Below, one piece after another: positions 1-64,000 of a DNA stretch of 64,000 bases. A program made the translations under genes and the position numbers. The stretch lies in NCBI GenBank assembly GCA_963535465.1, contig CAUSWF010000002.1, forward strand, positions 64,606 through 128,605, in the 5' to 3' direction. A model generated the notes under the pieces. The model worked only from the letters and a program-made list of their open reading frames with translations. It was not told the origin of the DNA and ran no database searches. How positions within the stretch are numbered: position 1 is the first letter of the stretch; every line of letters begins with the position of its first letter. Source of the stretch: an uncultured Erysipelotrichaceae bacterium. GTDB lineage: Bacteria > Bacillota_I > Bacilli_A > RF39 > UBA660.

Positions 1-1943
1 GGAGAACCTACCTGTCTTACTCTTGGTATTTTATTAGGATCTGGATAAGTAGCACGAGGTCTATTTATAAAGTATTTATAAAATCCTCTATCTCTTGCCC
101 ATGTAAGCATAGATACACGAGTTGCTTCTATATTAGCTTGACAATTATAATACATTAACATTTGCATAGCTGTTTTGTAAGCAACTCTAACATCGTCAGG
201 TCTTGCTAAATAGTAGGCTACATACATTGGTTCTTGATTTCCAAAAGCTCTTTTCTTTATAGTAATACAGAATTTAGAAGGAGATTTAGTAGCTTCAGAT
301 GTTTGATCTTGTCCTATATCAATAGAGTCAATTCCAGCTACATATAAATTTTTCATTTCTTTATAAGAAATTTTATTTCCTTCTTCATCTTCTGATTGTA
401 ATAACCATAATGGTTGCTATATTATATGAACTTCGCCTGTATTAGTTGGAATAAACTAAACATCTGTAATATTATCACACATATCCTATTTTCTTCCATT
501 ATTTGTTTTAAATATAAATTTAAATTCTCCATGTTGTACTTTAGGACCTTGCTTATGTAAACGTATCTAAGCTAACTAATCTGCAAGTAAAACCTTATTA
601 AATTTATTATCTCCTTCAAGGGCAAAGGCTTCTTCAGCAGTAAAACAATACTCAGCACAGTATGTTACTAAAGCTTTAGGATCTTTATATCTGTCTCTAT
701 GTTTTTGATAATGTTCTTTAGCTTTTACTTGGTCAACAACTCCTCTAGAATCTACCATATCAGGTAAATCTAAAGCAGAATAAGATGGAATAAAAAATCC
801 AGTAAATACTTGACTTCCATCATCAGTGTAATTATGTCTATAAGGCAATACAAGATAGGATTCTGGATCATAATATATTGTTTTTAATCCATCCAAGGCC
901 GCACCCGAGTCCCCTCCAGTACCACCTGCTATAAGGATACCCATTTTATTACCTCCAACATCTACTAAAGCTTCTCCTTGAATAAAAGATTTTAGTAAAG
1001 TCGGATTAGATCCAGCTTCTTCAAACATAACAAGTTCCGCACGATCACCTCTTACTTTTGAAGGTTTATCAGCAACAATGCCTTCAATTTGAGACTTCCA
1101 TCCATCTTCTACTTTTTGTCCATTTATTATTTTATAAAAAGAGGCTCTTTTAATATCTGCCTTATCAACAACTTGTCTTAATTTAAAAAATCCTCCATCT
1201 GTTTTATCATTTAGGAAAGTTAAAGCTCCCCATACTTTCTCTAGAGTTTTTTCTAATTTACCAGAATCAAAAGCAGTAATCATAGTAATACTATCTCTAT
1301 AACAAGAGTACTCATTAGCACATACAGATGCTAATATTTCCGAAAAACCTACAGCACGGCTTTTCATCATACATATATTTCTTCTTAATAATTTACATAA
1401 TTCTAAATAATGAAAGAACTCATACTAACATACCATAAACCGTGGAAATATATTTTTACGTGCTGTACCAGCTTTTTCTACTCTAGAATTTTTAAGTTGA
1501 TAGTAATTTAAAAAGAAATAATTACATCCTGTAATAGTATAACCATTAACAGTCATTCCATTACGGCATCTTTTATATTCTTGATTCCAGAAATCTCTGT
1601 ATAATTTAGATCCAAATTGATATTGACAATAATGTCCTGTCTTTTCAAAATTATCTCTTGCTTCTGTAAACCATGAAGGATTAAAATCGAGACCGTGTAT
1701 TGCATCTATTGGTTTATATCCACATATTTCGTAGGATTGTGTTCTATCAAAAAAAGATATAGTCTAACTAATTGGGTAATCCCATTCAAAATTAGTTCTG
1801 ACTATATCTTTCTCTATATCCTAAATAAATTCCTTTTCTTCCTTAGCTTCGGCCTGTTTTGTAGCATCTATAATAGACTAAACCTCATCAGGAAGTTTAA
1901 TTTTTCTAGGACGACCTCTTTTACGTTTTTTAATTTCTTCCAT
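1..1943 (-). CDS. terL: Terminase large subunit, C-terminal end runs off the window start; TAG read as sense
   Basis: ATG at 1943-1941. The frame stays open to base 1 only if nine in-frame TAGs are read through (plus-strand cta at 1878, 1821, 1764, 1425, 576, 567, 486, 456, 417). ORF-track fragment 576..1370 plus the flanks give FLNYYQL, MFEEAGSNP, ILIAGGTGGDSG, AGIDSID and NIEAT, which are TerL ATPase/nuclease-type motifs. Confidence 0.85.
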
Positions 1944-2530
1944 TACATATCTGTTGGTAAGAATCCATCAGTAGCACCTGCTCTAATTGCTGAGGCTTCT
2001 TGTTGCTCTTTTTGAACTTGCTGTTCTAATATTTTTAATTCATCATTTACTTTAGATATCTAAGACATTTCTTTCATAATATCAGAAACTTTATAAATAG
2101 GTTTACCTGTCTAATCATCAACTTCCATAGGATTAACAGTTTCAAAGTAAATAATAAATTTATCAACAGCCATCTAAGCAGCTTTAAGCATACGTATAGT
2201 ACGATTAGATTCTTGTATTTCTTTATATTTTCTACAAGCAGCTCTAAAAGTAGGATCATTCCATTCTTCTTCTGAAAGTCCTGCATCTTTTAAAGCTTCT
2301 TGGTGTCTATCTTGTTCTGTGTAATCTTTATAAAAAGATTCCCAGTCTATAGCTAAGTATATATATGTAAATTCTCGGTAAGCTCTTAAATGTTTCTTAC
2401 CTGTTTTATCTTCAGTGCAAACATTTCTCTTATCATCCATTAAAGCAGCAAATTCTCTAATTAAAAGAATTTGCCCTTTTTCCAATTCTACCTAACCACT
2501 TGCATTATTGTACTGAAAAATATGTAACAT
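1943..2530 (-). CDS. Hypothetical late protein (195 aa), recoded
   Basis: ATG 2530-2528, TAA 1945-1943 overlapping the terL ATG. Four in-frame TAGs (2492, 2174, 2111, 2060). It contains ORF-track piece 2174..2485. Confidence 0.6.
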
Positions 2531-2535
2531 TATAA

Positions 2536-3855
2536 TTATTTATTTAAATGAAGAATGCTTCTAAGTTTAACAAAATCAATATTACCTCCATTAAGACATT
2601 TCTTCATCTTTCCACCTTTTTTATCTTCTCTTACTTCAAACTGTGCTTTAGTTTTAGAAGATTGACTATTAAATTTTTTAATTAATCCTTGAAGTTCTTG
2701 TTCTTCCGCTGGAGTAAGTTTACCTTTAGCTCTTTTAGAAGTAAGTTGATACTGACGTGCATTATCTTGTTTAGTATAAGTAGGAACAACTTTTACATTA
2801 GAATTACCTGTACGCATATTTGAAACTGTAGAAGAAATTGCTTTTTTCTTAGTTTTATCTGCTGGCATTTCCATACCTTCTTCAGCAGTTCTCATTCCAC
2901 GACAAGCAGAGCATATACGACCTCCTGCTTTAAAATAATATTTATAAGTACCTTCAGGACATTCCCCTTTAATTTGTTTAATATAGTTTAATTTAGCACC
3001 AAGCTTTGCCATCTAGGTCTGTTTATTAGCTTCTTCTTGAAGATATTGTTGAAACTATTTCCAAGATTCTTCATTTGGTTGTAAATTATTAGCTTTACAA
3101 AATTCTGCAAAAGCTCTTTTAATTTCTTCGTTTTGGTCTAATTGACCTCCATTCTAATATTTCATACTATCGTTATTATAATCAAGTCTAATTCTACGTC
3201 TATCTCTAGCTCCAATATGCCCTTTAATACCTGTAGCTGCAAGATATTTTTCCCAATCTTCATCTTTACTAACATCTAATCCTCTATTTTTTAATTTAAT
3301 AGCTAAATCATTAATAAATAAATCTTTCCCCGGATTTATTAATGCGTTTCTAAATTGATCTATATTTTGTATACCATTATATCCTCTATCCATTAAAGAT
3401 CCAGATTGATTACGTAATCCTTGTCTTACAATAGCTCTATTTACTTGATTAAGTCTTGGCTATACATTTTTTCCAATTTCTGGTGTATAATTGTACACAT
3501 TAGGAGTAGTATTAAAAGAATGGTTTTCAAATTGTTCAGGAGTAGTTTTATCACCGTATCTAAATGTTTTAGCCATATTTAAAGCATTAGCTGTTTCATT
3601 TCCCCATAAACCATCTTCTTTAATATAACCTACTTCATTTCCATACATAGCATTGTACCATTTCTAAAAAGCAAGGGCATTATCAAAACCATGAGATTCT
3701 ACTCCATTATTATCCCATGTAATATTATTTAAATCTGGATTAGCATTAGCAAAAGCTTGAGCATATCCTAAACCATTATAACGACCTCTTTTAACTATTG
3801 CATTATCTTGTTTATATCTATACTAATCCCACTTTTGTACTGGTTTTTTTATCAT
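2536..3855 (-). CDS. Hypothetical virion/cell-wall-associated protein (439 aa), recoded
   Basis: ATG 3855-3853 to TAA 2538-2536. It joins track ORFs 3460..3648, 3154..3393 and 2536..3012 in one frame through six TAGs (3823, 3664, 3460, 3154, 3055, 3013). DGLWGNETANAL resembles a peptidoglycan-binding repeat. Confidence 0.6.
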
Positions 3856-4076
3856 AGTTTAATTAAATCCTTAGTATTAAAAATTGCTTCCTATAATTTA
3901 TTATCTGTTGAGAACCATCTACATTTAATTCCTCGAAGAATTGGTTCTTTATCAGCATTTAGATGCTTGAATATTGTTGTTTCTTTCTTTATTACCAGCA
4001 TAGTAGGTTTATTAGGAATATCCTATTTAAGCGTTACTATATCTCCAGGCATAAAGTATATTTTATCATTTATCAT
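3852..4076 (-). CDS. Small DUF2158/YodC-like protein (74 aa), recoded
   Basis: ATG 4076-4074, TGA 3854-3852 (ATGA overlap with the next gene). Two in-frame TAGs. GDIVTLK(TAG)D...TMLV...IKCRWF resembles the GDxVxLKSGGPxMTV...CxWF pattern recalled from memory. Confidence 0.45.
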
Positions 4077-4662
4077 TATTATTAAATCTTTCTGTTAGTC
4101 CAGAGTTAAAAATAGCTATAAGACTATGTTCATTAACAAGAACAAAACCTTTACGATAAAATGGTATTATAGTTTCAGATGGTTTACGCCACATTACTAT
4201 ATCACCTACTTTAGTATAAGTGCATTTAGTTCCTACTTCCATAACTTTTCCTACTTTAATAAATGGATCTTCTTCATGCATAGCACCATCTTCTCTACTT
4301 TTATAAATAGGTGCTTTACCTCCAAGATCAACAATTAAACCATCAACTTTTTTAATTCGTTGAAAAGGATTAACTACAAAAGGAGAAATAATTATGCCTT
4401 CGTAAAGAGGTTTCATTTCTAAAGTATCTAGGTTAATGTCTTTACTATAATCTGTTAATTGTTTGTTATAATTATCTAAATTAGATAAATATTCATTTAC
4501 ATCTTCTTTATGCTTATTTTCTTTTTCTATAACAAGATCATCTATTGTTTGATCTTTATTTACTATGAAACTTTTAGAATCTTCTGAACTTACTTTGATT
4601 GCTACTTTTTCTTTATTAGACGGAGTAGTATTAACGTCTCTTCCATTAATTGTTCTTATCAT
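4066..4662 (-). CDS. Hypothetical protein, C-terminal half possibly GroES/Cpn10-like fold
   Basis: Intact ORF-track ORF. KPLYEGIII...GKVMEVG...KVGDIVMW loosely resembles the Cpn10 pattern. Weak. Confidence 0.4.
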   Translation of the reverse strand: MIRTINGRDVNTTPSNKEKVAIKVSSEDSKSFIVNKDQTIDDLVIEKENKHKEDVNEYLSNLDNYNKQLTDYSKDINLDTLEMKPLYEGIIISPFVVNPFQRIKKVDGLIVDLGGKAPIYKSREDGAMHEEDPFIKVGKVMEVGTKCTYTKVGDIVMWRKPSETIIPFYRKGFVLVNEHSLIAIFNSGLTERFNNNDK

Positions 4663-4663
4663 A

Positions 4664-4903
4664 TTACCATTTATTACTAGGACATTTTTCTTCTTTTACA
4701 GAAGTTTTTAAATTGATAAAACATCCACATAGACCACATATTTTTTGATTATCTATTACCTCTAAATATTTACATCTATTACAATACTTTAATCTATTAA
4801 AAGAAAGCTCTTTATTTTTTCCAATAGTATAATTGAATAAACCTTTTATTATATGTTTAATTTTCGTTGGAAAATTCTCCATAATATTTTTTAGCTGCTT
4901 CAT
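4664..4903 (-). CDS. Small Cys-rich (zinc-ribbon-like) protein
   Basis: ORF-track ORF with CNRC...CGLCGC...CPSNKW. Paralogous to 5474..5740. Confidence 0.5.
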   Translation of the reverse strand: MKQLKNIMENFPTKIKHIIKGLFNYTIGKNKELSFNRLKYCNRCKYLEVIDNQKICGLCGCFINLKTSVKEEKCPSNKW

Positions 4904-5480
4904 TCCTAGCTTTAACAGCTTCTTCTAATGTATCATAACGTCCAATATATTTAGTTTTATTATTTAATGTAATTTGGGCAGTCCACTTATTTTTATCTTT
5001 TGAAAAATATACACCTTTATGTCCAGATGTATTATTTTTTGGGACAGTACAATTACATAAATTTTGTTGGTTTGTACAAATTCTTAGATTGCATTTTCTA
5101 TTATCTAACCCATTATGATTGATATGATCTATCAATATTTTTGGATCAGTAATATTTAAAATATACCTATGCAATCTTCTAAATTGTTTATTATTAGAAG
5201 TACAATAATATGTATTTCTTTGCAGATCTGATTTATGCCATCTTATAGCTTTTACTTTTTCTATATCTTCTATATCTATTAAAGCTTTTCCACATATTTC
5301 ATTATCCCTATTTATTAAAAATATTTCAGCATGATCGTCAACTATTTCTATATGGTTTGTTTTATCTTTATACGAATATTTAAAAATTTTTCCGTATCTT
5401 CTTATTTGTGTATAATGTTTAGAACATAATCCATTAGCACAAACTTTTTTACCACATCCTTCAATTTTACATATTACCAT
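4857..5480 (-). CDS. HNH homing endonuclease with C-terminal AP2 DNA-binding domain
   Basis: DHINHNGLDNRKCNLRICTNQQN (HNH) followed by SGHKGVYFSKDKNKWTAQI...GRYDTLEEAVKARNEAAKKYYGEF (AP2). Confidence 0.8.
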   Translation of the reverse strand: MVICKIEGCGKKVCANGLCSKHYTQIRRYGKIFKYSYKDKTNHIEIVDDHAEIFLINRDNEICGKALIDIEDIEKVKAIRWHKSDLQRNTYYCTSNNKQFRRLHRYILNITDPKILIDHINHNGLDNRKCNLRICTNQQNLCNCTVPKNNTSGHKGVYFSKDKNKWTAQITLNNKTKYIGRYDTLEEAVKARNEAAKKYYGEFSNEN

Positions 5481-5740
5481 TGTTCACAAGGGCAAACACT
5501 ATCCCTATTTTTTGTTTTATATTTTAAAACACAGCCGCATCCTTTAAAATAACCATCTTTCTTTTCTAAACTAACATCTTTTGTTTTAGGATTCATATAT
5601 AATTTAGGATTACATATTCCTCCGAACTCATCCTTATATAAAGGACATTTTTTACATATATCTATTCTTATTTTAGATATATCCTTATTAAGACCAAGTA
5701 ATTCATTTACATGACCTTTTATTATATTGCCAACTTCCAT
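5474..5740 (-). CDS. Small Cys-rich (zinc-ribbon-like) protein
   Basis: CKKCPLY...GGIC...GCGCVLKYKTKNRDSVCPCEQW. Paralog of 4664..4903. Confidence 0.5.
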   Translation of the reverse strand: MEVGNIIKGHVNELLGLNKDISKIRIDICKKCPLYKDEFGGICNPKLYMNPKTKDVSLEKKDGYFKGCGCVLKYKTKNRDSVCPCEQW

Positions 5741-5776
5741 AATGTTTGTTTATTATCCTATTTTCTGATGATAATC

Positions 5777-7693
5777 TTAATATTCTATCGGTTTAAGTTT
5801 GGCTAATTTTTCTTGTTTAAAAACAGACTTTTTATAAAATTTTAGCATTGATTCTACTTCTTTCTTTAAATAAGGTAAATGATAAACTGTTTGATTATCA
5901 TTATGATCAAAGTGTACTAATATTAAATCTTTAATAGTATATTCTGGATTAATTTTTTGTAACATCCATGCATAAGTAGATAACTGTAAAGCATAATGCC
6001 AGTAATTGCAATCTTCCAAAGTGTTCAATGGATACTTCATTTTAACAGAACTACGAGTTTTAGTATCAAAGCCACTATGTTGTTTGATTTCTTTATTAGT
6101 ATTATGTGTAATTATACATTTATTAGTAACTAAAAAAGTATGTAAAGGGCTGTCTACTTCTAAACATTGTGTTGGAATAGTTTCTGTAATTTCTACTTTA
6201 TTAATATTTCTAAATGAATTTTTATCTATTTTTGGAAATTCAATTTCTTGATTTCTTATTAAAAAAGGATTTAATCCATTAGTTGAGAAACATACATCCC
6301 AAGCAATAAATTCTTTACCATTACATTTTTTTATTACTTCAAAAACAGTAGATTTTATACCTAATGTTCCTAATAATTTTACAGTACAATCTCTTTGCCA
6401 TTCTTGGCCCGTAGACATTACAAAACGTTTTCTTTTAGGATGATAATAACCATCAGTATCCATTAATCCTCTTAATAAGTCTAATCTTTGATTAAATGAA
6501 GCTGTATAATACTCTTCTGGAATATGTTTATTTTTTAAAAGATTCATTTTATTTAATAAAGTTCTTAATCCATAAACAGTCCTCATTTCAGTATTTTCTC
6601 TATCAGGATTATGTTGGGCATTTTCCCCTATATCAAAGCCACGATGTTTTAGTTCATCCCATAATTTAGATTGACTTGCTTGCGTAATAATACCACAATC
6701 TTTTGAACCATCACCTAACCAAACTCCTAATAAATAAGGATCTATTAGTAAATCTTTAGTTGGAGTATTAATAGGTTTTGGATTTAGTATTTTAGGAATT
6801 GTATAAGAATTTCTAGTATAAGTTTGCATATAATTATAAAGTTCCTTTGTAGTTATTACTCCTTTAGTATAAGGTGTTTTTTTACTTTGATTTTTAAATG
6901 ATACTTCCCAACGGTGATCTTCATCAGCTACTATAGTGTCTCCGTTATCAAAAGTTATTTTGAAGCATGGATTATTATGTATAGATGATTTATGCAAAAT
7001 TCGTGTAGGATTACCGTCTCCATCAAAAATAACATCCCCTTCTTTTACAGCTCCTATAGTAGTCCATCCAGAATTTGTTAATATTTCTGTGTCTAAAGGT
7101 AATCCTTTCCAATCCATGACTGTTATTTCATTACCTTGTTTAACTAATAAATCAATCTGTCCTGCAATTCTTAGCATGTTATCAGGAGAAGTACGAGAAA
7201 TTAAGTATTCAGGATATACTCCATTTTCTAAATCTAACGCAGTTCTTCCTTTATCGCATATAAATTTACCTCCTACACCAAATTTCTTTAGTGATACATT
7301 AGCACCCATCTTATACATACTTTGCTCTAGATCTGAATGTATTTTAGTACCTCTTTCACAAGATTCTCTATTAGTTTTATCCCATTCATCTAAAATACCT
7401 TGTTGTGCTTTATTAAAATCAAGTTCAGTAATATCATACGTACTTAAAAGTTCTTTAGGTATTTTGTGTGTATTCAACAAAGATTTTCTTTCTATTTTCC
7501 AAGCATCTGAGGGAATTAACTTTTCTAATGCCTTATATCCAGACCAAAAATCTTTATCAAAGGGTTGAGCAAACTTTTCTATTAAAGTTGTTACTGAAAT
7601 AAATCTATCATTTGTATCTGTATTCCAGTATACATGGTCATTTTCACTGAATGCAATGCTTCCATTCTGTTTGTCTATTTTCATATTATTCAT
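5777..7693 (-). CDS. PD-(D/E)XK (RecB/Cas4-like) nuclease interrupted by an intein
   Basis: Extein motifs are ERGTKIHSDLE, GQIDLL...VMDWK|..|TNK (D-x-K-T restored on splicing) and YALQLSTYAWML (QxxxY). Residues 197-531 are intein-like. Confidence 0.8.
   Translation of the reverse strand: MNNMKIDKQNGSIAFSENDHVYWNTDTNDRFISVTTLIEKFAQPFDKDFWSGYKALEKLIPSDAWKIERKSLLNTHKIPKELLSTYDITELDFNKAQQGILDEWDKTNRESCERGTKIHSDLEQSMYKMGANVSLKKFGVGGKFICDKGRTALDLENGVYPEYLISRTSPDNMLRIAGQIDLLVKQGNEITVMDWKGLPLDTEILTNSGWTTIGAVKEGDVIFDGDGNPTRILHKSSIHNNPCFKITFDNGDTIVADEDHRWEVSFKNQSKKTPYTKGVITTKELYNYMQTYTRNSYTIPKILNPKPINTPTKDLLIDPYLLGVWLGDGSKDCGIITQASQSKLWDELKHRGFDIGENAQHNPDRENTEMRTVYGLRTLLNKMNLLKNKHIPEEYYTASFNQRLDLLRGLMDTDGYYHPKRKRFVMSTGQEWQRDCTVKLLGTLGIKSTVFEVIKKCNGKEFIAWDVCFSTNGLNPFLIRNQEIEFPKIDKNSFRNINKVEITETIPTQCLEVDSPLHTFLVTNKCIITHNTNKEIKQHSGFDTKTRSSVKMKYPLNTLEDCNYWHYALQLSTYAWMLQKINPEYTIKDLILVHFDHNDNQTVYHLPYLKKEVESMLKFYKKSVFKQEKLAKLKPIEY
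6101..7105 (-). mobile_element. Intein (335 aa) with LAGLIDADG homing-endonuclease domain; class-3-like WCT signature
   Basis: Block A is GLPLDTEILT (Gly, not Cys/Ser, at position 1). Block B is TIVADEDHRW (W two residues after His). LAGLIDADG motifs are LLGVWLGDGS and LLRGLMDTDGYY. Block F is TQCLEVDSPLHTFLV (Cys where Asp is usual). Block G is IITHN followed by Thr+1. Confidence 0.75.
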
Positions 7694-8378
7694 TTACATA
7701 TTTTTTTATATTATTATAATCTAGTATTGCTGCTAACTTAGAAATTTCTGGACCTATAACTACTGGATAATAAGGCATCTTATACTCTTTCTTCTTTTTA
7801 TAAAGTATTATTATTAATCCAATAGGACTATTACTTCCTGCTATAGGATAAAAAGCAGCAGCTCTAGCATTACTTGCTAAAAGTTTATTGTAAAATTTTG
7901 GCATAGAATATTTAATAGAATCTATATTATTTACTCTTAATAGAGAGTAATTATTTATTTTCTATAACTCATCTATATAATAAACATATTCAAGTTCATG
8001 CCATTCTCTTTTTGTTTCTTGCGAATCTATGCCTCTAGTCTTCTCAGTAAGGCAATTTAAATACTAGTAACTAAAACCTTGTAAACTTCTAGTTGAATTA
8101 TGATAACTTAAAAGTATTACATTTGTAGCATCAGGATCTTTATCAAGTATTGCCTAAACACTTCTATCTATTTCTGGAGCCATTTTAAGAGTATACTTTT
8201 CAGCTTCCTACTTATCATTCTCCATAGATTCAGCCCATTGTTTAATGCTGTTTTTGTTTTCAGAAATTATATAATTTCCGAGGCACCATCCTAATAATCC
8301 AATTATAATTACAGTTTTTGTTTGTGTGCCCAAACTATCTAAAAATTCCCAAATCTTTTTTATTAATTTTAATTTCAT
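7686..8378 (-). CDS. Membrane-anchored hypothetical protein (230 aa), recoded
   Basis: ATG 8378-8376. N-terminal TM segment TVIIIGLLGWCLGNYII. Five in-frame TAGs join it to track ORF 7686..7904. Confidence 0.55.
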
Positions 8379-8560
8379 TAAATTTTTAATTAATACTTTT
8401 TATTAAGCTTTTACTTCCTTTCAAATCTTTACGCAAATCTTAATTCTAAATATAATAAATAAACTTACTAAATTTTGAACTAAACAAATTTAATAATATT
8501 TTTACAGTAATCAAATTTAGAGATATAAATTATAACAATTTTTATAAATACGTTTATAAT
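8379..8560. promoter_or_regulatory. Divergent intergenic region between the two recoded late blocks (putative late promoters)
   Basis: 182 nt of AT-rich non-coding sequence between ATG 8378 (minus) and ATG 8561 (plus). No specific promoter motif identified. Confidence 0.35.
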
Positions 8561-9331
8561 ATGGCAGTAAATAATAGTATTTACAATAACAAAAATCCTA
8601 ATATTAAATATAATATTTAGAATTTATTTACTACGGCTAAAATTGCTTCTTTATTAAAGAAAGGAGGTAATGTACATAGAACAGATATATTTCCAGGGGT
8701 TATAGATACTAATGCTAATTTTGATAATATGAGTCCTAGGAAAAAAAGAAAAAAGATTAAAAAACATCAAGATGGAGGAGAAATAGAAGTGGTTGAATAT
8801 AATCCTGTAGTATTATCTTTAAAAAAATTAGATTATCCAGAACTAAATAATATTAATACTAAAACTTTAGATATATCTGGATTATCTTTTGATAAATTTA
8901 CTCCACCTTCTATAAATAATATGCGCGTATAGGAAAATTATCCTATAAATCCAAATATTAGTTTAGAAGATTTATTAAAACAAGAAGGAGTAAATGCAAA
9001 AGTTTCTTCTGGTTATAGAAAGGGAGCAATATCAAAAAATGGACATAAAAGTAATCATAGTCATTTAAATTCTGATGGAACTCCAGGAGCTTATGATATA
9101 GTTCCTAATGATGGTAACTTTGAAAATCTTAGAAAGGAGATATATGGTAATCCACGTATAGTTGCATGGCTTAAAGCTAAAGGTTGGGGTATTTTAGAAG
9201 AAACTACTCCTAATATTATGAGAAAAACTGGAGCTACAGGTAAACATTGGCATTTTGGTCCTGATACTGCAGCCTTAGATATGTCTAGATAGAATGGAAT
9301 TAATTATACTAAATTAGGAGGTTTATTATGA
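8561..9331 (+). CDS. Peptidase M15 (VanY / L-Ala-D-Glu peptidase)-like cell-wall hydrolase, recoded
   Basis: ATG 8561, TGA 9329-9331. Three in-frame TAGs (8618, 8930, 9293). SSGYRKG...SNHSH...GAYDIV...GKHWHF matches the SxHxxGxAxD...HxH zinc-peptidase pattern. Confidence 0.6.
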
Positions 9332-10470
9332 TAGAAACTACAAAATATGATAATATAGATCAGTAGTTTGAATATCCAGATTTACCAAGTATTAATAATT
9401 CTAATAATACTATAATAGCAGATGAGGCTACTGAAAATTATCTTAGGGCTGTTCAAAATGAATATGCTTTAAAGGCTTAGAGAGATAAAGAATTATGGGA
9501 ACAACAATAGAACGTTAAAAATAATTAGCCTAATTAGTAGTATTCATTTACAGATAATAATATACCTCAAATAAGTAGTTCTAATAAACAAGGATCTTAG
9601 AAAGTAAAAGAAATACTTGATAATATGATACATGATCCTACTAAAAAAACTATATTGTTAAAAATTGCAGAAAAAGAATCTAATTTTAAAATAGATGCTA
9701 AAAATGCTAAAAGTTCTGCTAGCGGTTTATTTGGATTTTTAAATTCAACTAAACAAAAATATGGTTATGGTAATACTGCTGAATAGTAGATTTAGGGAGC
9801 ATCTAAATTATATGATGCTCATGCTACTTAGTTATAGTAGTATATAAATAAATATGGAACTAGAGGTAAATCAATAACTTAGTTAATGTATGGTATGTGG
9901 TTTAGACCTACTTCTTTACTTCATTATTTACAAACAGGTCAAGATGATTATAAAGATGCACAAGGAACTAGTTTAGAAAAAATATTTGCAAAAATGGCTA
10001 AAAATGGAGGAATATTAAAAGCATAGGATGGAATAATAATTCCAAAAGCTCCTAATACATTTAGATAGTATGGAATAGATCCTAATAAGTTTGTTAATAT
10101 GTGGAACGGACTTGTTAATAAAGGAATATCTCCACAAGTAGCATTTGATGCTACATGGCAAGCTAATAAAGAAGTTCCTAAAGGATATTATTCATATGGA
10201 AAAAAGAAACCTAATCTCAATAGTTGGGTAGAAGCTGCTTCAGATAGTTTAACCACAGGAGCATATAAAAAAGCAAAGAATGCTTAGAATTTTGATTAGT
10301 ATAGATAGGCTACTTTTAAATATAATAAAAATCCAGAATATACTAATTGGTTAAAAACTAATAGATAGGATGCTGTTAATTTTATAAACAGATATAGACA
10401 ACAAAACGGAATAGTAGGTAAACCTATAGCTTAGCTTATCCCAGTAACTTAGATAATTAATAACGTATGA
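9328..10470 (+). CDS. Lytic transglycosylase (SLT)-domain protein, recoded
   Basis: GGAGG precedes ATG 9328; TGA at 10468-10470. I counted 22 in-frame TAGs, including TAG-TAG doublets. IAEKESNF...SSASGLFGFLNST resembles the SLT catalytic ES...GLMQ region. Confidence 0.6.
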
Positions 10471-10745
10471 TAAAGAATTTTATAAAAAGTATGTTACTAG
10501 CTACTCAAGGATCTATAAGTTCTAAAAGAGTTTGTGGAGTTCTTGGTTGGTTAGTATGTTTAGGTATTTGTATTTACTGTACAGTTGGTTAGATACAAGC
10601 TCCTATACTAGCAGACAGTGTTCTTATAGGTAGCGCAGCATTAATGGGCGTAGATAGTGTTACAGGTATATGGAAAAATAAAAGAGATATAAATATTATA
10701 AAAGAAAATGAAACTAATGTAGAACAAAATAATAGTTTAGTATAA
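10467..10745 (+). CDS. Holin-like small membrane protein (92 aa), recoded
   Basis: ATGA overlap with the upstream gene. Two hydrophobic segments (VCGVLGWLVCLGICIYC, ILADSVLIGSAALMGV). One in-frame TAG, TAA stop. Confidence 0.5.
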
Positions 10746-10750
10746 TAAAT

Positions 10751-13183
10751 ATGACTCAAATAAAATTTGATAAATCTAAAAAATATTATGATAGTAAATT
10801 AAATAAATACTATGGTTAGGGTATTTGGTTTAAGGATACTAATGATGATGGTAAATATAATGAAGGAGAATCTTTAATTCCTATGGGAAATAGAATTAAA
10901 AATTCTAATAATTCTTATGTACAATTAAATTCTGATGGAAGTAGAACTTTATTATATTCTAAAGGTAAATTTACTAATACTAATATTTCAAATGTAGATA
11001 AATAGGCTATATCTAAAGGATTAATATATGGACGCAATGCTTCTTTACAAAATAATAAATATGTAAGATCTAATAATGGCATAAGTAATTGGGATATAGA
11101 TACAGTTAGACAAAAAAATAAAGATGGAAGTTATACAGATATTAATAATAATACATCTTTTATATATAATAAAAATAAATATATTGGAACAGCTGGCAGT
11201 AAAAATGTAATAGATTTATATCATAACGTAGTAAGTAATGATGGAGGTAAAACTTGGTCTAGAAATTCTACAACTCAAAAATCTGTAAGTCCTTTTATTA
11301 CAAGACGCTATGGTACATAGCCTTTAGGTTAGTATTTAAATCCAGATACTAATATTAAAACAAATTATGCTGAAGTTAATTTTGGAGATACTAATGGTTA
11401 GAATCAATATTTAAAAAATAATTATTGGGTATATGATGATGGTAATGGTAATGTTCAAACTATCGGATTTAGGTATAAAGATGGTAAAGATTATGCGTTT
11501 TTATCAGACGATAATAATTTTTTAAATGATAATGTTTCTGGTATTTTAAAATCTAAATAGAGTATAGGTTCATCTAAACTTAAATCTTATAGTGCTGGTT
11601 TTACTCCAGGTATGGAAAAATGGAGAGGAAAAGGTGGATGGTATACAAATGTAGGATAGGATCTCCCCGATATAGTATACGGTGCTAAAGATGGTTATTT
11701 ATATAATAAACAAGGATAGCAAATAGGATTTAATGCAAATGGTACTTATTATTTAAAAAATAATATTATTGCTTCTGAAGAAAAACCTACATTTAAGAAT
11801 ACTTTAGTAAATGGGTGGTCTGGCTTAGTACAAGACTTTAGTAATTTAAGTTCTAGATTTGATCCTTCTAATAATTAGGGTTTCCAAAATAGATTTACTG
11901 GAATATTTGGAGATTTAGGTAGAGGAATACAGCATGCTGCATAGGGTACTGTAGGGGCATTAGCTACTGCTATTATTCCAGATAGTTTGAATGAAACCAT
12001 AGGTAAGTATGGTTAGATTACCGATATAGGAAAAGATTTAAGAAGTATAACTAGTTTATTTGGTAATGGGAAATTTGTTACACCTTGGGATTAGGATAAC
12101 CATGGCCTTGTTGATTACGCAGATATAATTGGCAACAAACAAGGTCTTCAAGATATAAACGATGCATTAAATGGAGCAACTGTTTTAATCGGAACTAAAG
12201 GATTAGGCACAACAAAAGAAGTTTTAAAAGGAACACTGCAGGGAACAAAAGCTATGAGGTTTACTGAAGCTGCTCTTAAAGGAGCAAAAAATACTTCTAA
12301 AAATATATATTCAAATGGAGCATATTATACAGGAAAAGCAGGATTACGTCCAAGTAATATTACTCCTATGATTAATGCTGTTAAACAAGGTTTTAAAAAT
12401 GCACGTACTTATTATGAAGAATCTGCTCCAGTAGTAACAAAACCAACAATAGTTGAGTCTAAACCAGTAACAGCAGGTACAAAATAGTATATACAACCTA
12501 CAATAAAAAAACTTAATCCAAATAAAGGTGCTGAAGTAGTATATAATATGAAATTTAATCCTGTTTAGGAAGCTTAGAATATAATGGCTAAACCTAAATT
12601 TATATTTAAAGAAAATTCTATAGTACATGTTCCTAAAGGATTACCTGTAAAAGTAGAATAGCCTGTACTAACATAGCAACCTGTTGTTAAACCGTCTGTA
12701 CAAAAAATTCCTAAAACTGCACCTAAACAATTAACTTTAGAGTTTGTGGAAGATAAACCTAAATATGTACAACCTATATTAAAACAGCTTAATGATGCTA
12801 AAAAAGCTGAAATTGCAAGTAAAATAGTTCCTATAGATTATGCAAATGTAGCACATACTATAATGTAGTCTAAACCTACTATATAGCTTCCAGAATTTAG
12901 ATTTTCTTCTAAATTTAATCCTGTTTCTGAAGCTAAAGCTAGAACAGTTAGTAATACTTCAAATGTAGGAAATATTCCTAATAAAAATATTAAGTATGTA
13001 GAAAGTCAACCTACAGTTAATAATTCTAAAATACTACAGTGGAAGCAAGCTAAAGAAATTAAAGCAGTACCTAAAACAATGAAACCTAAAAGTAAAAGTA
13101 AAATATTGAAAAAAGTAAATAAAAAATATTTAGGTGGAATTTTAAATAATAAATTTAATAATTGGATAAATGCAAATAACTAA
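10751..13183 (+). CDS. Large virion/tail-associated hypothetical protein (810 aa), recoded
   Basis: One frame is open from ATG 10751 to TAA 13181-13183 with 19 in-frame TAGs. It contains track ORF 12254..12487. C-terminal internal repeat: Y(I/V)QPxxKxLN...KFNPV(TAG/S)EA occurs twice. Confidence 0.55.
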
Positions 13184-13697
13184 TTTTATAAAATATATAT
13201 AGAGTTGGGAAGGAGGTTATGCTAATATACCTCAAGATAGTGGAGGTCCTACTAATAAAGGAATTACCCTAACTACTTTCCGATCTATATTTGGGCAAAA
13301 CAAAACAATAGATGATTTAAAGAAAATGACAGATGAGCAATGGTGGAAAGTATTTAAAACTAAATTTTGGGATAAATACAAAGCAGATAATATTAAAGAT
13401 GAATGGTTAAGATATTTATTAGTAGACTGGTTATGGTGTTCTGGTCAATGGGCTATTACTAAAGTTTAGAAATTACTGGGATTAAATCCAGATGGAATTG
13501 TCGGAGACAGAACTATAACAGCTATTAATAGTAAAAATCCTAAACAATTATTTGATACTATTTGGAAGATGAGAGAAAAATTCCTTCAAGATATTTCTAA
13601 AGGTAAGAATAGTATATTTTTAAAAGGATGGCTTAGACGTCTTAATGGGCTTAAATATGGTTATTTAGTAACTAGTAATAATAAAATATTAAAATGA
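13170..13697 (+). CDS. GH108-family N-acetylmuramidase with PG_binding_3-like C-terminus (endolysin), recoded
   Basis: WEGGYANIPQDSGGPTNKGIT is the GH108 signature, and LLGLNPDGIVGDRT is PG-binding-like. In-frame TAGs at 13200 and 13467. TGA at 13695-13697 overlaps the next ATG. Confidence 0.75.
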
Positions 13698-13924
13698 GTT
13701 TTATAACAAATTTTAAAGAATCCAATAGGTATAAACACTTTTGGTGTGCTATACCTATTGGATTAATTTTTACTATACTTTGTGTTATTGGGTGTGCAGG
13801 AGGTATGGAATTTAAAGATAAACAATATAGTAATTATTGGGATTGGAAAGATTTTGGATTTACTGTATTAGGAGGATTTGTCGGACAGATATTATAGATT
13901 ATATTAATATTAATTTTATTATAA
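13694..13924 (+). CDS. Small membrane protein (76 aa), lysis-cassette partner, recoded
   Basis: Hydrophobic segments WCAIPIGLIFTILCVIGCAGG and GFTVLGGFVGQIL(TAG)IILILILL. TAG at 13895, TAA at 13922. Confidence 0.5.
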
Positions 13925-15273
13925 TGCCAAAACCTTTTGATTTAGATTTACATAAAAGTTATAATGTAAATAATAAAAGTAAAAATTATAAGTCCTTTAC
14001 TGGGGCTAATGGAGAATTATGGTATACTGATAGACCTTTAATTACTTATAATAATAGTAAATTAGCTTATGTAACTAACGGAAGAAATGCTAGATGGGTT
14101 ACTGTTGGAAATGAATTTAATACTTAGCCTTAGATGTTATCTAGAGAACAAGCTGTAAAACGAGATCTTAATAAACCTAGAATACAAGCAGCTAATGATT
14201 TAACTTAGGGTTTAACTGATCTTATTACAGGAGGAATGGCTGGATCATTAAGAGAAGGGGCTTAGAATCTTACTAAAGGTAATTATATTAAGGGTATTTC
14301 ATAGTTAGCTACACCTGCCATGTTTGGATCTGGAATTGCAGGAAATATAGCAAGAGCAGGTGTCGGATCTTATAATTTATTAAATGAAGATAGAGTTAGA
14401 AAAACATATAAATATATTAATAATAAGGAATATGGGAATGCTGCTGTTTCTGGATTAGGAGATATTTTAAATGGAGGTATGGCTATACATGGTGGTACTT
14501 AGTTATTTAAAAACTACAGAATAGTTGAACCTAAATTATTAAGTGCTAATTTAAATAATAAAAATATGCCATATTACTCTTAGTTTGAATAGTAGGAAGC
14601 ATAGCAACATATGATATCTGATATAAAAAGAGGTTATTAGAATTTTAAAGATTGGATGACGAATCCTCATTATTTAGAATCTACTTTAGACAACATGGAA
14701 GAAGCTAAAAGAATGGGTTTAAAATATACACCTACTTATGATAAACCTCATTATAAAGCACTAATGTAGAACGGTATTAAAATTAATTTTAAGAAATAGA
14801 TGCAGGGTAATGGTGCTACTAGTTAGTTTGGTGCATAGGCCGGACATCCTGCTGAAGTTGATTTAAATTTAGGATCACCACAATCATTTTTTAATACTGT
14901 AAGACATGAATCTGGGCATGCTGCTTATCATGGTAATGGGTTAACTCCAGATGAACTTAAATATTTAAGATTTAAAACTCATTAGGCTTTTATAGATAAG
15001 GCTGAGGCTGGTCCTTATGATTTTCATTAGTAGACTGGTGAAGCTGCTATGAACGGTAGAGATTTAGGACATGATTTAGGAATATCTGTAGGACAATCTT
15101 ATCCAGGATATTAGAAAGCTTTAGAAACATTAAATTCAGGACTAGGCAAATCTACAAAAGATGGAATGATTAAATTATTTAAAACAGATGAACAATCTAT
15201 GCCTTATGTATGGAAATTACTTAATGGTACTTTACTAGGAGGAGCTTTAGTAACTAAATTTAATAATAAATGA
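13924..15273 (+). CDS. HExxH zinc-metallopeptidase-motif protein (449 aa), recoded
   Basis: ATG 13924 overlaps the upstream TAA. 19 in-frame TAGs, TGA at 15271-15273. Contains VRHESGHAAYHG. It joins track ORFs 13837..14127 and 14320..14502. Confidence 0.55.
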
Positions 15274-15275
15274 AT

Positions 15276-15313
15276 AAAGGCGAGCATCAATTAAGATGTT
15301 CGCCTTTCTTTTT
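15276..15313. terminator. Intrinsic terminator closing the recoded plus-strand block (possibly bidirectional)
   Basis: aaaggcga (15276-83) pairs with tcgccttt (15300-07), followed by a T-run. It lies 3 nt after the TGA of 13924..15273. Confidence 0.7.
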
Positions 15314-15576
15314 AAATTTAAAATTATGAAAAACTTTATTAATTTCTTTTTCTAGATCTTCTTTTATTTTTCTATTAATTCTATCAGCAATTTCTTGCTA
15401 CCTAATACATATTTTCCAAGAAGATTTTTCATTTTCTATCTGGATCTATTGATAGTTTATTTAACTCATCTTGATAATCTAAAAACCAAGATTCGTCTAA
15501 ACATTTATTATCTGTACATAACTTTCTAAATGTATATAAATTCTTAATTAAAAACTTAGAAAGTTTCTTAAGTATT

Positions 15577-15780
15577 TTAATTTTTAATTTCATCCAATAA
15601 TTTTTGTTTCCAAAATAAATATTCTTTTGAATTTTCTAGTTTATGTAATTTAAAGAATTTCTTTATTCTTTTTATATTCTTTATACTATGATATAGTTTA
15701 TTCTTATAACATTCTGAAATTTCATCATTAGATACATTAAAATACTTACAAAGTTTAATCATTAAGTGGTATACTAACAT
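15577..15780 (-). CDS. Hypothetical protein (67 aa)
   Basis: ORF-track ORF. The ATG begins 2 nt after the 3' end of the upstream suppressor tRNA. Confidence 0.45.
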   Translation of the reverse strand: MLVYHLMIKLCKYFNVSNDEISECYKNKLYHSIKNIKRIKKFFKLHKLENSKEYLFWKQKLLDEIKN

Positions 15781-15782
15781 AG

Positions 15783-15870
15783 TTGCCTCGCTAGGATTCG
15801 AACCCAGATTGACGCCCTCAGAAGGCTACAGATTTAGAGTCTGCCGTAATAACCATTATACTACAAGGCA
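15783..15870 (-). tRNA. Suppressor tRNA, anticodon CUA (reads TAG), 88 nt with long variable arm (type II architecture)
   Basis: Reverse complement: TGCCTTG TA GTATAATGGTTATTAC G GCAGA CTCTAAA TCTGT AGCCTTCTGAGGGCGTCAAT CTGGG TTCGAAT CCTAG CGAGGCA A. It has a 7-bp acceptor stem (U1-A72), a 7-nt loop with C34 U35 A36, and A73. Confidence 0.85.
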
Positions 15871-15876
15871 TTAAAG

Positions 15877-15948
15877 TTATCCCACTAGGATTCGAACCCA
15901 GACTAAGAGGGTTAGAGCCTCCTGTGCTAGCCGTTACACCATAGGACA
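15877..15948 (-). tRNA. Suppressor tRNA, anticodon CUA (reads TAG), 72 nt, tRNA-Gln-like
   Basis: Reverse complement: TGTCCTA TG GTGTAACGGCTAGCAC A GGAGG CTCTAAC CCTCT TAGT CTGGG TTCGAAT CCTAG TGGGATA A. U1-A72 is present, and the D arm is nearly identical to the phage tRNA-Gln(UUG) at 31788..31858. Confidence 0.85.
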
Positions 15949-15954
15949 ATAAAT

Positions 15955-15969
15955 GTGGGAGCCGCCCAC
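15955..15969 (-). promoter_or_regulatory. GC-rich hairpin 6 nt upstream of the suppressor tRNA pair (terminator/attenuator or processing signal)
   Basis: gtggg-agccg-cccac. On the transcribed (minus) strand the hairpin is followed by AUUUAUU and then tRNA nucleotide 1. Confidence 0.4.
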
Positions 15970-16134
15970 TTAATAAAATAAAAGATTTATTGGCTAAATA
16001 ATCTTAATTATTAAAATACTCAATCACCATCCTTTATATTCTCCTTAAGTATTTTAATTTCTTCACTTAGTATTGCTAAAGCATGTCTTGCTTGAAATAA
16101 TCTATTTTCTAATTCAGAAAATATTTTATCTTTA

Positions 16135-16503
16135 TTAATCATTTAAATACGTTACTAAGCGTTTTATTTCTGCACGTACTGTGTTATGTACTACAGTTTT
16201 AAACATATCAAGTACTTCGCTTGCAGTATTGTTTAAATTCCACTCATTGAGGGTTTTACCTGTTTGAGTTTCTACTTGCTCACAAGCTTTATTGAAAACA
16301 TCATCATCTAAATTATTTAAATAATCCTTAAGTTCTTTAGCAGATTTAAGTTCACTTTCATCACCAACTAACTTAATTGATATTGTTCCGTCTTCCTTAT
16401 TAATTTCATCTACTTTATAAGTAATGCCATCAATAATATAATTTTCCTCTTCTATACTATTTTCGGCAATACTATTAATTAAATTTTGTAATACTTCTTG
16501 CAT
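16135..16503 (-). CDS. Acidic hypothetical protein
   Basis: ORF-track ORF, no motif recognised. Confidence 0.5.
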   Translation of the reverse strand: MQEVLQNLINSIAENSIEEENYIIDGITYKVDEINKEDGTISIKLVGDESELKSAKELKDYLNNLDDDVFNKACEQVETQTGKTLNEWNLNNTASEVLDMFKTVVHNTVRAEIKRLVTYLND

Positions 16504-16707
16504 GTTTATTATTTAATTTTTAACTGTTACAATTATATATAAATATTAATTTATTACCAAATATAAAATGTTAATTTTTGTTGTTTTGTACTAAATTTTC
16601 TAATTTTAAAATTCTTTCTTTAAGCGACTTAATATCATTAGTATTCTTTTGTATTCTCTGTTCATGATTCTCAAGAACAGATATAATTTCTTGGTTTATT
16701 TCTTTTT

Positions 16708-18180
16708 TCATAATATAAATTTATAAATAGTTACTCTTTTATAATCTACTTGTTTTCTTGTCTTTTTAAATTCAGGAAAAAATGATTTTATTGTATTATT
16801 ATTCCATGTAAGTTGGTGTTCTTTTAATAAAGGTTTAAATATTTCCTGTATTTCATCTGAAGTATATTCTGATTTATTCAGTTCTACTAATTTATTATAT
16901 ATAAAAGGCAAGCCATGTTTAATTTTACTTGTAGCAATATTTGGTGTAAATGAATATTCCTCTGCTTCTTTTAATACTGCTAAACTATCAGAATAAATTT
17001 CACTAATTAAATCGTAGTTATATAGATCCAGTTTTCTAAGATTATCATCGTAAAATATCTTATCATTATGTTTATTAAGATATAAATTATAATAAGTATC
17101 TTTACTAAATAATTTTAATTCAGTTATATAATCATCAGCATCTAATTTATCTGTAAGTTCTGCTTTTCGTATACCTCTTCTTCTGGAATCTTCTACTAAA
17201 TTTAGAAAGTCTGTTTTAATAGTTCCTGCATATCTATGTTTATTTGTATTTAATATAAGTATACATTCATCTTTATATTTAGAATCTCGAAGTCGTCCAC
17301 ATACTTGTCTAACTTTAGTAGCTATATCTAATACTGTATTAGATACATTAGTATCTGATAATATTATACATAATCCATTTTTATCGTAAATATCACATCC
17401 TTCAAAAGCACATGATGTATAAAAATTTAAATGTTTTACTTCTGAATTTACTTCTGCATAATTACGTATTTTATTTTTACTATTTACTGAGCATACTACT
17501 CTATAATCTGGATTATCTAATTTTTTAATGATCGCATTTATTGTAGCTATAGAATTTAAAAATATATGTAAGTTTCTATCTTTATACATATCTATAATAT
17601 ATAATAATTCTTTCTGCACATAAAAAGTATCTCGAATATTTAGTTTAACAGGAACAGAATTTTGCCATTCATATGTAATTTGAGGTATATCCTTTAACTC
17701 TTCTAAAATACATTCAGGCTTAAGCGGAGTAGCTGTTAAGAATGCCCAATCTTTAAATTTATTAAAGTTTTGAAGAATATTTACAATAGCATCATTTCTA
17801 AAACTATAATCATTAAATAATAAGTGATATTCATCTATTAGTAAAAAATAATCTGGATAATTAGGAATTAACTCCATAAGTCTTGGAAGAGAATCATATG
17901 TAGCTATAATCTTTTTATATTCTAATGCTTTCTTTAAATAATTTTTAATTACTGTATTACCTACATCTCCCGTAACTCCTAGAACATTATCATTTGATTT
18001 AGATATTACTAAATTTTTAGTAGGACTAAGTATTAAACTATTCCGCCTAGCATTGATTTCAAGAGTTGTTCCGCCACAACCTGTGATTCCTTTATTAATA
18101 AGACAGTGTGATGGTAATTCATTAATTATATCTGATAAATATTGACACTTTTTGTCAATTAAAATTTTTTCATTTTGCAT
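16708..18180 (-). CDS. SF2 helicase-like protein with atypical motif I
   Basis: LLIDEYH (motif II DExH), FLTATP (motif III) and VRQVCGRLRD (motif VI). Motif I reads GITGCGGTT, with no Walker lysine. Confidence 0.6.
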   Translation of the reverse strand: MQNEKILIDKKCQYLSDIINELPSHCLINKGITGCGGTTLEINARRNSLILSPTKNLVISKSNDNVLGVTGDVGNTVIKNYLKKALEYKKIIATYDSLPRLMELIPNYPDYFLLIDEYHLLFNDYSFRNDAIVNILQNFNKFKDWAFLTATPLKPECILEELKDIPQITYEWQNSVPVKLNIRDTFYVQKELLYIIDMYKDRNLHIFLNSIATINAIIKKLDNPDYRVVCSVNSKNKIRNYAEVNSEVKHLNFYTSCAFEGCDIYDKNGLCIILSDTNVSNTVLDIATKVRQVCGRLRDSKYKDECILILNTNKHRYAGTIKTDFLNLVEDSRRRGIRKAELTDKLDADDYITELKLFSKDTYYNLYLNKHNDKIFYDDNLRKLDLYNYDLISEIYSDSLAVLKEAEEYSFTPNIATSKIKHGLPFIYNKLVELNKSEYTSDEIQEIFKPLLKEHQLTWNNNTIKSFFPEFKKTRKQVDYKRVTIYKFIL

Positions 18181-18230
18181 ATTTTTAAAATTTTAAATTT
18201 ATTAGTACTTAAGTATGAAAAAAGGTTCTC

Positions 18231-18307
18231 GTGTCAAACCTTAATATTATAGTGCCAAGACAAAATCGGGATTGTGTCAAGACATATCTTGTGCAGTAAC
18301 CAAGACA
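18231..18307. repeat. Iteron-like direct repeats (C/T)CAAGACA x3 at 22-23 bp spacing plus a GTGTCAAAC half-site
   Basis: ccaagaca at 18255, tcaagaca at 18277 and ccaagaca at 18300; gtgtcaaacc at 18231. They lie in the divergent intergenic region 18181-18636. Confidence 0.5.
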
Positions 18308-18636
18308 ATGCTAAAGTAAATATATTATTTTTATTTTCAAATTATATTTTTAATTTTAACATTTTTTTATTTAATCTTTCCCCCCCCATTTTAAAAATGT
18401 AGTTCGTTTTAAATTTATTATAATATCGTATAAACGAGAGTATAATTAAAAAATTTATAAGTTATATGAGAGAGAGTCCACTCCCTTCGGTCGCCCCCCG
18501 CCTATCGTCGTGGGAAAATAGTCTACATTTATAAACTCCTATATGAATTTAGGGGATTGAACATTAAAAGATTGTTTAATCCAGGCTAAGTACGCATGCC
18601 TTAAATTGCGCACACCTCAAAAAGGATTAAGACTTA

Positions 18637-18942
18637 ATGAATTTCATTAATCTTACTCCACACGCTATTGTGCTGAACGATGGTGCAGTGTACCAGCCTT
18701 CTGGTACTATAGCACGCGTTTCGGCTCAGTTCAGCGAGGTTGTAGATGGATTCTGCACACAGACCTTCGGGGATGTTGTAGGACTGCCTGCACCTCAGGA
18801 TGGTGTGTACTACATCGTATCTGCTATGGTCTTTGCAGCCACAGACAGAGTTGATGTAGTTGCACCAGCCACTGGGCATCCTGCGTGTGTAAGGAATGAC
18901 AAAGGTCAGATAGTATCTGTACCTTGCTTCCTTAGACACTAA
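18637..18942 (+). CDS. Hypothetical protein (101 aa), G+C-richer island
   Basis: ORF-track ORF starting MNFINLTPHAIVLNDG.... The antisense ORF 18634..18975 is judged a shadow. Confidence 0.55.
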   Translation: MNFINLTPHAIVLNDGAVYQPSGTIARVSAQFSEVVDGFCTQTFGDVVGLPAPQDGVYYIVSAMVFAATDRVDVVAPATGHPACVRNDKGQIVSVPCFLRH

Positions 18943-19067
18943 GGACGTGTGGGACTTTGGTTTAGGCAATACCAAAGGTTGTAGATAAAATTGCAGCTGA
19001 GCTAAAGGAGTGGTAGCTTTATGTCCACTCCGTAGTTTATAATTCTTTTATAAACTTTAATAAAATC

Positions 19068-19691
19068 ATGGCAAAACGTGATTCTTATTTAAAGCTTATA
19101 GTCAGAGCAGAATTCGAAGAGAAGACTGTCTGTGCTTATGAAGATGGGGATGAAACTTTCCACACAATACATCACGGCGATGCTTGTGAGGCAAGTACAT
19201 TTCAGGTCTTCAAAAGGGCATGGGTAGAAGTTTATTCGATCTTTCCTGCGGAAAAGAAGTTATTGAAAGAATTTAATGACTTAGTTGCATCTAAGAAGGA
19301 TGCATTCTACGCATTAAGAGATTCTTTCAGTGAGTTCTATGAATTCCCTAAGATCGAGATAAACACTTCTCGTGTGGAGTTCTGCGAAGAAGAGAGAAAG
19401 CTAGGAGAGTTAGACCTCACTGAAGAAGAGTATGATCAGTTAAAAGCTGATAAGGACTTCTTTAGTAAAAGAGGTACTTTCGTTATATGCTATAACGGAA
19501 AGAACTTCAATGGTCTAGCTATTGCTGGTCAACCTGGATTCAACTCTAAATTTAACTGGGAACAGTTAAGATCAGAGTGGCATCCTAAGGAGATCAGCGG
19601 CATTCTTAGAGAAGATTGGGATTACCTGAAAAACAGGGATTACAGTCTTTTCGAAGACTTGCTCGAGGCTAGTCTCTCTGAACTGATGTAA
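19068..19691 (+). CDS. Hypothetical protein (207 aa), island
   Basis: ORF-track ORF, no motif recognised. Confidence 0.55.
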   Translation: MAKRDSYLKLIVRAEFEEKTVCAYEDGDETFHTIHHGDACEASTFQVFKRAWVEVYSIFPAEKKLLKEFNDLVASKKDAFYALRDSFSEFYEFPKIEINTSRVEFCEEERKLGELDLTEEEYDQLKADKDFFSKRGTFVICYNGKNFNGLAIAGQPGFNSKFNWEQLRSEWHPKEISGILREDWDYLKNRDYSLFEDLLEASLSELM

Positions 19692-19799
19692 GCTCAAGTT
19701 GAGTTGCTAAACTCAATATATAGAAAAAATTAGCTATGCGAAGCTACCTCGCAGAATAAGTAGGTAGCATAGTTTCAATTATCCTAAACATTAATAAAT

Positions 19800-19901
19800 A
19801 TGGATAAAAGAATCGTCATCATTGAACCAGACGGACGTGTTGCCGTGTTCAATGATAGAGGGGCTTTCCTCGCTTACTTAGAAAGTAAGAAAGAGGCGTA
19901 G
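19800..19901 (+). CDS. Small hypothetical protein (33 aa), island
   Basis: ATG 19800 gives MDKRIVIIEPDGRVAVFNDRGAFLAYLESKKEA. It ends in TAG at 19899-19901. Confidence 0.35.
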   Translation: MDKRIVIIEPDGRVAVFNDRGAFLAYLESKKEA

Positions 19902-20027
19902 TCTTCTCGAGTTGTGTTATGCCACACAACGTGTAGACAAAAGGCACCGAGTTCACTTGCTCTCGTAAAAGCAAGTACACTTTTAACAACCAGAAGTTGC
20001 GCACGACACGAATCAGTGCATAAAGTT

Positions 20028-20537
20028 ATGCAGATCGCAAATAACTTTTCAGAGAGAACTTTCGCAGCAGCATCTTTGCTGTCAGCTGGTAGCTCATTTA
20101 AGATTGTAAAGGTTGACATCTTTACAATCGCAGGTTCAACCAACAGCTACGTTGGCATTGAACTTGAAGGTCAAGAGCGTAAACCTGGCTTGCGTTCCTT
20201 GATCTCTAAGGGGCAATTAGGTCAACCTGTTACCTTTAAAGGTGGCAGAATGACAACTGCTAAGGACCAAACTGTTATCCGTAACGAAGGCACATTCGTT
20301 ACAGAGTTTAAGGATTGGTTGGCAGCTAATCCTGCAGCTACCAACAAGACTGTTTGCGAGCACTGGACCAAGGTGCTTACAGGCAAGTACCTGAATTGCG
20401 GATTCGGTTCCGCGATCATCAACGAGTACAACAAGGTACGTTGTACCCTCGCACTCTCAGTGTCAGATCAGCCTGATGCTGAGTTTACAAAGTTAACCGC
20501 AGAGCAAGAGACAGCTCTGCAGTATGCATCTATCTAA
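20028..20537 (+). CDS. Hypothetical protein (169 aa), island
   Basis: In-frame ATG 20028 within track ORF 19914..20537. The upstream 19902-20026 is hairpin-rich (gttgtg..cacaac; acttgc..gcaagt) and more likely a leader. Confidence 0.5.
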   Translation: MQIANNFSERTFAAASLLSAGSSFKIVKVDIFTIAGSTNSYVGIELEGQERKPGLRSLISKGQLGQPVTFKGGRMTTAKDQTVIRNEGTFVTEFKDWLAANPAATNKTVCEHWTKVLTGKYLNCGFGSAIINEYNKVRCTLALSVSDQPDAEFTKLTAEQETALQYASI

Positions 20538-20607
20538 GTCTCTGTCCTGAGCATGACATTAAAAGGCTCTTTCTTTTTTAATATAAACACTTTAAAAAAA
20601 TACAATT

Positions 20608-20988
20608 ATGAAAGAGAAATTAATAACAAACTTAATAAATCTAGGTGCTGAAATAGTAAACCACCCAGATAAAGACAAAGCTATTTCTTGGTTAAAGATC
20701 TGGGGATTAGATTCTCCTGACACAGAAGCTCTTATAGAACTGTTGTGTCGTAAATATAAAGAGAATAATAAATTTTCTTGTAAGTTATTTTACTGGAACC
20801 TAGAAGACGGATGGAAAGTTTATCACAAACTCAAAGAAGCTGCGAAGAATATGCAATTAGACGAAGAAACTCGCTATGTTGCAAGTAGCTTACTGCATGA
20901 CGGATCTCCGTCTGCAATGGGCTACAGTCTAAGGATGAATGCTTACTATATAGAACATTTCATTAAGATTGTAACATTTGCATGTTAA
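20608..20988 (+). CDS. Hypothetical protein (126 aa)
   Basis: ORF-track ORF. Confidence 0.5.
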   Translation: MKEKLITNLINLGAEIVNHPDKDKAISWLKIWGLDSPDTEALIELLCRKYKENNKFSCKLFYWNLEDGWKVYHKLKEAAKNMQLDEETRYVASSLLHDGSPSAMGYSLRMNAYYIEHFIKIVTFAC

Positions 20989-21024
20989 AATATCAATCAG
21001 TTATTTATTTAATATTTCACAACT

Positions 21025-21263
21025 ATGAATAAAAGCATGTTTGTGGCAACATTAAGAGGAAAAATGTTTGGCAGGAGTGTTCTTTATTTAAGATAATTGC
21101 TGATACACAAGAGCATACTTTAAACAATCTTGCTAAAGATATTAGTTCTCAATATGGAATTAATGTGTCTGAGTTTCATTATGATCATGGGTACCTTAAA
21201 GCCCAGACCTCAAATGAAAATATTACGATCTATATAGAAGAAGTGAACTTAGAAGAGGTGTGA
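21025..21263 (+). pseudogene. Small gene split across two frames at an A5 run (frameshifted, slippery, or assembly error)
   Basis: ATG 21025 encodes MNKSMFVATLRGK... and stops after 23 codons. The -1 frame continues from the ggaaaaatg run as NVWQECSLFKIIADTQEH...EEV with TGA at 21261-63 and has no start codon of its own. Confidence 0.35.
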
Positions 21264-21278
21264 CAACCTCTTCTTTTA
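21251..21278 (+). terminator. Intrinsic terminator
   Basis: agaagaggt pairs with acctcttct (9 bp), followed by TTTT. Confidence 0.7.
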
Positions 21279-21302
21279 TATTAATATTTAAAATATAGAA
21301 CT

Positions 21303-21527
21303 ATGTTTACATTCATAATTAATAGTATTGAACTACTTCAAGATAAGAAAGGTACAATAGGTCATCATGCAGTGGTAGCCTGTGCCAACGAAGTAACCGA
21401 AGAGGTTCGTCAAAAAGTGGGAGTACAAGTTAAAAAAAGATTCGGTCTAACATTGGATACAACAACAGGAAAGACATCTGATCCAGATGTCTTTCTGACC
21501 ATTTCAACTACTATTTTAATAAAATAA
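21303..21527 (+). CDS. Hypothetical protein (74 aa), island
   Basis: ORF-track ORF. Confidence 0.5.
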   Translation: MFTFIINSIELLQDKKGTIGHHAVVACANEVTEEVRQKVGVQVKKRFGLTLDTTTGKTSDPDVFLTISTTILIK

Positions 21528-21535
21528 AATAAACT

Positions 21536-21691
21536 ATGTTACAGTACAATAATAAATCACTCAGATTTTGCTCTTACTCTGATATAGAGAATAAGGAGCA
21601 TAAGTGGATCGGTCAAACAAGAACTGATGAGTTCGGACGATCATTACAAATCTGGCAAGTAGGCGATGCCTACTATGCCTGCATAGCTTAA
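21536..21691 (+). CDS. Small hypothetical protein (51 aa), island
   Basis: ATG 21536 gives MLQYNNKSLRFCSYSDIENKEHKWIGQTR...YYACIA, with a TAA stop. A strong terminator follows. Confidence 0.4.
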   Translation: MLQYNNKSLRFCSYSDIENKEHKWIGQTRTDEFGRSLQIWQVGDAYYACIA

Positions 21692-21696
21692 AGAAT

Positions 21697-21729
21697 AAAG
21701 GGAAGGCTTCGGCTTTCCCTTTATTTTTT
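21697..21729 (+). terminator. Intrinsic terminator with UUCG tetraloop
   Basis: aaagggaaggc-ttcg-gctttcccttt, followed by ATTTTTT. Confidence 0.75.
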
Positions 21730-21927
21730 CTCTATATGCTTGCTGGGAGGAGAGAAAATAGTCTTTTCTTCACTTAAAAATAGTCTATGTATAAACTGCT
21801 ACATTACCTTAGCGGAAAGACTACAATGTTTATGTATAGGCTGAAACAGCCAAAAGAAATCCTATACATCACATTGTACGCTAAATTCAATAAGTAATAA
21901 TTAAAAGTATCTTTTGGCAAATTAATC

Positions 21928-22464
21928 ATGCAAATAGTAGAAGCAATGAACAGAGAGTTGGAAATGGTAGTAGCTAATGGTGGTAAGCAGCAGGATGCTT
22001 TCAGTAGCAAGGCTATTCAGTCAGAAATTGAGACTCTTGAGAAGGGTGATGTATTCCAGGTATTTGGAAAGGTATTCAGTTCTCCTGTTCGTAGAGGTTC
22101 TAATGCCATTGCAGAATACAAACAGGCTCGTGTGTTTAAGATGAAGGATGGTAAAGCTGATCCAGACTCTATGAGAATTGTAAACATTTACCCATCATTC
22201 TTTAACAAGAGTGTAGTGGAAGTAAACGAGAAGTGTGAGCGTACAGGTCGCATTATTCGTGCTGACGGTAGTGTTTGCCAGGCTTATAAGAGCCATGGTA
22301 ATGTTACTAAAGGTTGGGATCAAGTAATCGAGGGTAAAGTAATCGAAGTTACTGAGGTAACACCTGTACTACGCAAACGTTATGGTACAGAGAACCAGAC
22401 ACAGACTACCAAAGTGTGCAACTTTGAGTATTCTGATGTTACATTACCAGAACTCGATGCATAA
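21928..22464 (+). CDS. Hypothetical protein (178 aa), island
   Basis: ORF-track ORF preceded by a roughly 130-nt structured leader. Confidence 0.55.
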   Translation: MQIVEAMNRELEMVVANGGKQQDAFSSKAIQSEIETLEKGDVFQVFGKVFSSPVRRGSNAIAEYKQARVFKMKDGKADPDSMRIVNIYPSFFNKSVVEVNEKCERTGRIIRADGSVCQAYKSHGNVTKGWDQVIEGKVIEVTEVTPVLRKRYGTENQTQTTKVCNFEYSDVTLPELDA

Positions 22465-22657
22465 CATATACACATTGAAGGGTTACCTTATAGGTAACTC
22501 TTCTTTATGTATAAAATCAGGGCAATACATTGATTTAGTTTCTGTTAATCCGATTTTACCGAGGTTAAAAGAAGGCTTTTTCAATGTATTGTTGAAAAAT
22601 GGCAGATATGAATTAATTGATGCCAAGTGGACTACTCCACTCAAGATAGACCATTAA
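22457..22657 (+). CDS. Hypothetical protein (66 aa)
   Basis: In-frame ATG 22457 within track ORF 22382..22657. It overlaps the upstream stop by 8 nt. Confidence 0.4.
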   Translation: MHNIYTLKGYLIGNSSLCIKSGQYIDLVSVNPILPRLKEGFFNVLLKNGRYELIDAKWTTPLKIDH

Positions 22658-23127
22658 GAGTAGTGCGTTGGTGAGAGTAATCTCACCAGGTTGGTTGTTA
22701 TAAAGTGTTTATTTATTGAGGAGTTAGGGAGTGATGGTGAAGGGAAGGCTGTGTGAGCGCACAGAACCACCCACCAACCATTCTCTCTTTCCCCAATAAA
22801 ATCATTTTTTAAAAAATAAGGATTTGTATAATACTCTCTTAAAAACAAATATAATGTAATCATTTCAATTAAAAATTATTAAATAAATGATTTTAAAATA
22901 AAGTCATTAATGAAATACACAGTTTGTGAAAATAGTGTATTTTTTCTTTAAAAAATTCGTGTCAACAAACAAATAAACACTAATAAAAATATGGAATTAT
23001 TATTATTTATCATATTATTGGTAATTACATTAATATGTATTGCCAATTTAGCTAGTAAATTAGGTAAAGATTTTAATAGCTTCTTAGAAGAAAAATTTCC
23101 AAATATTAAAGAATAAAATTCAAAAGT

Positions 23128-23565
23128 ATGTATATAATAACCATTTTAGGCATTCTAGGAATATTAATCATTATTCTAGGAATAATATGCTATAATAAGA
23201 AACAAAATAAGAAAATTTTAAAGGAACAATTAAAAACTTTAAAAGAACTTAGAGACAATATAATTGCATCAAAAAATCTTATTGACTTATATCATATACA
23301 TAAACGTATATTTAAAGAGTTTGAAAAGTATTATATTCCTTCTTGTATAGGCATTTCTAAATATGGATTTTTTAGAGCTTCTTCTAGAGAAGATTTAGAT
23401 CCAGATAATATTTTCTTAGGAAATATTTTTGGATTAAATACTTTAAATCTTTCATATTGGAATTCTTATAATGATATAGAAATAAAAAATTTAATTCTAA
23501 ATCAATATAAACAAATATTGTCTTTAGGATTAATTAATATTAAAAATAAAATTAATAATGAGTAA
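23128..23565 (+). CDS. Membrane-anchored hypothetical protein
   Basis: ORF-track ORF with N-terminal TM segment IITILGILGILIIILGIICY. Confidence 0.5.
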   Translation: MYIITILGILGILIIILGIICYNKKQNKKILKEQLKTLKELRDNIIASKNLIDLYHIHKRIFKEFEKYYIPSCIGISKYGFFRASSREDLDPDNIFLGNIFGLNTLNLSYWNSYNDIEIKNLILNQYKQILSLGLINIKNKINNE

Positions 23566-23567
23566 CG

Positions 23568-24089
23568 ATGCTTGCTGGCTTTTTACAGCCTTATTCTATT
23601 TATTTATATATGTTTTTTCAAAATCCAATAAACAAGATGAGTGATATTATTATTATTTACCCAAAGGATTATCCACAGGTAACAAAAGAAGCTTTACAAA
23701 AAGCTAACCATATTATTACAGTAGTTAATGCCACAAATATTGATGGTGCTATTGAACAATTGGAAAGAGTCTATAAGTTAACGGCTGATTACCCAGAACT
23801 TATACAAGACAAATTAGCATTAGTAATTAATGACACTACTCTTGTTAATTTTCCAGAATCTACTTTAGAAATTCTCCAAAATTTAAGAGTATTCATACAA
23901 GTAACGACAACTAAGAATTTAGAAGTAACATTAGCTACAGCTATCGCTTTAGATGCTATGCTTATATTTCCAAAAGAGTTTATAGAAGAACAACATTCCG
24001 ATTTAGTCATGCTTACTTTAATGGCTATGAGAATGAATAATCGTCTTATAACTCGATTACCTAACTCTGCAGAAAAATTATCTTTCTAA
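23568..24089 (+). CDS. Hypothetical protein
   Basis: ORF-track ORF. The true start may be an internal Met. Confidence 0.5.
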   Translation: MLAGFLQPYSIYLYMFFQNPINKMSDIIIIYPKDYPQVTKEALQKANHIITVVNATNIDGAIEQLERVYKLTADYPELIQDKLALVINDTTLVNFPESTLEILQNLRVFIQVTTTKNLEVTLATAIALDAMLIFPKEFIEEQHSDLVMLTLMAMRMNNRLITRLPNSAEKLSF

Positions 24090-24397
24090 TGGGATTAATC
24101 AAAACAATAAATACTAAAATTCAATCAGCTGTTGCGAAGAAAGTACCAACAGCTGATGAGGCTTATTCTCAAGCTTTATTTAATGCTTCATCAATAGAAG
24201 AAGTAATTAAGTTTGAAAAAGAATGTATTATTGATAAGATACAAGATGCAATAATGCATAAGCAGACACATGTATTTTATGTGCCTACAGATCAACTTGA
24301 TTATTCTTCTATAGAAGAAGAACTAAAAGAGAAAGGATACAATGTGATCAAATATAATGACCCTTTTGATTACTGGATAATTAATTGGAATCATTAA
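24089..24397 (+). CDS. Hypothetical protein
   Basis: ORF-track ORF, followed by a 14-bp perfect hairpin (24407-24455). Confidence 0.5.
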   Translation: MGLIKTINTKIQSAVAKKVPTADEAYSQALFNASSIEEVIKFEKECIIDKIQDAIMHKQTHVFYVPTDQLDYSSIEEELKEKGYNVIKYNDPFDYWIINWNH

Positions 24398-24826
24398 CAA
24401 CTTTTAACAATTATAGATTTGAGAATCTTATTTTCGAGTCTATAATTGTTAAACATTTCATAAAATATGAGTAGAAGTTATAAAAAATCTAAAGTTTATA
24501 ACATTTTGCAGATCATGAATCTGACAAAGAAGATAAAGTAAGATCTCACAAGAAGTTCAGAAGAACAGCCAAATATAAAATGAAAATTGATGCAGATCTT
24601 CCAAATAAACTTTCTGAAGTGGACGATATTTGGGATTATAGCTCTAAAGGAGTAAATATTTATGATGAAAATATAGATCCAAAATATTTAAGAAAATGAA
24701 CACAGCAAAAAAATATAAATTATATGATTCAAAAGATCATTTAATTTGTTCTTTTCAATCTTATCAACAAGCATCAGTTTATAAATTAGCTTATGGTAAT
24801 AAAGGTTGGTATATAAAATAAAAAAT

Positions 24827-25010
24827 ATGTATAAGTAATTAACCTTGGCTGGTGACAGTACAGAGACATCCTAAGCAATATGGGTCATTGCGCACTTTAT
24901 ATCACATATTTCTGGGTGAAATATCATATAATCTTCCTAGGTAATGAAAGATATTTCAGAACTATAAAAGTAAATACATTGCAATTATGGTAGTCTAATT
25001 ACTTATACAT
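24827..25010 (+). ncRNA. 184-nt structured element closed by a perfect 15-bp stem, immediately 5' of the tRNA array
   Basis: atgtataagtaatta (24827-41) is the exact reverse complement of taattacttatacat (24996-25010). There is an inner 9-bp hairpin, tgaaatatc/gatatttca. No ORF. tRNA-Phe starts 4 nt downstream. Confidence 0.45.
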
Positions 25011-25013
25011 TTT

Positions 25014-25086
25014 GGGGCAATAGCAAAGCTGGTCAATGCGTTGGACTGAAAATCCAAAGATAATGGTTCGATTCCATTTTGTCCCA
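25014..25086 (+). tRNA. tRNA-Phe (GAA)
   Basis: Acceptor GGGGCAA/TTGTCCC. Anticodon arm TTGGA CTGAAAA TCCAA. T arm AATGG TTCGATT CCATT. Confidence 0.85.
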
Positions 25087-25094
25087 CTACAAAT

Positions 25095-25166
25095 CGCGAG
25101 GTAGAGCAGTGGTAGCTTATTAGGCTCATAACCTAATGGTCGCAGGTTCGATTCCTGCCTTCGCAA
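25095..25166 (+). tRNA. tRNA-Met (CAU), initiator-like
   Basis: Anticodon loop CTCATAA. C1 opposite A72 (unpaired first position), A11:U24, and two of the three G-C pairs of the initiator anticodon stem. Confidence 0.8.
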
Positions 25167-25172
25167 CATATT

Positions 25173-25259
25173 GGAGAGTTGGCTGAGTGGCTTAAAGCGC
25201 TGGTCTTGAAAACCAGAGGGCGGTAAAACGCTCCAAGAGTTCGAATCTCTTACTCTCCT
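25173..25259 (+). tRNA. tRNA-Ser (UGA), long variable arm
   Basis: Acceptor GGAGAGT/ACTCTCC. Anticodon arm CTGGT CTTGAAA ACCAG. Variable arm AGGGCGGTAAAACGCTCC. T arm AAGAG TTCGAAT CTCTT. Confidence 0.85.
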
Positions 25260-25267
25260 CTTATATT

Positions 25268-25353
25268 GGAGATTTAAGCCTAATTGGTAAGGCAGCAGTT
25301 TGCTAAACTGCCAGTAATCGTAGTAATATGATGTATAGGTCCTATAATCTCCA
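25268..25353 (+). tRNA. Aberrant tRNA-like element (Ser-GCU-like) lacking a canonical T arm
   Basis: Perfect acceptor GGAGATT/AATCTCC. D arm GCC TAATTGGTAA GGC. Anticodon arm GCAGT TTGCTAA ACTGC. Extra arm ATCGTA-GTAA-TATGAT. The T arm is replaced by the mini-hairpin tATAGGTCCTATa. Confidence 0.45.
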
Positions 25354-25375
25354 CAATTAATTTAAATAAAAGATT

Positions 25376-25585
25376 ATGAAAAAATTTAATAATCATTTGT
25401 TACCAAATGGTTTATGGTATTTAGTACAAGCATACCTTATTAGTACAGAATGGCAATGGTATAAGGATAATAATATTAAATATGAATCTGCTACAAAATT
25501 AACTGCTGGGCAATTATCTAATTTAGTTGCTAATGCTATTAGTTGGAGTGTAAAACGTATTCAATATAATACTGAAAATACTTAA
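25376..25585 (+). CDS. Small hypothetical protein, paralog of 27967..28194
   Basis: MKKFNNHLLPNGLWY...WQWYKDNN versus MKKFKGHVLPDDLFY...WQWFKDNN. Confidence 0.5.
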   Translation: MKKFNNHLLPNGLWYLVQAYLISTEWQWYKDNNIKYESATKLTAGQLSNLVANAISWSVKRIQYNTENT

Positions 25586-25635
25586 AAGATAAATAAAAAT
25601 CTACAGGCAATAATAATTTAATTAAAGCCTATTAT

Positions 25636-25706
25636 GCTCTTGTCGTCTAATGGTAGGACATGAGACTTTCTATCGTAGAATTACGGTTCGAATCCGTGCT
25701 TGAGTA
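25636..25706 (+). tRNA. Degenerate tRNA-Glu (UUC)-like, possibly a pseudo-tRNA
   Basis: The D arm TCGTCTAATGGTAGGAC and T arm are as in the Glu tRNA at 30128. The acceptor stem has two T-T mismatches, the anticodon stem has an A-G mismatch, and position 37 is T. Confidence 0.45.
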
Positions 25707-25943
25707 CAATTATTAGTTCTTACATAATAATTACGTCATTGTATTGTCGGGTATAAAAATACAACGGTAATAGATATTCCGTAAATATATCTAAGTACAA
25801 GCAGTAGTACTAGTTAGTAATTCATAAGTAAGACATTGATTACTAAAACTGAAAACAGTTATATCTATTATAATTGCAAATATAGTATTTATAATTACAG
25901 TAAGTTTGTTATACTCTAATGTGGGTTTTGAACTTACTAAATT

Positions 25944-26010
25944 GGAGTACCAAGGCTGGAGAATCTCCCTTGCATGGAGATTGTGGGGAGTTCGATTCTC
26001 TTTACCTCCA
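25944..26010 (+). tRNA. Aberrant 67-nt tRNA-like element (Ala-UGC-like) without a normal D arm
   Basis: Anticodon hairpin (AA)TCTCC CTTGCAT GGAGA(TT). T arm GGGAG TTCGATT CTCTT. The acceptor pairs only with a bulge (GGAGTA / TACCTCC). Confidence 0.35.
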
Positions 26011-26118
26011 CATTTCTAACATGATATCGGGACAAAGCGTTGTCCAATCTAGCAGAATATAAATACATCATTTTTAAACAAGTAGTAAGTTATTGTGAAA
26101 TAATTTACTATATTTGCT

Positions 26119-26177
26119 TAGGTAGTCAACGACAGCAGGCTTGCCCCGAAAGGTTCATAGGTCCTATCCTAAGCGCA
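26119..26177 (+). ncRNA. 59-nt structured element sharing the ATAGGTCCTAT module
   Basis: A 7-bp closing stem (gcttagg/cctaagc) encloses gtcaacgac, a cccc-gaaa-gg hairpin, and cATAGGTCCTATc placed directly 5' of the closing strand, as in 25268..25353. Confidence 0.35.
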
Positions 26178-26359
26178 TTTACTAATTAAACATTTTATAA
26201 ACATTAAAAAAGAAATATATTAAACCAGAAATCAAAACAATTAAAATAGATAATGAACCTTGTATGAATAATACAAGCCAACATAAAGAAGGATCTTCAT
26301 GGGTATGTCCATGTGATAAAGACTCTGTTACTATAGAAAATTTAATAAATAAATAAATA

Positions 26360-27232
26360 ATGGAAAATAAAGTATTTTTTGGAGAAAGTGGTTTAACTTC
26401 TACAAGTGCAAATCATGTAGCAAACCTTGCTAAAGAGTTCATTAGTTCAAATGAAAACTATCTTAATAGCATTTCTTTCATTAATTGTAAAGTAGGACTT
26501 ATCGGTAGTGATAAAGATCAAACTTACAGTTTAGGTGTACAAAATTTAAATGATATTGAAGTTATATTAGCAGATATTGCTAAATGTAAAGCATTGATTG
26601 CTTGGTTACGTGAGGCTATTAAAGCTAAGAATGCTTTAATTTCAGATATTAATAATTTTAATATTTCAAGTTATTGTCAACTTAAAGGACTACCTAATCC
26701 TGAACGTCCTCAACTTCCAGATTATTTAACAGCTGAAGAATATTATGATTCTCTTCCTATTAAAGAAAGAAATGAATATTATTCTTTGGAAGCAGAAGCA
26801 GCAACTTTAGGTCAGTTTATTCATCCTGGAGGTAATCTTAATCAGCAACGTAGTTTGTTATCTGAGAAATTAATGCACCCAATTAAATCTGAGGGAGAAG
26901 GAAGGGATACCATATTGTATAAGTATAGTCCTTCTATTAGTTTAGAAGAAGTGGATAGTACTTTCTTTAAGCTGCAGGCTAAACATAGAGAAATTCAAGC
27001 CAGATTAAATGGGATGAAGCATCTTTGTGAAATAGCTATGCAGCAAGACCGATTGCAAAAGGATAATACTTATAAGGCAGCTGATAATACATATTTTACA
27101 AAAATGCATGAACTTGCAAACGAAGTTAATATCTATAAAGACGAAGAACTTACAAGAATTCAGAATCTTAAGATTGTTATTCCAAATTCTCTAGAAAGTA
27201 TTTATAAAAAGATACAATCATTGGGTAAATAA
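26360..27232 (+). CDS. Hypothetical protein (290 aa)
   Basis: ORF-track ORF, no motif recognised. Confidence 0.55.
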   Translation: MENKVFFGESGLTSTSANHVANLAKEFISSNENYLNSISFINCKVGLIGSDKDQTYSLGVQNLNDIEVILADIAKCKALIAWLREAIKAKNALISDINNFNISSYCQLKGLPNPERPQLPDYLTAEEYYDSLPIKERNEYYSLEAEAATLGQFIHPGGNLNQQRSLLSEKLMHPIKSEGEGRDTILYKYSPSISLEEVDSTFFKLQAKHREIQARLNGMKHLCEIAMQQDRLQKDNTYKAADNTYFTKMHELANEVNIYKDEELTRIQNLKIVIPNSLESIYKKIQSLGK

Positions 27233-27577
27233 GAACTTAGAGGCTTGACCTCTTAATCTTATTGAATATGTTTAATAGATGTCATTTATCTATGAATAAA
27301 ATTATTGCTAATTTAGTAATAATATTTTAAGTTTGTAACTTAAAATTGAATGTATACTCTTTCAAAACTTATATTTAAAAGTAATCTGAACAATTACTGC
27401 TTTTGTTTTCGAAGAAAGAGTATGTTCTTGATATTGATTTTATTTTAGTTTTAGTTGGCATTTATTAAACATAACTCAATATTTTAAATATGTTTTTAAA
27501 TTTATTAATTATTATAATATTAGTATTAATTTTTGAATTATTACTTAATATTATTAAAATAATAGCTAAAATTTATC

Positions 27578-27784
27578 TTGATGAAATACGTAATTTGTAA
27601 TTATAATAATTATTCAGTAATTGAAATAATCGAATCTGATAACTTTATAAAAGTTGAAGAAAGATTAAAACAATTAAATAAAGGTTATAATAACGAATTA
27701 ATTATAATATCCTTACATAGGTATAATAAACTTATTAAAGGATTAGTATCAAAAATAAATAGAATTAAAAATATGTTAATGTAA
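27578..27784 (+). CDS. Hypothetical protein (68 aa)
   Basis: ORF-track ORF. Confidence 0.4.
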   Translation: MMKYVICNYNNYSVIEIIESDNFIKVEERLKQLNKGYNNELIIISLHRYNKLIKGLVSKINRIKNMLM

Positions 27785-27859
27785 AAATATGTGGAGAGGA
27801 GCAATGTTCTACTGTGGAGATGATAATGCATTCCTAGAATTATTCAACCCTTTCCCTAT

Positions 27860-27932
27860 GCTCATATAGCTCAGTTGGTAGAGCACTGGTCTCCAAAACC
27901 AGGTGTCCCCGGTTCGATTCCTACTGTGAGTG
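27860..27932 (+). tRNA. tRNA-Trp (CCA) with poorly paired T stem
   Basis: Acceptor GCTCATA/TGTGAGT. D arm GCTC AGTTGGTA GAGC. Anticodon arm CTGGT CTCCAAA ACCAG. The T arm CCCGG TTCGATT CCTAC pairs at only 2 of 5 positions. Confidence 0.6.
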
Positions 27933-27966
27933 CATTTTAATAAATTAATTAATTAATTAAATAATT

Positions 27967-28194
27967 ATGAAAAAGTTTAAAGGACACGTATTACCAGATG
28001 ATTTATTTTATATGATTGTATCATATAGTGAAAAAACTAAATGGCAATGGTTTAAAGATAATAATTTAACTATTCCTGAAGATTTTGGTTTTTCATTAGT
28101 TAAGAAAATATCTAAAGAACAATTGAATGATTTAATTAATTATGCTGTTAAATATAATATAGATAACATTAAATATGAAACTGAAGACTATTAA
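27967..28194 (+). CDS. Small hypothetical protein, paralog of 25376..25585
   Basis: ORF-track ORF. It follows a tRNA, as its paralog does. Confidence 0.5.
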   Translation: MKKFKGHVLPDDLFYMIVSYSEKTKWQWFKDNNLTIPEDFGFSLVKKISKEQLNDLINYAVKYNIDNIKYETEDY

Positions 28195-28558
28195 AAAATA
28201 TTTATTTAACGAAATTAATTTACTTACAGATAAAAAATGTAAGCCAGCACAAAATAGTAATTTATTGTTAATGTTCAGTGAACATAAAAAATATAGAAAA
28301 CCGTTCAACGGTTTAAATTTTTATAGAAAAAGATGTAATTTTTATGATACATCTGAAGCTTGTGAACTAATGGCTGAACATTTTTGGGAATTTGAAAAAT
28401 ATGAATGGTTTCAATTAATGATATTAATTAATGAATTACCCCTTGAATATTCTGGAGTTCCATTTAAATTAAAAGCTTATGCCAACGCATATTGTGATTG
28501 GTTTAAAAGAAATTTACCTGAATTATGGGAAGATTATAAAGAAGCACATAGAGAATAA
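28175..28558 (+). CDS. Hypothetical protein
   Basis: ORF-track ORF. Confidence 0.5.
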   Translation: MKLKTIKKYLFNEINLLTDKKCKPAQNSNLLLMFSEHKKYRKPFNGLNFYRKRCNFYDTSEACELMAEHFWEFEKYEWFQLMILINELPLEYSGVPFKLKAYANAYCDWFKRNLPELWEDYKEAHRE

Positions 28559-28562
28559 AAAT

Positions 28563-28751
28563 ATGAAAATAAAATATACAGAATATTTAGATGTCCCAGG
28601 ATTATTTGAAAACAATAATACCATAGATGATATTATAGCAGACCTTCAAAATTTGAAAGAAGCACATCCTGATACATCACATATAGATTTTATTTATGAT
28701 GATGGTTATGACTATAAATCTTCATTTGTCCAAATTAATTATTATATATAA
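28563..28751 (+). CDS. Hypothetical protein
   Basis: In-frame ATG 28563 within track ORF 28479..28751. This start avoids the overlap with the upstream gene. Confidence 0.45.
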   Translation: MKIKYTEYLDVPGLFENNNTIDDIIADLQNLKEAHPDTSHIDFIYDDGYDYKSSFVQINYYI

Positions 28752-28766
28752 TAAAAATTTTTAATT

Positions 28767-29540
28767 ATGAATCTTTTTAAAAAGAAAAAATATAAAATTC
28801 TAAAAGATGATTTTAGAATAATTGATGGTATTAAAGTTTATAGAATACAAGCTTTAAAATCATTTGCTAATGTAAAGAAAGGCGATTTAGGAGGATTTAT
28901 ACAATCTGAAGAAAATCTTTCACAACAAAATACTTGTTGGATATATGATGTAGCTATAGTTAAAGATGAAGTTAAAGTTCTAGACGATGCTAAAGTTTTT
29001 TCAAATTCTATATTAAGAGGTGTATTTACAGTAGAAGATGCTTGTAGTATTGTTGATTCCACTATTAAAGTTAAATTATGTGGTAGTATAAAAGATGGTA
29101 TACATCTTTGCGAAACTAATATAGATTCATATACTATGACACTTAAGACTGGAGTATTAAATAATAATGATATATATGCTACCAATTTAACAGTAATCGA
29201 CTCTTCTTTAAAATATGTAACTTGCAATGAAAGTAATTTATATTTTAATAATAGTTATTTATATGATGTAAAAATTAATAATTCTGTAACTTTAAATCAA
29301 GTAATGGCAAAACAAACTGAAATATCTTCAAATTCTGATATTTTTGTTTTTTTAAATAATTGGTCTAGCTTACGTTATTTTAATTACGTAGTTCCTAATA
29401 AGACTTGGTATGTTGGCTGTTTTATAGGTTCAGGAGAAGAACTTATTAAAAAAGCTTATAAAGACAGTGAATTATCTGGAAAAATGTATGAGAAATATGT
29501 TAAGTTTATAGAAAAACTAAATGAAGATAAGAACCCTTAG
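28767..29540 (+). CDS. Hypothetical protein (257 aa), repetitive beta-rich sequence
   Basis: ORF-track ORF. It ends in TAG (29538-40). Confidence 0.5.
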   Translation: MNLFKKKKYKILKDDFRIIDGIKVYRIQALKSFANVKKGDLGGFIQSEENLSQQNTCWIYDVAIVKDEVKVLDDAKVFSNSILRGVFTVEDACSIVDSTIKVKLCGSIKDGIHLCETNIDSYTMTLKTGVLNNNDIYATNLTVIDSSLKYVTCNESNLYFNNSYLYDVKINNSVTLNQVMAKQTEISSNSDIFVFLNNWSSLRYFNYVVPNKTWYVGCFIGSGEELIKKAYKDSELSGKMYEKYVKFIEKLNEDKNP

Positions 29541-29580
29541 AAAACGTCTTTTCTATAATTATTCTTTTTAAATAAAAAAT

Positions 29581-29718
29581 ATGGAAAAAATAATTCATCT
29601 ATATATAATTAATGAATGTGGTAAGAAATGCCCAATGTGTTGTAATAAGTTTTATAATATGGTTAAACTCCCCAGGGACTACAACCGGAATATTTCCGGA
29701 CACGGTCGCTTAGTGTGA
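29581..29718 (+). pseudogene. Truncated ORF with a CxxxCxxC (radical-SAM-like) N-terminus running into structured non-coding sequence
   Basis: MEKIIHLYIINECGKKCPMCCNKFYNM.... From about 29662 the reading frame enters G+C-richer hairpin sequence and stops at 29716-18. Confidence 0.3.
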
Positions 29719-30127
29719 ACGACAGCACGTTTAATATTTTGCAGTGTGAAGAATGAGTGATTTAATTAACCTTTCTAAGTTGAGGATATAATTTAGTTGC
29801 TCGAATACCCAGAGAACGCGTAAAACAGGGACTTTTGTATAGTTAAGTATAAAAACTATATAAGCAATATTGTATTTGCTATTAGCAATATTGTGATTAC
29901 TCTACCTACTGAGTAAGGGTCTATGTAATTATAGGCTAGGAGTGTAGGGAATAGTGGGTACAGCCTAAATTACATTATAGGAACTTCTGTACGGCGAAAC
30001 TAGAGGATGATTACTATGGATATGCGATTACATATCTAATCTGGTTGAATATTAATGTTAGTAGAGCATATATTAATTCTTTAAAAGAACAGCTACCTCT
30101 ACTTAGGATTAATCCTGTTCTTTATTT
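29662..30127 (+). ncRNA. About 470-nt structured non-coding RNA candidate abutting tRNA-Glu
   Basis: No ORF of 60 aa or more on either strand between 29541 and 30304. Hairpins include ccggaa-tat-ttccgg (29685-99), gtcg..cgac (29705-23), a roughly 60-nt imperfect hairpin at 29921-29980, and a duplicated AGCAATATTGT. Confidence 0.45.
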
Positions 30128-30199
30128 AGCCTCATCGTCTAACGGTCAGGACATAAGGTTTTCATCCTTGTAATTGGAGTTCGATTTTCCATGAGATTA
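30128..30199 (+). tRNA. tRNA-Glu (UUC)
   Basis: D arm TCGTCTAACGGTCAGGAC. Anticodon arm TAAGG TTTTCAT CCTTG. T arm TGGAG TTCGATT TTCCA. Acceptor AGCCTCA/TGAGATT has one C-A mismatch. Confidence 0.7.
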
Positions 30200-30304
30200 C
30201 TTAATTTAAAATAAAAAATTATAGCAGCAGCTGATAAAATTTACTGTAAATATTACAGTGATTATTACACATTTAAAAAATGGATAGAAAAATACAGACC
30301 AAGT

Positions 30305-30511
30305 TTGTTAGAAATTTTTGCTTTGTATGATTCGCAACAATGGGAAGATATAATTGAAAATAGTCACGATGAAGACCTTTTTGTATGTTATTTTCCTTAT
30401 TACTTAACTAAATGGCTTCTTTGGCGATGTCCTGTTAGTATCATTAGAGAAGAATTAGAAGAAAGAGGATATGAAACAAAATGGTATCATAAATTGTTTT
30501 TTAAGTATTAA
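30305..30511 (+). CDS. Hypothetical protein
   Basis: ORF-track ORF with a TTG start. The frame is open upstream to 30219 without an ATG. Confidence 0.4.
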   Translation: MLEIFALYDSQQWEDIIENSHDEDLFVCYFPYYLTKWLLWRCPVSIIREELEERGYETKWYHKLFFKY

Positions 30512-30514
30512 ACT

Positions 30515-30847
30515 ATGAATAAAGATGAATTATTTAAATTAAACTCAGAAATAACTGATTTAGAAATAAAATTAGCTAAATTAAAGAGTAAGAGGAAACA
30601 ACTACAAAATAATATAGACTGTTTAATCGGAAGCTATCTTACTAGAGGTAAGTTTTATTATAAAATACTATCTATAAATAAAGAGAAACAAACAATAGAA
30701 GCTTTATGTATAAATTACGAAGACGAAGAATATAGTATCTCTTTTCTTCCAGCTTTAAATTTTGAATATATTAATGGTTTAGCTTTAATGTCTTCAAAAG
30801 TATTTGAAAAACTGTATAAAGAAGTAATGGAAAAAATATCTAAATAA
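30515..30847 (+). CDS. Hypothetical protein
   Basis: ORF-track ORF. Confidence 0.5.
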   Translation: MNKDELFKLNSEITDLEIKLAKLKSKRKQLQNNIDCLIGSYLTRGKFYYKILSINKEKQTIEALCINYEDEEYSISFLPALNFEYINGLALMSSKVFEKLYKEVMEKISK

Positions 30848-30849
30848 TT

Positions 30850-31099
30850 ATGTTAGTATTTTTAATTTATATATTAGGAAATATTATTGCTTTCTTTTTA
30901 TCTTTACATGTACTTTATTATTATAGTAAAAATAATAGTTATATGGTAAAACACCAAAGAAGATTTTTTTGAAGAAGAAAGTCCGTTTATTATATTTGCA
31001 TTTATATTTTCTTGGGTTGGAGTACTTGGGTGCTTAATGTGTTATATTGGTATTTTATTTAATAAATTTATAAATTATTTATCTAATAAATGGTTTTAA
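30850..31099 (+). pseudogene. Small multi-TM protein gene split by a T7 homopolymer
   Basis: ATG 30850 gives MLVFLIYILGNIIAFFLSLHV...RRFF, with TGA at 30970. The +1 frame from 30971 continues as EEESPFIIFAFIFSWVGVLGCLMCYIGILF...KWF and has no start codon. Confidence 0.35.
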
Positions 31100-31782
31100 T
31101 GAATAAAGGAACTATTACTAAATTTAAGAATTGGATTTTAGAAAATTCAAATCTTAAGCTTTTAGAGAGTAAATCTACTGAAAGTATATATCTTACAAAT
31201 GATTCTTTAAAAATTAGAATTTCTGACCATATACAGGGTTCAGATCGTTCTAATATTCGATTTGATATAAGTATATTTATTCCAGAAGAAAGTAAACAAT
31301 ATATAGTTTCTATTGGATATAAAATTTATATTTATAATACTTTACTCGAAGTAAAGAATTTGTTAATATCTGTATTTAGAATTAACTTAGGAATTGACAC
31401 TACTACTATTAATAAAGCTGTAAATAAACAAAAAGAAGCAAATAAAGAAATTAACAGTGCATTATCGCAACAAATAGCTAATTTATCTAAGAAAAATAAT
31501 AAGTATAAAGTAAGACTAGCTAAGCTTAGTGAAAAAGCAACTAAATATGATAAACTAACGAAAGTTCATAATAAAAAATTAAAAGAGTACCAAAAGCTAC
31601 AAGCAAAATGTGGTTCTTTTATGAATGATATTTCGAAAGCTAAAGATATAATATCTGAATTGCAAAATAATCCCGATGCTAGAAAAGCTATTCAAATCTC
31701 TGATAAAACTTATTATATTGATAATTTTCCTAAGGATATACAAGACTTATTAAAAGAATCAATTCAGTATTATAACCAATAA
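31090..31782 (+). CDS. Hypothetical coiled-coil protein
   Basis: ORF-track ORF. Confidence 0.5.
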   Translation: MVLMNKGTITKFKNWILENSNLKLLESKSTESIYLTNDSLKIRISDHIQGSDRSNIRFDISIFIPEESKQYIVSIGYKIYIYNTLLEVKNLLISVFRINLGIDTTTINKAVNKQKEANKEINSALSQQIANLSKKNNKYKVRLAKLSEKATKYDKLTKVHNKKLKEYQKLQAKCGSFMNDISKAKDIISELQNNPDARKAIQISDKTYYIDNFPKDIQDLLKESIQYYNQ

Positions 31783-31787
31783 AAGTT

Positions 31788-31858
31788 TGGGATATGGTGT
31801 AATGGTAACACAGCGGGTTTTGATCCCACTATTCCTGGTTCGAATCCGGATATCCCAA
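31788..31858 (+). tRNA. tRNA-Gln (UUG)
   Basis: Acceptor TGGGATA/TATCCCA (U1-A72). D arm GGTGTAATGGTAACAC. Anticodon loop TTTTGAT. T arm CCTGG TTCGAAT CCGGA. Confidence 0.8.
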
Positions 31859-32018
31859 CAAAATAATTTACTAATTAAATTAAAAAATTATGAGTAAGAA
31901 AAATTTTGTAAATCTTATGCAAAAAAAGCATAAGGAGTTTGTTCAGTTTGCTAATGCAACTAACTATTATAAAAAACATAATATTGAAAATTTTTTAACT
32001 AAAGAATACGAATAAATT

Positions 32019-32498
32019 ATGGAAACAAGAGAATTAGTAATTACTATCCCAGAAGGATATGAAATTGATAAAGAAAATTCAACTTTCGAATGTATTAAGT
32101 TTAAAAAGAAAGTTAAGAAAATAGATACTTGGGATGATTTAGATAATATTTCTGGATATATGATAAATAATATGTCAGAAATTATTACTATACCTGTAAT
32201 TTCTGCAGAAGATATGGATAAAAATGTATTTATATCTGAAAAATATGCAAAAGCAGCATTAGCTTTAGCTCAAATCTCTCAGCTTATGCCTTATTATGGT
32301 GGTGAGATAACTGAAGAAGAGTGGAAAAATGTTAGGCTGAAAAAGTATGGAGTGTTATTGTACAATAGTAAAATAGCAACAAACATCTACTATGATACAA
32401 AACAAATGATTGGTTTCCATACAGAAGAACAGTTAAATAGATTTCTATATTTCCCAGAGAATATACAACTCGTAAAGGACTTATACATGGTAGGTTAA
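32019..32498 (+). CDS. Hypothetical protein
   Basis: ORF-track ORF. Confidence 0.5.
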   Translation: METRELVITIPEGYEIDKENSTFECIKFKKKVKKIDTWDDLDNISGYMINNMSEIITIPVISAEDMDKNVFISEKYAKAALALAQISQLMPYYGGEITEEEWKNVRLKKYGVLLYNSKIATNIYYDTKQMIGFHTEEQLNRFLYFPENIQLVKDLYMVG

Positions 32499-32583
32499 AA
32501 TAAAATAAAACAAAAATGTTGTAGGGATTTTGTACCTAAAGGGTTTTATTGAGGGTTAATAGATTACCTACTTTTTAAATATT

Positions 32584-33132
32584 ATGGATAATTTAGAAAA
32601 TTATTGTAAATTCCACAAAAAAATTTATTTTATAGATACTAATGGAGTTATTTACAAATACATTTATAATAGAAATACTTTTATAAAATTAACTCATTGG
32701 TCTATGGGTGAGGATCGTAGAATTTCTATTGAATATTTATCTAAAAAATATACTAATAAAGAATTAAAAATCCTTACTTCACAAAAAGCTAATGAATTAA
32801 CTAACCAATATTGGAATAATCTTACCAGAGAATGGGAATATGATGGGAGAAAATATAAAGTATTATCTATAAAAGATGCACTTACTCAAAATATTGACCC
32901 TGAAGATGATGGTAAATTACATATTTTTCCTGAAGAGTATTTTAGATATTATGTCGGTTTATATCGAAATAGAATAATTTGGTATACTTATACTTCTTAT
33001 AATTGTTCTTGTTTAATATTTAAATTTGCAGATATAAATAAACAACCATCAGTACTTAATGATTTTTGTGGATATATTAGTAGGAAAGGTATTCAACCTA
33101 TCTTAGACTGTGAAACTAATGAATTTATTTAA
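32584..33132 (+). CDS. Hypothetical protein
   Basis: ORF-track ORF. Confidence 0.5.
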   Translation: MDNLENYCKFHKKIYFIDTNGVIYKYIYNRNTFIKLTHWSMGEDRRISIEYLSKKYTNKELKILTSQKANELTNQYWNNLTREWEYDGRKYKVLSIKDALTQNIDPEDDGKLHIFPEEYFRYYVGLYRNRIIWYTYTSYNCSCLIFKFADINKQPSVLNDFCGYISRKGIQPILDCETNEFI

Positions 33133-33423
33133 AATATAATTATATAATGGACTGATTGTTTATGTTCGTTCAGTTTAAAAGAAGGATACAATATGTTGAA
33201 AACAACGGGAAAGCAATGTAAGTAATGAAGGCTTCGACACCGAACCAACTATATAATTTTAATTATGGGAAAACTTTTAAATCAATTAAAAAATTATTTC
33301 GAAAATACTCCTAAAGAAGTATTAGAGAAAGAAGCAAAAAAATTAGACTATCTCAATAAAATAGGTCCAGATGTTTTAGAGTATGCTAAAATAGTTAGAG
33401 GATATTAAATTTAATATATAAAA

Positions 33424-33612
33424 ATGAATACAATACAAGCTATATTGGTTATTCCAATAATATTTCTTGGATGGGTTTATTTTGCAGCTATTACTTCTTT
33501 GTGGCAAGATTATGTTAAAATAAATAATGTGGTTATTAATAGTTTATTATACCTATCATGTATGGCTATATCTACTATTCCATTTATACATTTACTAAAA
33601 TTAATTTATTAA
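33424..33612 (+). CDS. Small membrane protein
   Basis: ORF-track ORF with two hydrophobic segments. Confidence 0.45.
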   Translation: MNTIQAILVIPIIFLGWVYFAAITSLWQDYVKINNVVINSLLYLSCMAISTIPFIHLLKLIY

Positions 33613-33616
33613 AAAT

Positions 33617-34684
33617 ATGAAAAAATTTATTATTTTTATGATGGCTACTATGTTTAGCCTCATCACCAATGCTCAAACAGCATTACAAACAACTAAAGTA
33701 CTTGATAATACCTATATTGGTATTAATGGCGGTGTTACTACTCCTATGAGTTTAGATAAAGCACTTCCACTTAATCCAACTTTTGGTATTCGAGTAGGCA
33801 AGGACTTTACTCCAGTTATTGGTATAAATGTAGAAGGAACTACATGGTTTGGTTCTAATTTTGATCTTAAAATTGGTAAGAATATGTTTAGAGCAGTTAA
33901 TGTAGGTGTAAATCCAACTATTAACTTAACTAATCTATTTAAAGGTTATAATGGATCTCCTCGTAAGTTAGAATTTATAACTGTAACAGGTCTTGGTTGG
34001 TTGCATAACTTTGGAAATTCCAATAATTATCTTACATCTAAGATGGCTATAGATATGGTATGGAATCCATGCTCATTCTTAAGTTTTTATATAGAACCTG
34101 GAGTATTTTGGAATCTTAATCAAGGAAAGAATCAATTAACAAAAGTTTCTGGATTCTATGATAAACCTATGAATACTATGCCTTATGTAATTCAAGATAT
34201 TACACAATATAATAAAGTACAATTTACTAAAAACGGTGCTCAGTTATTTGTAAATGTAGGTATTACTTATAAATTTAAGACATCTAATGGAACTCATAAT
34301 TTTAAATTGTATAATATTGGTGATTTAAATAATGAAATTAATTCTCTTAGAAATGAACTTAATAAGAAACCTACAGAGATAATTAAAACAAAAACTAATA
34401 CTGTTGTTAATAATGTAGGTACTTATGTAATATTCTTTGCACAAGGTAGTTCTGAACTTTCTAATGATGCTTTACGTACTCTTGATAAAGTTAAAGGAGA
34501 TGTTATAGTTGAAGGTTTCGCTTCTCCAGAAGGATCTGCTGAGTTTAATCAAACTCTATCTGAAGAACGTGCTAAAATAGTTACTACATTCTTAAAATTA
34601 AAGAAAGTAAATGTTATTGAATCTGTTGGAAGAGGTGCTACAAGTAATACTTCTAATAGAGTAGTAATTGTTACTAATAAATAA
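33617..34684 (+). CDS. OmpA-family outer-membrane protein (signal peptide, beta-barrel-like N-domain, OmpA_C domain)
   Basis: MKKFIIFMMATMFSLITNAQT is a signal peptide. The C-terminus FAQGSSELSNDAL...VEGFASPEGSAEFNQTLSEERAKIV matches the OmpA C-terminal peptidoglycan-binding pattern. Confidence 0.7.
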   Translation: MKKFIIFMMATMFSLITNAQTALQTTKVLDNTYIGINGGVTTPMSLDKALPLNPTFGIRVGKDFTPVIGINVEGTTWFGSNFDLKIGKNMFRAVNVGVNPTINLTNLFKGYNGSPRKLEFITVTGLGWLHNFGNSNNYLTSKMAIDMVWNPCSFLSFYIEPGVFWNLNQGKNQLTKVSGFYDKPMNTMPYVIQDITQYNKVQFTKNGAQLFVNVGITYKFKTSNGTHNFKLYNIGDLNNEINSLRNELNKKPTEIIKTKTNTVVNNVGTYVIFFAQGSSELSNDALRTLDKVKGDVIVEGFASPEGSAEFNQTLSEERAKIVTTFLKLKKVNVIESVGRGATSNTSNRVVIVTNK

Positions 34685-34694
34685 TATTAAAAAA

Positions 34695-35159
34695 ATGAAG
34701 AATCTAATTTTATTTTTAATCTGTACTTTATTTTGTTTAACTTCATGTAAAGAACATTTTTCTGATGGAGAAAGAGTTGGCGTAGTAACTAAGTTTTCTA
34801 AAGCTGGAGTAGTTTGGGATTCTTGGGATGGACATCTTAATATTACTCAAACAGGAATGAACTCAGCTGGTGAACCTTTTGCTTTTTCATTAGATAATGA
34901 TAGAAACGATCAAGATTCTATTGTAGAGTTACTTACTGAAGCACAGCTTAAAGGTTGGAAAGTTAAACTTTTATATCATCAAGTTTGGGGTTTTAAGAAT
35001 GTTTTTCATAATAGAGGTGAATCTGATTACTTTGTTGATGGTGTAGAAATACTTGATAAGAATTTTTCAAAACCTTTAGAAATTATAAATAATAATAATA
35101 AAACTAAAGGAAGTGTTATTGATACTATTTACGTAGTTATTGATAAAAATAAACAATAA
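34695..35159 (+). CDS. Lipoprotein
   Basis: ATG 34695 gives MKNLILFLICTLFCLTSCKE, with lipobox LTSC. Confidence 0.6.
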   Translation: MKNLILFLICTLFCLTSCKEHFSDGERVGVVTKFSKAGVVWDSWDGHLNITQTGMNSAGEPFAFSLDNDRNDQDSIVELLTEAQLKGWKVKLLYHQVWGFKNVFHNRGESDYFVDGVEILDKNFSKPLEIINNNNKTKGSVIDTIYVVIDKNKQ

Positions 35160-35201
35160 AAGTAGCTGAGTCTTATTAGTTCCTCATTCAAAGAACTATA
35201 A

Positions 35202-35275
35202 CTCTCCTTAGCTCAACTGCAAAGAGCAACTTTCTTCTAAAAAGTGGGTTACAAGTTGGAATCTTGTAGGAGAGA
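35202..35275 (+). tRNA. tRNA-Arg (UCU)
   Basis: Perfect acceptor CTCTCCT/AGGAGAG. D arm GCTC AACTGCAAA GAGC. Anticodon arm ACTTT CTTCTAA AAAGT. T arm ACAAG TTGGAAT CTTGT. Confidence 0.8.
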
Positions 35276-35512
35276 CTAATTAGTACTTTATTTAATATGT
35301 TTAATATATTATTTTTTTATATTCTGTTATTTCTTTGTAGGATTTATATTGTCTCTTCCTTATATATACCTTACTGATAAATATTGTAAACTAAGTAAAT
35401 ATCGTATAGAAAATTTACCTTCATTTTTACTTATTTTATTTATCTGGCCCATATGTTGGACATTTATTCCTGTAATTATATTATTAATAATTCAACATAA
35501 AATTAAAAATTC

Positions 35513-35725
35513 ATGACATTTGGAGATTTTAAAAACGAAATAACTAGAGTAATTGAAAATAGACCTAAAAATTGGAGAAAAGGTCAAACTGTATTTAATT
35601 ATATTGAATCGAAATATGATGTTGCAAGAAGTGTGCAATATAGTGATAAAATTGATTGTTTTTATGATGATTCTAAAATTGAAGAATTTATAAAAGCAGC
35701 ATATAAAAGAATTATTAATTCTTAA
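35513..35725 (+). CDS. Hypothetical protein
   Basis: ORF-track ORF. Confidence 0.45.
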   Translation: MTFGDFKNEITRVIENRPKNWRKGQTVFNYIESKYDVARSVQYSDKIDCFYDDSKIEEFIKAAYKRIINS

Positions 35726-35739
35726 AACTATTAAAGCTT

Positions 35740-35923
35740 TTGACTATATTGAAGTCTGTTAGCAATAACAGTTATAATTTAGTAAAGAGGTTAAGACTTT
35801 CTGATGTGTAGAAAGTTTGGAGCCAACCTTATTATGGGTGAGGACTCTATTCCCATATTTTACATCTTTAGTAAGATTGTATTTCAAGATTAGCTATTCG
35901 AGAAAGTATTGCATATCTTGCGT
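35740..35923 (+). ncRNA. Structured non-coding region upstream of the tmRNA
   Basis: Hairpins ctgtta-gcaa-taacag and actttct-gatgtgt-agaaagt, nested in ggtt..aacc. No ORF. It ends at a terminator. Confidence 0.3.
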
Positions 35924-35950
35924 ATAGGTGGAAATATTCCACCTATTTTT
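35924..35950 (+). terminator. Intrinsic terminator
   Basis: ataggtgg-aaatatt-ccacctat, followed by TTTTT. Confidence 0.65.
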
Positions 35951-35954
35951 ATTT

Positions 35955-36273
35955 GGGGCTGTTTGGTTTTGATTGTATAAGGAAGTAAAAATAACATGCA
36001 AAGACTGATGGAAAGACATCAATTCAAATTAAATGCTAAGGTTATTCCTATGAACAGCTTTGCTGTTCGCATTGCAGCTTAATGACTGCCGAGCTGGTAA
36101 CTTGCTTAGGAACAGAAAAGTTACAAATTTATAATTAAGTTATCCCTTCTTTAAAAAGGAAATTTTCATATTGCTAAATAATATAAAGATGATGTAACAT
36201 CTATAAAAAACTAAGCATGTAAAATTATTTGAGGTATTTATACAAGACGAGAGTTCGAATCTCTCCAGCTCCA
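35955..36273 (+). ncRNA. ssrA: tmRNA (SsrA), phage-encoded
   Basis: The 5' GGGGCTG pairs with the 3' CAGCTCC, followed by A. T arm GAGAG TTCGAAT CTCTC. The conserved ACTAAGCATGTA element is present. The tag frame 36035-36082 ends GCAGCTTAATGACTGCC, as in the E. coli GCAGCUUAAUAACCUGC, and the predicted tag is AKVIPMNSFAVRIAA. Confidence 0.85.
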
Positions 36274-36374
36274 CTTTAGTTGGCTACTGACTACAAAATA
36301 GTAGATGACTTCTAGGGCCGTTCAACATGTAAACAACCTAGGTAATGGCATACCTGTTAAAATCAAAGCATGCT

Positions 36375-36406
36375 AAGGGTACTCATAAGAGTGCCCTTTA
36401 TTTTTT
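36375..36406 (+). terminator. Intrinsic terminator downstream of tmRNA
   Basis: aagggtactc-ataa-gagtgccctt, followed by a T-run. Confidence 0.7.
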
Positions 36407-36599
36407 ATATAAATCTAAAATAAATAAAGATAAAATTAGTAAATTAATATATGGAAGAATTAATAAGAGAATATGTCATTCCTATAAAACCTGTAGAAAT
36501 GATTGATTGTAGTTATCTACCCAACAAAAAGAGTAAATCACGTGCAGGGTCAACACCCTACGCAAGTAAGAGGAAAAATAAACATAAAAAGTAAATAGT

Positions 36600-37154
36600 A
36601 TGAAAATAGAATTACAATGTGATGATACAATCCCTATTCCTGAAGGTTGTAAAGCAGTTATCAAAGATGGAAATGTAGTATTTGAGAAAGAATTTAAGAA
36701 AGGAGATATACTTAGTTCTGGTAATATAATATTAATATTTAAAGAAACCCATGAAGATAATATAAGTCATTTTCGTTCCTATTATGATATTACTAACCAA
36801 GCTGACATCTGTTGGATTCCTGATAATGAGAATAACTATTGGGTTATAAAAGCTTTTCACCATGCTACTGAAGAAGAAAAACAGTTACTCTTCGATAAAA
36901 TGAAAGAGCAAGGACTGCTCTGGAATGCTGAAAAGAAGCGTGTCGAAAATATTAGGTGGAGAGCAAAGTATGACGAAAAATATTACTATGTTAGTACAGA
37001 AGGAATTGTATTAGAAGATACAGAAGGGTGTCATATTATTGATGATAATAGATATAAATTTGGCAACTATTTTCAAACAAAAGAACACGCAGAAGAAGCT
37101 TCTGATCGTATAAAAGAAACATTACAAAAATATCATGAAGATTTAGGATATTAA
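36600..37154 (+). CDS. Hypothetical protein
   Basis: ORF-track ORF. Confidence 0.5.
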   Translation: MKIELQCDDTIPIPEGCKAVIKDGNVVFEKEFKKGDILSSGNIILIFKETHEDNISHFRSYYDITNQADICWIPDNENNYWVIKAFHHATEEEKQLLFDKMKEQGLLWNAEKKRVENIRWRAKYDEKYYYVSTEGIVLEDTEGCHIIDDNRYKFGNYFQTKEHAEEASDRIKETLQKYHEDLGY

Positions 37155-37422
37155 ACTATAGCTAGATTTAGACTTGTAGATGTAAATAATAATAGAAATA
37201 TTATAGAACATTATCGTTCTGAAATGTTTCCAGGTGATAAGGGGAATAAGGATTTTGACAAAGATTATGCTGACTGCTTGTAAAGATTCAGTGATGAACT
37301 TCATTTTGTAGATTATGAAAATTCTTCTCCTAATTTAGAAACTCAAATTACTTATGATGATAAAGTTTAGGATTATATGTCAGATCCTATAGAAGATTTT
37401 TATAACTTATAAATAATAAAAT

Positions 37423-37785
37423 ATGAATAATAAATTAAAATGTGTACCTTTTATCATTAAAAATGATAATAAAACACCATGTGGTTATGCTAATGGTTAT
37501 GTAGCTGTTCCTATAACTCATTCTTTATATGAAAGATATTATTTTGATGATGTTGAAGACTTTATAGATGTACATGGAGGATTAACTTTAAGTGAACATT
37601 TCGAGTCTTTTAGAAATGCTGATATAATTCCTTTAACTACTGATATTATATCTGAACATAGTTGGGTATTTGGCTTTGATACAAAGCACTACGATGATAA
37701 TAAACGTAATTGGGATAGATTAAATTGTATTGATGAGACTTTCAAGTTATTAAAACAATTAGAAGATTACGATAAAGAAAATTGA
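37423..37785 (+). CDS. Hypothetical protein
   Basis: ORF-track ORF. Confidence 0.5.
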   Translation: MNNKLKCVPFIIKNDNKTPCGYANGYVAVPITHSLYERYYFDDVEDFIDVHGGLTLSEHFESFRNADIIPLTTDIISEHSWVFGFDTKHYDDNKRNWDRLNCIDETFKLLKQLEDYDKEN

Positions 37786-37847
37786 TTTAAGTCAATTTGA
37801 TAAAAAATTTAATTTTACTATTTTTGAAAAAGTAAATTTAAATAAAT

Positions 37848-37921
37848 GGGTTAGGTAGTGTTAATGGTCAGCACGATTGTTTGTGGCACAATTAGTTTGA
37901 GTTCGAGCCTCAATTTAACCC
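37848..37921 (+). tRNA. tRNA-His (GUG) with encoded G-1
   Basis: G-1 at 37848 lies opposite C73. Acceptor GGTTAGG/TTTAACC. Anticodon arm ATTGT TTGTGGC ACAAT. T arm TTGAG TTCGAGC CTCAA. Confidence 0.8.
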
Positions 37922-38087
37922 CAAATCCATCCTAATACTAAGTATTAACTAAAAATTAATAGCGATGATTAGAAAAATGAAAAAGTTAATTAAGAAATGT
38001 GGAATAATTTATGCTGAAAATTTCTATAAACTTAATAAAAAAGTAATAGACGCAGGATTATTTCCGCTTATCTAAAAAATTTAGATT

Positions 38088-38609
38088 ATGATTAGAAAAA
38101 GAAAAGTAAATTATCATTGTATTTACTGTCTTTGCATAGGAATCTTATTAGGAATTATTTTTAGTAATTCTAAAAAAGAACCTAATGCAAAAGATCAAAT
38201 TGAAATTAAGATGAATGTTATTAAGGATAGTGTTGTATTCGATACTATGATTGTTAAAAAACAAGTCATTACTAAGAAACTCACGTCAAATAGAGCACTC
38301 CCTCTTAACGAAAATAATTTGAGGAAAGTTTTAAAAGACAATAATGTATGCCAATCTCATATTGTTTTAGCACAAGCTAAACTTGAAACAGGTAACTTTT
38401 CTTCAAAAGTTTGTAAAACAAAAAATAATTTATTTGGACTTCGTAAGGGAAATACTTATAGAAGTTATTCTCATTGGTCTGAATCTGTTAAAGCCTATAA
38501 AAAACTTATTCAATCTAGGTACAAAGGAGGAAATTATTATTCTTTTTTAGATAGAATTGGATATGCAGGCGATAAAAGTTATACAACGAAATTAAAAGAA
38601 CTTGTATAA
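38088..38609 (+). CDS. Membrane-anchored glucosaminidase/muramidase (FlgJ/LytD-type domain)
   Basis: N-terminal TM segment. IVLAQAKLETGNFSSKVCKTKNNLFGLRKG matches the glucosaminidase AQaxlEtG...NNlFGi pattern. Confidence 0.6.
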   Translation: MIRKRKVNYHCIYCLCIGILLGIIFSNSKKEPNAKDQIEIKMNVIKDSVVFDTMIVKKQVITKKLTSNRALPLNENNLRKVLKDNNVCQSHIVLAQAKLETGNFSSKVCKTKNNLFGLRKGNTYRSYSHWSESVKAYKKLIQSRYKGGNYYSFLDRIGYAGDKSYTTKLKELV

Positions 38610-38651
38610 AGTTCATAAGATTTATTATTATTAATTAAAATTTTTATTAAA

Positions 38652-38786
38652 ATGAAGAAAATTATGATTGTTGCTGCTGTTTTTACAGCTGTAAGTTTTA
38701 CGTCTTGTAATCGTACTGCGAATAATTCTAAACAGACAGTAGATACTGTACGAATTGATACAGTACATACAGATTCTGTAAAATAA
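38652..38786 (+). CDS. Small lipoprotein (44 aa)
   Basis: MKKIMIVAAVFTAVSFTSCNR has lipobox FTSC. It is followed by the hairpin agctagc/gctagct plus a T-run. Confidence 0.5.
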   Translation: MKKIMIVAAVFTAVSFTSCNRTANNSKQTVDTVRIDTVHTDSVK

Positions 38787-38943
38787 TCACTAGCTAGCTT
38801 TAAGCTAGCTTTTTTCGTTTATATATGATTGCAATTATTTTTATTATAGGAATATTATTAGTAATATCTTATAAACCACATTTTGAAATAATAAATGGCA
38901 AGTCTTTAATATTATGGTATACAAATCTTAAGAAAGAAAGAAA

Positions 38944-39183
38944 ATGGATCCTTATATTATAATATTTCTATTTCTTTTATTGATTGTATTAGTTACTCTT
39001 ACATTAATATATTATAATACTGATGATTATTTTATTGGTATAGTAATTTCTAAAACAAAAGAATATTATTATGTAGATAATTTAATCAGTAAGCAAGTAG
39101 TAAAATGTAAAAGTAATAAAGAGTATCAAATAGGAGATAGAGTAACTGCTTTTAGAAAATACTTAACTTGGTATTTAGTATGA
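38944..39183 (+). CDS. Membrane-anchored hypothetical protein
   Basis: ORF-track ORF with an N-terminal TM segment. Confidence 0.45.
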   Translation: MDPYIIIFLFLLLIVLVTLTLIYYNTDDYFIGIVISKTKEYYYVDNLISKQVVKCKSNKEYQIGDRVTAFRKYLTWYLV

Positions 39184-39602
39184 TAAATTATACAATTTAT
39201 ACAGACGGTGCTTATAAACCTAGTTTAAATGCTGGAGGAATAGGTATCGTCTTTTTACGTAATGGGCAAAAAGTTTTTGAGCATTCATCTAAATATAAAG
39301 ATACTACTAACCAAAGAATGGAAATGCAAGCTGTATTAGTTGCTCTAAATTCTATAATAAAAGAAATTGACTCTCTTACAATCATTACTGATAGCATGTA
39401 TGTAGTAGGAACTCTTACTAAAAACTGGCAACGAAAAACTAATAATGATTTATGGAATAAATTAGATATTGCTTTAAGTAAAGCTAAAAAATTAGTTAAA
39501 ACACCTATACAATTTAAGCATGTTAAAGGTCATAATGGGGATAAATATAATGAACAATGTGATAAATTAGCAAGTGAAGCATGTTATGAAATTGAATGTT
39601 GA
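39180..39602 (+). CDS. rnhA: Ribonuclease HI
   Basis: IYTDGA, NQRMEMQAV, IITDSMYV and HVKGHNGDKYNEQCDKLA give the DEDD catalytic pattern. ATG 39180 is preferred to the track TTG start at 39168. Confidence 0.8.
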   Translation: MINYTIYTDGAYKPSLNAGGIGIVFLRNGQKVFEHSSKYKDTTNQRMEMQAVLVALNSIIKEIDSLTIITDSMYVVGTLTKNWQRKTNNDLWNKLDIALSKAKKLVKTPIQFKHVKGHNGDKYNEQCDKLASEACYEIEC

Positions 39603-39876
39603 TTTTTTAGTTAAATTAGCTAGTAAATGTGGTAAAGTTTATGAAGAAGAAATAAACAAAGCAGTAGAAGAAGGTAAGTTAATTACAGCTGCAGATGTTG
39701 TTCTTTTTCTTTCTTTACTAACAGATGATATTGTTGGCGGTTACTGTAAAGCTACTAAGTCAGATTATAAAAGTTTATTTTTAGATTATATTAAGTTTTT
39801 ACAAGGAGTAAAAAAAGAAATTGAGCAGAGAAAAGAAATTAATAGAGAAATCGAAGATTCTAATAAGTCAAATTGA
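39574..39876 (+). CDS. Hypothetical protein
   Basis: ORF-track ORF. Confidence 0.45.
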   Translation: MKHVMKLNVDFLVKLASKCGKVYEEEINKAVEEGKLITAADVVLFLSLLTDDIVGGYCKATKSDYKSLFLDYIKFLQGVKKEIEQRKEINREIEDSNKSN

Positions 39877-40048
39877 TGACCTTTTTAAAGATTCAGATTG
39901 TTCTCTTTTAGAAGTAATATATATTATATCAATGACTCTTTACATTTATTTTAATGTAAATGGTATTAATGTAGAAGATTTTGTAAAAGCTCTTTATGCA
40001 GCTGGTGATCACTTTAAAAAACAAAAGAATAATGAAATACAAACATAA
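39821..40048 (+). CDS. Hypothetical protein
   Basis: ORF-track ORF with a non-ATG start. It overlaps the upstream ORF by 56 nt. Confidence 0.35.
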   Translation: MSREKKLIEKSKILISQIDDLFKDSDCSLLEVIYIISMTLYIYFNVNGINVEDFVKALYAAGDHFKKQKNNEIQT

Positions 40049-40175
40049 ATTAGCTGGTTTATTAGCTTACCAAAAAGCTTGGGAAGCAACAAGTTCAAGA
40101 CATCAAGATAGTACAACTAAACCAGGCTCTCAAAAAAAGTGGGGATGCGCACATCCTCATTCTGCTAAGTAAGTT

Positions 40176-40451
40176 ATGATTATAAAAACTAATGATTATA
40201 TTCTTAAACAAATATCAGAAGATTCTTTATTTTGGGATTTAACTTTTTCTAAAGTAATTAATAAAGGTAAAGATACTGAAAGAATAGAATTTAAAGATCC
40301 TATATACGGAGTTACTATAGAATCGGCTAAAAAACGTATTGCTCTATGGCGTACTAATAAAAAATGTTCTGAAGAAATTACTCCACAAGAATTTAATAAA
40401 GTATATTCAAATGAAAAGCATTTAATTGAAAAAGAATTAATTGATTTATAA
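40176..40451 (+). CDS. Hypothetical protein
   Basis: ORF-track ORF. Confidence 0.5.
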   Translation: MIIKTNDYILKQISEDSLFWDLTFSKVINKGKDTERIEFKDPIYGVTIESAKKRIALWRTNKKCSEEITPQEFNKVYSNEKHLIEKELIDL

Positions 40452-40924
40452 TGAAGGCCATTGAAAAATTAGTTAAAAATTTAAATATATTATTTGATAA
40501 ACTTAACGACAAGTATGATATTAATTATGGAGGTTGTTGTTTTGTAGCTTATATCATTGCTAAAGAGCTAGAAAAAAGAGAATTATACGATTTTAATTTA
40601 CGTATATATGGTTATAATATATTTAATTATTCTGAACAAGAATTACGTAATAATATCATAAATAATATTGATGATGTTCCTTGTAAATATCATACTGTAT
40701 CTCACTATAGTATTGTATATAATGATATTTATGAAATTAATTCTAGAGATAATGATGAAGATTCTGATTTTATAGATATTTATAATTTAAATTCTTTTGA
40801 TATTAAACGTATTTACGATTATGGTGATTGGAACTGTGCTTATTCTATTAGTAATAATATATATGTAGAAAGATTTATTAAAATAATATTTAATAATTAT
40901 GATAAAGAAAGCAAAAATACTTAA
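40451..40924 (+). CDS. Hypothetical protein
   Basis: ORF-track ORF. Confidence 0.5.
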   Translation: MKAIEKLVKNLNILFDKLNDKYDINYGGCCFVAYIIAKELEKRELYDFNLRIYGYNIFNYSEQELRNNIINNIDDVPCKYHTVSHYSIVYNDIYEINSRDNDEDSDFIDIYNLNSFDIKRIYDYGDWNCAYSISNNIYVERFIKIIFNNYDKESKNT

Positions 40925-41096
40925 ATGTAAATTTTGTGGTTGTAAAACAACCCATTTTCTTACAAGTCAAGGAGAATACAAGTGTAGTACTTGTGGTAGT
41001 ACAAACAAAACTATAGCTATAAAAGATATAGTTTTTGAACCTGAATTTGATTTAGATACTAATAAAGAGGAAGCTCAAGAAGAAGTATCTGAATAA
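40899..41096 (+). CDS. Zinc-ribbon protein
   Basis: CKFCGC...CSTCGS. Confidence 0.45.
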   Translation: MIKKAKILKCKFCGCKTTHFLTSQGEYKCSTCGSTNKTIAIKDIVFEPEFDLDTNKEEAQEEVSE

Positions 41097-41386
41097 TGCT
41101 TAGAGAATTAGATTATTTTCTCTATGAACTTAATATTTATAAAATATTTAGTAAAGAAAAAAGATGTGAATTAATCTATTCTAAATTCTATAAAAGCGGT
41201 AATGAATTGCCTGTAAAAATTAAAGTAGATTATTTTCCTAATAAAAAGAAACCAGAAATAATCTACGAAAAATCATTTAATTTAATAGGTGCTCCTAAAG
41301 ATTATATAGAGAGATTGCCTAAACCTAAAGAAAAAAAGAAGAAACATGAAAAAAGAAATCGTACAGTATGCAACAGGAAAGTTTAA
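41096..41386 (+). CDS. Hypothetical protein
   Basis: ORF-track ORF. Confidence 0.45.
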   Translation: MLRELDYFLYELNIYKIFSKEKRCELIYSKFYKSGNELPVKIKVDYFPNKKKPEIIYEKSFNLIGAPKDYIERLPKPKEKKKKHEKRNRTVCNRKV

Positions 41387-41852
41387 GCATTTTGATGGTA
41401 AGGAACGTGAATTTACAGTTTGTATGGTGAGTATTTCTCCAGAAACAAACAACGATATGGAATCATATTACCAGAATATGGATGGAGATTATCTTTTTGA
41501 AAACGAATCTCATATCTATACTAAAGCATGTTCTAAAGGAATTATAGCAAAATGGGAACGCTATGTCAATTTTGGTATTTCTGTAAGAAATCCAAATGAT
41601 TCTTACAATGAAGACATTGCTAAGAAAATTGCTTATGGTAAGGCTAACAGTGTTAAAGGCTATACAGTAGCTTTTGATGATTTAGCTTTAATAAGTAAAG
41701 ATGTAGTTAATGCTCTCCTTAATAATTTTGTAAAAAAAGTTTCTAATGATCCTTCTTTAGCTATTCAGAACTATGAAGAACAAGAAGCATTATATAATGC
41801 TAAGAAAGCTAAAAAGGCTATGTTCAATAGTAATGACACGTTTTCAATATAA
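41346..41852 (+). CDS. Hypothetical protein
   Basis: ORF-track ORF. Confidence 0.5.
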   Translation: MKKEIVQYATGKFKHFDGKEREFTVCMVSISPETNNDMESYYQNMDGDYLFENESHIYTKACSKGIIAKWERYVNFGISVRNPNDSYNEDIAKKIAYGKANSVKGYTVAFDDLALISKDVVNALLNNFVKKVSNDPSLAIQNYEEQEALYNAKKAKKAMFNSNDTFSI

Positions 41853-42159
41853 CAAACTAATAGTATTAATTAGTATTACTGTTATTATATTCTTTGGTTT
41901 TTGGTACTATGGAAATTATAATAATAGTAATACTATAATACATCATTATAAAAAAGATTCTGTTTATTACCAAAAGCGGGATAGTTTGCATAAAGTTAAT
42001 GATACAATATCTACTAAAATACAAACAATAGAACATACTTATGAAAAGAAAATTGAAACTATTAAGCGTATGCCTATTGATTCCGCTTATATCTTTTGGG
42101 CAGACTATATCCAAAGATACAGGATTAATAATGACTCCGCAACAATTAAGAACTACTAA
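41833..42159 (+). CDS. N-terminally membrane-anchored protein
   Basis: ATG 41833 gives MTRFQYNKLIVLISITVIIFFGFWYY. This start is preferred to the track start at 41773. Confidence 0.45.
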   Translation: MTRFQYNKLIVLISITVIIFFGFWYYGNYNNSNTIIHHYKKDSVYYQKRDSLHKVNDTISTKIQTIEHTYEKKIETIKRMPIDSAYIFWADYIQRYRINNDSATIKNY

Positions 42160-42400
42160 TCTAATATTTTTGGAACATGAAAAATGGTCTAAACAAATTC
42201 CTCTTCTAAAACAGCAAATACAAAATTATCAAAAACTTGATAGTTTAGCTTATAAACATGATTCTTTACAAACACAGCAATTAATAGATTTAAATAATAC
42301 TATTGATTTACAAGAAAAAAAGATAAATAAATTAAAGAAAACTAAAAGTTTTGGTATTGGAGTAATAATTGCTTTAATATTAGGATTGATATGCAAGTAG
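42041..42400 (+). CDS. Secreted/membrane protein overlapping the previous gene out of frame
   Basis: The signal-like N-terminus is MKRKLKLLSVCLLIPLISFGQ and the C-terminal TM segment is GIGVIIALILGLICK. It ends TAG-TAA (42398-42403). Confidence 0.4.
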   Translation: MKRKLKLLSVCLLIPLISFGQTISKDTGLIMTPQQLRTTNLIFLEHEKWSKQIPLLKQQIQNYQKLDSLAYKHDSLQTQQLIDLNNTIDLQEKKINKLKKTKSFGIGVIIALILGLICK

Positions 42401-42511
42401 TAAAGGATAAAAATGGAATTAAATTAAAATTTCCTGAAAGATCTTGTAAAGATTGTCGATCTTATCCTTGCATGCAAAATATGAATAAATTTAAATGTGA
42501 TATAGCTAAAT

Positions 42512-42847
42512 ATGGATGTAGAGGATTCAAAATTCATAACTCTACTAACAAGAGTTGAGGCTATATTACATGATTCCTCAGGATACACTACTTACATATT
42601 TAAAAATATAGATGATAAAGCCTCTTTTTTATATAAATATATAATGTGTACAAGATATCCTAATTGGGAACATAGAGGTTTAAAGATTGGCGAAGAAGGA
42701 TTTTTAACTTATCAACCAGTAAATGAAGGGATTGATAAATGGTTTGATGGTTATAATTTAGTCCCTTATAAATTTTCAGCAAATAGGTTTATCAATTTTA
42801 TTAGTAAACCTAACGAAAAAATAATAGATAATAAATATATAATGTAG
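42512..42847 (+). CDS. Hypothetical protein
   Basis: ORF-track ORF. It ends in TAG. Confidence 0.45.
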   Translation: MDVEDSKFITLLTRVEAILHDSSGYTTYIFKNIDDKASFLYKYIMCTRYPNWEHRGLKIGEEGFLTYQPVNEGIDKWFDGYNLVPYKFSANRFINFISKPNEKIIDNKYIM

Positions 42848-42885
42848 ATGAGATATTTAAGATATGTAAAAATTATAAGAAAAAC

Positions 42886-43776
42886 ATGGGAGTTTTAGGC
42901 GAAAAATTAACACAAGCAATCAATAAACATGAAAACAATGTAGAAAACTTTATTTGGAAAGGTCCAAAGAAAGAAGTAAATGGAGTAAGAGTACAAGAAG
43001 AAGTCAGACTTATGGATGCTACTCCAGAGCAACTTAATAAATTTTATGCTCATTGTATGTCCATGTTATATAGTAACGATAAAAAGAATCCAGGCAGAAC
43101 AATTCTACTTGATATAATCAAAAGACAAAGACAGAAATGTAATGCAGAATTATATCTTCGTTGGCTCGAAAATAAGTATCAAACAAATATTCCTAACGTA
43201 CGTAAACCTTATCCTAGATTTCTTTATAATAGCGATATTAGAGAAGTTCTAGAAATAAATAAAGAGAGTATTCCACATGAAGAATATGCTAATACTCCTA
43301 TTACTGTTTTAACTGATGGGGTTCCTATGGAATTTAGGGATGTCATGATTCAAGATGTACTTCATGGTGCTGTTGGTGTGTTGGGTTTGTTTGATAGATC
43401 ACATATTTCTCTTAGTTTTATTACTAAGATGGGTGTTTGGTTGACCGATAAAGAAATGAACGAACTTCTCGAAAGAGATAAGGATGGAAAGGCCCGCAAC
43501 AGAATTGATATAATTAAGGAACGTTTTAATCTTCGTAAAGATATTAAATTGTATCCAAATGAAAATGGCTTGAGTTATACAGAACTTCGAGCTATGTTAA
43601 ATCTTAAAACTAAGAAATATTCTGAATTAACAACAGACCAGCTTCTTGTTTTAAGAGATAAAGTATTGTTCCGATTTGAAGACGAGGTGCGCTTTCATAT
43701 TTCTCAATGGGAAGATATTATTAATAAAATTGAACGTGTTGCTGAAATTAAAGGTATTACTTTGGAACGTAATTAA
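42886..43776 (+). CDS. Hypothetical protein (296 aa)
   Basis: ORF-track ORF. Confidence 0.55.
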   Translation: MGVLGEKLTQAINKHENNVENFIWKGPKKEVNGVRVQEEVRLMDATPEQLNKFYAHCMSMLYSNDKKNPGRTILLDIIKRQRQKCNAELYLRWLENKYQTNIPNVRKPYPRFLYNSDIREVLEINKESIPHEEYANTPITVLTDGVPMEFRDVMIQDVLHGAVGVLGLFDRSHISLSFITKMGVWLTDKEMNELLERDKDGKARNRIDIIKERFNLRKDIKLYPNENGLSYTELRAMLNLKTKKYSELTTDQLLVLRDKVLFRFEDEVRFHISQWEDIINKIERVAEIKGITLERN

Positions 43777-43833
43777 TTTAGTAGATTTATTTCCTATAGA
43801 TACATATTCAGCTTTAATTTATTATATTAGTTA

Positions 43834-45108
43834 ATGAATTTATTTGGATATGTATCAAGGGATGAACGTCAGGAACAATGTAGGGTAACTTGGATTAAAA
43901 ATAAGTGTAAAGGATCTATACAAGCCTGCACGGGCTTCGGAAAAACGCATGTAGGACTTAATTGTATTAAAACTTTACTGTCTAAAAGACCTGGATCTAG
44001 AGTTCTTATCGTTGTTCCTACAGACGTACTGCAAAATCAATGGCAAGATATACTCGTTAATAATGATTTATCTTTTTATTGTACAGTTGAAGTTATTAAT
44101 ACTGTTGTTAAACATTCATGGCATTGTGATTTACTCATTTTAGACGAAGAACATCGTTATGCTGCGGATACTTTTAAACAAGTATTTAAAAAAGTACAAT
44201 ATAAGATGATATTGGGACTAACTGCAACTTTTGAAAGACTTGATGGAAGAGAAAAAATTATAGCTAAATACTGTCCAGTTATTGATAAAATTACTGTACA
44301 AGAAGCCTTATTAAATGGTTGGGTATCTAAATTTAAAGAATATTTAGTTCTTATTGATGTTGATGATATTGATAAATATAAACAACTTAATAAAGAATTT
44401 ACATCACATTTTGAATTTTTTAATTTTGATTTCGATTTAGCTATGAAAATGATCGGAAAAGATGGTTATAAATATAGAATAGCTTATAGAGACCAATTAC
44501 TTCCAGACAATGCTTTAGAAGAAGATAGATCTAATATGTTTAAAAATATTACTATTCATGCTATGGGATTTATGAGAGCTATGCAAGATCGTAAAGCTTT
44601 TATAAATAATCATTTAAAAAAGACAGAAATAGCTAATATGATTATACAGGCTAGACCTAATTCTAAAATCATTACTTTCTCTAATAATATTAAAATGGCT
44701 GAATCTATAGCAGTAGGAGAGGTATATAGTGGTAAGACTTCTAAAAAGAAAGGAAGAACTACTATATCTGAATTTAATTTAAAACCTACAGGAGTATTAA
44801 ATACAATTAAAAAAGCTATAGAAGGGCTCGATGTAAAAGGATTATCTGTAGCTATTAATATAGGTATAGATAGTTCTGAAATAAAAGCTGTCCAAAAACT
44901 TGGAAGAATTATTAGAGCAGAAGAAGGAAAAGAAGCAGAAATGTTTAATATCATTATAAACAATACAGCAGAGGTTGAATGGTTTAAACGGTCCCATAAA
45001 AATGCTGAGTATATAACTATTGATGAAGAAAATTTAAAGAAAGTATTATTAGGAAAAGAATATAGTGAATATAAGAAACCTGTTCCTAAACTTTCTTTTA
45101 GGTTTTGA
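43834..45108 (+). CDS. SF2 DEAD/DExH-box helicase
   Basis: CTGFGKTHV (motif I), LILDEEH (II), GLTATFER (III) and QKLGRIIR (VI). Confidence 0.8.
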   Translation: MNLFGYVSRDERQEQCRVTWIKNKCKGSIQACTGFGKTHVGLNCIKTLLSKRPGSRVLIVVPTDVLQNQWQDILVNNDLSFYCTVEVINTVVKHSWHCDLLILDEEHRYAADTFKQVFKKVQYKMILGLTATFERLDGREKIIAKYCPVIDKITVQEALLNGWVSKFKEYLVLIDVDDIDKYKQLNKEFTSHFEFFNFDFDLAMKMIGKDGYKYRIAYRDQLLPDNALEEDRSNMFKNITIHAMGFMRAMQDRKAFINNHLKKTEIANMIIQARPNSKIITFSNNIKMAESIAVGEVYSGKTSKKKGRTTISEFNLKPTGVLNTIKKAIEGLDVKGLSVAINIGIDSSEIKAVQKLGRIIRAEEGKEAEMFNIIINNTAEVEWFKRSHKNAEYITIDEENLKKVLLGKEYSEYKKPVPKLSFRF

Positions 45109-45190
45109 TACATATAATAAAACTCCGAGAGGAGAATAAATATTTTGTAGTTTGAGATATGTTAGTGAACAATTCTTAAGCTAATTTAAG

Positions 45191-45814
45191 TTGAAAAAAT
45201 TTAATTATTCTATTGATGATGATATTGCATTTCAAGAAAAATACCAAATAACCCCTACCGAATTATTTGTACTAAAGATTATTCTTTTATTGCAGGAAGA
45301 TACTCAAGATGAAGATTATCTTAAAAGATTTCTTCAAATTTCTGATAATAAAGAATGTTTTAGAGATACTTTACAATCTTTGCAAAATAAGGGGTTGCTT
45401 TTAAAATCTTATAAAATTCCTAATAAAGGAGAACCATTTAATCCTTATGATATTGCTATTAATAAAGTGCTAACCAAAAATATGCATAAAGCATCTTTTG
45501 ATTTAGGTCAGGAACTGATGGAAGTTTATCCAAGATATGGTACTATTAATGGAGGCATGGTTCCTTTACATGGAGTTTCTAAACGATTTGGAAGTCGGGA
45601 AGATTTTTATCGTTTTTATAGTAAAATTATTAATTGGAATCCAAAAACTCATAATAAAATTATAGAGTTAATTAAATGGGAACAAGCTAATAATATAGGA
45701 TTTTTAAATATGACTGTTTTATCTTTTGTAATTGATCATCGATGGGAAGCATTACAAGATATTAAAGATGGCAAGTTAAGTAATGTTACATTTAATACCA
45801 TAGAAAGTTTATAA
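45191..45814 (+). CDS. Hypothetical protein upstream of the replicative helicase (possible loader/organiser)
   Basis: ORF-track ORF with a TTG start. The functional guess rests on position only. Confidence 0.4.
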   Translation: MKKFNYSIDDDIAFQEKYQITPTELFVLKIILLLQEDTQDEDYLKRFLQISDNKECFRDTLQSLQNKGLLLKSYKIPNKGEPFNPYDIAINKVLTKNMHKASFDLGQELMEVYPRYGTINGGMVPLHGVSKRFGSREDFYRFYSKIINWNPKTHNKIIELIKWEQANNIGFLNMTVLSFVIDHRWEALQDIKDGKLSNVTFNTIESL

Positions 45815-46875
45815 TGAGTTATAAATCATTATTAGCTGAAATTGATAAAGGAAGAGCAGGTAGAAGTCACGGTACTTCTATTGGATTGCCTAAATTAGAG
45901 GAATTAACTGATGGAGTAACACAGGGAACTTATACTTTAATCTTTGCTGGATCTGGAATAGGTAAAACCAATTTATTAGTATATGCTTATCTCTATAGAG
46001 TTATTATGGAGCATCTTGATGATGGAAAATTAAGAATTAATTTCTTTTCTTTAGAGATGAAGTCTGAAATTATACTAGCTAAATTACTTTCTTTATACAT
46101 TTATGAAAAATTTGGAAAGAGATTGGGATTCAAAGAATTACTATCCAGAAAAAAAGACTATATATTATCTGAAGAAGATTATAAAATAGTTAATCAGTGT
46201 ATTCCTTGGCTTGAGAAAGTCGATAAAATATTAAATATAATTGATAAAAATGTTAGTGCAGATGGAGCATATGCAATAGTAATGGAGGATCTTAAAAAAG
46301 AAGGAACTTTTGAAGGTGCTGGTAAAGCACGTAAATATATTCCTAATGATCCAGATAAACTATTGATAACTATGATGGATCATATGGCTTTGTTGAAATA
46401 CACAAAATCTAAAAAAGATGAGATTGATAAATGGTCTCATTATGCAGTTAGTCTTAGAAATAGAACTAACATGTCTTTTGTAATGTTAATGCAAAGCAAT
46501 AGAGATGCAGCTTCTATGGATAGAAAAAAGCAAGGTTATCAGGAACCTATGCCTTCTGACCTAAAAGATAGCGGAGGTCCTTATGAAGATTGTGATTGTT
46601 GTTTATCAATATATGATCCAATTGTAGATCATTTAGCAAATTATCATGAATATAACATTAAAGCACTGAATGGAAGATTCAAAGCTATTATCTGTTTAAA
46701 AAATAGATACGGAGCATCTAATAAGGCTGATTATTGTTATTTTGATGGTAAAATTAGTTATTGGAGAGAACTTCCTCCAGCTAATGAGATACATGACTAT
46801 ACTAACATATTTAATAAGAAAGATAAAGTTAAAATAGAAGATAATAACGATACTAAATTTAACTTTACAATGTAA
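45814..46875 (+). CDS. DnaB-like replicative helicase (RecA-fold C-terminal domain)
   Basis: FAGSGIGKTNLL (Walker A), LITMMDHMALL (Walker B) and QSNRDAASMDRKK...PSDLKDSGGPYEDCD. Confidence 0.7.
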   Translation: MSYKSLLAEIDKGRAGRSHGTSIGLPKLEELTDGVTQGTYTLIFAGSGIGKTNLLVYAYLYRVIMEHLDDGKLRINFFSLEMKSEIILAKLLSLYIYEKFGKRLGFKELLSRKKDYILSEEDYKIVNQCIPWLEKVDKILNIIDKNVSADGAYAIVMEDLKKEGTFEGAGKARKYIPNDPDKLLITMMDHMALLKYTKSKKDEIDKWSHYAVSLRNRTNMSFVMLMQSNRDAASMDRKKQGYQEPMPSDLKDSGGPYEDCDCCLSIYDPIVDHLANYHEYNIKALNGRFKAIICLKNRYGASNKADYCYFDGKISYWRELPPANEIHDYTNIFNKKDKVKIEDNNDTKFNFTM

Positions 46876-46879
46876 AAAA

Positions 46880-47578
46880 ATGGCAGAATTAATAGCTATA
46901 GTAGGAGAAAGTGGTAGTGGTAAAACCACATCAATTAGAAATCTAAATCCAGAAACTACTTTTATTATATCAACTACAGGAAAGCGTCCTGGAATTAAGG
47001 GTGCTAAGAAAAAGTATCCAGATTTTAAAGTAAATAAAGAAACTAAAGAAATTTCAGGCAATTTCTATACTACAAGCAATATAGATCAGATTGCAAAGAT
47101 GATGAGCCTCATCAATACTAAGTTAACTAATATTAAAGTGTTGATTATTGATGATTTTCAATATCTACAAGCCTTCGAAGCTATGGCTAGAGTAGATGAG
47201 AAAGGCTATAGTAAGTTTACTGACATGGCAAAGCATGCTTATGAAGTTCTTAAGTCATCAATGGATCTTAGAGATGATCTATATGTAGCAGTACTTACTC
47301 ATAGTGAGAATACTGGTGATAATCTTAATCCCTACTGGAAAATTAAGACTCAAGGCAAAATGTTGGATAGTGTTATTACACTTGAAGGTCTTTTCACTTA
47401 TGTACTTTTCACTAAGGTTGTTCGGGATGAAGGATCTAATGAAATACAATATAAGTTTCTTACTAATTCAGATGGAACATGTACAGCTAAATCCCCTATG
47501 GGACTGTTTGATGATACTCTAATAGATAATGATTTAAATTTTGTTATTGATAAAATTAAGGAGTATAACGAAGACTAA
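46880..47578 (+). CDS. P-loop ATPase (AAA_24-like phage NTP-binding protein)
   Basis: VGESGSGKTTS and VLIIDDFQ. Confidence 0.6.
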   Translation: MAELIAIVGESGSGKTTSIRNLNPETTFIISTTGKRPGIKGAKKKYPDFKVNKETKEISGNFYTTSNIDQIAKMMSLINTKLTNIKVLIIDDFQYLQAFEAMARVDEKGYSKFTDMAKHAYEVLKSSMDLRDDLYVAVLTHSENTGDNLNPYWKIKTQGKMLDSVITLEGLFTYVLFTKVVRDEGSNEIQYKFLTNSDGTCTAKSPMGLFDDTLIDNDLNFVIDKIKEYNED

Positions 47579-48177
47579 TGAAACTTGTTAAAATTACTGT
47601 AAAATCTGAATGGGTAGATGAAACAACTGGTGAAATTATTACCGACGAGCGAGTTCTTAACAATTCCACTGTAAAGACTAAGAAAGCCTCAACTTCTAAA
47701 AAGAAAAAGGAAGAAGATAATGATCCAACACCTAAACTCACTTTAGATGATACTAAGTATCATTTAAATAATGCAGCTATTCAACTTTTAGGAGTAGAAG
47801 CTGGAGATAAAATTGATATTAAATATCAAAAGGTAGATGGATTTAATGGTAAGGTTCCAATTATTGGAACTAATGCTACTTTCCAAACACAAGGAGGTAA
47901 TAAACTTTCTAAGTCAAATACAGTTATTTGTAGGGGTACAGGTAATGATAGGTTATCAGAATATGGGCATAACTTTGTATTAACTGTTCATCCTCATAAT
48001 GATAATTTATTTGTTCTTAATGGTGATGCTACTTTAGAAGAGACAATTGCTCCAGAAGAAATAAAAGTTCCAGAAAAAGAAGCAGAGCAAGAAGTAGATA
48101 ATTTATTAGATAATTTAGATAGTAAAACAATAGATAATGAAGAAATTAATGCAGATGATTTTGATTTTACTTTTTAA
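47578..48177 (+). CDS. Hypothetical protein with acidic C-terminus
   Basis: ORF-track ORF. Confidence 0.5.
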   Translation: MKLVKITVKSEWVDETTGEIITDERVLNNSTVKTKKASTSKKKKEEDNDPTPKLTLDDTKYHLNNAAIQLLGVEAGDKIDIKYQKVDGFNGKVPIIGTNATFQTQGGNKLSKSNTVICRGTGNDRLSEYGHNFVLTVHPHNDNLFVLNGDATLEETIAPEEIKVPEKEAEQEVDNLLDNLDSKTIDNEEINADDFDFTF

Positions 48178-48190
48178 ATTTAAATAAATT

Positions 48191-48886
48191 ATGATGAATT
48201 TTGGTTCTTTAGCAGAAACAGTAGCAGTTAGTGGTAGTAGACGTCTTAAGCCTTGGGGTATTTATCCTGTTAAGTTTCAAGGTGTGGAGGTACGAGAAAT
48301 TCAAGGAAAAAAAGATACTTCTAAGACATATAAAATACTAACAACTAAGTTTGAAGGAGAAAATGGATACTACAATGAAGATACATTCTTTCCTAATGAA
48401 GACAGTGCTAAAAGAAATACATATACTAATAAAGAAGGGCATGAAGTAGAAATGCCTTCTAGTTTTGAGCAAATTATGACTTATATTGCTCAACTTGCAG
48501 GAGTTCTTAATCCAGAAGGATTTAAGAAGATGCAAGCTGCTTCATCTAAGTTTAAATCTTTTGATGATGTATGTAAAGCATTAAAGCAAATTCTTACTCC
48601 AAAAGTAGGTACAGAGTGCTTTATTAAATTGGTTGGACGTAATCGTGATGGTCGTATTCAACCAGCTTTGCCTCGTATTACTGCATTAAATAAAGAAGGT
48701 AAGGCATTTACAAGTGATAATTTTATTAGCTTGAAGCAAGATATTCTTGCCTTTACCGAATACGAGGAAACACAAATTAAGGCATACAAGAATGCTAAGC
48801 CTACAAGTATGCCAAACGATATTGATGATGAACCTACAAGTCAAAGTCAGGATTCAGAAGATGATGACTTTTCTGACTTGCTTTGA
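48191..48886 (+). CDS. Possible single-stranded DNA-binding protein
   Basis: The acidic C-terminal tip DDEPTSQSQDSEDDDFSDLL is typical of SSB tails. It lies within the replication module. Confidence 0.4.
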   Translation: MMNFGSLAETVAVSGSRRLKPWGIYPVKFQGVEVREIQGKKDTSKTYKILTTKFEGENGYYNEDTFFPNEDSAKRNTYTNKEGHEVEMPSSFEQIMTYIAQLAGVLNPEGFKKMQAASSKFKSFDDVCKALKQILTPKVGTECFIKLVGRNRDGRIQPALPRITALNKEGKAFTSDNFISLKQDILAFTEYEETQIKAYKNAKPTSMPNDIDDEPTSQSQDSEDDDFSDLL

Positions 48887-48934
48887 TGCTTAAATAAATA
48901 AGCTTATATTTAAGGTTCAATTTTAAATTTATAT

Positions 48935-49954
48935 ATGACATTAGATTTTACATTTGAACCAAAAATTACTAAGTCTTATTTACTTTCTAAATATTCAGAG
49001 GAAACTTATATGGAATATTATCTTGGAATAAAGGTAGCTAAAGGATTATTTTGTTCTCCTTTAAGAAAAGATAATACTCCTACTTGTTCTTTTTATAAAA
49101 ATAAATCTGGAGAACTTATATTTAAGGATTTTAATGGAAGTTTCTATGGTAACTTTGTAAATGTTGTTATGGAAAAATTCCACGTTAATTATCATCAAGC
49201 TTTAAAAATAATAGCAGAAGATTTTGGCTTATCTAATAAGCATGTTGATAGAGAAATTCAACCTATTAAACCAAGTACTACTGTTTTTAAAGATGAAGGT
49301 CCTGCAGATATAAGAATAGAGGTAAAAGACTTTACTATAGCTGAACTACAGTGGTGGGAAAGTTATGGTATTACTCCAGATATATTAAAAAAGTATAATG
49401 TCTATTCTTGTCAAAATGTATTTTTAAACGGAGATTTATTTAAAACAGAATATAAAGATAACTTTATGTTTGGTTATTATGGAGGTAAAAAAGATAAACT
49501 AGAATTATGGAGAATCTATTTTCCTAAACAATCTACTTATAGATTTCTTACTAATTGGCCAGCTAGAAAGATTCAGGGTTATAAACAACTTCCTAAAATA
49601 GGTAAATTGTGCGTTATTACAAAATCAATGAAAGATGTAATGTGTTTATATAGCTTAGGGATTAATGCAATAGCTCCAAATAGTGAGAATTTATTTATTT
49701 CTGATAGTGTATTAGAAGATCTAAAAAAGAGATTTAAATATATTGTCGTTTTTTATGATCATGACCTTCCTGGATTGCAGAATATGCAAAAAATAAAAAA
49801 TAAACATAAAGAACTTATTTATTTTTATATACCAAGACATTATAAAACAAAAGATATAAGCGACTTTCATAAAAAATATGGAAGAGATAAAACTTTGAAA
49901 TTTATTAAAGAAAGCATTTTAAAATTTAAAAAATATGAAGTAGAAAGAACTTAA
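48935..49954 (+). CDS. DNA primase (Toprim-type)
   Basis: N-terminal Cys cluster CSPLRKDNTPTCSFY. Toprim-like ITKSMKD and VFYDHDLPG (DxD). Confidence 0.55.
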   Translation: MTLDFTFEPKITKSYLLSKYSEETYMEYYLGIKVAKGLFCSPLRKDNTPTCSFYKNKSGELIFKDFNGSFYGNFVNVVMEKFHVNYHQALKIIAEDFGLSNKHVDREIQPIKPSTTVFKDEGPADIRIEVKDFTIAELQWWESYGITPDILKKYNVYSCQNVFLNGDLFKTEYKDNFMFGYYGGKKDKLELWRIYFPKQSTYRFLTNWPARKIQGYKQLPKIGKLCVITKSMKDVMCLYSLGINAIAPNSENLFISDSVLEDLKKRFKYIVVFYDHDLPGLQNMQKIKNKHKELIYFYIPRHYKTKDISDFHKKYGRDKTLKFIKESILKFKKYEVERT

Positions 49955-50534
49955 TACATCTTGTAGAATAACTTATCCTGATAAAACTACATTAGAATTT
50001 GAATCTTTAGAAGAAGCAGCTAAAGGAACTGAAGAGTATTTTAATTCTCATCCAGAATTACCTAAGAAATTCAGACCTATTTTATCTGTAAATTCTATTA
50101 AACTACGCTGTAATAAATCTACTCCTACAAAAGATGGAATATTATGCGAATGGTTAGATTCTCATACTAAAAAGTCATATCAAGCTAAGAAAAGTAAATC
50201 TAAAGGAAATAAATATGAATTACAAATAGTTCATGAGTTAACTAATATGGGATTTTCAGGATTAGTAACTTCTAGATCTCAAAATAGATTATTAGATAAT
50301 GCAAAAGTGGACATTGCAGAAACTGACGAAAAATTAAGTTGTTATATACAATGTAAAGCAACTAGTAATATGCCAAGTGTTTCTAATATAACTAATTCAT
50401 GTCCACTGAAAGATAGACCGTTATCTATATTTTGGAAAAAACAAGATCAATCAAAAGAAGAATATGTAATAATCCCAAAAGATTATTTCTATAATTTATT
50501 AGCTAAATATCATAAAAAAACTAACTACAAATGA
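49935..50534 (+). CDS. Nuclease-like protein whose only upstream ATG is followed by an in-frame TAG at codon 3
   Basis: ATG AAG TAG at 49935-49943. The frame is then open for 197 codons to TGA at 50532-34, and the next ATG is at 50247. The N-half LEFESLEEAAKGT...KDGILCEWL looks like a homing-endonuclease DNA-binding module. The C-half VDIAETDEKLSCYIQCK is PD-(D/E)xK-like. Confidence 0.45.
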
Positions 50535-50673
50535 TTGGATAATTAAAGGAGTTAGATTCTGAAACTTTTAATAAAATTTTATGGGTTAATACAAATAATG
50601 AAAAATGTACTATAATTCCAGAAGATTTCTTTTATAAGTTACTTGATGCTTATACTAAAATTAATAAAATATA

Positions 50674-50925
50674 ATGAAACAACAATGGTATGTAATTAGT
50701 TGGGGAGATATGAAAGAAGACCCAACTCAGATTCTTGCATATTATACCACTTCTGAAGAGAAAGCTCGAAAATATATATTGAATTATATATTGAATGAAC
50801 TATTACATAAATTAGCTGATATATCTGAATTTATAAATATGGATTGGGATACTGTGATAGAAGTGGTTAAAAATAAATATAATGTAAGTTTATCTTACAT
50901 GTTACACCTAGAAAATGATAAATAA
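50674..50925 (+). CDS. Hypothetical protein
   Basis: ORF-track ORF. Confidence 0.5.
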   Translation: MKQQWYVISWGDMKEDPTQILAYYTTSEEKARKYILNYILNELLHKLADISEFINMDWDTVIEVVKNKYNVSLSYMLHLENDK

Positions 50926-50932
50926 ATAATAT

Positions 50933-51451
50933 ATGTTACGAATAGGTTTGGACATTGATGAAGTATTAGCAGATTTCTTTAATACTTATTTATCAATTTT
51001 TGGTCATCCTAAAAATGGCTACGAAATTACAAGAAATGTACAAAGAATTTTATCTAAAAATAAAGATTTCTGGTTAAATTTACCTAAATTAAGGGATATT
51101 GATTTTATTCCAGAACTTTATTGTACTAAAAGAGTAAACCCTAAACAATGGACTAAACAATGGTTGAATAGTAATGGATTTACAAGTAGTCCTGTATATC
51201 AAATGTATTACCAAAAAGGTAATAAAGCTAATATGATTAAAGGACGTTGTGATGTATTTGTTGACGACTCTGTATCTAATTTTAAAGCAATGAATAAAAG
51301 AGGTGTTCCTTGCCTACTAATGGATACTCCATTTAATCAAGATGCAGGTCCTATATTACGTATATACTCACTTGATAAATATGAAATTGAAGAAGTTTAT
51401 AACTTAGGTAAAGAACAAAACCTATTTAAAAACTTTGAAGACTTATATTAA
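50933..51451 (+). CDS. 5'(3')-deoxyribonucleotidase (HAD/NT5C family)
   Basis: MLRIGLDIDEVLADF carries the DxDxV nucleophile motif, and VFVDDS is also present. Confidence 0.7.
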   Translation: MLRIGLDIDEVLADFFNTYLSIFGHPKNGYEITRNVQRILSKNKDFWLNLPKLRDIDFIPELYCTKRVNPKQWTKQWLNSNGFTSSPVYQMYYQKGNKANMIKGRCDVFVDDSVSNFKAMNKRGVPCLLMDTPFNQDAGPILRIYSLDKYEIEEVYNLGKEQNLFKNFEDLY

Positions 51452-52477
51452 ATGAAATTAAGTGAAATTCATATTAAACCACTTTTAGAAACTTTAAGAT
51501 TTGAAGATATAGATGATGAAATTTATTTCTCAGAAAAATATAGTGGTTATGTGAGTAATTCACGTCTTTCTAGAATAAATCCAGATCAAGATGGATCTCC
51601 AGAAAAGTTTTTTAATCAAACTTTAGGTATATATACAGATAGTATAGTATTTGGTTCAGCTATGCATACTTTAGTATTGCAACCAGAGAGTTTTGAATTA
51701 AATGAATTAGCTAATAGACCTACAGCTAAAGCTGGATTTATGGCTGATGAAGTATTTAAAACTTATAAAAATAATGGTAATATTATAGAAGCTATTTATA
51801 AAGCTTCTGATAAAATTGGATATTATAAAGGTAAATTAACTGATAATAAAATTAATAAGTTAATTAATCAATGTACTCCATATTGGCAAGATAGATTAAA
51901 GTTCGAGCAAAATAATAATCCAGATAAAATACAGATATATTTGGATTCTAAATCAAGAGAACGTCTAAAATCTTGTTTATTTGCTATCAATAAAAATGAT
52001 AATATTAAATCATTATTAAATCCTAAAGGTATTATAGAAGATCCAGAAAATGGATACGAAAAAGCAATTCTATTAGATGTAGAAGTAACTTTTGATGATC
52101 CTAATAGAAAACCTTTTATCTTACGTTTAAAATCTAAATTAGATAATTATACTATTGATAAGGAAAATAATACTATATTAGTAAATGATTTGAAAACTCA
52201 TGGAGCAATTCTTCCAGAGTTTGATAATGCAGTTACTAAATATCATTATTATAGAGAAATGGCTATGTACTCATGGTTATTATCTATGGTAGCTAAAAAG
52301 TATTATAATATGGATAATCCAACTATTAAAAGTAACTTTTTAGTAGTACAGACTATTCCAGAATTTTATACTAAAGTATCTCCTATGACAGGTAGATTAT
52401 TTAATCTCGGATTTGATGAACTTAAAAGACTTTTAAAATTAGTTGCTTTTTATAAAGCTAATGGGTATGTCCTTTAA
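51452..52477 (+). CDS. PD-(D/E)XK exonuclease (RecE/exonuclease VIII-like)
   Basis: GSAMHTLVLQPE, LKSKLDNY...LVNDLKT and YYREMAMYSWLL. Confidence 0.65.
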   Translation: MKLSEIHIKPLLETLRFEDIDDEIYFSEKYSGYVSNSRLSRINPDQDGSPEKFFNQTLGIYTDSIVFGSAMHTLVLQPESFELNELANRPTAKAGFMADEVFKTYKNNGNIIEAIYKASDKIGYYKGKLTDNKINKLINQCTPYWQDRLKFEQNNNPDKIQIYLDSKSRERLKSCLFAINKNDNIKSLLNPKGIIEDPENGYEKAILLDVEVTFDDPNRKPFILRLKSKLDNYTIDKENNTILVNDLKTHGAILPEFDNAVTKYHYYREMAMYSWLLSMVAKKYYNMDNPTIKSNFLVVQTIPEFYTKVSPMTGRLFNLGFDELKRLLKLVAFYKANGYVL

Positions 52478-52793
52478 AGAATTAAAACATCTTTATGAAG
52501 AAAACTTTAGCTTAGGTTATATAGATTTAGATATTAATAATAAATTTGCATTGATATCTTTAATTTGTTATATAACTACACATATGCAAGCTAAAAAACC
52601 TGATGTTACTTATTATCAAATTATATGTAAGTTAGCTGAAGGAACTGGTTGGAAAGAAAAAGATATATATAAACTTACTATTATGTGCGAAGATTTCGGA
52701 TATGGATGTAAAGAATTTCCTACTTTCGGACTAAAACCAAAGGAAATGTCTGCAAAAATAAAAGAAATCATGTATAAATCTCTTCCCTTTTAA
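52443..52793 (+). CDS. Hypothetical protein
   Basis: ORF-track ORF. The true start may be the internal ATG near 52461. Confidence 0.45.
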   Translation: MLFIKLMGMSFKELKHLYEENFSLGYIDLDINNKFALISLICYITTHMQAKKPDVTYYQIICKLAEGTGWKEKDIYKLTIMCEDFGYGCKEFPTFGLKPKEMSAKIKEIMYKSLPF

Positions 52794-52868
52794 AGGTTAG
52801 TCAGATTTCCAAGTAATTAGTAAAATAGATAAAAATTAATTTTAATGTGATTTTAACATTTATTCACT

Positions 52869-52896
52869 TTGACTGAAAAAGTTTTGAGTATATAAT
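52869..52896 (+). promoter_or_regulatory. Sigma70-type promoter candidate
   Basis: TTGACT (52869-74), a 16-nt spacer, then TATAAT (52891-96). A cctca-gaaa-tgagg leader hairpin lies downstream. Confidence 0.4.
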
Positions 52897-52985
52897 TGTA
52901 TCACAAACCTCAGAAATGAGGTAAAGATAATTAAAACACATGTAGATAATTTTTATGAATTAATGTTTAAATTTTTATTATTAAT

Positions 52986-53528
52986 ATGGAAAATGTATTG
53001 AATTTTAAGAGAGTAGAATTGATGGGAGCAACTAAGGAAGAAGCTTTGGCAAAGGCTCCATTTGAAATTATGGGTGATGCTACACAAGCTTACAAAAACT
53101 GGAAGAAGACAGCTACAGCTGATTCTGATGTAAACGATTTCTATCGTGAGTACTTGACAAAGAAGTCAAAGAATGTAGCTGGTGTTGGTTTCTCAATCAC
53201 TATTGATGCAGCTGTTGCTGACAGTCGTGAGCGTCCTTGGAAGATTACTGATGTAAAGAACGAACAAGGTAAGCGTAAGTATGAAACAGTTCTTGTTTTG
53301 AAAGATATTGCAACAGGTAATGTTCTTGGTAAGGTAGCTGGCAAGAAAGTTGATGCTAAAGAACTTGCTAAGAAAGTTATTAAGGACGGTTTCAAAGGTA
53401 AAGGTATTGCTGTTTATTCTAAGGAAGTTACAGTAGGTGAACCTAAAGCATTTACTTTTGAATATGCTCCTTCTAAGAGTTCACATGCTGGTACTTATGT
53501 AGTATTTGGCATAGTAAAAAATGCGTAA
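52986..53528 (+). CDS. Hypothetical, probably abundantly expressed protein (180 aa)
   Basis: ORF-track ORF that is noticeably G+C-richer than its neighbours. It is flanked by a promoter candidate and a 12-bp-stem terminator. Confidence 0.55.
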   Translation: MENVLNFKRVELMGATKEEALAKAPFEIMGDATQAYKNWKKTATADSDVNDFYREYLTKKSKNVAGVGFSITIDAAVADSRERPWKITDVKNEQGKRKYETVLVLKDIATGNVLGKVAGKKVDAKELAKKVIKDGFKGKGIAVYSKEVTVGEPKAFTFEYAPSKSSHAGTYVVFGIVKNA

Positions 53529-53545
53529 TCTACTCTAACAATATA

Positions 53546-53586
53546 AAGGGTAGTCGAGGATAACACTTCGGCTACCCTTATTTTTT
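53546..53586 (+). terminator. Intrinsic terminator
   Basis: aagggtagtcga pairs with tcggctaccctt (12 bp, one G-T pair), followed by ATTTTTT. Confidence 0.75.
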
Positions 53587-53648
53587 ATAACAACTTGAAA
53601 AAGTAATAATTATTAAAACTCGAAAGAGTATAAATTAAATTTTAAAAT

Positions 53649-55193
53649 ATGACAAGACAAACAACTATTAATAAAGTAATTGATTTTCTAACTCGAATAA
53701 AAGAAGCAGGATATACAAATGTAAAACAATATTGTAAAGATTTTAATGAACCTTATTCTTCTTATGCTAATAATGTAAGTAAAATTATGAATGATGCTGA
53801 TGTTCATGATGATTATAAAAATACTATTAAAACATTAAAATCTGATATTAAATGTAATAATAAATCTAATAATTCTGTTATTAACTCTGAAAAACTTGAT
53901 TCGGATGATCGTGCTAATACAGAAATAGTGCGCGATGAAGAAGGTAAAGTACTTTATTATAAGTTTGAAATTTATCGTAGAGATAAATCTCCTGTAGTAG
54001 GACAACTTACACGTGAAGAAATGAATAGTGTGTATCGTCTTTATTCATACTATGGTGCTAATATTACTCAACGTGAAATTTCTCGCACTCTTCCAGAATA
54101 TTCTTTAGTTGATTTTAAACGCATTCTTAGAGTATTTAATATTACTAAAGCTTGTTCTCCTTTTGCACCTCATATGTTTGAGGAATATTCAGAAGAAGAA
54201 CTCAAGGATATGCACTTACGTTTAAAAGAAAATGACTTTCTTAAGAAACTTGAAAAAGATGAAATTAATGATTTACGTAAATTAAATACTAATTTAGCTA
54301 AAGAATTAAATAATTTTAAGACTAATGTACTTCAAAATGTAATTGATGCAGGTATTGAAATTAAAGATTCTAATTTTAAACCGCGTGAATTTACACAAAA
54401 AGAACCTAATACAAAGAATTTGATCATTTGGTTGTCTGATATGCATATTGGAGCATATAATGATGCTTTTGGTACATATAGTATTGTTGAATATAATAAA
54501 GAAGATATACAACATCGTCTTGATGTTATTGTTAGTAAGTTTGCAAATAAAACTTATACTAATATTTATGTAGTAAATTTGGGAGATTCTGTAGATTCCT
54601 TTAAGAAAGAAACTACAAGAGGTGAACACCCATTGCCATCTGTATGGAATGATAAAGAGATTTCAATGAATTATATAGAATTAATGAAACAATTCTTTGT
54701 AAATTTGCAAGCTAATACTCATTATACTAATATGACTTATCTGTGTATTGGTGAATCCAACCATGACGGTGACACGGGATGGCTTAATAATAAAATTCTT
54801 GAAGCTCACCTTCAGAATATGGGAATATATACTTATATTAGTAACTATTCTATTGATGTATTTGGTGTTGGTAATCATACATTTGTGTTTGCACATGGAA
54901 AAGATAACCAGAACCAATTTAAGAATTTCCCGCTTACTCTTAACGATAAAACAGATTTGTATTTTACACAATGGATGAATGAAAATAATGTTGTTGGTAA
55001 ATATAAATATGTAGTAAAAGGTGATTTACATCGTTTTGCTTATACTGTAGGTAATACTTTTGATTATATCAGTGTGGGTTCTCTTTATGGTAGCAGTAAT
55101 TGGATTACAGCTAACTTTGGTAATACTAAGTGGAGTATTAATTTTATGGAAATACAAGGTAATGACATGCAAATCGGAACAATCCGCGAGTAG
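53649..55193 (+). CDS. Protein with C-terminal calcineurin-like metallophosphoesterase domain
   Basis: WLSDMHIG, VVNLGDSVD, GESNHDG, FAHGKD and KGDLHRF. It ends in TAG (55191-93). Confidence 0.65.
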   Translation: MTRQTTINKVIDFLTRIKEAGYTNVKQYCKDFNEPYSSYANNVSKIMNDADVHDDYKNTIKTLKSDIKCNNKSNNSVINSEKLDSDDRANTEIVRDEEGKVLYYKFEIYRRDKSPVVGQLTREEMNSVYRLYSYYGANITQREISRTLPEYSLVDFKRILRVFNITKACSPFAPHMFEEYSEEELKDMHLRLKENDFLKKLEKDEINDLRKLNTNLAKELNNFKTNVLQNVIDAGIEIKDSNFKPREFTQKEPNTKNLIIWLSDMHIGAYNDAFGTYSIVEYNKEDIQHRLDVIVSKFANKTYTNIYVVNLGDSVDSFKKETTRGEHPLPSVWNDKEISMNYIELMKQFFVNLQANTHYTNMTYLCIGESNHDGDTGWLNNKILEAHLQNMGIYTYISNYSIDVFGVGNHTFVFAHGKDNQNQFKNFPLTLNDKTDLYFTQWMNENNVVGKYKYVVKGDLHRFAYTVGNTFDYISVGSLYGSSNWITANFGNTKWSINFMEIQGNDMQIGTIRE

Positions 55194-55527
55194 GATAATA
55201 TCTTTAGACAATTTATTAGAGTATTTTAAGTATTTAGAAGTTAATTTTATTTGGACTTATGATGAATTTTCTAAAATACTAAATAAATATAAATACTTTA
55301 TAAATAAATATAACATTACAATAAATTGGGAATCCTATGATCCAGGATTCACTGATTTAGAAAAATACATATCTACAATTGTATTAAAAAGAATTTTAAG
55401 AAATGTGAAATTTGATAATACTTGTTTAGGTATAGTATCATGCAAAAGAAGCAATTTAACAGATAAACAATATTTAGAATTACAAAAATTTTCAGAATAT
55501 TGTAGATTTGATATAAATTTTTTATAA
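55162..55527 (+). CDS. Hypothetical protein
   Basis: In-frame ATG 55162 within track ORF 55060..55527, giving a 32-nt overlap with the upstream gene. Confidence 0.4.
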   Translation: MTCKSEQSASRIISLDNLLEYFKYLEVNFIWTYDEFSKILNKYKYFINKYNITINWESYDPGFTDLEKYISTIVLKRILRNVKFDNTCLGIVSCKRSNLTDKQYLELQKFSEYCRFDINFL

Positions 55528-55554
55528 TTATATAAATTTTATTATGATTAAAAC

Positions 55555-55890
55555 ATGGAAAATTTAGTAGAAAAAGTAATTAAATTATGTGATAATATTT
55601 GTAATGGTAATTATCCTATTGATAATTTAGGTGTATATAAAAGTTATAATACTGGCTTTACTATTAATAATAAACTAGCTATATTTATAAATTCTGATAC
55701 TTTAAACATAAGTACAAATAAAGGTATATTATCTGTAAATATGGATATAGTTGAAAAAGCTAGTATAACTATTGCATTTCAAAAATTAGAAGAATATTCT
55801 AAACAATTAGCTGAAACTGTTTTAGATGAATATATTAATGTAGAAAATACTAAGATTTCTAATATTAATGAATTAGACTGTAATAATTAA
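55555..55890 (+). CDS. Hypothetical protein
   Basis: ORF-track ORF. Confidence 0.5.
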   Translation: MENLVEKVIKLCDNICNGNYPIDNLGVYKSYNTGFTINNKLAIFINSDTLNISTNKGILSVNMDIVEKASITIAFQKLEEYSKQLAETVLDEYINVENTKISNINELDCNN

Positions 55891-56669
55891 TGGATATTCA
55901 ATTAGACGATTTACTAAAAGGAAAACAAACAAGAATTAAAGATAAAGAATATTTTGAAACAGAAGCTTATGTAAATCCTTTCTTAGAAAGAATGAGTAAA
56001 ATTACTTCTGATTTTAGAGTTAAAGTAGAGTTACCTCCACAGGTAACTCTTACTAAAGAAGGCGATGTAAATCTTGAAGATATTACTTATAATAGAGTAT
56101 GGTTACAAGCTGTACTTCCAGAAAGTTATAATGTTGATAATCATCAAGATGTAGTAGGAATGGTTTACGGTTTAGATACTAGAAAACCAGTTGTTAAATT
56201 CTATAGAGGTGGATTGAATATGGCATGTACTAATTTATGTGTATTTAATCCAGATTATCTTGATGTACAAGAGTTACAACCAGAAGCTGCCATTGATTAT
56301 CGTCCTTTAGATGCTTTAATTAATAAAGCAAGTGAGATTAAAGTATTTTTGGATAAGTTACATAATCATACTTTCCCAAGAGACAATCAATATATTAATG
56401 AACAATTAGGTATGTGGATAAGAAATAGTCTTAACATGCCTTATTATAATGGAGTTAATAATGTAAAGTTAGCAACTTCTACTGCAATTGATGCATATAA
56501 GCTTCTATTTGAAAAAGAAGCTTCTCCTTATTTTGTACCATCAGATTCTAATACTAATATGTTTAATGTATACAATGCTTTCACCGAACTTATTAGCAAT
56601 GATAAAGATAAGGATATTATGAATAAATGCGAAAAAACACTACTTCTAAAGAGTATTTTAGGCATCTAA
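55890..56669 (+). CDS. Hypothetical protein, possibly DUF932-like
   Basis: FYRGGLNMACTNLCVF resembles the G...vC.N motif recalled for DUF932. Weak. Confidence 0.4.
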   Translation: MDIQLDDLLKGKQTRIKDKEYFETEAYVNPFLERMSKITSDFRVKVELPPQVTLTKEGDVNLEDITYNRVWLQAVLPESYNVDNHQDVVGMVYGLDTRKPVVKFYRGGLNMACTNLCVFNPDYLDVQELQPEAAIDYRPLDALINKASEIKVFLDKLHNHTFPRDNQYINEQLGMWIRNSLNMPYYNGVNNVKLATSTAIDAYKLLFEKEASPYFVPSDSNTNMFNVYNAFTELISNDKDKDIMNKCEKTLLLKSILGI

Positions 56670-56731
56670 TTAGTTTTGAATTGTGAATTATTTAGACTAT
56701 CTTTATAGTTCACAATTTAAAATACTAATAT

Positions 56732-58837
56732 ATGATTGTAATTAAAAGAGACGGACGAAAAGAACAATTTAATGAAAACAAGATTAAGAAAGCTATTTCA
56801 AAATGTTACTTAGCTAATGACGAACTGCCAGATGAAATACAAATTAACAAGATTGTATCAGAGATAGAAAATTTAACTGATGAATTAACAGTAGAAGAAA
56901 TACAAGACTTTATAATTAATGATTTAGAAGATTTAGATATAGCTCAATCTTATAAAGAATATAGAGAACAACGAAATAAAATTCGAGACTTTAAATTAAA
57001 TCAAAAATTTTACAACACTGTTACTGAATTAGTTGATAGGAAACAAAACGAAGCATCTAAAGAAAATTCTAATAAAGATGCTACTCAAATCCATGTAATT
57101 AGAGATTTAATCGCAGGAGAAACTTCACGTAAACTTTATAATGAACTTATAATGCCTAAGAAATTACGTGAATTACATGAAAAAGGAATACTTCACGTAC
57201 ATGATACTGACTATAGATTACAACAAAATGAGACTAATTGCGAGCTATCAAATCTTGAAGATACTCTAAGTAAGGGAACTGTAATGAATGGCAAATTCAT
57301 TGAACCACCTAAGAGTTTAAGAACTGCTTGTACTGTGGCTTCTCAAATTATTACAGCTGTAAGCTCATCTACTTATGGAGGGCAAACTATTACTATGTCA
57401 CATTTAGCTAAATATGTTAAAGTATCCAAAGAAAAGATAACTAAGAAAATGGCTAAGTTAAGAGTTACTGATCCTAATGTAGTTAATGCTTTATTACAGG
57501 ATGAAATTAAAGACTCAATACAAACTTTACTATATCAGTTGAACACTATCTCTTGTACTAACGGACAGAGTCCTTTCATAACGTTATTTTTATACCTTGA
57601 TGAGAAACCAGAGTATAAAAAAGAAACTTTAATGCTTTGTAAAGAGGTAATTAAACAACGCATAGAAGGAATGAAGTCTCCTTCTAGATATATTATTAGT
57701 CCTACATTCCCTAAATTAGTAATTTGTTTAACTGATAAAATGTTTATTGAAGGTACTCCTGATTATGAATTTGCAAAATTATGTGCTAAATGTGTAACAA
57801 AACGTATGGTTCCAGATTTCATATCTGAGAAGAACATGAAGGCACTTAAAGAAGGATGTGTAATACCGCCAATGGGATGCAGAAGTATATTACATCCTTG
57901 GAAGGATAAGAACGGTAATTATCAAATATACGGTAGAAATAATGTTGGTGTAATATCAATTAATTTACCATATTTAGCTCTTGAAAGTAAAACTATAGAA
58001 GAATTTTATGGTAAACTTGAAGATATGATTGACTATGTGTCTAAGACACAAAAATCTATCTATGATGTTATTGTAGATTCTCCTGTAGATATTGCTCCTA
58101 TACTTTATATGTATGGAGTATTAGATAGAGCTAAATCAGGAACTAAAATTAAAGATGTCATTGGTAATTGTAAATGTTCTGTATCTATAGGATATATGGG
58201 AATTGCAGAATGTGTTGAACGATTTGGAATAAGTTATAATACTAAAGAAGGGCATGATTTAGGTATTAGTATTATTAAACATATGTTTGATAGAACTAAT
58301 TACAATAAAGAAAAATATGATATAGCTCTTAGTTTATATGGGACTCCTGCCGAGAGTTTGACCACGAAGTTTGCTAAAGCATTAAAAGTATTTCCAATTA
58401 TCCCTCATGTTAATGATAGAACTTATATTACTAATAGTTATCACATTCCTGTTGAAACACATATAGATGCTTTTAGTAAGATGGATTTTGAATCAGAGTT
58501 TCAGAAATACTCTACAGGTGGTGCGATTTCTTATGTTGAAGTACCTGATGTTCGTAATAATCCAGAAGCAATCTTTGAATTAATGAAACATATATATGAT
58601 GTAATGGTTTATTGTGAGATAAATACTACATCATGTTCAATTTGTTATAATTGTGGTTTTGAAGGTGAAATAGAATTATCAGAAGATGGTACTCATTGTA
58701 CTTGTCCTAATTGTGGATGTACTGATCCTTCAAAATTACATGTTATCCTCCGCTCTTGCGGATATCTTGGTGAGTATTCATTAGGAACATCTATTGGAAG
58801 AGCTGGAGATATAACTAATAGAGTAAAACATTTATAA
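56732..58837 (+). CDS. nrdD: Anaerobic ribonucleoside-triphosphate reductase (class III RNR)
   Basis: N-terminal ATP-cone (VIKRDGRKEQFNENKIKKAI), Zn site CSICYNCG...CPNCGC, and glycyl-radical motif RSCGYLG. Confidence 0.9.
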   Translation: MIVIKRDGRKEQFNENKIKKAISKCYLANDELPDEIQINKIVSEIENLTDELTVEEIQDFIINDLEDLDIAQSYKEYREQRNKIRDFKLNQKFYNTVTELVDRKQNEASKENSNKDATQIHVIRDLIAGETSRKLYNELIMPKKLRELHEKGILHVHDTDYRLQQNETNCELSNLEDTLSKGTVMNGKFIEPPKSLRTACTVASQIITAVSSSTYGGQTITMSHLAKYVKVSKEKITKKMAKLRVTDPNVVNALLQDEIKDSIQTLLYQLNTISCTNGQSPFITLFLYLDEKPEYKKETLMLCKEVIKQRIEGMKSPSRYIISPTFPKLVICLTDKMFIEGTPDYEFAKLCAKCVTKRMVPDFISEKNMKALKEGCVIPPMGCRSILHPWKDKNGNYQIYGRNNVGVISINLPYLALESKTIEEFYGKLEDMIDYVSKTQKSIYDVIVDSPVDIAPILYMYGVLDRAKSGTKIKDVIGNCKCSVSIGYMGIAECVERFGISYNTKEGHDLGISIIKHMFDRTNYNKEKYDIALSLYGTPAESLTTKFAKALKVFPIIPHVNDRTYITNSYHIPVETHIDAFSKMDFESEFQKYSTGGAISYVEVPDVRNNPEAIFELMKHIYDVMVYCEINTTSCSICYNCGFEGEIELSEDGTHCTCPNCGCTDPSKLHVILRSCGYLGEYSLGTSIGRAGDITNRVKHL

Positions 58838-58839
58838 TT

Positions 58840-59052
58840 ATGGAAGATTGTATAAAAATAATTCATAATGAAAATAATTCATTTACAGTTTCTTACAAAG
58901 ATAAGTATGCTGATGAATTATGTTGGGAAGAAATGTTAGGTTTAATTGCTAGTTTAACTATTAGTAGTAATAAACCTTGTCAACAATGGTTACGAACAGA
59001 CGAAGAACATGAAAAATTCAATCAATCTTTACGTAAATACTCAACAGTTTAA
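58840..59052 (+). CDS. Hypothetical protein
   Basis: ORF-track ORF. Confidence 0.45.
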   Translation: MEDCIKIIHNENNSFTVSYKDKYADELCWEEMLGLIASLTISSNKPCQQWLRTDEEHEKFNQSLRKYSTV

Positions 59053-59220
59053 AAATAAAAAATTTATAAATTATGGATGAAGAATTGTTTGATAAAGAGT
59101 TGCAAAAAAGACTTGGAATAGTTTATCACAAAGAAACTGGCACAGTTAGTGTCTGTGGTTATATTCCAGATCCTATTGCTTATACTAATATAGCAATATA
59201 TAAACAAATCATGGGAATGA

Positions 59221-59703
59221 ATGCTTAACATTTTAGAAATAAAACAATATGATGTTATCAACGGTCCTGGAATAAGATGTTCTATTTGGGTAGCTGGATG
59301 CAATAATCATTGCGAAGGTTGTTGGAGTCCTCATACATGGAATCCAAATCAAGGTAGACCTTTAAAAGAGTGTATTCCTGAAATTAAGAACTATCTTAAT
59401 AATCCGAAAGTAACTGGAGTATCTATATTAGGTGGAGATCTATTTTATCATTTATTTAATGGAGATTATAACGATGTAGTAACATTATTAATGCTATGTC
59501 ATAGTTATAATAAACCTGTATGGGTATGGACTGGTTATACAAAAGAAGAAATAGATAAACGTTTACAAGAATTACGTATACCTAAATTATTAAATGCTTT
59601 TGTAGATGTTCTTATTGATGGACGATTTGATATTACTAAAAAAGATATGAACCTTAAATGGAGAGGTTCCTCAAATCAAAGAATAATTAAAATAAATAAA
59701 TAA
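59221..59703 (+). CDS. nrdG: Anaerobic RNR activating enzyme (radical SAM)
   Basis: DVINGPGIRCSIWVAGCNNHCEGCWSPHTW contains CxxxCxxC. Confidence 0.85.
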   Translation: MLNILEIKQYDVINGPGIRCSIWVAGCNNHCEGCWSPHTWNPNQGRPLKECIPEIKNYLNNPKVTGVSILGGDLFYHLFNGDYNDVVTLLMLCHSYNKPVWVWTGYTKEEIDKRLQELRIPKLLNAFVDVLIDGRFDITKKDMNLKWRGSSNQRIIKINK

Positions 59704-59728
59704 CTTAAGCTCACTATATTAATTTATA

Positions 59729-59992
59729 GTGAGCTATTTTTATGTACTTATGGAGTTAACTTATACAGATGGTTGTATTGCTACTAGTCTTGATATAGAT
59801 GGAGTAGAAAGTATTGATATGAGTATTGAAGACTTTAGAAAAGTTATTCATAAAATTGTTGATAATATTAATGATTTAGCATCACTACAAACTATTTTTA
59901 CTGATTTTGTAGAATGTAATGGTAAACTTGTTAATGAGTATCATTGTGATTGTTGTGGTGATTATGTTACTACTTATACAATAACTATATGA
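59729..59992 (+). CDS. Hypothetical protein
   Basis: ORF-track ORF with a GTG start. An alternative ATG lies near 59750. Confidence 0.45.
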   Translation: MSYFYVLMELTYTDGCIATSLDIDGVESIDMSIEDFRKVIHKIVDNINDLASLQTIFTDFVECNGKLVNEYHCDCCGDYVTTYTITI

Positions 59993-60267
59993 AAAAATTT
60001 AAATTAATTAGGTCCGAAGTTATACCTGTAATGGTTACTTCAACTATAGAAATAGAAGCTGAAAATTTAAAAGAAGCTATAGAACAGGTAGTTGAGGGTG
60101 AAGGTGATATACTTTATACTTCAGAAGATGTAGTGGATTATGCGTATAATATAGAAAAGTATGCTGATAACGCTACTTTATCTATATATGATACTAATAA
60201 TAAATTATTATATAATGATAACGAAACATTTGCTTATGGGCACAATCCATACAAATGTTTTGAATAA
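59989..60267 (+). CDS. Hypothetical protein
   Basis: ORF-track ORF. Confidence 0.5.
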   Translation: MKKFKLIRSEVIPVMVTSTIEIEAENLKEAIEQVVEGEGDILYTSEDVVDYAYNIEKYADNATLSIYDTNNKLLYNDNETFAYGHNPYKCFE

Positions 60268-60293
60268 ATATTAACTTTTTAAAAATTAAAATT

Positions 60294-60635
60294 ATGAATA
60301 AGTTTGAAAAATTAATTAGTGCAAACAGTAATTCAACATTAAAACGTCGTGCAGGCATTATTAGTAATGAAGCTAAAATGGCTCAAGAAGATATTGTAGC
60401 TACGATTAAACGTGCAATCAATCAGGAAGAACTTAAATTAATGAGCCTTACCGACTTTGCTCCTTCACATACTACGAGTTTACAACCAGGTAATTTTGAG
60501 CAAGGAGGTGCTACAGAATGGGCACAAGAATTACAAAAGTGTAAGGAAAATATTTATAATTTGAATATTAAACTTCAATTAGCTAATGATACTTATAAAG
60601 AGTATTTCGCTGAAGAAAATATAGAGGAGGTTTAA
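60294..60635 (+). CDS. Hypothetical protein
   Basis: ORF-track ORF. Confidence 0.5.
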   Translation: MNKFEKLISANSNSTLKRRAGIISNEAKMAQEDIVATIKRAINQEELKLMSLTDFAPSHTTSLQPGNFEQGGATEWAQELQKCKENIYNLNIKLQLANDTYKEYFAEENIEEV

Positions 60636-60637
60636 TC

Positions 60638-60937
60638 ATGGGACCACGTAAAGTTTTTAATTTTAAAGTTAAAGAGATAATTGGATACATTGAACATTAT
60701 AACGGAAATTCAGGTGAAAGCAGTAATGATGAGAATATTGATTCAGTAGATATTTATTTATCTGGAGGTAAAGTAGTTACTTTAGATCTAACAGATGATC
60801 CTCTTAATGGCGATGAACTTGCTAAAATCTTAGGATATAATTCTGACTATTGGGATACTTTGTACGGTAAAGAAAATCCAACTAAATTACTTAGATCTGA
60901 ACTGAAATCCAAATCAACATATAATCCTTATGAATAA
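60638..60937 (+). CDS. Hypothetical protein
   Basis: ORF-track ORF. Confidence 0.5.
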   Translation: MGPRKVFNFKVKEIIGYIEHYNGNSGESSNDENIDSVDIYLSGGKVVTLDLTDDPLNGDELAKILGYNSDYWDTLYGKENPTKLLRSELKSKSTYNPYE

Positions 60938-61280
60938 AGAAACGGAAGCTAAATACGATAAATTATATGAGAATTATTTAGAAAATTATTATTCTGATAT
61001 TCTAAAAAGAAAGGAATTTTTTGACATCCTAACTAAATATTCTGATGATCTTCCAAAAGATTATGAATTAGAAAATTATGATGTTGAATATTTTTCTTTT
61101 GAAGAGCAATTAATTACGGATATTATCCAATATAATTGTGATGATGCTTATATTTATATCAATATTGATAAAGTAGAAATTGAAGATATAGAAGATATTT
61201 CTGAAAAAGATCTTAATTATATTGTTAAATTTTGCAAGAAACATAATTTAGATATAATAAATATCAATAAAAGAAATTAA
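60930..61280 (+). CDS. Hypothetical acidic protein
   Basis: ORF-track ORF. Confidence 0.5.
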   Translation: MNKETEAKYDKLYENYLENYYSDILKRKEFFDILTKYSDDLPKDYELENYDVEYFSFEEQLITDIIQYNCDDAYIYINIDKVEIEDIEDISEKDLNYIVKFCKKHNLDIININKRN

Positions 61281-61285
61281 TTTAA

Positions 61286-61471
61286 ATGATTTTAGATAAT
61301 TTAATAGGGAAAAGTATTTATATTAGATTTAAAAGAAATAGTTATAGTTCTAATAAAAATGTTATTTTATTAGAAGTTAATAACTTTGGTATATGGATAA
61401 AAGAGGGGAATTATGATCATCGTTTCTATCCGTATAATAGTATTGAATATATTTCAACTGATAATTTATAA
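61286..61471 (+). CDS. Hypothetical protein
   Basis: ORF-track ORF. Confidence 0.45.
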   Translation: MILDNLIGKSIYIRFKRNSYSSNKNVILLEVNNFGIWIKEGNYDHRFYPYNSIEYISTDNL

Positions 61472-61475
61472 AATT

Positions 61476-61925
61476 ATGCTAAATGATAAGTTAGATTCTA
61501 TGATTATAGAATCAAGAAAAAGTAATAATTCGGATAAATTAAGAGTATTACAAGCTATTAAATCTGAATTTAGTAAAGTTATTCATTCTAAACAAATTTT
61601 AGATGAAGCTAAAGAATTAAAAATTCTTAATAAAATGTATAAGGAACGTGTAAATTCTGCTAAAATTTATGAAGAAAATGGAAGAAAAGATTTAGCTAAA
61701 ATAGAAAATGCAGAAGCTAGAGAACTAAATCCATTTTTACCTGAAAGAATTAATGAATCTGTGATTATAACATTTACTGAAGATTATATTAAATCTTTAA
61801 ATAGAGATATTTCTATGAAGGATTCTGGGCTTATTATTAAAACAGTTAAAAATAAGTATCCTAGTGCTGAAGGTAAATTAGTAAGTAATATAATTAAACA
61901 ATTTGTAAATAATGGAAATAAATAA
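61476..61925 (+). CDS. GatB/YqeY-domain protein
   Basis: ATG 61476. LRVLQAIKSEFSK...LNKMYKERVNSAKIYEENGRKDLAKIENAEARELNPFLP matches the YqeY/GatB C-terminal domain pattern. Confidence 0.6.
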   Translation: MLNDKLDSMIIESRKSNNSDKLRVLQAIKSEFSKVIHSKQILDEAKELKILNKMYKERVNSAKIYEENGRKDLAKIENAEARELNPFLPERINESVIITFTEDYIKSLNRDISMKDSGLIIKTVKNKYPSAEGKLVSNIIKQFVNNGNK

Positions 61926-62079
61926 ATCTTTATTTGAAGAAAGATGTTATTATGAAATTTATCATACTTTATTAAATCTTTTTGAGTATTTTGTTAAACA
62001 TATTAATTCTTATAACGAATTAAGTGAAGAGGAAAAACAACTTTGCCCTAAAAATATATTTGATCAATTAGTTGTATAA
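61912..62079 (+). CDS. Small hypothetical protein (55 aa), paralog of the next gene
   Basis: SYNELSEEEKQLCPKNIFDQL versus SYDELTKEEKEIFPKDIFENL in 62081..62257. Confidence 0.4.
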   Translation: MEINKSLFEERCYYEIYHTLLNLFEYFVKHINSYNELSEEEKQLCPKNIFDQLVV

Positions 62080-62080
62080 T

Positions 62081-62257
62081 ATGGAAGTAAATAAACTTTT
62101 ATTCAAACCTATTAAAGTTCCTGTTGAATTTTATTATATGTTGTTAAGACATCTTCAATATTCTATTAAAGATATAGAATCTTATGACGAATTAACTAAA
62201 GAAGAAAAAGAGATATTTCCTAAAGATATATTTGAAAATTTAATAATTAAAAAATAA
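62081..62257 (+). CDS. Small hypothetical protein
   Basis: ATG 62081 within track ORF 62072..62257. Confidence 0.45.
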   Translation: MEVNKLLFKPIKVPVEFYYMLLRHLQYSIKDIESYDELTKEEKEIFPKDIFENLIIKK

Positions 62258-62258
62258 T

Positions 62259-62651
62259 ATGTTATATTTTACAATAAAATTAGCAGAAAATAGTACTTAT
62301 AACTATGAAGTAGATAAAATTAGTTATAATATTGAAAATTTTAATACAAAAGAAATCATATTTTATACATCTAAAAATTTAAATAAAGGAGATATTATAG
62401 ACTTTTGGGAATTAAAGGATTACGATGTTTACTCTGAATATGTTTATAAAATATTAGATTCTAATAAAAATATTGCTACAGTCATAGATTATGATGACAT
62501 TTATGATGTAATTAGTTATGAATATACTAACATGATGATTGTAGTTAGAATAGAACAACTATTTTATGATAAAAAAGAAATAATAGATATTATGGAACGC
62601 ACTAGTGAAATATTATGTGATATATGTGAACTAGATATTCCAATTTACTAA
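62259..62651 (+). CDS. Hypothetical protein, paralog of 62669..63049
   Basis: Both start MLYF and share length and composition. Confidence 0.5.
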   Translation: MLYFTIKLAENSTYNYEVDKISYNIENFNTKEIIFYTSKNLNKGDIIDFWELKDYDVYSEYVYKILDSNKNIATVIDYDDIYDVISYEYTNMMIVVRIEQLFYDKKEIIDIMERTSEILCDICELDIPIY

Positions 62652-62668
62652 TTAAAAATTAATCAATT

Positions 62669-63049
62669 ATGCTATATTTTTCAATACAACATCCTAATGA
62701 ATACGATCTAGAATTTGCATGTCTTTTATGCGTTTCAAAAAATATAAATGATATTAAGAGTTCTTTAATATTTAAAACTGATGATGATTCTGTTACAATA
62801 AGAGACGAAGATAGTTTAGACTTTTATGAAGTTTATTCTGGGAGTTATGCAGTATTACAATATATGGATGGTTTTAAGTTTAGATCATTTGATATGAGTA
62901 TAGATGCTACTTCCGAATATTATGCAGATTATTTTGATAATGAATCAATAAAAGAAATGAAGGAATGTAAATACTATATTAAAAAAGATGGAAAAATTAT
63001 ATTAGAAAAAGATATAACAGATAACATTAAAAATTTAGTAAATGCATAA
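62669..63049 (+). CDS. Hypothetical protein
   Basis: ORF-track ORF. Confidence 0.5.
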   Translation: MLYFSIQHPNEYDLEFACLLCVSKNINDIKSSLIFKTDDDSVTIRDEDSLDFYEVYSGSYAVLQYMDGFKFRSFDMSIDATSEYYADYFDNESIKEMKECKYYIKKDGKIILEKDITDNIKNLVNA

Positions 63050-63752
63050 CATATTAATTGTTCCAGATATTCATGGTAGAACTTTTTGGAAGAAATTAAA
63101 TCCAAATGATGCTGATTTAATTATATTTTTAGGAGATTATACTGATCCATATAATAATGAAAATATAACTCCTGAAATGGCTATAAATAATCTTAAAGAA
63201 TTAGTAAATTTCTATAATAAATATAAGGATAAATGTGTCTTCTTAAAAGGAAATCATGATTATCCTTATATATCAGAATTATATAAAAAGAACTTCGATT
63301 ATTTGTGTAGATATGATTATGAACATGAAGAAGAAATAGTTTCTTTATTAAAAGAACTAAATCTTAAAGATTGTTATATCATTAACAATTATATATTTAG
63401 TCATGCTGGTTTTAATAATCATTATTGGAAACTAATTCAACCTGGATTTAAAGTAGGAGAATCTATTAGTGATGTATTATCTAATTACCCAGAATTAGCT
63501 GCAAGAGTATCTTGGAGAAGAGGTGGAGTTTTTAATTATGGTAGTCACGTTTGGGAAGATTTACATTATTTTCTTGAAAGTTCTCCTAATAAAGAATTAT
63601 CTAAGTATATTCAAATATTTGGACATACCTTTATAAAAGAAGCTATACATCATAATAATTGTTACTGTCTAGATTGTCAAGATATATTTAAATTAAATTT
63701 AGAAACACGTAAATTATGTTATGCTTCAGGAAAAGAAATTACCGAAATATAA
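63042..63752 (+). CDS. Ser/Thr-phosphatase-type metallophosphoesterase
   Basis: VPDIHGR, FLGDYTD, KGNHD, SHAG and FGHT. Confidence 0.75.
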   Translation: MHNILIVPDIHGRTFWKKLNPNDADLIIFLGDYTDPYNNENITPEMAINNLKELVNFYNKYKDKCVFLKGNHDYPYISELYKKNFDYLCRYDYEHEEEIVSLLKELNLKDCYIINNYIFSHAGFNNHYWKLIQPGFKVGESISDVLSNYPELAARVSWRRGGVFNYGSHVWEDLHYFLESSPNKELSKYIQIFGHTFIKEAIHHNNCYCLDCQDIFKLNLETRKLCYASGKEITEI

Positions 63753-64000
63753 ATTAGGAGAAGAACAAGAAGAAGCATTATCAAGAATAAAAGATTTTGT
63801 AAAAAATAGTAAAGAAATTAGTTTTTCTTTATTTGGGCCTGCTGGAACGGGTAAATCTTTAATGATTTCTTATGTTATTAAATATTTAATAGATGAAGGG
63901 TATGATTATGCTCTATGTGCTCCTACTCATAAAGCTGCTTTAGTTATGAGAACATATACAGGAGAAGATACGACTACTCTTCATAGCCTTTTAGCTTTGT
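63721..64000 (+). CDS. SF1 Dda/RecD-like helicase, N-terminal part (runs off the window end)
   Basis: ATG 63721. LFGPAGTGKS is the Walker A motif, followed by LCAPTHKAA. Confidence 0.65.
   Translation, partial: MLQEKKLPKYKLGEEQEEALSRIKDFVKNSKEISFSLFGPAGTGKSLMISYVIKYLIDEGYDYALCAPTHKAALVMRTYTGEDTTTLHSLLAL

Follow-up and report, generated by a model that had tools for sequence, protein, structure and literature searches.

Why would a phage place two amber suppressor tRNA genes side by side and give them different architectures? The question arises in a 64,000-nt stretch of DNA (the window), which is part of a crAss-like phage of approximately 161 kb; IMGVR_UViG_3300022494_000021 is closely related to this phage. 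ARAGORN identified two minus-strand tRNAs at positions 15782-15870 and 15876-15948, both with the anticodon CTA in a 7-nt loop (CUCUAAA in the 88-nt tRNA and CUCUAAC in the 72-nt tRNA), in agreement with an earlier reading of this DNA that used its sequence only. Rfam model RF00005 scored them at 57.7 bits (88-nt tRNA, 15783-15870) and 54.1 bits (72-nt tRNA, 15877-15948), against a gathering score of 29. The sequence-only reading had suggested checking the 88-nt fold with a covariance model; Rfam accepts this fold, and ARAGORN assigns it the same anticodon. Both CUA tRNAs are thereby confirmed as real. Together with their 6-nt spacer, they are identical at 166/166 positions in three related contigs with flanks that are 86-94% identical, and at 162/166 positions in two contigs whose flanks do not align. 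Because a near-identical pair recurs in other contigs and the five-helix fold of the longer tRNA covaries (see below), the pair is not a product of chance. Neither gene is followed by an encoded CCA, and a sigma-70 promoter scan around the tRNAs found sites no more numerous than in shuffles.

The two tRNAs have a U1-A72 pair and an identical T arm (CUGGG UUCGAAU CCUAG) in common, as had been noticed previously. They also share A73, which is present in the phage tRNA-Gln(UUG) at 31788 as well; the earlier statement that A73 distinguishes the 88-nt tRNA is therefore incorrect. The 72-nt tRNA shares approximately 92% identity with the CTA "tRNA-Gln" genes that occur singly in Crassvirales cr7_1, cr124_1, cr53_1, and cr60_1. 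Its D arm (UG GUGU AACGGCUA GCAC) is near that of tRNA-Gln(UUG) at 31788 (UG GUGU AAUGGUA ACAC), a resemblance already pointed out from the letters and borne out by the comparison. Judged by these matches, it is the already known Crassvirales Gln-type suppressor, of the ordinary supE-like type. The coordinates of all features are listed in Table 1.

TABLE 1 Suppressor tRNAs, their parts, and TAG-containing genes in the window
Positions	Strand	Feature	Evidence
1..1967	-	Gene for the large terminase subunit, truncated at the window edge; 9 in-frame TAG	22-32% identity with Crassvirales TerL
1943..3858	-	Two late genes; 4 and 6 in-frame TAG	
7686..8399	-	Gene with 4 in-frame TAG	
8459..15273	+	TAG-recoded late/lysis block	Codon-level comparison with relatives; Pfam
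8459-9331	+	Late/lysis block gene; 3 TAG	
9313-10470	+	Late/lysis block gene; 22 TAG	
10733-13183	+	Late/lysis block gene; 20 TAG	
13170-13697	+	GH108 muramidase gene; 2 TAG	Pfam GH108
13834-15273	+	Late/lysis gene with HExxH motif; 19 TAG	
15783..15870	-	88-nt two-hairpin amber suppressor, tRNA-Gln body	ARAGORN; Rfam 57.7 bits; covarying five-helix fold; in silico deletion
15808..15813	-	GU + CAAU, relic of anticodon-stem positions 42-43 plus normal 4-nt variable loop	Compare ordinary phage tRNA-Gln, ...GGCGU UAAU
15814..15826	-	Hairpin 2 (nt 45-57), GCC UUCUGAG GGC, retained tRNA-Gln anticodon arm; CUG at 15819-15821	Pattern match to ordinary tRNA-Gln(UUG)
15828..15844	-	Hairpin 1 (nt 27-43), GCAGA CUCUAAA UCUGU, predicted decoding arm; CUA at 15835-15837; A36-A37-A38	Loop and stem conservation
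15871..15876	-	6-nt spacer CUUUAA between the 88-nt and 72-nt tRNAs	Conservation shared with the two tRNAs
15877..15948	-	72-nt Gln-type amber suppressor tRNA(CUA), class I cloverleaf; U1-A72, A73; loop CUCUAAC	ARAGORN; Rfam 54.1 bits
31788..31859	+	Ordinary phage tRNA-Gln(UUG); U1-A72, A73; reference Gln body	ARAGORN; Rfam

The longer gene is the unusual one. In sequence terms, the 88-nt tRNA is a tRNA-Gln body in which an additional CUA hairpin of 17 nt separates N26 from the original anticodon arm, and what appears to be its long variable arm is the retained Gln anticodon arm, with the anticodon CUG. As the CUA hairpin (hairpin 1) is inserted 5' of the original arm (hairpin 2), the latter occupies the position of a class II variable arm. 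In silico removal of the CUA hairpin yields a canonical tRNA-Gln (CUG or UUG) by ARAGORN in 17/17 distinct relatives, and tRNA-Gln(CUG) for the window copy. As a control, the same deletion was applied to 137 genuine Ser, Leu, and Tyr tRNAs, after which only 15 were still called as tRNAs, their anticodons being scattered. A search pattern based on hairpin 2 and the T arm alone also matches ordinary 72- to 75-nt phage tRNA-Gln(UUG) genes, at their anticodon arm, and the hairpin 2 region corresponds to the anticodon arm plus variable loop of these genes. Across the two-hairpin family, the 7-bp acceptor stem and the 5-bp T stem are 95-100% paired. The D arm of class II tRNAs combines a 3-bp stem with a long loop. 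The D stem of the window copy is left with 3 bp by a U13/U22 mismatch, while 14/17 relatives have a 4-bp GUGU/GCAC Gln-type stem with a 7- to 8-nt loop.

The extra arm itself does not resemble that of a class II tRNA. The sequence-only reading had described a 20-nt variable region with a 4-bp GCCU/GGGC stem; the length stands, but the relatives conserve a 3-bp stem with a 7-nt loop (GCC UUCUGAG GGC). One nucleotide precedes this anticodon-type hairpin and six unpaired nucleotides (GU + CAAU) trail it, unlike in any class II tRNA, where the extra arm is a plain stem-loop with no more than about 2 unpaired 3' nucleotides. Furthermore, tRNA-Ser identity combines a long arm with G73, and the 88-nt tRNA has A73; the 8/4, 9/3, or 8/5 acceptor/T-stem arrangements of allo-tRNAs and tRNA-Sec-like tRNAs are likewise not found in it. 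A Gln-type body is recovered for both tRNAs, in the case of the 88-nt tRNA from the deletion result and from the U1-A72 and A73 that it has in common with tRNA-Gln(UUG). The near identity of its decoding arm to the E. coli tRNA-Tyr arm, reported earlier, is real: 15/17 nt are shared, the E. coli sequence having been verified in 5426/5426 E. coli genomes. A Tyr origin based on this match was nevertheless rejected, as GCAGA/UCUGU is one compensated variant beside GCGGA/UCCGU, GCGGU/ACCGU, and ACGGU/ACCGU. Origins from Tyr, Leu, or Ser tRNAs in general are not supported, given the Gln-like D arm, acceptor stem, and T arm and the extra arm matching a tRNA-Gln anticodon arm. By its layout, the 88-nt tRNA is a member of the two-anticodon-arm class that we propose here, characterized by a suppressor hairpin after N26, a second 7-nt loop with a cognate sense anticodon, and a normal 4- to 5-nt variable loop.

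Searched by blastn, 50,697 phage records gave no match to the 88-nt gene, and the family was recovered by pattern searches only. Over 17 distinct relatives, the five-helix fold is 97.8% paired and its covariation is 0.52, compared to 0.16 in shuffles (0/500 reach 0.52); family counts such as these overstate independence, because the sequences are related by descent. All long relatives retrieved by a pattern that left the hairpin 1 loop free read CUCUAA(A/C) there, and two pairs of the hairpin 1 stem vary on both sides. In the hairpin 2 loop of the 17 relatives, U35 and G36 never vary, at least 90% have A37, and position 34 is only C or U. Approximately 10 substitutions have accumulated in this loop, none at positions 35-36, which corresponds to a p of only ~0.03. 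One pair of the hairpin 2 stem varies (G-C to U-A), and the stem measures only 3-4 bp because nucleotide 28 is missing. The G and U directly after it (G42 and U43) are invariant in 17/17, though unpaired in most members. The 1:72 pair is weak or mismatched throughout the family (U1-A72, U1/U72, or A1/C72) and unpaired in 6/17 relatives; close relatives of the 88-nt tRNA combine a mismatched 1:72 pair with G73.

In samples chosen without selection on hairpin 2, YUG occurs in the hairpin 2 loop of every long CUA tRNA except the L148 lineage, which has CCA. One set of relatives with a different stem and body (group B) also retains YUG; the acceptor stems of group B and L148 are Trp-like. The short type lacking hairpin 2 accounts for about three-quarters of the Gln-like CUA suppressors in one pattern-search sample. 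A scan of bacterial genomes produced mostly random matches and two real family members, whose contigs had been binned as Bacilli and Mollicutes; one contig (163,874 nt) is probably a phage.

The same design is found among opal suppressors. In phage contigs (IMG/VR, L337-L422), 47 distinct long tRNA(UCA) genes keep a second arm with the Trp anticodon CCA, displayed in the loop NUCCAAA on a covarying stem of 4-5 bp. Deletion of hairpin 1 converts 41/47 into tRNA-Trp, and CCA is present in 33/33 long genes of a sample taken without hairpin 2 selection. As in the 88-nt tRNA, the suppressor hairpin lies beside the D arm and is followed by the native anticodon arm and a normal 4-nt variable loop. 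Unlike the 88-nt tRNA, these tRNAs belong to the Trp type; their 5' linker is longer (2-6 nt), their second stem has all 5 bp, and none of them lies in the window. This opal family is far more diverse than the Gln family and independent of it. L148 is the only lineage in which a CUA hairpin is combined with a CCA arm. In L148, TAG is retained at one conserved cell wall hydrolase site whose residue in 114 homologues is W, F, Y, or H, the internal repeats of a DUF285 protein place TAG where Asn is usual, and a search for further examples found none.

The meaning of TAG in the phage was derived from its genes. A total of 89 in-frame TAGs are located in late and lysis genes (1-3858 and 7686-15273), amounting to up to 5.7% of codons within one gene, and the coding coverage of the first 16 kb increases from 0-0.79 to 0.78-1.0 once TAG is read as sense. 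Reading TAG from the proteins of database homologues was abandoned: for two terminases compared with their DNA, the database proteins showed Q in place of 11 and 20 TAGs, and naive, protein-level inference of the code is circular because the phage proteins in the searched collection carry TAG as Q by assumption. At the codon level, comparison to relatives with 83-89% identity pairs TAG with CAA (21), CAG (3), AAA (13), GAA (9), TAT (1), TTA (2), and TCN (3), making CAA/CAG the commonest exchange. Among 82 TerL genes read at the DNA level, the window TerL has TAG in columns 22, 173, and 456, which hold Gln in 14/14, 16/16, and 16/16 TAG-free relatives, respectively. Over 140 TAG columns, Gln is enriched 4.4-fold, with values of 0.42 for Tyr, 0.5 for Leu, and 0.96 for Ser. 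TAG appears in all three conserved Gln columns (65 cells) and in 0/16 conserved Tyr, 0/12 Leu, and 0/6 Ser columns, which speaks against the earlier suggestion that the two suppressors insert different amino acids (dual decoding). In contigs where only the long-type suppressor was seen, TAG also stands at invariant Gln columns. These genomic comparisons show TAG to be read as Gln in the late genes of the phage. Metaproteomics shows the same assignment in crAss-like phages (PMC9523058), and in an E. coli extract 28/29 phage tRNA(CUA) insert Gln and 13/13 tRNA(UCA) insert Trp (PMC12636597). In the reading that we favor, both tRNAs insert Gln; the 88-nt tRNA very probably does so, and may be mischarged at a low level.

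We consider it rather probable that the phage reads TAG as Gln by means of two Gln-type suppressors, and that the 88-nt one splits decoding from identity across two arms. The CUA hairpin, directly beneath the D stem, would read UAG on the ribosome, which would tolerate the second hairpin like a long variable arm. In the charging step, the anticodon-dependent glutamine pathway of the host (GlnRS, or a non-discriminating GluRS with GatCAB) would be offered a cognate anticodon by the retained CUG/UUG loop together with the weak U1-A72 pair, an arrangement that would compensate for the change of G36 to A in the decoding arm. Decoding would thus reside on one arm and identity on the other. That the 88-nt species is glutaminylated is our inference, and this applies even more to an identity role of hairpin 2; that this hairpin is an identity element for the synthetase seems to us an evenly balanced proposition. 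GlnRS binds its tRNA from the side of the D arm, with the variable-arm position far from the anticodon-binding domain of the enzyme, so that hairpin 2 would need to adopt the anticodon-arm position during charging. TrpRS tolerates U34, and the need for a CCA arm in the opal suppressors is therefore not obvious. It may or may not be, with the scales about level, that recoded phages evolved tRNAs which separate a decoding arm (CUA or UCA) from an identity arm (CUG/UUG or CCA) for GlnRS or GluRS/GatCAB, or for TrpRS; the 88-nt gene would then belong to the glutamine branch. The alternative raised in the sequence-only reading, a long-armed CUA tRNA routed to Gln by a weak 1:72 pair, survives in part: TAG is read as Gln and the 1:72 pair is weak across the family, but the proposed Tyr, Leu, or Ser derivation does not agree with the Gln-like body.

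A less probable but serious competitor retains Gln insertion and takes hairpin 2 as a leftover of the tRNA's origin, by duplication of the anticodon arm or by insertion beside it. The hairpin would then be kept as a variable-arm-like structure that has no identity role, and charging would proceed via the acceptor end and C34/U35 of the CUA arm, as in supE. A short CUA suppressor without hairpin 2 is clearly enough for many phages, the neighboring 72-nt gene and its Crassvirales counterparts being examples, and the predominance of the short type, the reduced hairpin 2 stem, and a geometry that disfavors contact of GlnRS with the variable-arm position all fit such a leftover. It does not account, however, for the fixation of U35 and G36 and the restriction of position 34 to C or U in a hairpin that does vary at a stem pair and elsewhere in the loop, for the YUG of group B on a different stem and body, or for the CCA in a fully covarying hairpin of the independent, more diverse opal family.

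The remaining explanations are each very improbable. A class II derivative of Tyr, Leu, or Ser type, charged with another amino acid so that TAG would be ambiguous between Gln and that residue, could draw on the A73, U35, A36, long extra arm, and Tyr-like decoding arm of the 88-nt tRNA, as well as on the weak in vitro charging of one phage tRNA(CUA) by Prevotella TyrRS (PMC12636597). It conflicts with the Gln-type body, with an extra arm that matches a Gln anticodon arm followed by six unpaired nucleotides, with a Tyr-like stem that is one covarying variant among several, and with the G73 and mismatched 1:72 pair of close relatives, the opposite of what TyrRS and LeuRS need; moreover, none of the three residues exceeds background at TAG columns. 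It is equally hard to credit that hairpin 2 is still a ribosomal anticodon, in a tRNA-Gln(CUG) that also reads UAG or in a mainly CAG-reading tRNA with an accessory hairpin. With hairpin 1 looped out, a legal tRNA-Gln cloverleaf does remain, and hairpin 2 continues on its 3' side in the canonical way, with GU and a 4-nt variable loop, but this AT-rich genome has few CAG codons (0-4 per gene), the phage already has tRNA-Gln(UUG), long relatives found without hairpin 1 selection all carry CUA and all lie in TAG-recoded DNA, and an arm protruding at the 26/27 hinge is without known ribosomal precedent. A non-decoding hairpin 2, acting as a nuclease decoy or shield, as a handle for a protein or modification enzyme, or as a processing switch giving a sense or a suppressor tRNA, would suit the known use of phage tRNAs against tRNA-cleaving defenses and the invariant, mostly unpaired G42 and U43, which none of the models explains, yet a nuclease specific for Gln or Trp anticodons is not known to be tied to phages with two-armed tRNAs, the surroundings of the tRNAs revealed no candidate partner gene, Pfam detected no synthetase, release factor, or tRNA enzyme among the 28 window proteins scanned, and no bacterial machinery that excises such hairpins is known.

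Stop codon reassignment in phages is known, and adequate charging of the suppressors by host synthetases that read the anticodon has so far been left to assumed "side reactions." If hairpin 2 has an identity role, a cognate anticodon on a spare arm would explain charging at the TAG densities observed here, as well as the use of Gln and Trp only. Phages would then have a natural way past the chief obstacle to codon reassignment, the spare arm would be a tRNA identity element of a kind not seen before, and the design would be a ready-made template for synthetic suppressors of anticodon-dependent synthetases. Even without such a role, the natural tRNAs that combine five helices with two anticodon-type arms, of which there are more than 70 distinct ones, make up a structural class, which tRNA finders label simply "Sup" or "Pyl"; as judged from the genes recovered, the two-armed suppressor design is present in many recoded phages.

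Classical genetics offers the closest functional parallel: mischarging mutants of the E. coli su+3 tRNA-Tyr and the su+7 tRNA-Trp(CUA) are both accepted by GlnRS. As would be the case in the 88-nt family, CUA together with a weak or broken 1:72 pair routes the tRNA to Gln, and a long extra arm is no bar. However, su+3 and su+7 are point mutants of Tyr or Trp tRNAs, whereas the 88-nt tRNA has a Gln-type body and an extra arm other than the Tyr variable arm. Bacterial class II tRNAs (Ser, Leu, and Tyr) resemble it in having five helices, approximately 88 nt, and an extra arm between the anticodon and T arms; they differ in that its extra arm has a 7-nt anticodon-type loop, its D arm is class I and Gln-like, and the deletion returns tRNA-Gln. 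The window's pair shares CUA on a Gln-type body with the tRNA(CUA) of code 15 phages (Crassvirales cr7_1 and cr53_1), in which TAG also encodes Gln in late genes, and with E. coli supE, and the 88-nt gene adds to the phage type a fifth helix, a second anticodon arm with the cognate Gln anticodon. The sequence-only reading was not aware of a description of such a pair; several CUA suppressors per phage genome are in fact known, phAss-1 having three (PMC10607447), while no description of a two-anticodon-arm or long-arm suppressor in phages was found in the full-text literature searched. Natural long variable arms occur in allo-tRNAs, tRNA-Sec-like tRNAs, and nematode nev-tRNAs, some of them suppressors, where the arm is thought to set the amino acid instead of the anticodon (PMC5389517, PMC7609411). 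The allo-tRNA group has 8/4 or 9/3 acceptor/T helices and a SerRS/LeuRS-type recognition of arm shape; the 88-nt tRNA, in contrast, has the canonical 7/5 arrangement and an arm that presents a specific cognate anticodon sequence.

Both tRNAs of the tandem pair are called by ARAGORN on the minus strand with anticodon CTA (its label "Pyl" means merely anticodon CUA), and in the Rfam tRNA model (57.7 and 54.1 bits; threshold, 29) CUA falls within a normal 7-nt loop, as the sequence-only reading had it. They lie on the same strand as the standard-code genes at 16135-18192, oriented toward the end of the recoded block, and both genes are conserved and, judging from their sequences, look expressed. 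Other details of that reading held as well: U1-A72 is present in both suppressors, their T arms are identical, the D arm of the 72-nt tRNA is Gln-like, the variable region of the 88-nt tRNA spans 20 nt, and its anticodon arm matches the E. coli tRNA-Tyr arm at 15 of 17 nt (Tyr arm checked in 5426 E. coli genomes). A73, taken there as a difference of the 88-nt tRNA, is common to both suppressors and the phage tRNA-Gln(UUG) at 31788. The 72-nt tRNA is of a type already known, being approximately 92% identical to lone CTA tRNAs annotated as tRNA-Gln in Crassvirales cr7_1, cr124_1, cr53_1, and cr60_1.

The 88-nt tRNA has a Gln body and a retained Gln anticodon arm: the extra arm of this five-helix suppressor is what used to be its anticodon arm. 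This arm (hairpin 2) is followed by GU and a normal 4-nt variable loop, an unusual layout. A pattern built from hairpin 2 and the T arm only also matches the anticodon arm of ordinary 72- to 75-nt phage tRNA-Gln(UUG) genes. Aligning the two arms (ACGCC CUUUGAA GGCGU UAAU in tRNA-Gln(UUG), A-GCC UUCUGAG GGCGU CAAU in the 88-nt tRNA) shows that hairpin 2 therefore carries U33, C34-U35-G36, and A37. After in silico removal of the 17-nt CUA hairpin (hairpin 1), each of the 17 distinct long relatives of group A, window copy included, was called by ARAGORN as tRNA-Gln with anticodon CUG or UUG; as a control, the same removal left a tRNA call in only 15 of 137 genuine Ser/Leu/Tyr tRNAs, with scattered anticodons. 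The five-helix fold is 97.8% paired, with pairs changed on both sides in both hairpins, which are predicted to coexist in one secondary structure. The compensated hairpin-1 stems comprise GCAGA/UCUGU (Tyr-like), GCGGA/UCCGU, GCGGU/ACCGU, and ACGGU/ACCGU. The Tyr, Leu, or Ser origin once proposed finds no support: hairpin-1 deletion leaves a Gln-type body, and the Tyr-like stem is one of several compensated variants. The 1:72 pair of the long tRNAs is weak or mismatched throughout (U-A, U/U, A/C, A-U), a feature linked to GlnRS and GatCAB recognition. The G-U dinucleotide after hairpin 2 is invariant in 17/17 relatives, stays unpaired in most, and is explained by no model considered.

A blastn search of the 88-nt tRNA against 50,697 phage records gave no match. 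In IMG/VR, an exact search for the anticodon arm of the 88-nt tRNA led to long CTA tRNAs at 19 loci; the same tandem pair is present at six. The conservation of each loop was judged in searches not selecting for that loop. With hairpin 1 as the anchor, or the D arm together with the loop of hairpin 1, 22 distinct long tRNAs were recovered, with a second loop of CUG (17), UUG (4), or CCA (1, locus L148), and every long tRNA returned by the search anchored on hairpin 2 has CUA in hairpin 1. Within the hairpin-2 loop of the 17 aligned group-A tRNAs, U35 and G36 are invariant and position 34 is only C or U; positions 32, 33, 37, and 38 and one stem pair vary. The two-armed type occurs at about a quarter of the IMG/VR loci with Gln-like CUA suppressors (21/92 in one search). 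In two contigs (L011 and L023), the tandem pair is 98% identical to that of the window amid flanking DNA that does not align, the terminase being only 53% identical (L180), which points to joint transfer of the two genes from one phage genome to another.

The window belongs to a crAss-like phage that uses TAG as a sense codon in late genes. With TAG translated as a sense codon, long ORFs reappear over 1-16 kb, and the rest of the window hardly changes. In total, 89 in-frame TAGs are spread over nine genes (maximum, 22 in 386 codons), including the large terminase, 22 to 32% identical to Crassvirales terminases, and a GH108 muramidase. The nearest relative is a 161-kb IMG/VR contig: its terminase is 96% identical, and its tRNA pair is identical. 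Inside the recoded block, a PD-(D/E)XK-like gene, into which a LAGLIDADG-type element, possibly an intein, seems to be inserted (on weak Pfam hits), and an adjoining HNH/AP2 homing-endonuclease-like gene contain no TAG. Two standard-code genes end in TAG with the next stop 18 to 36 nt downstream, so that late suppression would add only a short tail.

An initial protein-level alignment gave TAG as Gln and was dropped, because database proteins were translated with TAG as Q by assumption, making such alignments unusable for inferring its meaning; among the collection's phage proteins (P0001-P0120), two terminases have 11 and 20 TAGs written as Q. The comparison was therefore made at the DNA level. 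Against relatives of 83 to 89% identity, TAG stands opposite CAA 21 times, CAG 3, AAA 13, GAA 9, TAT 1, TTA 2, and TCN 3 times. A codon alignment was made from 82 terminase genes, of which 16 lack TAG; in the TAG-free relatives, Gln stands at window TAG columns 22, 173, and 456 in 14/14, 16/16, and 16/16 cases. Across the 140 TAG-bearing columns, Gln is enriched 4.4-fold, with no enrichment of Tyr (0.42), Leu (0.5), Trp (0.44), or Ser (0.96). At strongly conserved columns, TAG occurs in 3/3 for Gln (65 cells) and in 0/16 for Tyr, 0/12 for Leu, and 0/6 for Ser. These comparisons establish TAG as Gln, the meaning first proposed from sequence, and published metaproteomics of crAss-like phages agrees (PMC9523058). 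TAG also occupies invariant Gln columns in contigs that showed the long type only. The suggested dual decoding is not supported: TAG shows no sign of a designed second meaning, and the conserved Tyr, Leu, and Ser columns of the terminase alignment lack it. The earlier idea that the 88-nt tRNA is routed to glutamine gains support from the meaning of TAG, the Gln body, and the weak 1:72 pair; this tRNA very probably inserts Gln.

Mechanistically, the CUA arm, beside the D stem and with a G26/A44 pair, would decode UAG, and A36-A37-A38 in its loop may favor efficient amber reading. The second arm would give GlnRS (or GluRS/GatCAB) the needed anticodon, which CUA lacks at position 36. We consider the prospects of hairpin 2 as a synthetase identity element to be evenly balanced. 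Difficulties for this role are the approach of GlnRS on the side of the D arm, a second stem of only 3 to 4 bp, and the fact that short suppressors function without a second arm.

The two-armed design is general, occurring in both Gln and Trp suppressors. An opal pattern (CUUCAAA with anticodon UCA, then UCCAAA, then a T loop; IMG/VR loci L337-L422) matched 66 loci, of which 59 carry long opal suppressors by ARAGORN (47 distinct). The second hairpin of this large and diverse family has a freely covarying 4- to 5-bp stem and a 7-nt loop with CCA at the anticodon position, and deleting hairpin 1 plus the linker leaves tRNA-Trp in 41/47. A control search with the D arm and UCA loop as sole anchors gave 33 long loci, all with a CCA second loop, and 13 short ones. 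TrpRS tolerates U34, a difficulty for any need of the CCA arm. At L148, a CUA hairpin is combined with a CCA arm, and the acceptor stem and T arm resemble the adjoining tRNA-Trp. In this lineage TAG might mean Trp, judging from a conserved Trp/aromatic site of a cell-wall hydrolase where TAG is kept in three diverged relatives (W79/F17/Y16/H2 in standard homologues); other sites disagree, TAG standing where Asn is usual in internal repeats of another protein.

Further tRNA features were observed. A window tRNA-like element, matched by Rfam only (42 bits, no ARAGORN call), combines a GCU (Ser) anticodon in the loop UUGCUAA with a long variable arm and hardly any T loop; comparable odd 85- to 87-nt tRNAs were called in L039, L040, L049, L058, and L064. 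A phage tmRNA (Rfam, 72.8 bits; tag peptide AKVIPMNSFAVRIAA) shares its region with nine other tRNA genes. A 578-kb contig (L031) carries two short CTA suppressors (75 and 76 nt) in tandem with bodies unlike tRNA-Gln (GCCUUCA/GAUUGCA acceptor stems, UAGCUCAG D arms) and anticodon arms GCAGA-CUCUAAA-UCUGU and GCGGA-CUCUAAA-UCUGC.

Coordinates of tRNA and gene features in the window and in IMG/VR loci
Feature	Source	Coordinates	Strand	Remark
88-nt tRNA(CUA)	window	15783-15870	minus	ARAGORN 15782-15870
72-nt tRNA(CUA)	window	15877-15948	minus	ARAGORN 15876-15948
G-U dinucleotide	window	15812-15813	minus	A1 columns 60-61; former positions 42-43
HNH/AP2-like gene	window	4857-5480	minus	
PD-(D/E)XK-like gene	window	5777-7693	minus	
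tRNA-like element	window	25268-25353	plus	
TAG-ending gene	window	28755-29540	plus	
TAG-ending gene	window	53646-55193	plus	
tmRNA	window	35955-36276	plus	
Long tRNA(UCA)	L380	1874-1921		has a whole tRNA-Trp anticodon arm (stem of 5 bp, loop CUCCAAA) as its "variable arm"
tRNA-Trp(CCA), then 8 nt later long CUA/CCA-armed tRNA	L148	7720-7892		L231 of same lineage
Tandem short suppressors	L031	12747-12903		
Terminase with TAGs written as Q	L149	3001-5343		
Terminase with TAGs written as Q	L150	3001-5343		

The 88-nt tRNA belongs to a widespread class of which we found no description: the second arm draws no comment in a 2025 preprint on phage suppressors (PMC12636597), neither the allo-tRNA paper nor reviews of non-canonical tRNAs cover the design, and nothing on it appeared in the full-text literature searched, which covers few subscription journals. 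It was known before that one phage genome can carry several CUA suppressors, that TAG can be read as Gln, and that TGA can be read as Trp; assayed in E. coli extract, 28/29 phage tRNA(CUA) insert Gln and 13/13 tRNA(UCA) insert Trp (PMC12636597). Phage stop codons are reassigned to Gln and Trp, and the suppressors retain exactly these anticodons on their second arm.

Follow-up and report, generated by a model that had tools for sequence, protein, structure and literature searches.

A G+C-richer accessory-gene region with a Crn4-family gene in an AT-rich, TAG-recoding phage

Introduction

Is a G+C-richer stretch of small genes in an AT-rich phage a single acquired cassette, or a gene set that belongs to the phage and keeps its own composition? 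This question is raised by positions 18440-22800 of the window, i.e., the whole 64-kb stretch of DNA that was analysed. A preliminary description proposed either a horizontally acquired cassette or very highly expressed early genes for host takeover or anti-defence. The stretch is a genuine accessory-gene region that heads a transcription unit in an AT-rich phage of ~162 kb. It is composed of three parts and is not a single cassette: an inserted module with the genes P1 and P2, a clade-conserved core, and a variable cassette. The shadow open reading frames (ORFs) aside, all features described here lie on the plus strand.

Composition and genomic setting

The island contains 38.5% G+C, compared to a mean of 27.2% (sd 1.2, maximum 30.3%) in 510 non-overlapping segments of the same size. 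The shift first noticed by eye is real and correctly placed, but its magnitude is below the 40-45% estimated at that time. The G+C content is 33-40% per kb, and 200-nt segments peak at 47-51% over P1 and at 44-48% over P4. The excess lies mainly within coding sequence. In 9 of the 10 island genes GC3 is 0.31-0.46 (0.22 in P7), while 39 background genes have a GC3 of 0.144 ± 0.039 with a maximum of 0.244. The non-coding spacers, too, are richer in G+C: 31-45%, compared to 16-23% in the intergenic DNA on the flanks. Antisense shadow ORFs had been reported at 18634..18975, 19874..20143 and 20222..20434, and all three were found exactly there. They are by-products of the G+C-richer coding sequence, and substitution patterns favour plus-strand coding over them.

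The island sits at a divergent intergenic region. Its genes use the standard code, next to a block that is TAG-recoded and to two tRNA-CUA (suppressor tRNA) genes. Genes of the same orientation right downstream (23.1-24.4 kb) have ordinary low GC3, e.g., 0.17-0.23 for orf102.

Control elements, leaders and terminators

Two units of the island had been described as starting with homologous promoter-like sequences, and this was confirmed. A covariance model (R1) of a 50-nt control element found exactly two copies, at 18512-18562 (72.2 bits, E = 1.6e-13) and 21774-21822 (67.8 bits, E = 1.5e-12), with no further copy in the 64 kb. Each phage of the clade has exactly two copies, the second being kept in all relatives, and the element is specific to this clade. 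In copy 1, AAAATAGTCT...TATAAAC precedes a 6-bp hairpin (CUCCUA-N8-UAGGGG), the stem of which pairs at 100% in seven sequences. The two copies differ in it by a compensatory C-G/G-C swap. A general scan for sigma-70-type promoters yielded 53 sites where 54.2 were expected and thus showed no enrichment. Directly 5' of copy 1, a G+C-rich block (18472..18511, GAGAGTCCACTCCCTTCGGTCGCCCCCCGCC) shows no difference between the window, L018 and L022, while the proteins have diverged to 53-78% identity. Its RNA fold is no better than that of shuffled sequence (z = +0.9).

The leaders between element and ATG measure about 75 nt for copy 1 and about 106 nt for copy 2. The first (18563..18636) is the rest of an ancestral leader with hairpins, which now serves as the 5' UTR of P1 and has a homologous segment in L018, L019 and L022; the fold of 18530-18636 has z = -1.9. 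The second, the 5' leader of P9 (21823..21927), is clearly structured (z = -3.68), with compensatory changes at seven pairs, including GGCUG/CAGCC to GGUAA/UUACC in L022.

Hairpins at 21251-21274, 21700-21718 and 22668-22689 exist as first described, the former two being terminator-like with U-runs. The statement that nearly every gene is bracketed by its own hairpin was nevertheless too strong, as the other intergenic folds reach z = -1 to -2.5. A scan for terminators gave 6 sites, with 3.4 expected. The strong intrinsic terminator at 21690..21735, which closes the unit preceding copy 2, has an 18-bp stem, a UUCG loop and a U-run (-22.8 kcal/mol, z = -6.25). It was also found by the scan and is conserved in L018-L022. 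At the end of the island, a compound 3' structure (22668..22800) joins the hairpin at 22668-22689 to a long imperfect hairpin with a terminal U-run, and the fold of 22655-22800 has -48.7 kcal/mol and z = -4.23. Double changes occur at eight pairs, yet the covariation term is unfavourable. This structure probably closes the island, as a terminator or by stabilising the 3' end.

The conserved core

The core comprises the units P3-P4 and P9-P10, and a copy of the control element stands at the head of each. P3 (19800..19901) is an optional ORF of 33 codons, possibly a small gene or a leader ORF. It was not detected in L022 but is present in all other relatives; its stop is TAG in the window and TAA in L001, and L007 has a 13-nt deletion. 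The segment between P3 and P4 (19902..20027) is a non-coding leader with hairpins (fold z = -1.0). It is 89% identical to that of L001, compared to 80% for P4 itself. Read-through of the TAG across this segment is ruled out by frame-breaking indels in L001.

P4 (20028..20537; 169 aa) is a lineage-restricted conserved protein with only 11 homologues, each at least 76% identical. Its dN/dS is 0.04-0.10 at a dS of 0.5 to above 1, and its GC3 is 0.41-0.52 in all orthologues. P9 (21928..22464; 178 aa) belongs to a divergent family with shared motifs, represented by 25 homologues at E < 1e-3 with lengths of 155-230 aa, mostly 155-190 aa. Its dN/dS is 0.08-0.23 and its GC3 0.30-0.44. No match to P9 was found in Pfam, PHROG or PDB, and P4, like P2 and P9, has no known fold or family. 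P10 (22457..22657; 66 aa), the start of which overlaps the P9 stop (ATGCATAA), is kept at 58-100% identity in L001 and in L018-L022, with a dN/dS of 0.25-0.5.

Every relative found has P4, P9 and P10 in synteny, even L022 with a P9 of only 53% identity. Between lineages, synonymous substitution in P4 and P9 has reached saturation (dS 0.5 to above 1.8), but GC3 of both genes remains 0.30-0.52 in all lineages, with 0.09-0.23 in neighbouring genes. The core is under strongly purifying selection (dN/dS 0.04-0.23). Its G+C-rich codon usage is therefore maintained and is not a relic of recent transfer. The preliminary description had named conservation and synteny in all relatives, together with ordinary annotated functions, as speaking against its reading. 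Only half of this applies, since the core is conserved and syntenic but without annotated function.

The variable cassette and the inserted module

Between the two core units lies the terminator-bounded cassette P5-P8 (20570..21719), which has a different gene content in each relative and is missing from L001 and L004. It contains P5 (20608-20988; phrog_14407 match, E = 4e-4), a frameshifted ORF (21025-21263), the terminator at 21251-21274, P7 (21303-21527) and P8 (21536-21691), the latter being present in four of five relatives.

P1, P2 and their intergenic regions form a strain-specific module of ~1.2 kb with approximate boundaries (~18624..19797). It was found in L001-L008. Five contigs of related phages (L018-L022) lack it, and there P3 or P4 follows immediately on the same leader. 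In this strain lineage, P1-P2 was recently inserted right after the first leader. The pair recurs in unrelated phages of 38-46% G+C. The idea of a horizontal cassette is supported for this module only; the rest of the island (P4, P9 and P10, with P3 and P8 in most relatives) is conserved and syntenic, and was not acquired recently as a cassette.

P1, a member of the Crn4 family, and its companion P2

P1 (18637..18942; 101 aa) is a candidate viral enzyme against cyclic oligoadenylate (cOA) signalling and CRISPR. It matches PADLOC Unk_01 over its full length (E = 1.5e-15) as well as PHROGs 30542 and 21731. Unk01 (Unk_01) has been renamed Crn4, CRISPR ring nuclease 4, a family defined by T/H/R residues and active on cA3/cA4/cA6, and structures of Crn4b are available as PDB 9r7b and 9sma (Chi et al., Nat Commun 2025; PMC12830947). 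P1 matches 9r7b with E = 5e-4 as a single sequence and 1.7e-7 as a profile; at 29% identity, the INLTPH and VR(N)D motifs are matched up. Residues T7, H9 and R86 are invariant across 30 homologues. An AlphaFold2 model of P1 (pLDDT 97.8) gave significant PDB fold matches in Foldseek to Crn4b (E = 1e-8, TM 0.74) and Crn4a only. P1 has homologues in 864 metagenomic clusters at E <= 1e-3, the 120 best-scoring being 61-100% identical. By sequence, catalytic residues and fold, P1 belongs to the Crn4 family.

The initial finding that none of the proteins matches a family stands for the other island proteins, but not for P1. Likewise, the anti-defence reading is supported for this one gene and not for the whole island. 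P1 is presumably an active enzyme with an anti-defence role, and phage copies of Crn4 have been proposed as anti-CRISPRs (PMC12830947). By analogy with characterised Crn4 proteins, the active site of a P1 homodimer would combine His9 and Thr7 of one subunit with Arg86 of the other. Cyclic tri- and tetra-adenylate, and possibly cA6, would then be cut to linear products. The loss of cOA would silence the effectors with CARF or SAVED domains in type III CRISPR-Cas and in CBASS that signals by cA3. Cells also use Crn4 as a housekeeping off-switch, and a regulatory rather than counter-defence role of P1 is therefore conceivable.

P2 (19068..19691; 207 aa, acidic with pI 4.8) represents a new phage family of ~203 aa that accompanies Crn4. 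It has 33 homologues, and at most P2-bearing loci the gene adjoins or is close to Crn4, in either order. The identities of P1 and P2 are discordant across phages, e.g., 84% for P1 and 27% for P2 in L009. In temperate phages, P2 homologues head early operons beside repressor or integrase genes. Searches with P2 of Pfam, PHROG, PDB and fold databases gave no match, nor did toxin, antitoxin and defence-system models. Crn4 stands without P2 at 23 of 23 bacterial-genome loci as well as in L010/L011; P2 is therefore not required for Crn4 function in general. P2 probably works in the same counter-defence context as Crn4; a role as sponge or phosphodiesterase is speculation only. Any function of P2, P4 and P9 is inferred, and so is any anti-defence role beyond P1.

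Interpretation and rival explanations

The best explanation, which is likely, is a promoter-proximal accessory region with a conserved core, a swapped cassette P5-P8 and an inserted module of a Crn4b-type P1 with P2. The island would lie at the start of the rightward transcription unit of the TAG-recoding phage and would probably be expressed early. In each core unit, the promoter-like AAAATAGTCT...TATAAAC would be followed by a hairpin probably near the 5' end of the transcript, then by structured leaders, and a strong hairpin or terminator would end the unit. Strains would exchange P5-P8 between the two core units, and through its insertion behind the first leader the P1-P2 module would be translated first from that unit. 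Early and high expression is plausible on grounds of position and architecture, because the island lies at a divergent intergenic position, uses the standard code beside a TAG-recoded block, and has structured leaders behind a control element of its own as well as strong terminators.

That the whole 4.4-kb island is one recent horizontal cassette, yet to drift to the AT-richness of the phage, is very unlikely. Its G+C content and GC3 are far beyond the phage range, even its spacers are G+C-richer than the flanking intergenic DNA, and one part, P1-P2, was truly inserted. Against this stand the synteny of P4, P9 and P10 in every relative and the GC3 of P4 and P9 at saturated synonymous sites. 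Moreover, the island holds no integrase or transposase, the sole flanking repeat is 8 nt long, and both units carry the clade-specific control element, which is absent from the donor-type phages. An assembly artefact, i.e., a G+C-richer contig chimerically joined into an AT-rich phage, would explain the abrupt composition change at both edges, but its probability is negligible. It is refuted by L001 to L006, which show the same arrangement although they were assembled independently, in different projects and with different assemblers. The island of L005 is 100% and that of L002 99.96% identical to the window, L001 and L004 are 93-97% identical without the P5-P8 cassette, the arrangement also occurs in the IMG/VR contigs L019-L022 (102-166 kb), and both junctions lie inside conserved sequence.

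Two other proposals concern the meaning of the genes. The G+C-rich codons of P4 and P9 may reflect adaptation to the host tRNA pool, as in a codon-privileged module of immediate-early host-takeover genes that would be needed before the phage tRNAs, tmRNA and amber suppressors are expressed. In that case, the island would not stand for foreign DNA. This explanation is a tentative but serious possibility. GC3 is held under synonymous saturation and strong purifying selection, the genes use the standard code and TAA stops beside a heavily TAG-recoded block and two tRNA-CUA genes, and they have their own control element, structured leaders and strong terminators. In addition, the G+C content of the P1-P2 donor prophages is 38-46%, and sulfatase and dehydrogenase genes lie beside two of these prophages (L046, L048), hinting at hosts of ~45% G+C. 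However, the genes just downstream have low GC3. Alternative causes would be selection acting on the structure or stability of the mRNA, avoidance of AT-directed nucleases or silencers, or recombination of single genes with alleles richer in G+C. For P1, it is unlikely that the Crn4 fold serves another use, such as phage nucleotide signalling or RNA 3'-end trimming, with P1-P2 as a toxin-antitoxin or superinfection-exclusion pair. Crn4a does trim polyA RNA in vitro (PMC12830947), P1 is shorter than characterised Crn4 proteins, and P1 and P2 are adjacent in many phages in either order, like two-component systems. Nevertheless, all three catalytic or binding residues are invariant in the subfamily and the fold matches Crn4 only. 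The solitary Crn4 genes speak against an obligate pair, and the lack of any match of P2 to toxin, antitoxin or defence-system models against a toxin-antitoxin pair.

Comparison with known systems

P1 resembles Crn4b in its sequence family, in the N-terminal (I/L)NLTPH with the catalytic Thr and His, in the C-terminal VR(N)D arginine and, according to its model, in the otherwise unique Crn4 fold. Like reported phage and plasmid Crn4b, it is small, stands alone and is encoded on a mobile element. With 101 aa it is, however, shorter than Crn4a and than crystallised Crn4b with its 114-128 residues. Its subfamily, large, tightly conserved and metagenomic, far exceeds the 11 homologues counted in cultured phages (PMC12830947). 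P1 is not in a CRISPR locus and is usually accompanied by P2 in the sampled phages.

In its proposed role, the degradation of cyclic oligoadenylate against type III CRISPR signalling, P1 would be analogous to AcrIII-1/Crn2 (DUF1874). AcrIII-1 is a small dimeric phage enzyme from early or accessory regions, in which a catalytic histidine is the general acid (summarised in PMC12830947). The two share neither sequence nor fold kinship, as P1 has no DUF1874 match and its fold search gives only Crn4. The substrate of AcrIII-1 is specifically cA4, whereas cA3 is a further substrate of Crn4 enzymes, and cA6 one of Crn4a. A comparable removal of immune second messengers, including cA3, is known from the anti-CBASS 2H phosphodiesterase Acb1 and the sponges Acb2 and Tad1/Tad2, which P1 might parallel. 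Their setting of small early accessory genes is similar too, but the sequences are unrelated, and none of the 10 island proteins matches the Acb1, Acb2 or Tad1/Tad2 models.

To our knowledge, neither maintained G+C-rich codons nor a duplicated control element has been described for early-region hotspots. The conserved part with such codon usage, the duplicated clade-specific control element and the TAG-recoded phage that carries it set the island apart from them. In other respects, it is like the T7 0.3/ocr region, the T4/T5 pre-early genes and repressor-side anti-defence islands of temperate phages, with their promoter-proximal clusters of small and mostly unannotated genes. It shares with these hotspots strain-to-strain presence and absence, allele swapping and an identifiable counter-defence gene.

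A viral Crn4 ring nuclease at the head of the island

One gene of the G+C-richer island at 18440-22800 can now be named. P1, the first of its ten proteins (P1 to P10 in order), is a viral member of the Crn4 ring-nuclease family and was inserted recently together with a recurrent partner, P2. The rest of the island is an accessory module that is conserved, apart from an exchangeable middle, and has a privileged composition.

P1 (18637-18942, 101 aa) matches the PADLOC model PDLC01138, Unk_01, with E = 1.5e-15 over residues 1-98 of the 103-position profile. PADLOC labels this model 'unknown small protein, sometimes fused to CARF', and Unk01 was characterised as Crn4 in December 2025 (PMC12830947). 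Crn4 is a ring nuclease that forms dimers, has a new fold and degrades cA3, cA4 and cA6 (PMC12830947). The fold consists of beta-strand pairs and one short helix, with no other structural relatives reported. In the dimer, a beta-hairpin is domain-swapped and the active site is formed from two subunits; the cleavage products are linear 2',3'-cyclic-phosphate species. Catalysis needs conserved Thr/His and Arg residues, namely T13/H15 in Crn4a, H17 in Crn4b, and the arginine R112 / R103 (PMC12830947). Crn4b is the smaller form, without the hairpin extension of about 10 residues found in Crn4a.

The membership of P1 in this family is established, since sequence, catalytic residues and fold all agree. 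By phmmer, P1 matches the Crn4b crystal structure 9r7b_A with E = 5.4e-4, and a profile of 30 P1 homologues does so with E = 1.7e-7, aligning the INLTPH motif and the arginine of VR(N)D. T7 and H9 (NLTPH) and R86 (VRND) fall on the Crn4b motif positions, the chain numbering being offset by one, and are invariant across the 30 homologues. Compared with the PDB by Foldseek, the AlphaFold2 monomer model (pLDDT 97.8, pTM 0.87) finds 9r7b (E = 1.1e-8, TM 0.74) and 9sma (E = 4e-7 to 9e-6); the next match lies at E = 0.58, leaving Crn4b and Crn4a as the sole significant matches. P1 also matches two PHROGs of unknown function. The preliminary description had recognised no known family among the island proteins. 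For P1 this no longer holds, and for P2-P10, which have no consistent match in the family libraries, it stands.

Both sequence and structure place P1 closer to Crn4b than to Crn4a. It may nevertheless represent a further subgroup, because it is shorter than both forms and carries deletions in loop regions relative to Crn4b. Its subfamily is abundant in metagenomic phages and comprises 864 clusters at E <= 1e-3, the best-scoring 120 of which are 61-100% identical. Members are scattered over unrelated bacterial groups and occur in 19 cultured-phage records, all labelled hypothetical protein. In two bacterial-genome loci (L041, 3197-4306; L043, 3182-4303), the Crn4 frame remains open for about 370 codons further upstream, which may reflect N-terminal fusions of the kind reported for some Crn4 homologues.

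Insertion of P1 and P2

P1 and P2 (19068-19691) are absent from all five related phage contigs, that is from L018 and L020, whose helicase genes are 87-90% identical, and from L019, L021 and L022. In these contigs, the conserved leader of about 100 nt found ahead of P1 in the window meets P3 (19800-19901) or P4 (20028-20537) directly or after a short hairpin segment. The P1-P2 module (about 18624-19797) was therefore inserted behind a pre-existing leader, and P1 now opens that unit. Flanking repeats are limited to an 8-nt direct repeat, AACATTAA, at 18560-18567 and 19787-19794. It may be insertion microhomology or a chance occurrence in AT-rich DNA.

P2 is an acidic protein of 207 aa. It belongs to a small family of phage proteins of about 203 aa with 33 homologues and the invariant motifs MAKRD, YEDGDETFH, NG and WxQLRS. 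No match was found for P2 in Pfam, PHROGs, NCBIfam, PADLOC, the PDB sequences or by fold, and no relative among species-representative genomes; its family members gave nothing consistent in the family libraries. In the loci retrieved with P2, five lineages carry Crn4 as the direct neighbour, with P2 preceding P1. A sixth lineage has Crn4 1.4 kb away in one variant, and only one phage type has none. Locus L009 has the gene order of the window, P1 followed by P2, with P1 84% but P2 only 27% identical. Because these identities are discordant, P1 and P2 have re-assorted yet stayed neighbours. The converse fails, as none of 23 Crn4-bearing bacterial-genome loci carries P2.

P2-bearing phages have 38-46% G+C, and P2 heads an early operon in them, by repressor or integrase genes. 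They are plausible donors of the P1-P2 insertion, which would explain its composition. In L046 and L048 (positions 1-3300), sulfatase and short-chain dehydrogenase genes are neighbours of the P2-Crn4 pair on contigs of 44-46% G+C, which suggests prophages in hosts that are possibly Bacteroidota and gives a hint on the donor background.

Composition and conservation of the island

The compositional shift described from the sequence alone is borne out on computation and is highly significant. The island has 38.5% G+C, against 27.2 ± 1.2% (maximum 30.3%) in 510 windows of the same size elsewhere, with peaks of 47-51% over P1 and 44-48% over P4. Third codon positions are the chief carriers of the shift. 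Indeed, GC3 is 0.31-0.46 in nine of the ten island genes, compared with 0.144 ± 0.039 (maximum 0.244) in 39 background genes. The three antisense ORFs reported at 18634-18975, 19874-20143 and 20222-20434 are present, and are shadows of the G+C-richer coding sequence.

The preliminary description had offered a horizontally acquired cassette as one of two readings of the island, the other being a set of very highly expressed early host-takeover or anti-defence genes. The atypical composition and codon usage are those of a recently acquired island, but absence from close relatives, another mark of such an island, is found for P1-P2 only. P4, P9 (21928-22464) and P10 (22457-22657) are syntenic and present in all relatives, which speaks against recent acquisition of the island as a whole, and P8 is present in four of the five. 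Moreover, domain searches of the island proteins revealed no integrase or transposase domain. The idea of a recent cassette thus survives for P1-P2 and fails for P4, P9 and P10. In these relatives, dN/dS is 0.04-0.10 for P4 and 0.08-0.23 for P9, indicating strong purifying selection, while their synonymous sites have diverged heavily between lineages or are saturated (dS 0.5 to above 1.8). GC3 is nonetheless high in every orthologue of P4 (0.41-0.52) and P9 (0.30-0.44), compared with 0.09-0.23 in the helicase gene and in orf102, a gene just downstream of the island. Because GC3 stays high despite saturated dS, high G+C is a maintained property of P4 and P9, unlike that of un-ameliorated foreign DNA. 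The most attractive candidate cause is selection for host-like codons: it would keep the core (the P3-P4 and P9-P10 units) G+C-rich so that its genes suit the host machinery in its unmodified state and can be translated ahead of the action of the phage tRNAs and amber suppressors.

P4 is restricted to this phage clade (11 homologues, each at least 76% identical), and the P9 family is divergent and without annotation, with members of 155-230 aa, mostly 155-190 aa. Neither P4 nor P9 has a sequence match in the PDB, and a search of the PDB with the P9 profile was likewise empty. P3-P10 and the P9-family members gave nothing consistent in Pfam, PHROGs, NCBIfam or PADLOC. As paralogues, P4 and P9 reach an hhalign probability of only 32%, over 30 columns.

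The centre of the island is variable. Compared with L001, a locus of a second strain type of the phage (L001 and L004), the flanks are 99-100% identical, P2 94%, P3 and the P4 leader 89% and P4 80%, and L001 lacks the next 1.1 kb, which holds the variable cassette P5-P8 (20570-21719). Furthermore, the P4 alleles of L018 and L019 resemble that of the window more closely than the L001 allele does. The affinities of the P4 alleles, the drop in identity and the missing cassette all point to the island centre as a hotspot of recombination and gene exchange, typical of accessory or counter-defence regions. Within the cassette, at 21025-21263, an ATG ORF of 22 codons overlaps, in the -1 frame, a start-less open frame of 76 codons that ends inside the terminator at 21251-21274. 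This frame has only a weak PHROG match (E = 0.035) and no counterpart in relatives. A frameshifted pseudogene is possible, as is slippage near GGAAAAATG.

Control elements, leaders and terminators

Each core unit begins with a 50-nt control element composed of AAAATAGTCT, then TATAAAC, then a 6-bp hairpin. That two units start with homologous sequences was confirmed: a covariance model finds exactly two copies, at 18512-18562 and 21774-21822, with E of about 1e-13, and no more in the 64 kb. The hairpin is paired in all seven sequences, with a compensatory C-G/G-C exchange between the two copies. A sigma-70 promoter scan gave no enrichment, and an Rfam search of 18200-23000, at gathering thresholds and permissive E-values, found nothing above 25 bits or below E = 0.7, hence no credible RNA family for any of the leaders. 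The pattern TAGTNTA..TATAAAC has two further matches in the window; both lie in a coding-like context and are rejected by the covariance model as copies of the element. Downstream of the island, before a 41-codon ORF at 22991, a partial third copy of the element's 5' half (GTGAAAATAGTGTA) lies at 22925-22944; the covariance model does not recognise it. On the 5' side of the first copy, the window, L018 and L022 share an unchanged G+C-rich block of 31 nt, GAGAGTCCACTCCCTTCGGTCGCCCCCCGCC (18472-18502), although their proteins have diverged widely. As an RNA hairpin, the G+C-rich block at 18466-18515 is no more stable than shuffled sequence.

The P9 leader is significantly structured (z = -3.7), and seven of its pairs covary; in L022, the stem of one of the hairpins concerned has been rewritten. 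The P4 leader (19902-20027) is better conserved than P4 itself. Read-through is excluded by indels in L001 that break the frame, so this leader is non-coding. One public annotation fuses a 33-codon ORF to P4 by TAG read-through into a 245-aa protein; L001 has TAA at this position as well as the downstream indels, and a 13-nt deletion within the small ORF of L007 also counters the fusion.

The three hairpins named in the preliminary description exist, but its statement that they bracket nearly every gene was overstated. A textbook terminator lies at 21690-21735 (z = -6.25), and stem-loops with U-runs that qualify as terminators are found at 21251-21274 and, within the stretch just named, at 21700-21718. 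The structured 3' region at 22655-22800 (-48.7 kcal/mol, z = -4.2) is followed by a U-run after 22800; its part 22668-22800 is atypically long for a terminator.

The phage and its genetic code

The window comes from an AT-rich phage (27.9% G+C) whose genome measures about 162 kb and has been assembled independently from several public metagenomes. The island is 100% identical to the window in L005 and 99.96% in L002. More distant relatives are the IMG/VR contigs L019-L022 (102-166 kb) and L018 (22 kb). A search of about 50,000 deposited phage genomes found nothing similar to the phage, and in an annotated phage collection the island is unmatched as DNA, as are P2, P9 and a P9 relative as proteins.

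To the immediate left of the island, a TAG-recoded block spans about 7686-15273 and yields, with TAG as a sense codon, ORFs of 385, 816 and 479 codons holding 22, 20 and 19 in-frame TAGs, respectively. Under table 11, there is no ORF of at least 120 aa within 7.7-16.1 kb. Because of these 19-22 in-frame TAGs per ORF, TAG read as sense is the only reading under which the block at 8.4-15.3 kb makes sense. Two tRNA-CUA amber suppressor genes (15782-15948, minus strand) lie at its right end. Ten further tRNA genes are found at 25014-37922, and a tmRNA (tag peptide AKVIPMNSFAVRIAA) at 35955-36274. In the public gene calls of L002 and L003 (810-aa and 449-aa genes), a code with TAG as sense was evidently used.

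A helicase-like gene (16708-18180, minus strand) separates the island from the recoded block, and the island stands at the start of a long plus-strand gene run. The intergenic region that parts the island from this divergently oriented gene contains a poly-C tract (18379-18386). The tract reads C8 in the window but C10 in L002, which is otherwise identical; either the homopolymer varies in length or the difference is a sequencing artefact.

Significance and comparison with known ring nucleases

A joint reading of these findings is proposed tentatively, at a probability of about one in four: P2 would be a new phage counter-defence protein functionally tied to Crn4, and the core an immediate-early module with privileged codon usage. 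This module may comprise P4, P9, the twin control elements and the structured leaders of a TAG-recoded phage. The tie of P2 to viral Crn4 is proposed because P2 hardly ever occurs without it, re-assorts with different alleles of it while remaining adjacent, and stands first in early operons. P2 might neutralise a cost of the ring nuclease, e.g., Panoptes-type guard systems, which are triggered by cA3 depletion (PMC13577387). Alternatively, it might extend the protection to another signal or effector.

Two leads follow, namely the partnership of P2 with Crn4 and the codon-usage islands that are maintained in a recoded phage. P2, a recurrent, uncharacterised neighbour of the P1 subfamily, is a concrete new candidate for anti-defence screening. 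As the core illustrates, recent transfer need not lie behind a sharp island of G+C and codon usage in a phage, and the maintained composition of a few genes in a stop-codon-recoded phage bears on the staging of early and late translation. P1 itself offers a natural case in which a large uncultured phage has recently gained a Crn4b-like gene, which now stands first after a strong, conserved leader. Its sister strains lack P1 and so provide a ready comparison for viral ring nucleases as counter-defence.

Among known ring nucleases, P1 is distinct from AcrIII-1 / Crn2, as it has no Pfam match to DUF1874 and no such structure among its fold matches. A count over about 28,000 genomes of cultured phages found Crn4 in 11 of them, and the role of viral Crn4 as an anti-CRISPR is still a proposal (PMC12830947). 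No cas or CARF gene that would indicate an association with type III CRISPR-Cas was found in the island or its flanks. Crn4b is, however, also borne by phages and plasmids, 'where it likely functions as an Acr' (PMC12830947). The lack of such genes around P1 agrees with this class and so does not disqualify P1 from it.

Follow-up and report, generated by a model that had tools for sequence, protein, structure and literature searches.

The analysed stretch of DNA, an AT-rich phage segment of 64,000 nucleotides referred to here as the window, contains a short ORF that runs into a non-coding stretch ending at a tRNA-Glu gene, and the question raised by this locus is what that stretch encodes and how it came to lie behind the ORF. 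A preliminary description of positions 29581-30127 had proposed a candidate structured non-coding RNA that is fused to the tRNA and truncates the ORF. As detailed below, this description was partly confirmed and largely holds, with revisions that concern mainly the 5' end of the element and its connection to the ORF.

The non-coding stretch and its setting

According to ARAGORN the window carries 11 tRNA genes, two of them amber suppressors, as well as an ordinary phage tmRNA at 35955-36276 that was also detected with Rfam. The gene at which the non-coding stretch ends is the following:

30128-30200, + strand: tRNA-Glu(UUC) (ARAGORN; 45.2 bits with Rfam), abutting the element without a spacer.

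The ORF at 29581 (MEKIIHLYIINECGKKCPMCCNKFYNM...) terminates with a TGA stop at 29716-29718, and the sequence behind it was found to be ORF-free as described, since 29719-30044 holds no ORF of at least 25 aa on either strand. Stop-codon recoding was rejected as an explanation: the phage has amber-suppressor tRNAs, yet each of the six frames of 29662-30127 contains at least five TAA codons, so that recoding of TAG or TGA opens no frame. The reported enrichment in G+C was reproduced as well (34.8% in 29662-30127 vs 27.9% in the window, corresponding to the 93.5th percentile of 466-nt windows), and the stretch does end exactly at the tRNA, its last base being 30127. The folding energy was unexceptional (z = -1.80 on the + strand and -1.89 on the - strand), and promoter and terminator scans returned signals at or below the shuffle level, none of which could be assigned. 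The non-coding element lies on the + strand, as do all local tRNAs and genes. The link to a region at 26119 that had been drawn from a shared AACGACAGCA did not withstand comparison: 127 10-mers of the region recur in the window vs 109±12 after shuffling, neither BLAST nor nhmmer detected homology between the two regions, and the shared AACGACAGCA was attributed to chance.

Relatives of the element and the 5' deletion

Relatives were found via the neighbouring proteins and DNA patterns on contigs of ~145-173 kb from IMG/VR and metagenomes. Viral contigs were scanned with a 14-mer and metagenomes with a gapped pattern; both scans were of low specificity and returned mostly chance matches, and at least eight further true relatives emerged from them (L071, L034, L137, L164, L195, L208, L210/L211 and L240). 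Homologous elements are thus present in related phage contigs. The full-length element measures 500-509 nt in ten loci, where it extends from GGGAG(CAUG/UGCG)GAC... to ...CCUGUUCUUUAUUU, and 726 nt in L002 because the first ~200 nt are tandemly duplicated there. In L003 it occupies 504 nt (4524-5027), and ODUJ01000020 (L164) and IMGVR_UViG_3300022494_000021 are further examples of contigs with a full-length copy. In the relatives a tRNA borders the element at one end, and either another tRNA or a small ORF at the other. The copies differ by indels of 1 nt and 10 nt, which counts as evidence for a non-coding sequence. The surrounding region is highly mosaic, with neighbouring genes gained and lost among relatives, and the 3' domain of the element shares 88% identity with the most distant member (L240), above every other segment including the neighbouring genes.

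The distribution of the family is very narrow. The 5' module of the element was retrieved by a pattern scan from only 11 contigs of IMG/VR, to which a few contigs from metagenomes can be added among the matches listed, and the proposal of a candidate new class therefore survives for this narrow family only. A blastn search of INPHARED phages returned tRNA matches only, and no exact copy of the first hairpin of the module was present in that collection. The element was not found in a 19-mer scan of bacterial genomes (one per species), the hits of which were all due to chance in high-G+C bacteria and therefore point to no prophage or host. Nothing relevant was retrieved from the literature by sequence. 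A weak match in the more distant phages L251 and L252 was discarded as spurious, being located inside an OmpA-like gene. In L249, which encodes a neighbouring protein of 82% identity, the element is missing within 10 kb, and in L240 no tRNA-Glu follows the element, the next tRNA (Leu) being ~170 nt away. The element is therefore dispensable and its fusion to a tRNA not obligatory.

Both the region 29300-30500 of the window and a full-length relative (L003, 4470-5035) were compared with all families of Rfam 15 by cmscan at E≤10. Rfam searches of the window and of full-length relatives at the gathering threshold likewise yielded nothing beyond tRNAs, tmRNA and noise. Beyond tRNA no model matched either sequence, and membership in the ROOL, GOLLD, HEARO or intron families, which had been suggested for comparison, was not borne out in the window or in the full-length relative.

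The relatives also clarify the 5' boundary of the window copy, at which the following features were identified:

29581-29661, + strand: stump of a radical-SAM-like gene (codons 1-27 with a CxxxCxxC motif; 96% identity to the start of the ORF in L003).
29659-29662, no strand assigned: deletion junction with an ATGG microhomology common to both partners.
29659-29800, + strand: remnant of the 5' module (B type; nhmmer E 1e-21, profile positions 60-182 of 183).

In L003, the intact CxxxCxxC gene (187 aa, at 2853-3416) is followed by three paralogous ~110-aa genes, ~500 nt of non-coding sequence, tRNA-Glu and a gene of 97 aa. The gene is split in L002 and missing from L004 and L005. The ORF at 29581 and its CxxxCxxC motif are present as described; the radical-SAM-like character that had been assigned to them holds only weakly, as the intact protein scored below the curated cut-offs with Pfam Radical_SAM (E 0.005, 17.4 bits vs a cut-off of 29.5 bits), NCBIfam NrdG2 (E 8e-5, residues 12-154) and phrog_13987 'radical SAM' (E 1e-4). 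A relative of the 187-aa protein in the PDB was not detected by sequence.

Closer examination of the alignment revealed that window positions 29566-29667 match the start of this gene, while the sequence from 29704/29742 onwards matches 1.65-2.0 kb farther downstream in the relatives, corresponding to a missing segment of ~1.65 kb compared to L003 and ~1.98 kb compared to L002. The junction in the window reads TTTTATAATATGG joined to TTAAACTCCCC. Past this point the gene of the relatives continues as ATGGATAAAG (aligned by their ORF ...FYNMDKV...), and the B-type modules of L002 and L264 have the sequences GAGATGGTTAAACTCCC and GAGAGGGTTAAACTCCC, respectively. The called 45-aa ORF consequently consists of 27 codons of the gene and 18 codons read into the RNA element. 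The claim that the RNA truncates the ORF had to be replaced, as the ORF was cut by a deletion and relatives keep the intact 187-aa gene, upstream of the element and separated from it by ~1.1 kb. Spanning ~1.65-2.0 kb across ATGG, the deletion took most of the radical-SAM-like gene together with the three small paralogous genes, and the same event removed the first ~59 positions of the RNA. What was left of the RNA became joined to codons 1-27 of the gene. Any RNA still produced from the window copy would probably be the tail of the transcript of the radical-SAM-like gene. In practical terms for annotation, the short ORF with the CxxxCxxC motif is no gene but a stump left by the deletion, and a larger element is represented at this locus by a damaged copy.

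The 18-mer of the first-hairpin loop was not found in the window, even when three mismatches were allowed, and nhmmer with the module profile detected no second copy of the 5' module there. Together with a profile match that begins at position 60, the missing loop therefore identifies the window copy as 5'-truncated. In the remnant the first hairpin, which is the best conserved of all, is missing, and the T-loop-like hairpin that follows it in the full-length module has lost its 5' strand.

These losses raise the question of whether the family is real and the window copy a dead remnant that has been decaying with its accessory locus since it lost the 5' module and the driver of its transcription. 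Several other features of the locus would fit such decay, among them the reduction of the radical-SAM-like gene to a stump, a C3·A70 mismatch in the acceptor stem of the tRNA-Glu (along with a G·U in its T stem), which scores 45.2 bits vs 57.3 bits in relatives, the start codon of the downstream 97-aa gene (ATA vs ATG in relatives), a run of window-specific substitutions at 30038-30085, and the existence of a related phage, L249, without the element. On the other hand, the 3' domain of the window is still 92-93% identical to those of L003 and L004, and the window-specific changes in its stems, apart from the pseudoknot described below, are from G-C or A-U to G·U, so that pairing is kept. With the pseudoknot taken into account, we consider a dead remnant unlikely.

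Helices, covariation and modular organization

To describe the fold, 16 helices (89 pairs) were drawn from RNAalifold and inspection and counted on an alignment of 11 sequences. Over the 89 curated pairs, 98.8% of 962 cells pair. Changes on both sides were observed for 11 pairs in seven helices, compared to 4.6±1.1 in shuffles (none of 500 reached 11) and zero to five when the 3' partners were slid, although the count of 11 is inflated because the helices were chosen partly from the same closely related sequences. The covariation rests on few events because the family is very narrow, with a within-clade identity of at least 82%. Within these bounds, the covariation sought in relatives was found. 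Read from the opposite strand, six or more conserved G·U pairs would become C·A mismatches, an asymmetry that favours the + strand. Taken together, the pairing pattern suggests that the element folds as a structured RNA.

The full-length 5' module of ~180-210 nt comprises a hairpin with a 17-nt loop, the T-loop-like hairpin, short hairpins, a CAGUGUGAAGAAU block and a CUAAGUU/AACUUAG hairpin. The inner stem of the first hairpin covaries (UGCG/CGCA vs CAUG/CAUG), and the T-loop-like hairpin, with a loop of either UUCAAGU or UUCGAAU, occurs with four stem variants (CUAUG/CAUAG, GUAGG/CCUAC, CUAGG/CCUAG and UUAGG/CCUAA). The window remnant retains the following parts:

29685-29699, + strand: hairpin CCGGA-AUAUU-UCCGG with both-sided changes among relatives.
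29742-29754, + strand: single-stranded block CAGUGUGAAGAAU, identical in clade 1, both L002 copies and the window.
29775-29796, + strand: hairpin CUAAGUU-loop-AAUUUAG, the last helix of the module, with 7/7 pairs kept in 11 sequences.

The first of these is the ccggaa/ttccgg helix of the preliminary description, which proved to be real: CCGGA/UCCGG is replaced by CCAGA/UCUGG in L002, by CCAGG/CCUGG in L282 and by CCGGG/CCUGG in L281. In the last helix a G-C pair has become G·U in the window, and this hairpin is common to the second clade described below.

The 3' domain of ~330 nt contains ~10 helices and a terminal pseudoknot:

29801-30127, + strand: 3' domain, specific to the phage clade of the window, with 88-93% identity in ten relatives.
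29837-29861, + strand: hairpin GUAUAGUU / AACUAUAU of eight pairs, near-invariant, with one conserved G·U.
29864-29894, + strand: hairpin of two AGCAAUAUUGU 'repeats' with compensated changes.
29897-29916, + strand: hairpin UUACUC / GAGUAA with an invariant stem; the loop varies in length and sequence in L002, L240 and L071.
29918-29937, + strand: hairpin (G/A)GUCUA / UAGGCU, competing with a 60-nt hairpin at 29921-29980.
29984-30041, + strand: core, with CUUCU/AGAGG around GUACGGCGAAACU, then GAUU...AAUC enclosing GGAUAUG/CAUAUCU.
30061-30102, + strand: pseudoknot helix GUAGAG (30061-30066) / CUCUAC (30097-30102) with covariation.
30084-30123, + strand: terminal stem AAAGAAC / GUUCUUU enclosing AGGA-UUAA-UCCU, invariant; AUUU fills the gap between this stem and the tRNA.

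The palindromic AGCAATATTGT 'repeats' noted earlier are real, but both are strands of one hairpin (29864-29894). Its pairing is compensated in L240, where G-C is changed to A-U, and in L002, where the arms are wholly different yet complementary (AUACAA/UUGUAU), while an A-U pair has become G·U in five sequences. Less support was obtained for the 60-nt hairpin proposed at 29921-29980: 97% of its cells pair, but its single covarying pair was matched by 115 of 500 shuffles, and stronger covariation links its 5' strand to AGUCUA upstream. All cells pair in the resulting hairpin at 29918-29937, where L240 has A-U and L002 has U-A as the second pair in place of the G-C of nine sequences. The proposed gtcg/cgac helix is weak, with a C·U mismatch in L002. 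The putative pairing of the core is compatible with the alignment, the core being almost invariant in the 11 sequences.

The helix at 29918-29937 also bears on whether the element is an ORF-less self-splicing group I intron, either intact or decayed. By eye, CAGGGACUUUUG and GAGUAAGAGUCU resemble what we take to be the core elements R and S of such introns. The size of the element would fit, and introns are abundant in crAss-like phages of the Zeta group, whose genomes contain up to 14 of them (PMC7886860). The S-like segment covaries with the downstream UAGGCU and not with the R-like segment, which contradicts a P7 helix. In addition, there is no host gene, as the 187-aa radical-SAM-like gene of L003 is contiguous, complete and ends ~1.1 kb before the element; the element ends in ...CUUUAUUU without a terminal G; and no Rfam intron model matched at E≤10. 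A group I intron had already been judged the less likely possibility in the preliminary description, and in light of these observations it appears scarcely credible.

The pseudoknot helix is GUAAG/CUUAC in relatives vs GUAGA/UCUAC in the window, two adjacent pairs being changed on both sides in the window lineage. This compensation argues against a dead remnant and for selection on the fold, at least until recently. Whether the truncated window copy is still functional is nevertheless doubtful, although this remains a serious prospect.

A second clade (L264/L282, L281, L283 and L284) has the same 5' module joined to another 3' domain of ~330 nt, which is unrelated to the 29801-30127 type that it replaces in L264 and L281-L284. 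In L281-L284 the CAGUGUGAAGAAU block reads CAGUGUGAAGAGU, differing at the twelfth base alone. The element of this clade starts 27 nt after a tRNA-Gln and ends 7 nt before a tRNA-Tyr, with ~590 nt between the flanking tRNAs. Its 3' domain likewise exhibits compensated changes (AGAGUAU/AUACUCU vs GAAGUAU/AUACUUC) and has an analogous terminal stem (AGAAGUCAG/CUGACUUC) before the tRNA-Tyr. Judging from these alignments, the element is modular, with a common 5' module and a clade-specific 3' domain.

Overall, positions 29659-30127 are probably the 3' ~470 nt of a phage structured non-coding RNA gene whose 5' end was lost by deletion. It is similarly probable that the full-length RNA normally measures 500-509 nt and is encoded on the + strand inside the phage tRNA array, and that the family is confined to such tRNA clusters in a small group of large AT-rich phages. 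We regard it as a candidate for a new, narrowly distributed RNA of phage tRNA arrays, represented in the window by a copy that is 5'-truncated and possibly decaying.

Phage context, proposed role and known RNA families

The near-invariant 17-nt loop of the first hairpin (GACAGUGUAUGCAGAUA) is not restricted to the element. In the form GACAGUGUAUGCAGA(U/C)A between a closing G and C it recurs in unrelated contigs of 35-42% G+C, with a different complementary stem each time (three stem positions with three to five pair types; closing G-C invariant). On L256, L258, L259, L260 and L263 the downstream DNA polymerase/primase is crAss-like. Structures resembling tRNAs precede the hairpin on L256, L259, L260 and L263, and on a 364-kb contig it is located ~100 nt before a tRNA-Met. 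Searches of the hairpin-bearing contigs at E≤10 gave tRNAs, tmRNA and noise and thus no Rfam family for the hairpin, which is missing from at least one crAss-like phage, Dulem virus 42. The best named matches of the DnaB helicase of the window phage are crAss-like phages as well, at ~25% identity. By its genome size, oral/gut sources and large number of tRNAs, and by its suppressor tRNAs, it resembles the Zeta group of crAss-like phages described by Yutin et al. (PMC7886860; also PMC12386605), to which the window phage probably belongs.

The sporadic occurrence of this hairpin in unrelated crAss-like contigs and its lack in Dulem virus 42 could also be expected of an element that acts at the DNA level, for instance as a hot spot of recombination, as a signal for replication or packaging, or as a scar left by a mobile cassette, with the hairpins forming in single-stranded DNA. 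The mosaic nature of the region, in which neighbouring genes come and go, the tandem duplicate of the 5' module in L002 and the joining of this module to differing 3' parts in the two clades are consistent with that idea. Conserved G·U pairs are strand-specific, however, the orientation of the element always follows the local direction of transcription, and no turning point of the cumulative GC skew falls at this locus, with the genomic strand switch located ~7-10 kb away. A role as DNA is therefore considered very improbable.

As an RNA, the element would be co-transcribed with the tRNAs, and cleavage by RNase P at the 5' end of the abutting tRNA-Glu would create its 3' end. The position of the clade 2 element between tRNA-Gln and tRNA-Tyr, at distances of 27 nt and 7 nt, implies that an equal processing logic would apply there. 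The same arrangement could reflect a long cis-acting pre-tRNA leader, which would serve as a folding, processing or stability scaffold that sets the maturation or level of the downstream tRNA. The zero spacer is kept in most relatives, including those in which the body of the tRNA-Glu was exchanged, the clade 2 element likewise ends close to its tRNA-Tyr, and the T-loop-like hairpin of the 5' module could engage tRNA-handling enzymes. Yet the downstream tRNA varies (Glu or Tyr) and lies ~170 nt away in L240 (Leu), the second tRNA-Glu(UUC) of the window at 25636 has no such element upstream, and a size of 500 nt outstrips the known tRNA leaders, all of which are, to our knowledge, far shorter. 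A leader function thus seems improbable.

Instead, we favour an RNA akin to ROOL and GOLLD, which would work most like these as a stable RNA of its own and not as a regulator of a neighbouring gene, because of its position, its size and the combination of a conserved 3' half with a more variable 5' part. RNAs of this type from tRNA islands are among the least understood RNAs, with only a handful of classes known. More tentatively, the element may belong to an undescribed modular family of ~500-600 nt RNAs, embedded in tRNA arrays in the manner of an additional 'tRNA-sized unit', that have a common 5' module and interchangeable 3' domains, are released by tRNA enzymes and have a role of their own. 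Such RNAs would form an RNA-only assembly like ROOL and GOLLD, or act on tRNA-handling or host-defence factors, either as their decoy or as a scaffold. If true, this further, unrelated example would strengthen the case for phage tRNA arrays as a habitat for large functional RNAs. The element would be distinguished by its build of two swappable modules and by a 5' hairpin common to crAss-like contigs, and would also suggest a conserved recognition element.

Several other known RNAs were considered and rejected. For a HEARO or IscB-associated omega RNA there was no Rfam match, and the neighbours of the element are tRNAs and small ORFs without a family match. A group II intron lacked a model match as well, and the 5' GGGAGUGCG of the element is GGGAGCAUG in other members. 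Neither ARAGORN nor Rfam identified the element as a tmRNA, whether one-piece, permuted or as a 3' fragment, in the window or the relatives, and the segment after the T-loop-like hairpin that might pass for the 'acceptor strand' of a tmRNA is part of a separate covarying hairpin. RNase P RNA was without a model match, and the segment GAGUAAGAGUCU, which resembles CR-I, is engaged in local pairing with UAGGCU at a distance of 8 nt. A likeness to T-boxes seen by eye received no model support at E≤10.

The closest parallels are to large RNAs of phages. As stated in the preliminary description, the element shares its setting with ROOL and GOLLD, which are located near the tRNA islands of phages and prophages (PMC12286853), in that it abuts tRNA-Glu inside a phage tRNA island. 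The likeness to both is one of setting, size and conservation pattern, the element being known here from its sequence. ROOL (RF03087) resembles the element in being a large structured RNA that phages and prophages carry, often close to tRNA islands, and for which no protein partner is known, and its average length of 581 nt is similar to the 500-509 nt of the element. In contrast to the element, which was found in two related phage clades and did not match the covariance model at E≤10, ROOL is spread over several phyla. GOLLD (RF01998) is likewise an RNA of phage tRNA arrays, with physical linkage to tRNAs in some cases. Within the clade of the window the 3' half of the element is the most conserved part, a pattern like that of GOLLD, while between the clades this pattern is reversed, with a common 5' module and a swapped 3' domain. 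GOLLD also exceeds 800 nt in length, and its model did not match the element at E≤10.

Abundant and stable long non-coding RNAs are produced from the intergenic region g004-g006 of phi14:2, a crAss-like phage as the window phage probably is. Phi14:2 represents another crAss-like group and its RNAs were not reported in a tRNA array. A processing parallel can be drawn to MALAT1-mascRNA because of the zero spacer before tRNA-Glu: as in that system, an RNase P cut at an abutting tRNA-like structure would define the 3' end of the long RNA. MALAT1 is eukaryotic and unrelated in sequence, whereas the downstream unit of the phage element is a real tRNA gene.

The 5' module in other phage contexts

The 5' module of the element was common to the window's clade and a second phage clade, in which the 3' domain joined to it (about 330 nt) was also structured but not the same, and the whole element sat between tRNA-Gln and tRNA-Tyr. 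Compensated changes were observed within this second-clade element (AGAGUAU/AUACUCU versus GAAGUAU/AUACUUC). A tandem duplicate of the module was present in the related phage contig L002, and the remnant retained in the window was of the B type, that of the second copy in this duplication.

L282, 10400-10959: module with alternative 3' domain, second clade
L281, 10102-10666: same arrangement
L283, 9502-10066: same arrangement
L284, 11253-11812: same arrangement
L002, 4279-4700: tandem duplicate of the 5' module, A-type copy followed by B-type copy

The first hairpin of the module, of which the window has no copy, was also found in unrelated contigs (L254, L255/L262, L256, L258, L259, L260, L261/L267 and L263/L266). 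Its 17-nt loop, GACAGUGUAUGCAGA[U/C]A, was nearly invariant, while the surrounding stems covaried freely. Most of the hairpin contigs whose downstream gene could be read were crAss-like, and in these the downstream gene encoded a DNA polymerase/primase. The hairpin often had tRNA-like structures before it and CCAGAAGUUUU after it. The hairpin matched no Rfam family, and no description of it was found in the literature.

The tRNA-Glu gene and its downstream neighbor

Window, 30128-30200: tRNA-Glu with a C3·A70 acceptor mismatch, scoring below its relatives
Window, 30221-30511: 97-aa gene downstream of tRNA-Glu, with ATA at the position of the relatives' ATG start codon
L071, 2711-2784: tRNA-Glu with exchanged body

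In L071 and five further related contigs (L034, L208, L211, L137 and L195), the D, anticodon and T stems of tRNA-Glu were replaced by those of another tRNA-Glu sequence. The exchange spared the gene's first 10 nt and its junction with the element upstream, both of which remained identical, and it indicates recombination within the tRNA-Glu gene.

Other tRNAs, tmRNA, a G+C-rich island and an ORF with a weak homing-endonuclease domain

Window, 15782-15948, minus strand: two neighboring amber suppressor tRNAs (anticodon CUA), called tRNA-Pyl by ARAGORN
Window, 25906-26019, and L002, 1907-1978: sequence resembling a tRNA, whose T arm is good (GGGGAGUUCGAUUCUC)
Window, 35955-36276: phage tmRNA, tag peptide AKVIPMNSFAVRIAA
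Window, 18488-22460: G+C-rich island (41-47%, against 28% for the genome), including protein-coding ORFs
Window, 5777-7693, minus strand: ORF of 638 aa, carrying a weak LAGLIDADG homing-endonuclease domain

The two CUA-anticodon tRNAs suggest TAG recoding in part of the window phage. Among 43 long stop-to-stop frames, TAG was the terminating codon in just 3. The tmRNA was conserved in relatives (L004, 11361-11678). The tRNA-like sequence at 25906-26019, a neighbor of the element placed at 26119 in the preliminary description, was not called by ARAGORN and in a relative scored just under the Rfam threshold (27.8 versus 29 bits). Possibly it is a tRNA that has decayed, or an unusual one. Gene orientation switches at the G+C-rich island, which looks like horizontally acquired DNA. 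The weak LAGLIDADG ORF is in line with reports that crAss-like phages of the Zeta group have genomes rich in introns and inteins (PMC7886860).

Follow-up and report, generated by a model that had tools for sequence, protein, structure and literature searches.

The window, the 64-kb stretch of DNA analysed here, contains a gene now confirmed as a phage-encoded, structurally intact tmRNA. It belongs to a large and poorly annotated family of tmRNAs in crAss-like gut phages, and recoding of stop codons is clearly not required for carrying it. In the human gut, crAss-like phages rank among the most abundant viruses, and many of them, the large Zeta-type phages included, encode a ribosome-rescue RNA that has its own tag, so that their translation toolkit is wider than tRNAs and suppressors. 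The original prediction for this DNA described a phage tmRNA with a non-canonical tag in a genome that suppresses TAG, and offered the co-occurrence of suppressors and tmRNA as the explanatory link. The intact phage tmRNA, its unusual, longer tag and its setting in a TAG-recoding crAss-like phage have stood up to analysis; the explanation by suppressors has not.

As anticipated, both ARAGORN and the Rfam tmRNA covariance model (RF00023) call a tmRNA at this site (Table 1). The ARAGORN call is 320 nt long with a tag followed by two stops, and the RF00023 match (35955-36276) scores 72.8 bits (E 2.2e-26), above the gathering score of 47 bits, and spans model positions 1-374, the full length of the model. 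The predicted hallmarks of SsrA, namely an acceptor, a T arm, the CUAAGCAUGUA element and a tag frame, have all been located in the sequence. The gene has a GC content of 32% and does not encode CCA, the discriminator being followed by CUU. A blastn search of GenBank phages with the window tmRNA gave no match, and relatives were therefore found with the help of a neighbouring protein and of DNA patterns.

Table 1. Positions of the tmRNA gene, its structural elements and associated features in the window.
Feature	Position	Strand	Basis or remark
TAG-recoded late-gene block, four ORFs with 3, 22, 20 and 19 in-frame TAGs	8459-15273	+	ORF analysis with TAG as sense
Two tRNA-CUA amber suppressors, both Gln-like (U1-A72)	15782-15948	-	ARAGORN and Rfam; sequences and folds
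tRNA-Arg(UCU), upstream partner of the tmRNA	35202-35276	+	ARAGORN
Terminator-like hairpin and T-run abutting the tmRNA 5' end	35924-35954	+	Consensus scan
tmRNA (ssrA-like) gene	35955-36274	+	ARAGORN and RF00023
Acceptor stem, 5' strand GGGGCUG	35955-35961	+	Pairs with CAGCUCC 36266-36272, G3·U included; discriminator A36273
Helix 2, 5' strand: H2a 35973-35980, H2c 35990-35994, H2d CAUGC 35995-35999	35973-35999	+	Pairs with 36215-36245
Hairpin at PK1 position, UGAUG-GAAAGA-CAUCA (5 bp)	36006-36021	+	Rfam alignment
Tag reading frame: resume GCU, 15 codons AKVIPMNSFAVRIAA, then TAA TGA	36035-36085	+	ARAGORN; gene positions 81-131
Stem-loop at PK2 position, GUAACUU ... AAGUUAC	36097-36124	+	Conserved, covaries
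T-arm GAGAG-UUCGAAU-CUCUC	36249-36265	+	Compensatory variants in relatives
3' trailer of ~100 nt, terminator-like hairpin 36375-36398 and T-run at end	36275-36408	+	Conserved; terminator scan

The structure of the RNA is under selection, as seen from compensatory changes in the T-arm and H2a and from covariation of the acceptor, T-arm, H2c and PK2-position stem across a family set of 51 unique intron-less sequences. Four variants of the acceptor occur in this set, every one fully paired and all retaining the G3·U pair. Helix 2 of the window holds the conserved GCAUGUA strand, with H2a, H2c and H2d paired; one H2a pair varies between U-A, U·G and C-G among window-type members, and H2c exchanges GC for UA and AU for GC while remaining canonical in 51 of 51 sequences. 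Compensatory variants of the T-arm include GCGAG/CUCGC in L031 and ACGGG/CCCGU in L037 and L080, and across the family each T-arm position shows at most four pair types, again canonical throughout (51/51). The stem at the PK2 position exchanges CG for AU, UG for UA or CG, and UA for GU, with canonical pairs in all 51 sequences. For the pseudoknot domains the picture is mixed: RF00023 is matched over its full length and the PK2 stem covaries, but no second PK1 stem was identified and the PK2-PK4 domain aligns poorly. At the PK1 position a second stem that would form a pseudoknot was sought by eye, and none was identified, nor anything consistent across the family; homologues L072 and L161 have another hairpin sequence at this place. 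The PK1 hairpin carries no information on covariation in this set, since its sequence was itself the pattern used to fetch the family. A search by eye for pairing of the PK2 loop with downstream sequence likewise gave nothing consistent across the family. The PK2-PK4 domain, from helix 5 to helix 2, comprises only ~118 nt, with simple hairpins beyond the PK2 stem (to ~36205) and low posterior probability in the Rfam alignment. Apart from the PK2 stem it is the most variable part of the RNA among close relatives, with changes concentrated in the PK3/PK4 region.

The tags of the family evolve as coding sequence. In the window the frame reads GCU AAG ... GCA GCU UAA UGA and places both stops in the loop of helix 5 (GCAG/CUGC), and the resume codon GCU, a sense codon rather than AUG, is preceded by UAAAU. 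The frame and its upstream context are conserved in all homologues: TA[AG]NT precedes the resume codon in every family member, tags range from 8 to 17 residues with length changes in whole codons that keep the frame, and synonymous variants are present. The C-termini include ...YRVAA, ...YRAAA, ...VRMAA, ...YRMAA and ...VRLAA, with ...ALAA or ...LLAA in a few cases; in most family tags a basic residue and one of M/I/V/A thus precede the terminal Ala-Ala ([KR]-[MIVA]-A-A), while others end in L-A-A. The window tag is non-canonical in being longer than, and unlike, bacterial tags of the ...YALAA type, but its VRIAA end is typical of the phage family, and the L072-type tag AKVINMKPQATVMLLAA has the same start (AKVI.M); these shared features make it a lineage trait and not the oddity of a single genome. 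Work on E. coli ClpX places the core of the known degron in the final two alanines and a hydrophobic -3 residue. Arginine at -4 and isoleucine in place of leucine at -3 could weaken or change recognition by proteases. The ends ...VRMAA, ...YRVAA and ...VRIAA are candidate markers of phage-directed trans-translation in gut metaproteomes.

The assignment of the gene to a phage is likewise upheld, by a crAss-like large terminase in the window (1-1967, minus strand), which runs off the low-coordinate end and matches phrog_6681. In tblastn searches its closest matches, at 45-50% identity, are unannotated phage scaffolds from human faeces, and identity to Crassvirales terminases is ~28%. The window is thus from a large crAss-like phage; its GC content of 27%, its many tRNAs, its rich set of genes for replication and nucleotide metabolism, and the 161-166-kb contigs of close relatives fit the large 'Zeta' crAss-like group (PMC7886860; PMC12386605). 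This genome does suppress TAG, as predicted, with two tRNA-CUA genes and ORFs that read through TAG, but recoding is confined to the late-gene block. One of these tRNAs is 89 nt long with an extra arm, and the tmRNA-bearing relative L144 has the same pair. Three adjacent plus-strand ORFs (9313-15273) reach their 385-816 codons only with TAG taken as sense, each containing 19-22 in-frame TAGs, and smaller recoded ORFs at 2536-3858(-), 7686-8399(-) and 8459-9331(+) carry 3-6 TAGs; one read-through ORF matches transglycosylase families. The neighbourhood of the tmRNA uses the standard code, and in the standard-code part of the window TAG ends only 4 of 59 ORFs, and a TAA or TGA follows each of these within 0-20 codons as a second stop.

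The tmRNA is also present, at 93-95% identity, in four further viral contigs, and the tag is the same in all five contigs (window included) although the rest of the gene differs by 5-6%. A syntenic tmRNA is found at only 5 of ~68 loci of relatives sharing a neighbouring 184-aa gene, indicating that the gene is dispensable in many of them. The window tmRNA lies 679 nt downstream of tRNA-Arg(UCU), and at 48 of 63 tmRNA loci, the window among them, the first tRNA upstream on the same strand is a tRNA-Arg (UCU or CCU); AGA makes up 57% of arginine codons in the ORFs of the window. The gene is bracketed by terminator-like hairpins, of which a consensus scan found three against 0.4 expected. The 5' hairpin is kept in L031 and L037 with a wobble change, and the 3' trailer is ~95% identical in the same two relatives, with a fold z-score of only -1.9. 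No SmpB was detected in the 64-kb window by tblastn with an approximate E. coli SmpB query (best E 2.8), and the scanned neighbours of the tmRNA include no integrase gene. An OmpA-domain gene also neighbours the tmRNA and hints weakly at a diderm host.

In pattern scans, homologous tmRNAs turned up on more than 100 viral contigs, ~60 of Steigviridae size and ~40 of Zeta size. A scan with the 5' 21 nt of the window gene found two 97-kb contigs with a GC-richer tmRNA, which scores 90-91 bits with Rfam and is missed by ARAGORN. This GC-richer form in turn matched three Steigviridae crAssphages in GenBank, cr106_1, Kehishuvirus 'tikkala' and cr128_1. In cr106_1 the gene is already annotated in RefSeq as 'transfer-messenger RNA, SsrA'. 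In 'tikkala', a cultured phage of Bacteroides cellulosilyticus, the tmRNA is covered by 'hypothetical protein' annotations and has a 3' end that has lost its pairing, so that loss is tolerated in culture. In cr128_1 a group I intron bearing an endonuclease gene interrupts the T-loop of the tmRNA. A 27-nt degenerate PK1-hairpin pattern, which the window matches exactly, occurs in 63 viral contigs, mostly of 90-102 kb; in a set of 185,579 species genomes of bacteria and archaea it was found in only 2 MAG contigs, so that the lineage is phage-restricted and no recent capture from a sequenced bacterium. A second scan, with the resume-codon context and the Ala-Ala-stop end (the resume-context scan), recovered 54 viral contigs, many of 140-192 kb, and all 11 of the Zeta-size loci sampled exceed the Rfam cut-off (49.8-99.2 bits) and lie inside tRNA arrays. 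L161-type and L072-type tmRNAs have almost no matches among GenBank phages. The window gene shares the traits by which the crAss-like lineage is defined here, having the 5' domain, the upstream tRNA-Arg, the VRIAA tag end and a crAss-like terminase.

ARAGORN, on which standard phage annotation pipelines rely, under-calls this family. It missed the related loci L076 and L078 and called 15 of 55 resume-context loci, mostly those with bacterial-style tags, and none of the 11 Zeta-size loci that pass Rfam was called with its own tag (for one of them ARAGORN gave another peptide). An nhmmer profile and Rfam were added because of this under-calling. The result is an annotation gap, in which crAss-like tmRNAs are overlooked and in at least one cultured phage the gene is recorded as hypothetical proteins.

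A close known counterpart is the tmRNA of cr106_1 (NC_055871.1, Mahstovirus faecalis, Steigviridae, 29657-29960). It shares with the window a homologous 5' domain, a tRNA-Arg directly upstream and a short form of ~300-320 nt; its 27-nt PK1-hairpin stretch follows the same pattern, with an identical stem and differences at both R positions. Its tag ends in R-V-A-A, that of the window in R-I-A-A. Unlike the window, cr106_1 is a phage of ~100 kb, placed in the Steigviridae, with the standard code and no suppressor; its tag has 8 residues (DNTYRVAA) against 15, its acceptor reads GGGGCAU instead of GGGGCUG, and the two genes are too diverged to be linked by blastn. The Zeta-size tmRNAs, exemplified by L072, L161 (tag ATTSVRMAA) and L279 (ATYSEVRMAA), come from large genomes like that of the window (contigs of 140-192 kb), and L161, L279 and most others end in VR[MI]AA, while L072 ends in LLAA. 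They are 370-580 nt long with fuller pseudoknot domains and differ from the window in the hairpin sequence at the PK1 position. Most of their contigs, which are partial, carry no suppressor tRNA in the sequence examined.

The viral collection also includes a bacterial type. Contigs L001 and L009, presumably Bacteroidota-derived prophage or host sequence, carry a Bacteroidota-type SsrA of 399 nt with the tag GENNYALAA, which is called by ARAGORN. They resemble the window in overall architecture, in a CCA that is not encoded and in a TAA stop in the helix 5 loop, and their 3' 29 nt (T-arm and acceptor strand) are identical to those of the window. The window tmRNA is smaller by 80 nt and has a reduced PK2-PK4 region, only a hairpin at PK1, and a 15-residue tag ending in VRIAA and not YALAA. 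Among unrelated phage groups, huge phages (Al-Shayeb et al., 2020, PMC7162821) and mycobacteriophages (PMC11915505) have tmRNA genes next to other genes for translation, with a proposed role in sustaining or monitoring translation. Some of these phages also encode SmpB, which the window does not, and the form in mycobacteriophage DS6A is without a tag frame, unlike the intact frame of the window. A full-text literature search found no paper discussing tmRNAs of crAss-like phages, nor are they mentioned in a 2025 paper on the genomes of Zeta crAss-like phages. How broad the family is, which tag ends characterize it, its linkage to tRNA-Arg and its T-loop introns all seem to be undescribed so far.

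The window gene is probably a functional phage tmRNA that acts on host ribosomes and belongs, with tRNA-Arg, to a general module for translation support. This reading is favored by the agreement of ARAGORN and Rfam, by selection on structure and tag, by long residence in phages, by the linkage to tRNA-Arg, by the near absence of suppressors around family tmRNA genes and by the standard code of cr106_1. If it works as other tmRNAs do, the precursor would be trimmed, presumably by RNase P at G1 together with 3' processing. Because CCA is not encoded, the host CCA-adding enzyme would supply it, after which host AlaRS would charge the RNA with alanine by way of the G3·U pair. Host SmpB would presumably deliver the tmRNA, since none is encoded in the window, and host EF-Tu would be needed as well; function would thus depend on compatibility with the host. 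The tmRNA would then enter stalled ribosomes, translation would resume at GCU, and the peptide (A)AKVIPMNSFAVRIAA would be appended before the ribosome is freed at UAA. Ending in a hydrophobic residue and Ala-Ala, the product is most likely still a target of host proteases that recognize C-terminal degrons. The module, tRNA-Arg(UCU) plus tmRNA in a tRNA-rich region, appears to have been carried by crAss-like phages for a long time and may maintain a stock of free ribosomes during expression of a very AT-rich phage genome with many AGA codons, as the host RNA supply declines. For recoded members, buffering of suppressor read-through would bring no more than an extra advantage.

A more elaborate version of this reading is speculative and, taken whole, rather unlikely. 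It holds that an ancient, phage-restricted crAss-like tmRNA lineage is coupled to tRNA-Arg(AGA/AGG), and that its tag end (basic residue, M/I/V, Ala-Ala) reprograms the fate of rescued chains, through protease targeting or kinetics unlike those of the host ...YALAA tag. Recoded members would in addition absorb stalling caused by amber suppression.

That the tmRNA is carried specifically because of amber suppression is unlikely. On this account the phage suppressors push ribosomes past TAG into 3' UTRs, or disturb UAG decoding, and the tmRNA relieves the resulting load of non-stop or stalled ribosomes. Some observations agree with it: the tRNA-CUA pair occurs in both the window and L144, a second tmRNA lineage (L161, L287) has CUA suppressors on the same contigs, the tag stops TAA and TGA are not suppressible, and in recoded E. 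coli UAG codons are a site of tmRNA action (PMC6207430). However, cr106_1, a complete genome with the standard code, long genes intact and no suppressor tRNA, carries a tmRNA of the same family. Suppressors were equally scarce around other members. None was present at 59 Steigviridae-type tmRNA loci (536 kb, 338 tRNAs), and at 55 resume-context loci, ~40 of them phage-type and many of Zeta size (548 kb, 274 tRNAs), CUA suppressors occurred at one locus only; thus the 612 tRNAs flanking 114 family tmRNA loci include suppressors at a single locus, a count that, like the other co-occurrence counts, rests on partial contigs. Conversely, a tmRNA was detected at only 1-2 of 120 CUA-suppressor loci, which were fetched through the CUA anticodon arm and are represented by partial sequence; among the suppressor contigs listed, two appear in the resume-context tmRNA scan and one in the PK1 scan. 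TAG stops are also rare in the phage itself, with another stop close behind, and a TAA tag stop is the rule across the whole family, hence not an adaptation to recoding. With homologues on more than 100 contigs, suppressors at 1 of 114 loci and a standard-code carrier in cr106_1, the co-occurrence proposed in the original prediction finds no support as the explanation. A statistical enrichment of tmRNAs among recoded phages is possible, given that only partial contigs were read, and so is a contributory buffering role during amber suppression, which would not be a required one. Two further comparisons bear little on the matter: treating TAG or TGA as sense raises ORF coverage at every locus, so that this test is uninformative on recoding, and MT835470.1, the closest GenBank relative (117 kb, probably partial), has neither tRNA nor tmRNA. 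The presence of a tmRNA should thus not be counted as a sign of stop-codon reassignment.

It is doubtful, and quite improbable, that the phage tmRNA serves to compete with that of the host, its [KR]-[MIV]-A-A end, in place of A-L-A-A, evading or redirecting proteases or adaptors, or blunting a host response that senses trans-translation. The basic residue at -4 and M/I/V/A at -3 do recur in both crAss-like groups, unlike the GENNYALAA of L001 and L009, and the family is phage-restricted. A mycobacteriophage tmRNA-like RNA has moreover been reported to inhibit endogenous tmRNA (PMC11915505). Against this, some family members have plain ALAA or LLAA ends, and no phage protease or adaptor partner has been identified. 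The tags also retain the Ala-Ala terminus and hydrophobic -3 residue that form the degron core.

Finally, the view that the gene is a decaying or non-functional copy, such as an integration-site remnant in host ssrA or a captured host gene being lost, would accommodate its patchy distribution among close relatives, the broken 3' end in the cultured relative, and a last 29 nt shared with the 3' ends of L001 and L009 and with the copy of the 3' end alone that L008 carries (perhaps an attachment site), but it is very improbable for a full-length gene with all tRNA-like identity elements, compensatory substitutions in the T-arm and H2a, a tag preserved in five otherwise diverging contigs, and no integrase gene among its scanned neighbours. 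An integration-site remnant in particular was rejected, as the T-arm identity to L001 and L009 is absent from the closest relatives of the window, and that absence points to convergence on a tRNA-Ala-like arm.

Pattern searching for the resume-codon context together with a terminal Ala-Ala-stop identified tmRNA loci in viral contigs that are frequently overlooked by ARAGORN. Only 15 of the 55 loci recovered in this resume-context scan were called as tmRNA by ARAGORN, and most of those called carry tags of the bacterial style. Among the Zeta-size loci scoring at or above the Rfam gathering score, none of 11 was assigned the correct tag, including L309, for which a call was made with a different peptide as the tag. 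The comparison with ARAGORN covered viral loci L278-L328 as well as L076 and L078. Phage tmRNAs will be under-reported by pipelines dependent on ARAGORN. Additional features of these genes and of the DNA surrounding them are listed in the table.

Features of tmRNA loci and of tRNA genes in the window and in related viral contigs
Feature	Sequence	Position	Strand	Detail
Co-varying repeat sites	Window	36001 and 36013		tmRNA positions 47 and 59
3' stretch	Window	36275-36408		~100 nt between tmRNA 3' end and terminator-like hairpin; ~95% conserved in relatives
Small ORF	Window	36451-36594		47 codons, MEELIREYVIPIKPVEMIDCSYLPNKKSKSRAGSTPYASKRKNKHKK
Two amber-suppressor tRNAs	Window	15782-15948	(-)	Both Gln-like in appearance: U1-A72
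tRNA call	Window	25268-25353		Rfam, 42 bits; absent from ARAGORN output
Split tmRNA gene	L084 (NC_055885.1 crAssphage cr128_1)	~3993-5312		Group I intron, Rfam 86 bits
tmRNA copy	L083 (OQ198717.1 Kehishuvirus 'tikkala')	~3992-4297		Cultured Bacteroides phage
Hatchet ribozyme match	L161	13016-13099		81.8 bits vs cut-off 51
Odd T-loop, L072-type tmRNA	L072	5320-5345		GUGGG-GGCGGAA-CCCAC, UUC absent

The tmRNA gene of crAssphage cr128_1 is interrupted directly after the second T-loop base by its intron, which is accompanied by an endonuclease gene encoded on the other strand, and the interrupted gene is without annotation in RefSeq. At six IMG/VR loci, the length of the tmRNA gene matches this split form (1206-1318 nt). 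T-loop introns have been described at a subsite exclusive to Bacteroidia (PMC11915505). The 'tikkala' copy is 97.6% identical to the tmRNA of crAssphage cr106_1, but the last ~14 nt differ, and the T-stem and acceptor stem are therefore unable to close; the existing annotation shows two hypothetical proteins in this region. Among the Zeta-size loci, the L072-type tmRNA barely passes the Rfam cut-off (49.4 bits). On L161, a phage contig of 174 kb, the Hatchet ribozyme match is located 500 nt upstream of the tmRNA.

Alignment of the family reveals a purine-rich repeat on either side of the 5' strand of the stem at the PK1 position. The two repeats switch jointly, as AAAGAC...AAAGAC or AGAGAC...AGAGAC, with the mixed state found in 0 of 63 contigs matching the PK1-hairpin pattern, and both of these states are represented inside the DNTYRVAA tag group. 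No pairing partner was found for the two flanking repeats. Downstream of the window tmRNA, the conserved stretch has a fold z-score of only -1.9. It could be a processed 3' trailer; alternatively, it could be a second small RNA. The DNA of the small ORF shows 80-97% identity over dozens of related loci, exceeding the conservation of the adjoining 184-aa gene, and the ORF had no match in a Pfam search.

The U1-A72 of the suppressor tRNAs is also present in the phage's own tRNA-Gln. One of the two is 89 nt long, with an additional stem-loop of ~16 nt in the variable region, and the same pair is carried by L144, a tmRNA-bearing relative of the window type. The remaining tRNA call is probably a tRNA-Ser, because it combines GCU in the anticodon loop with a long variable arm.
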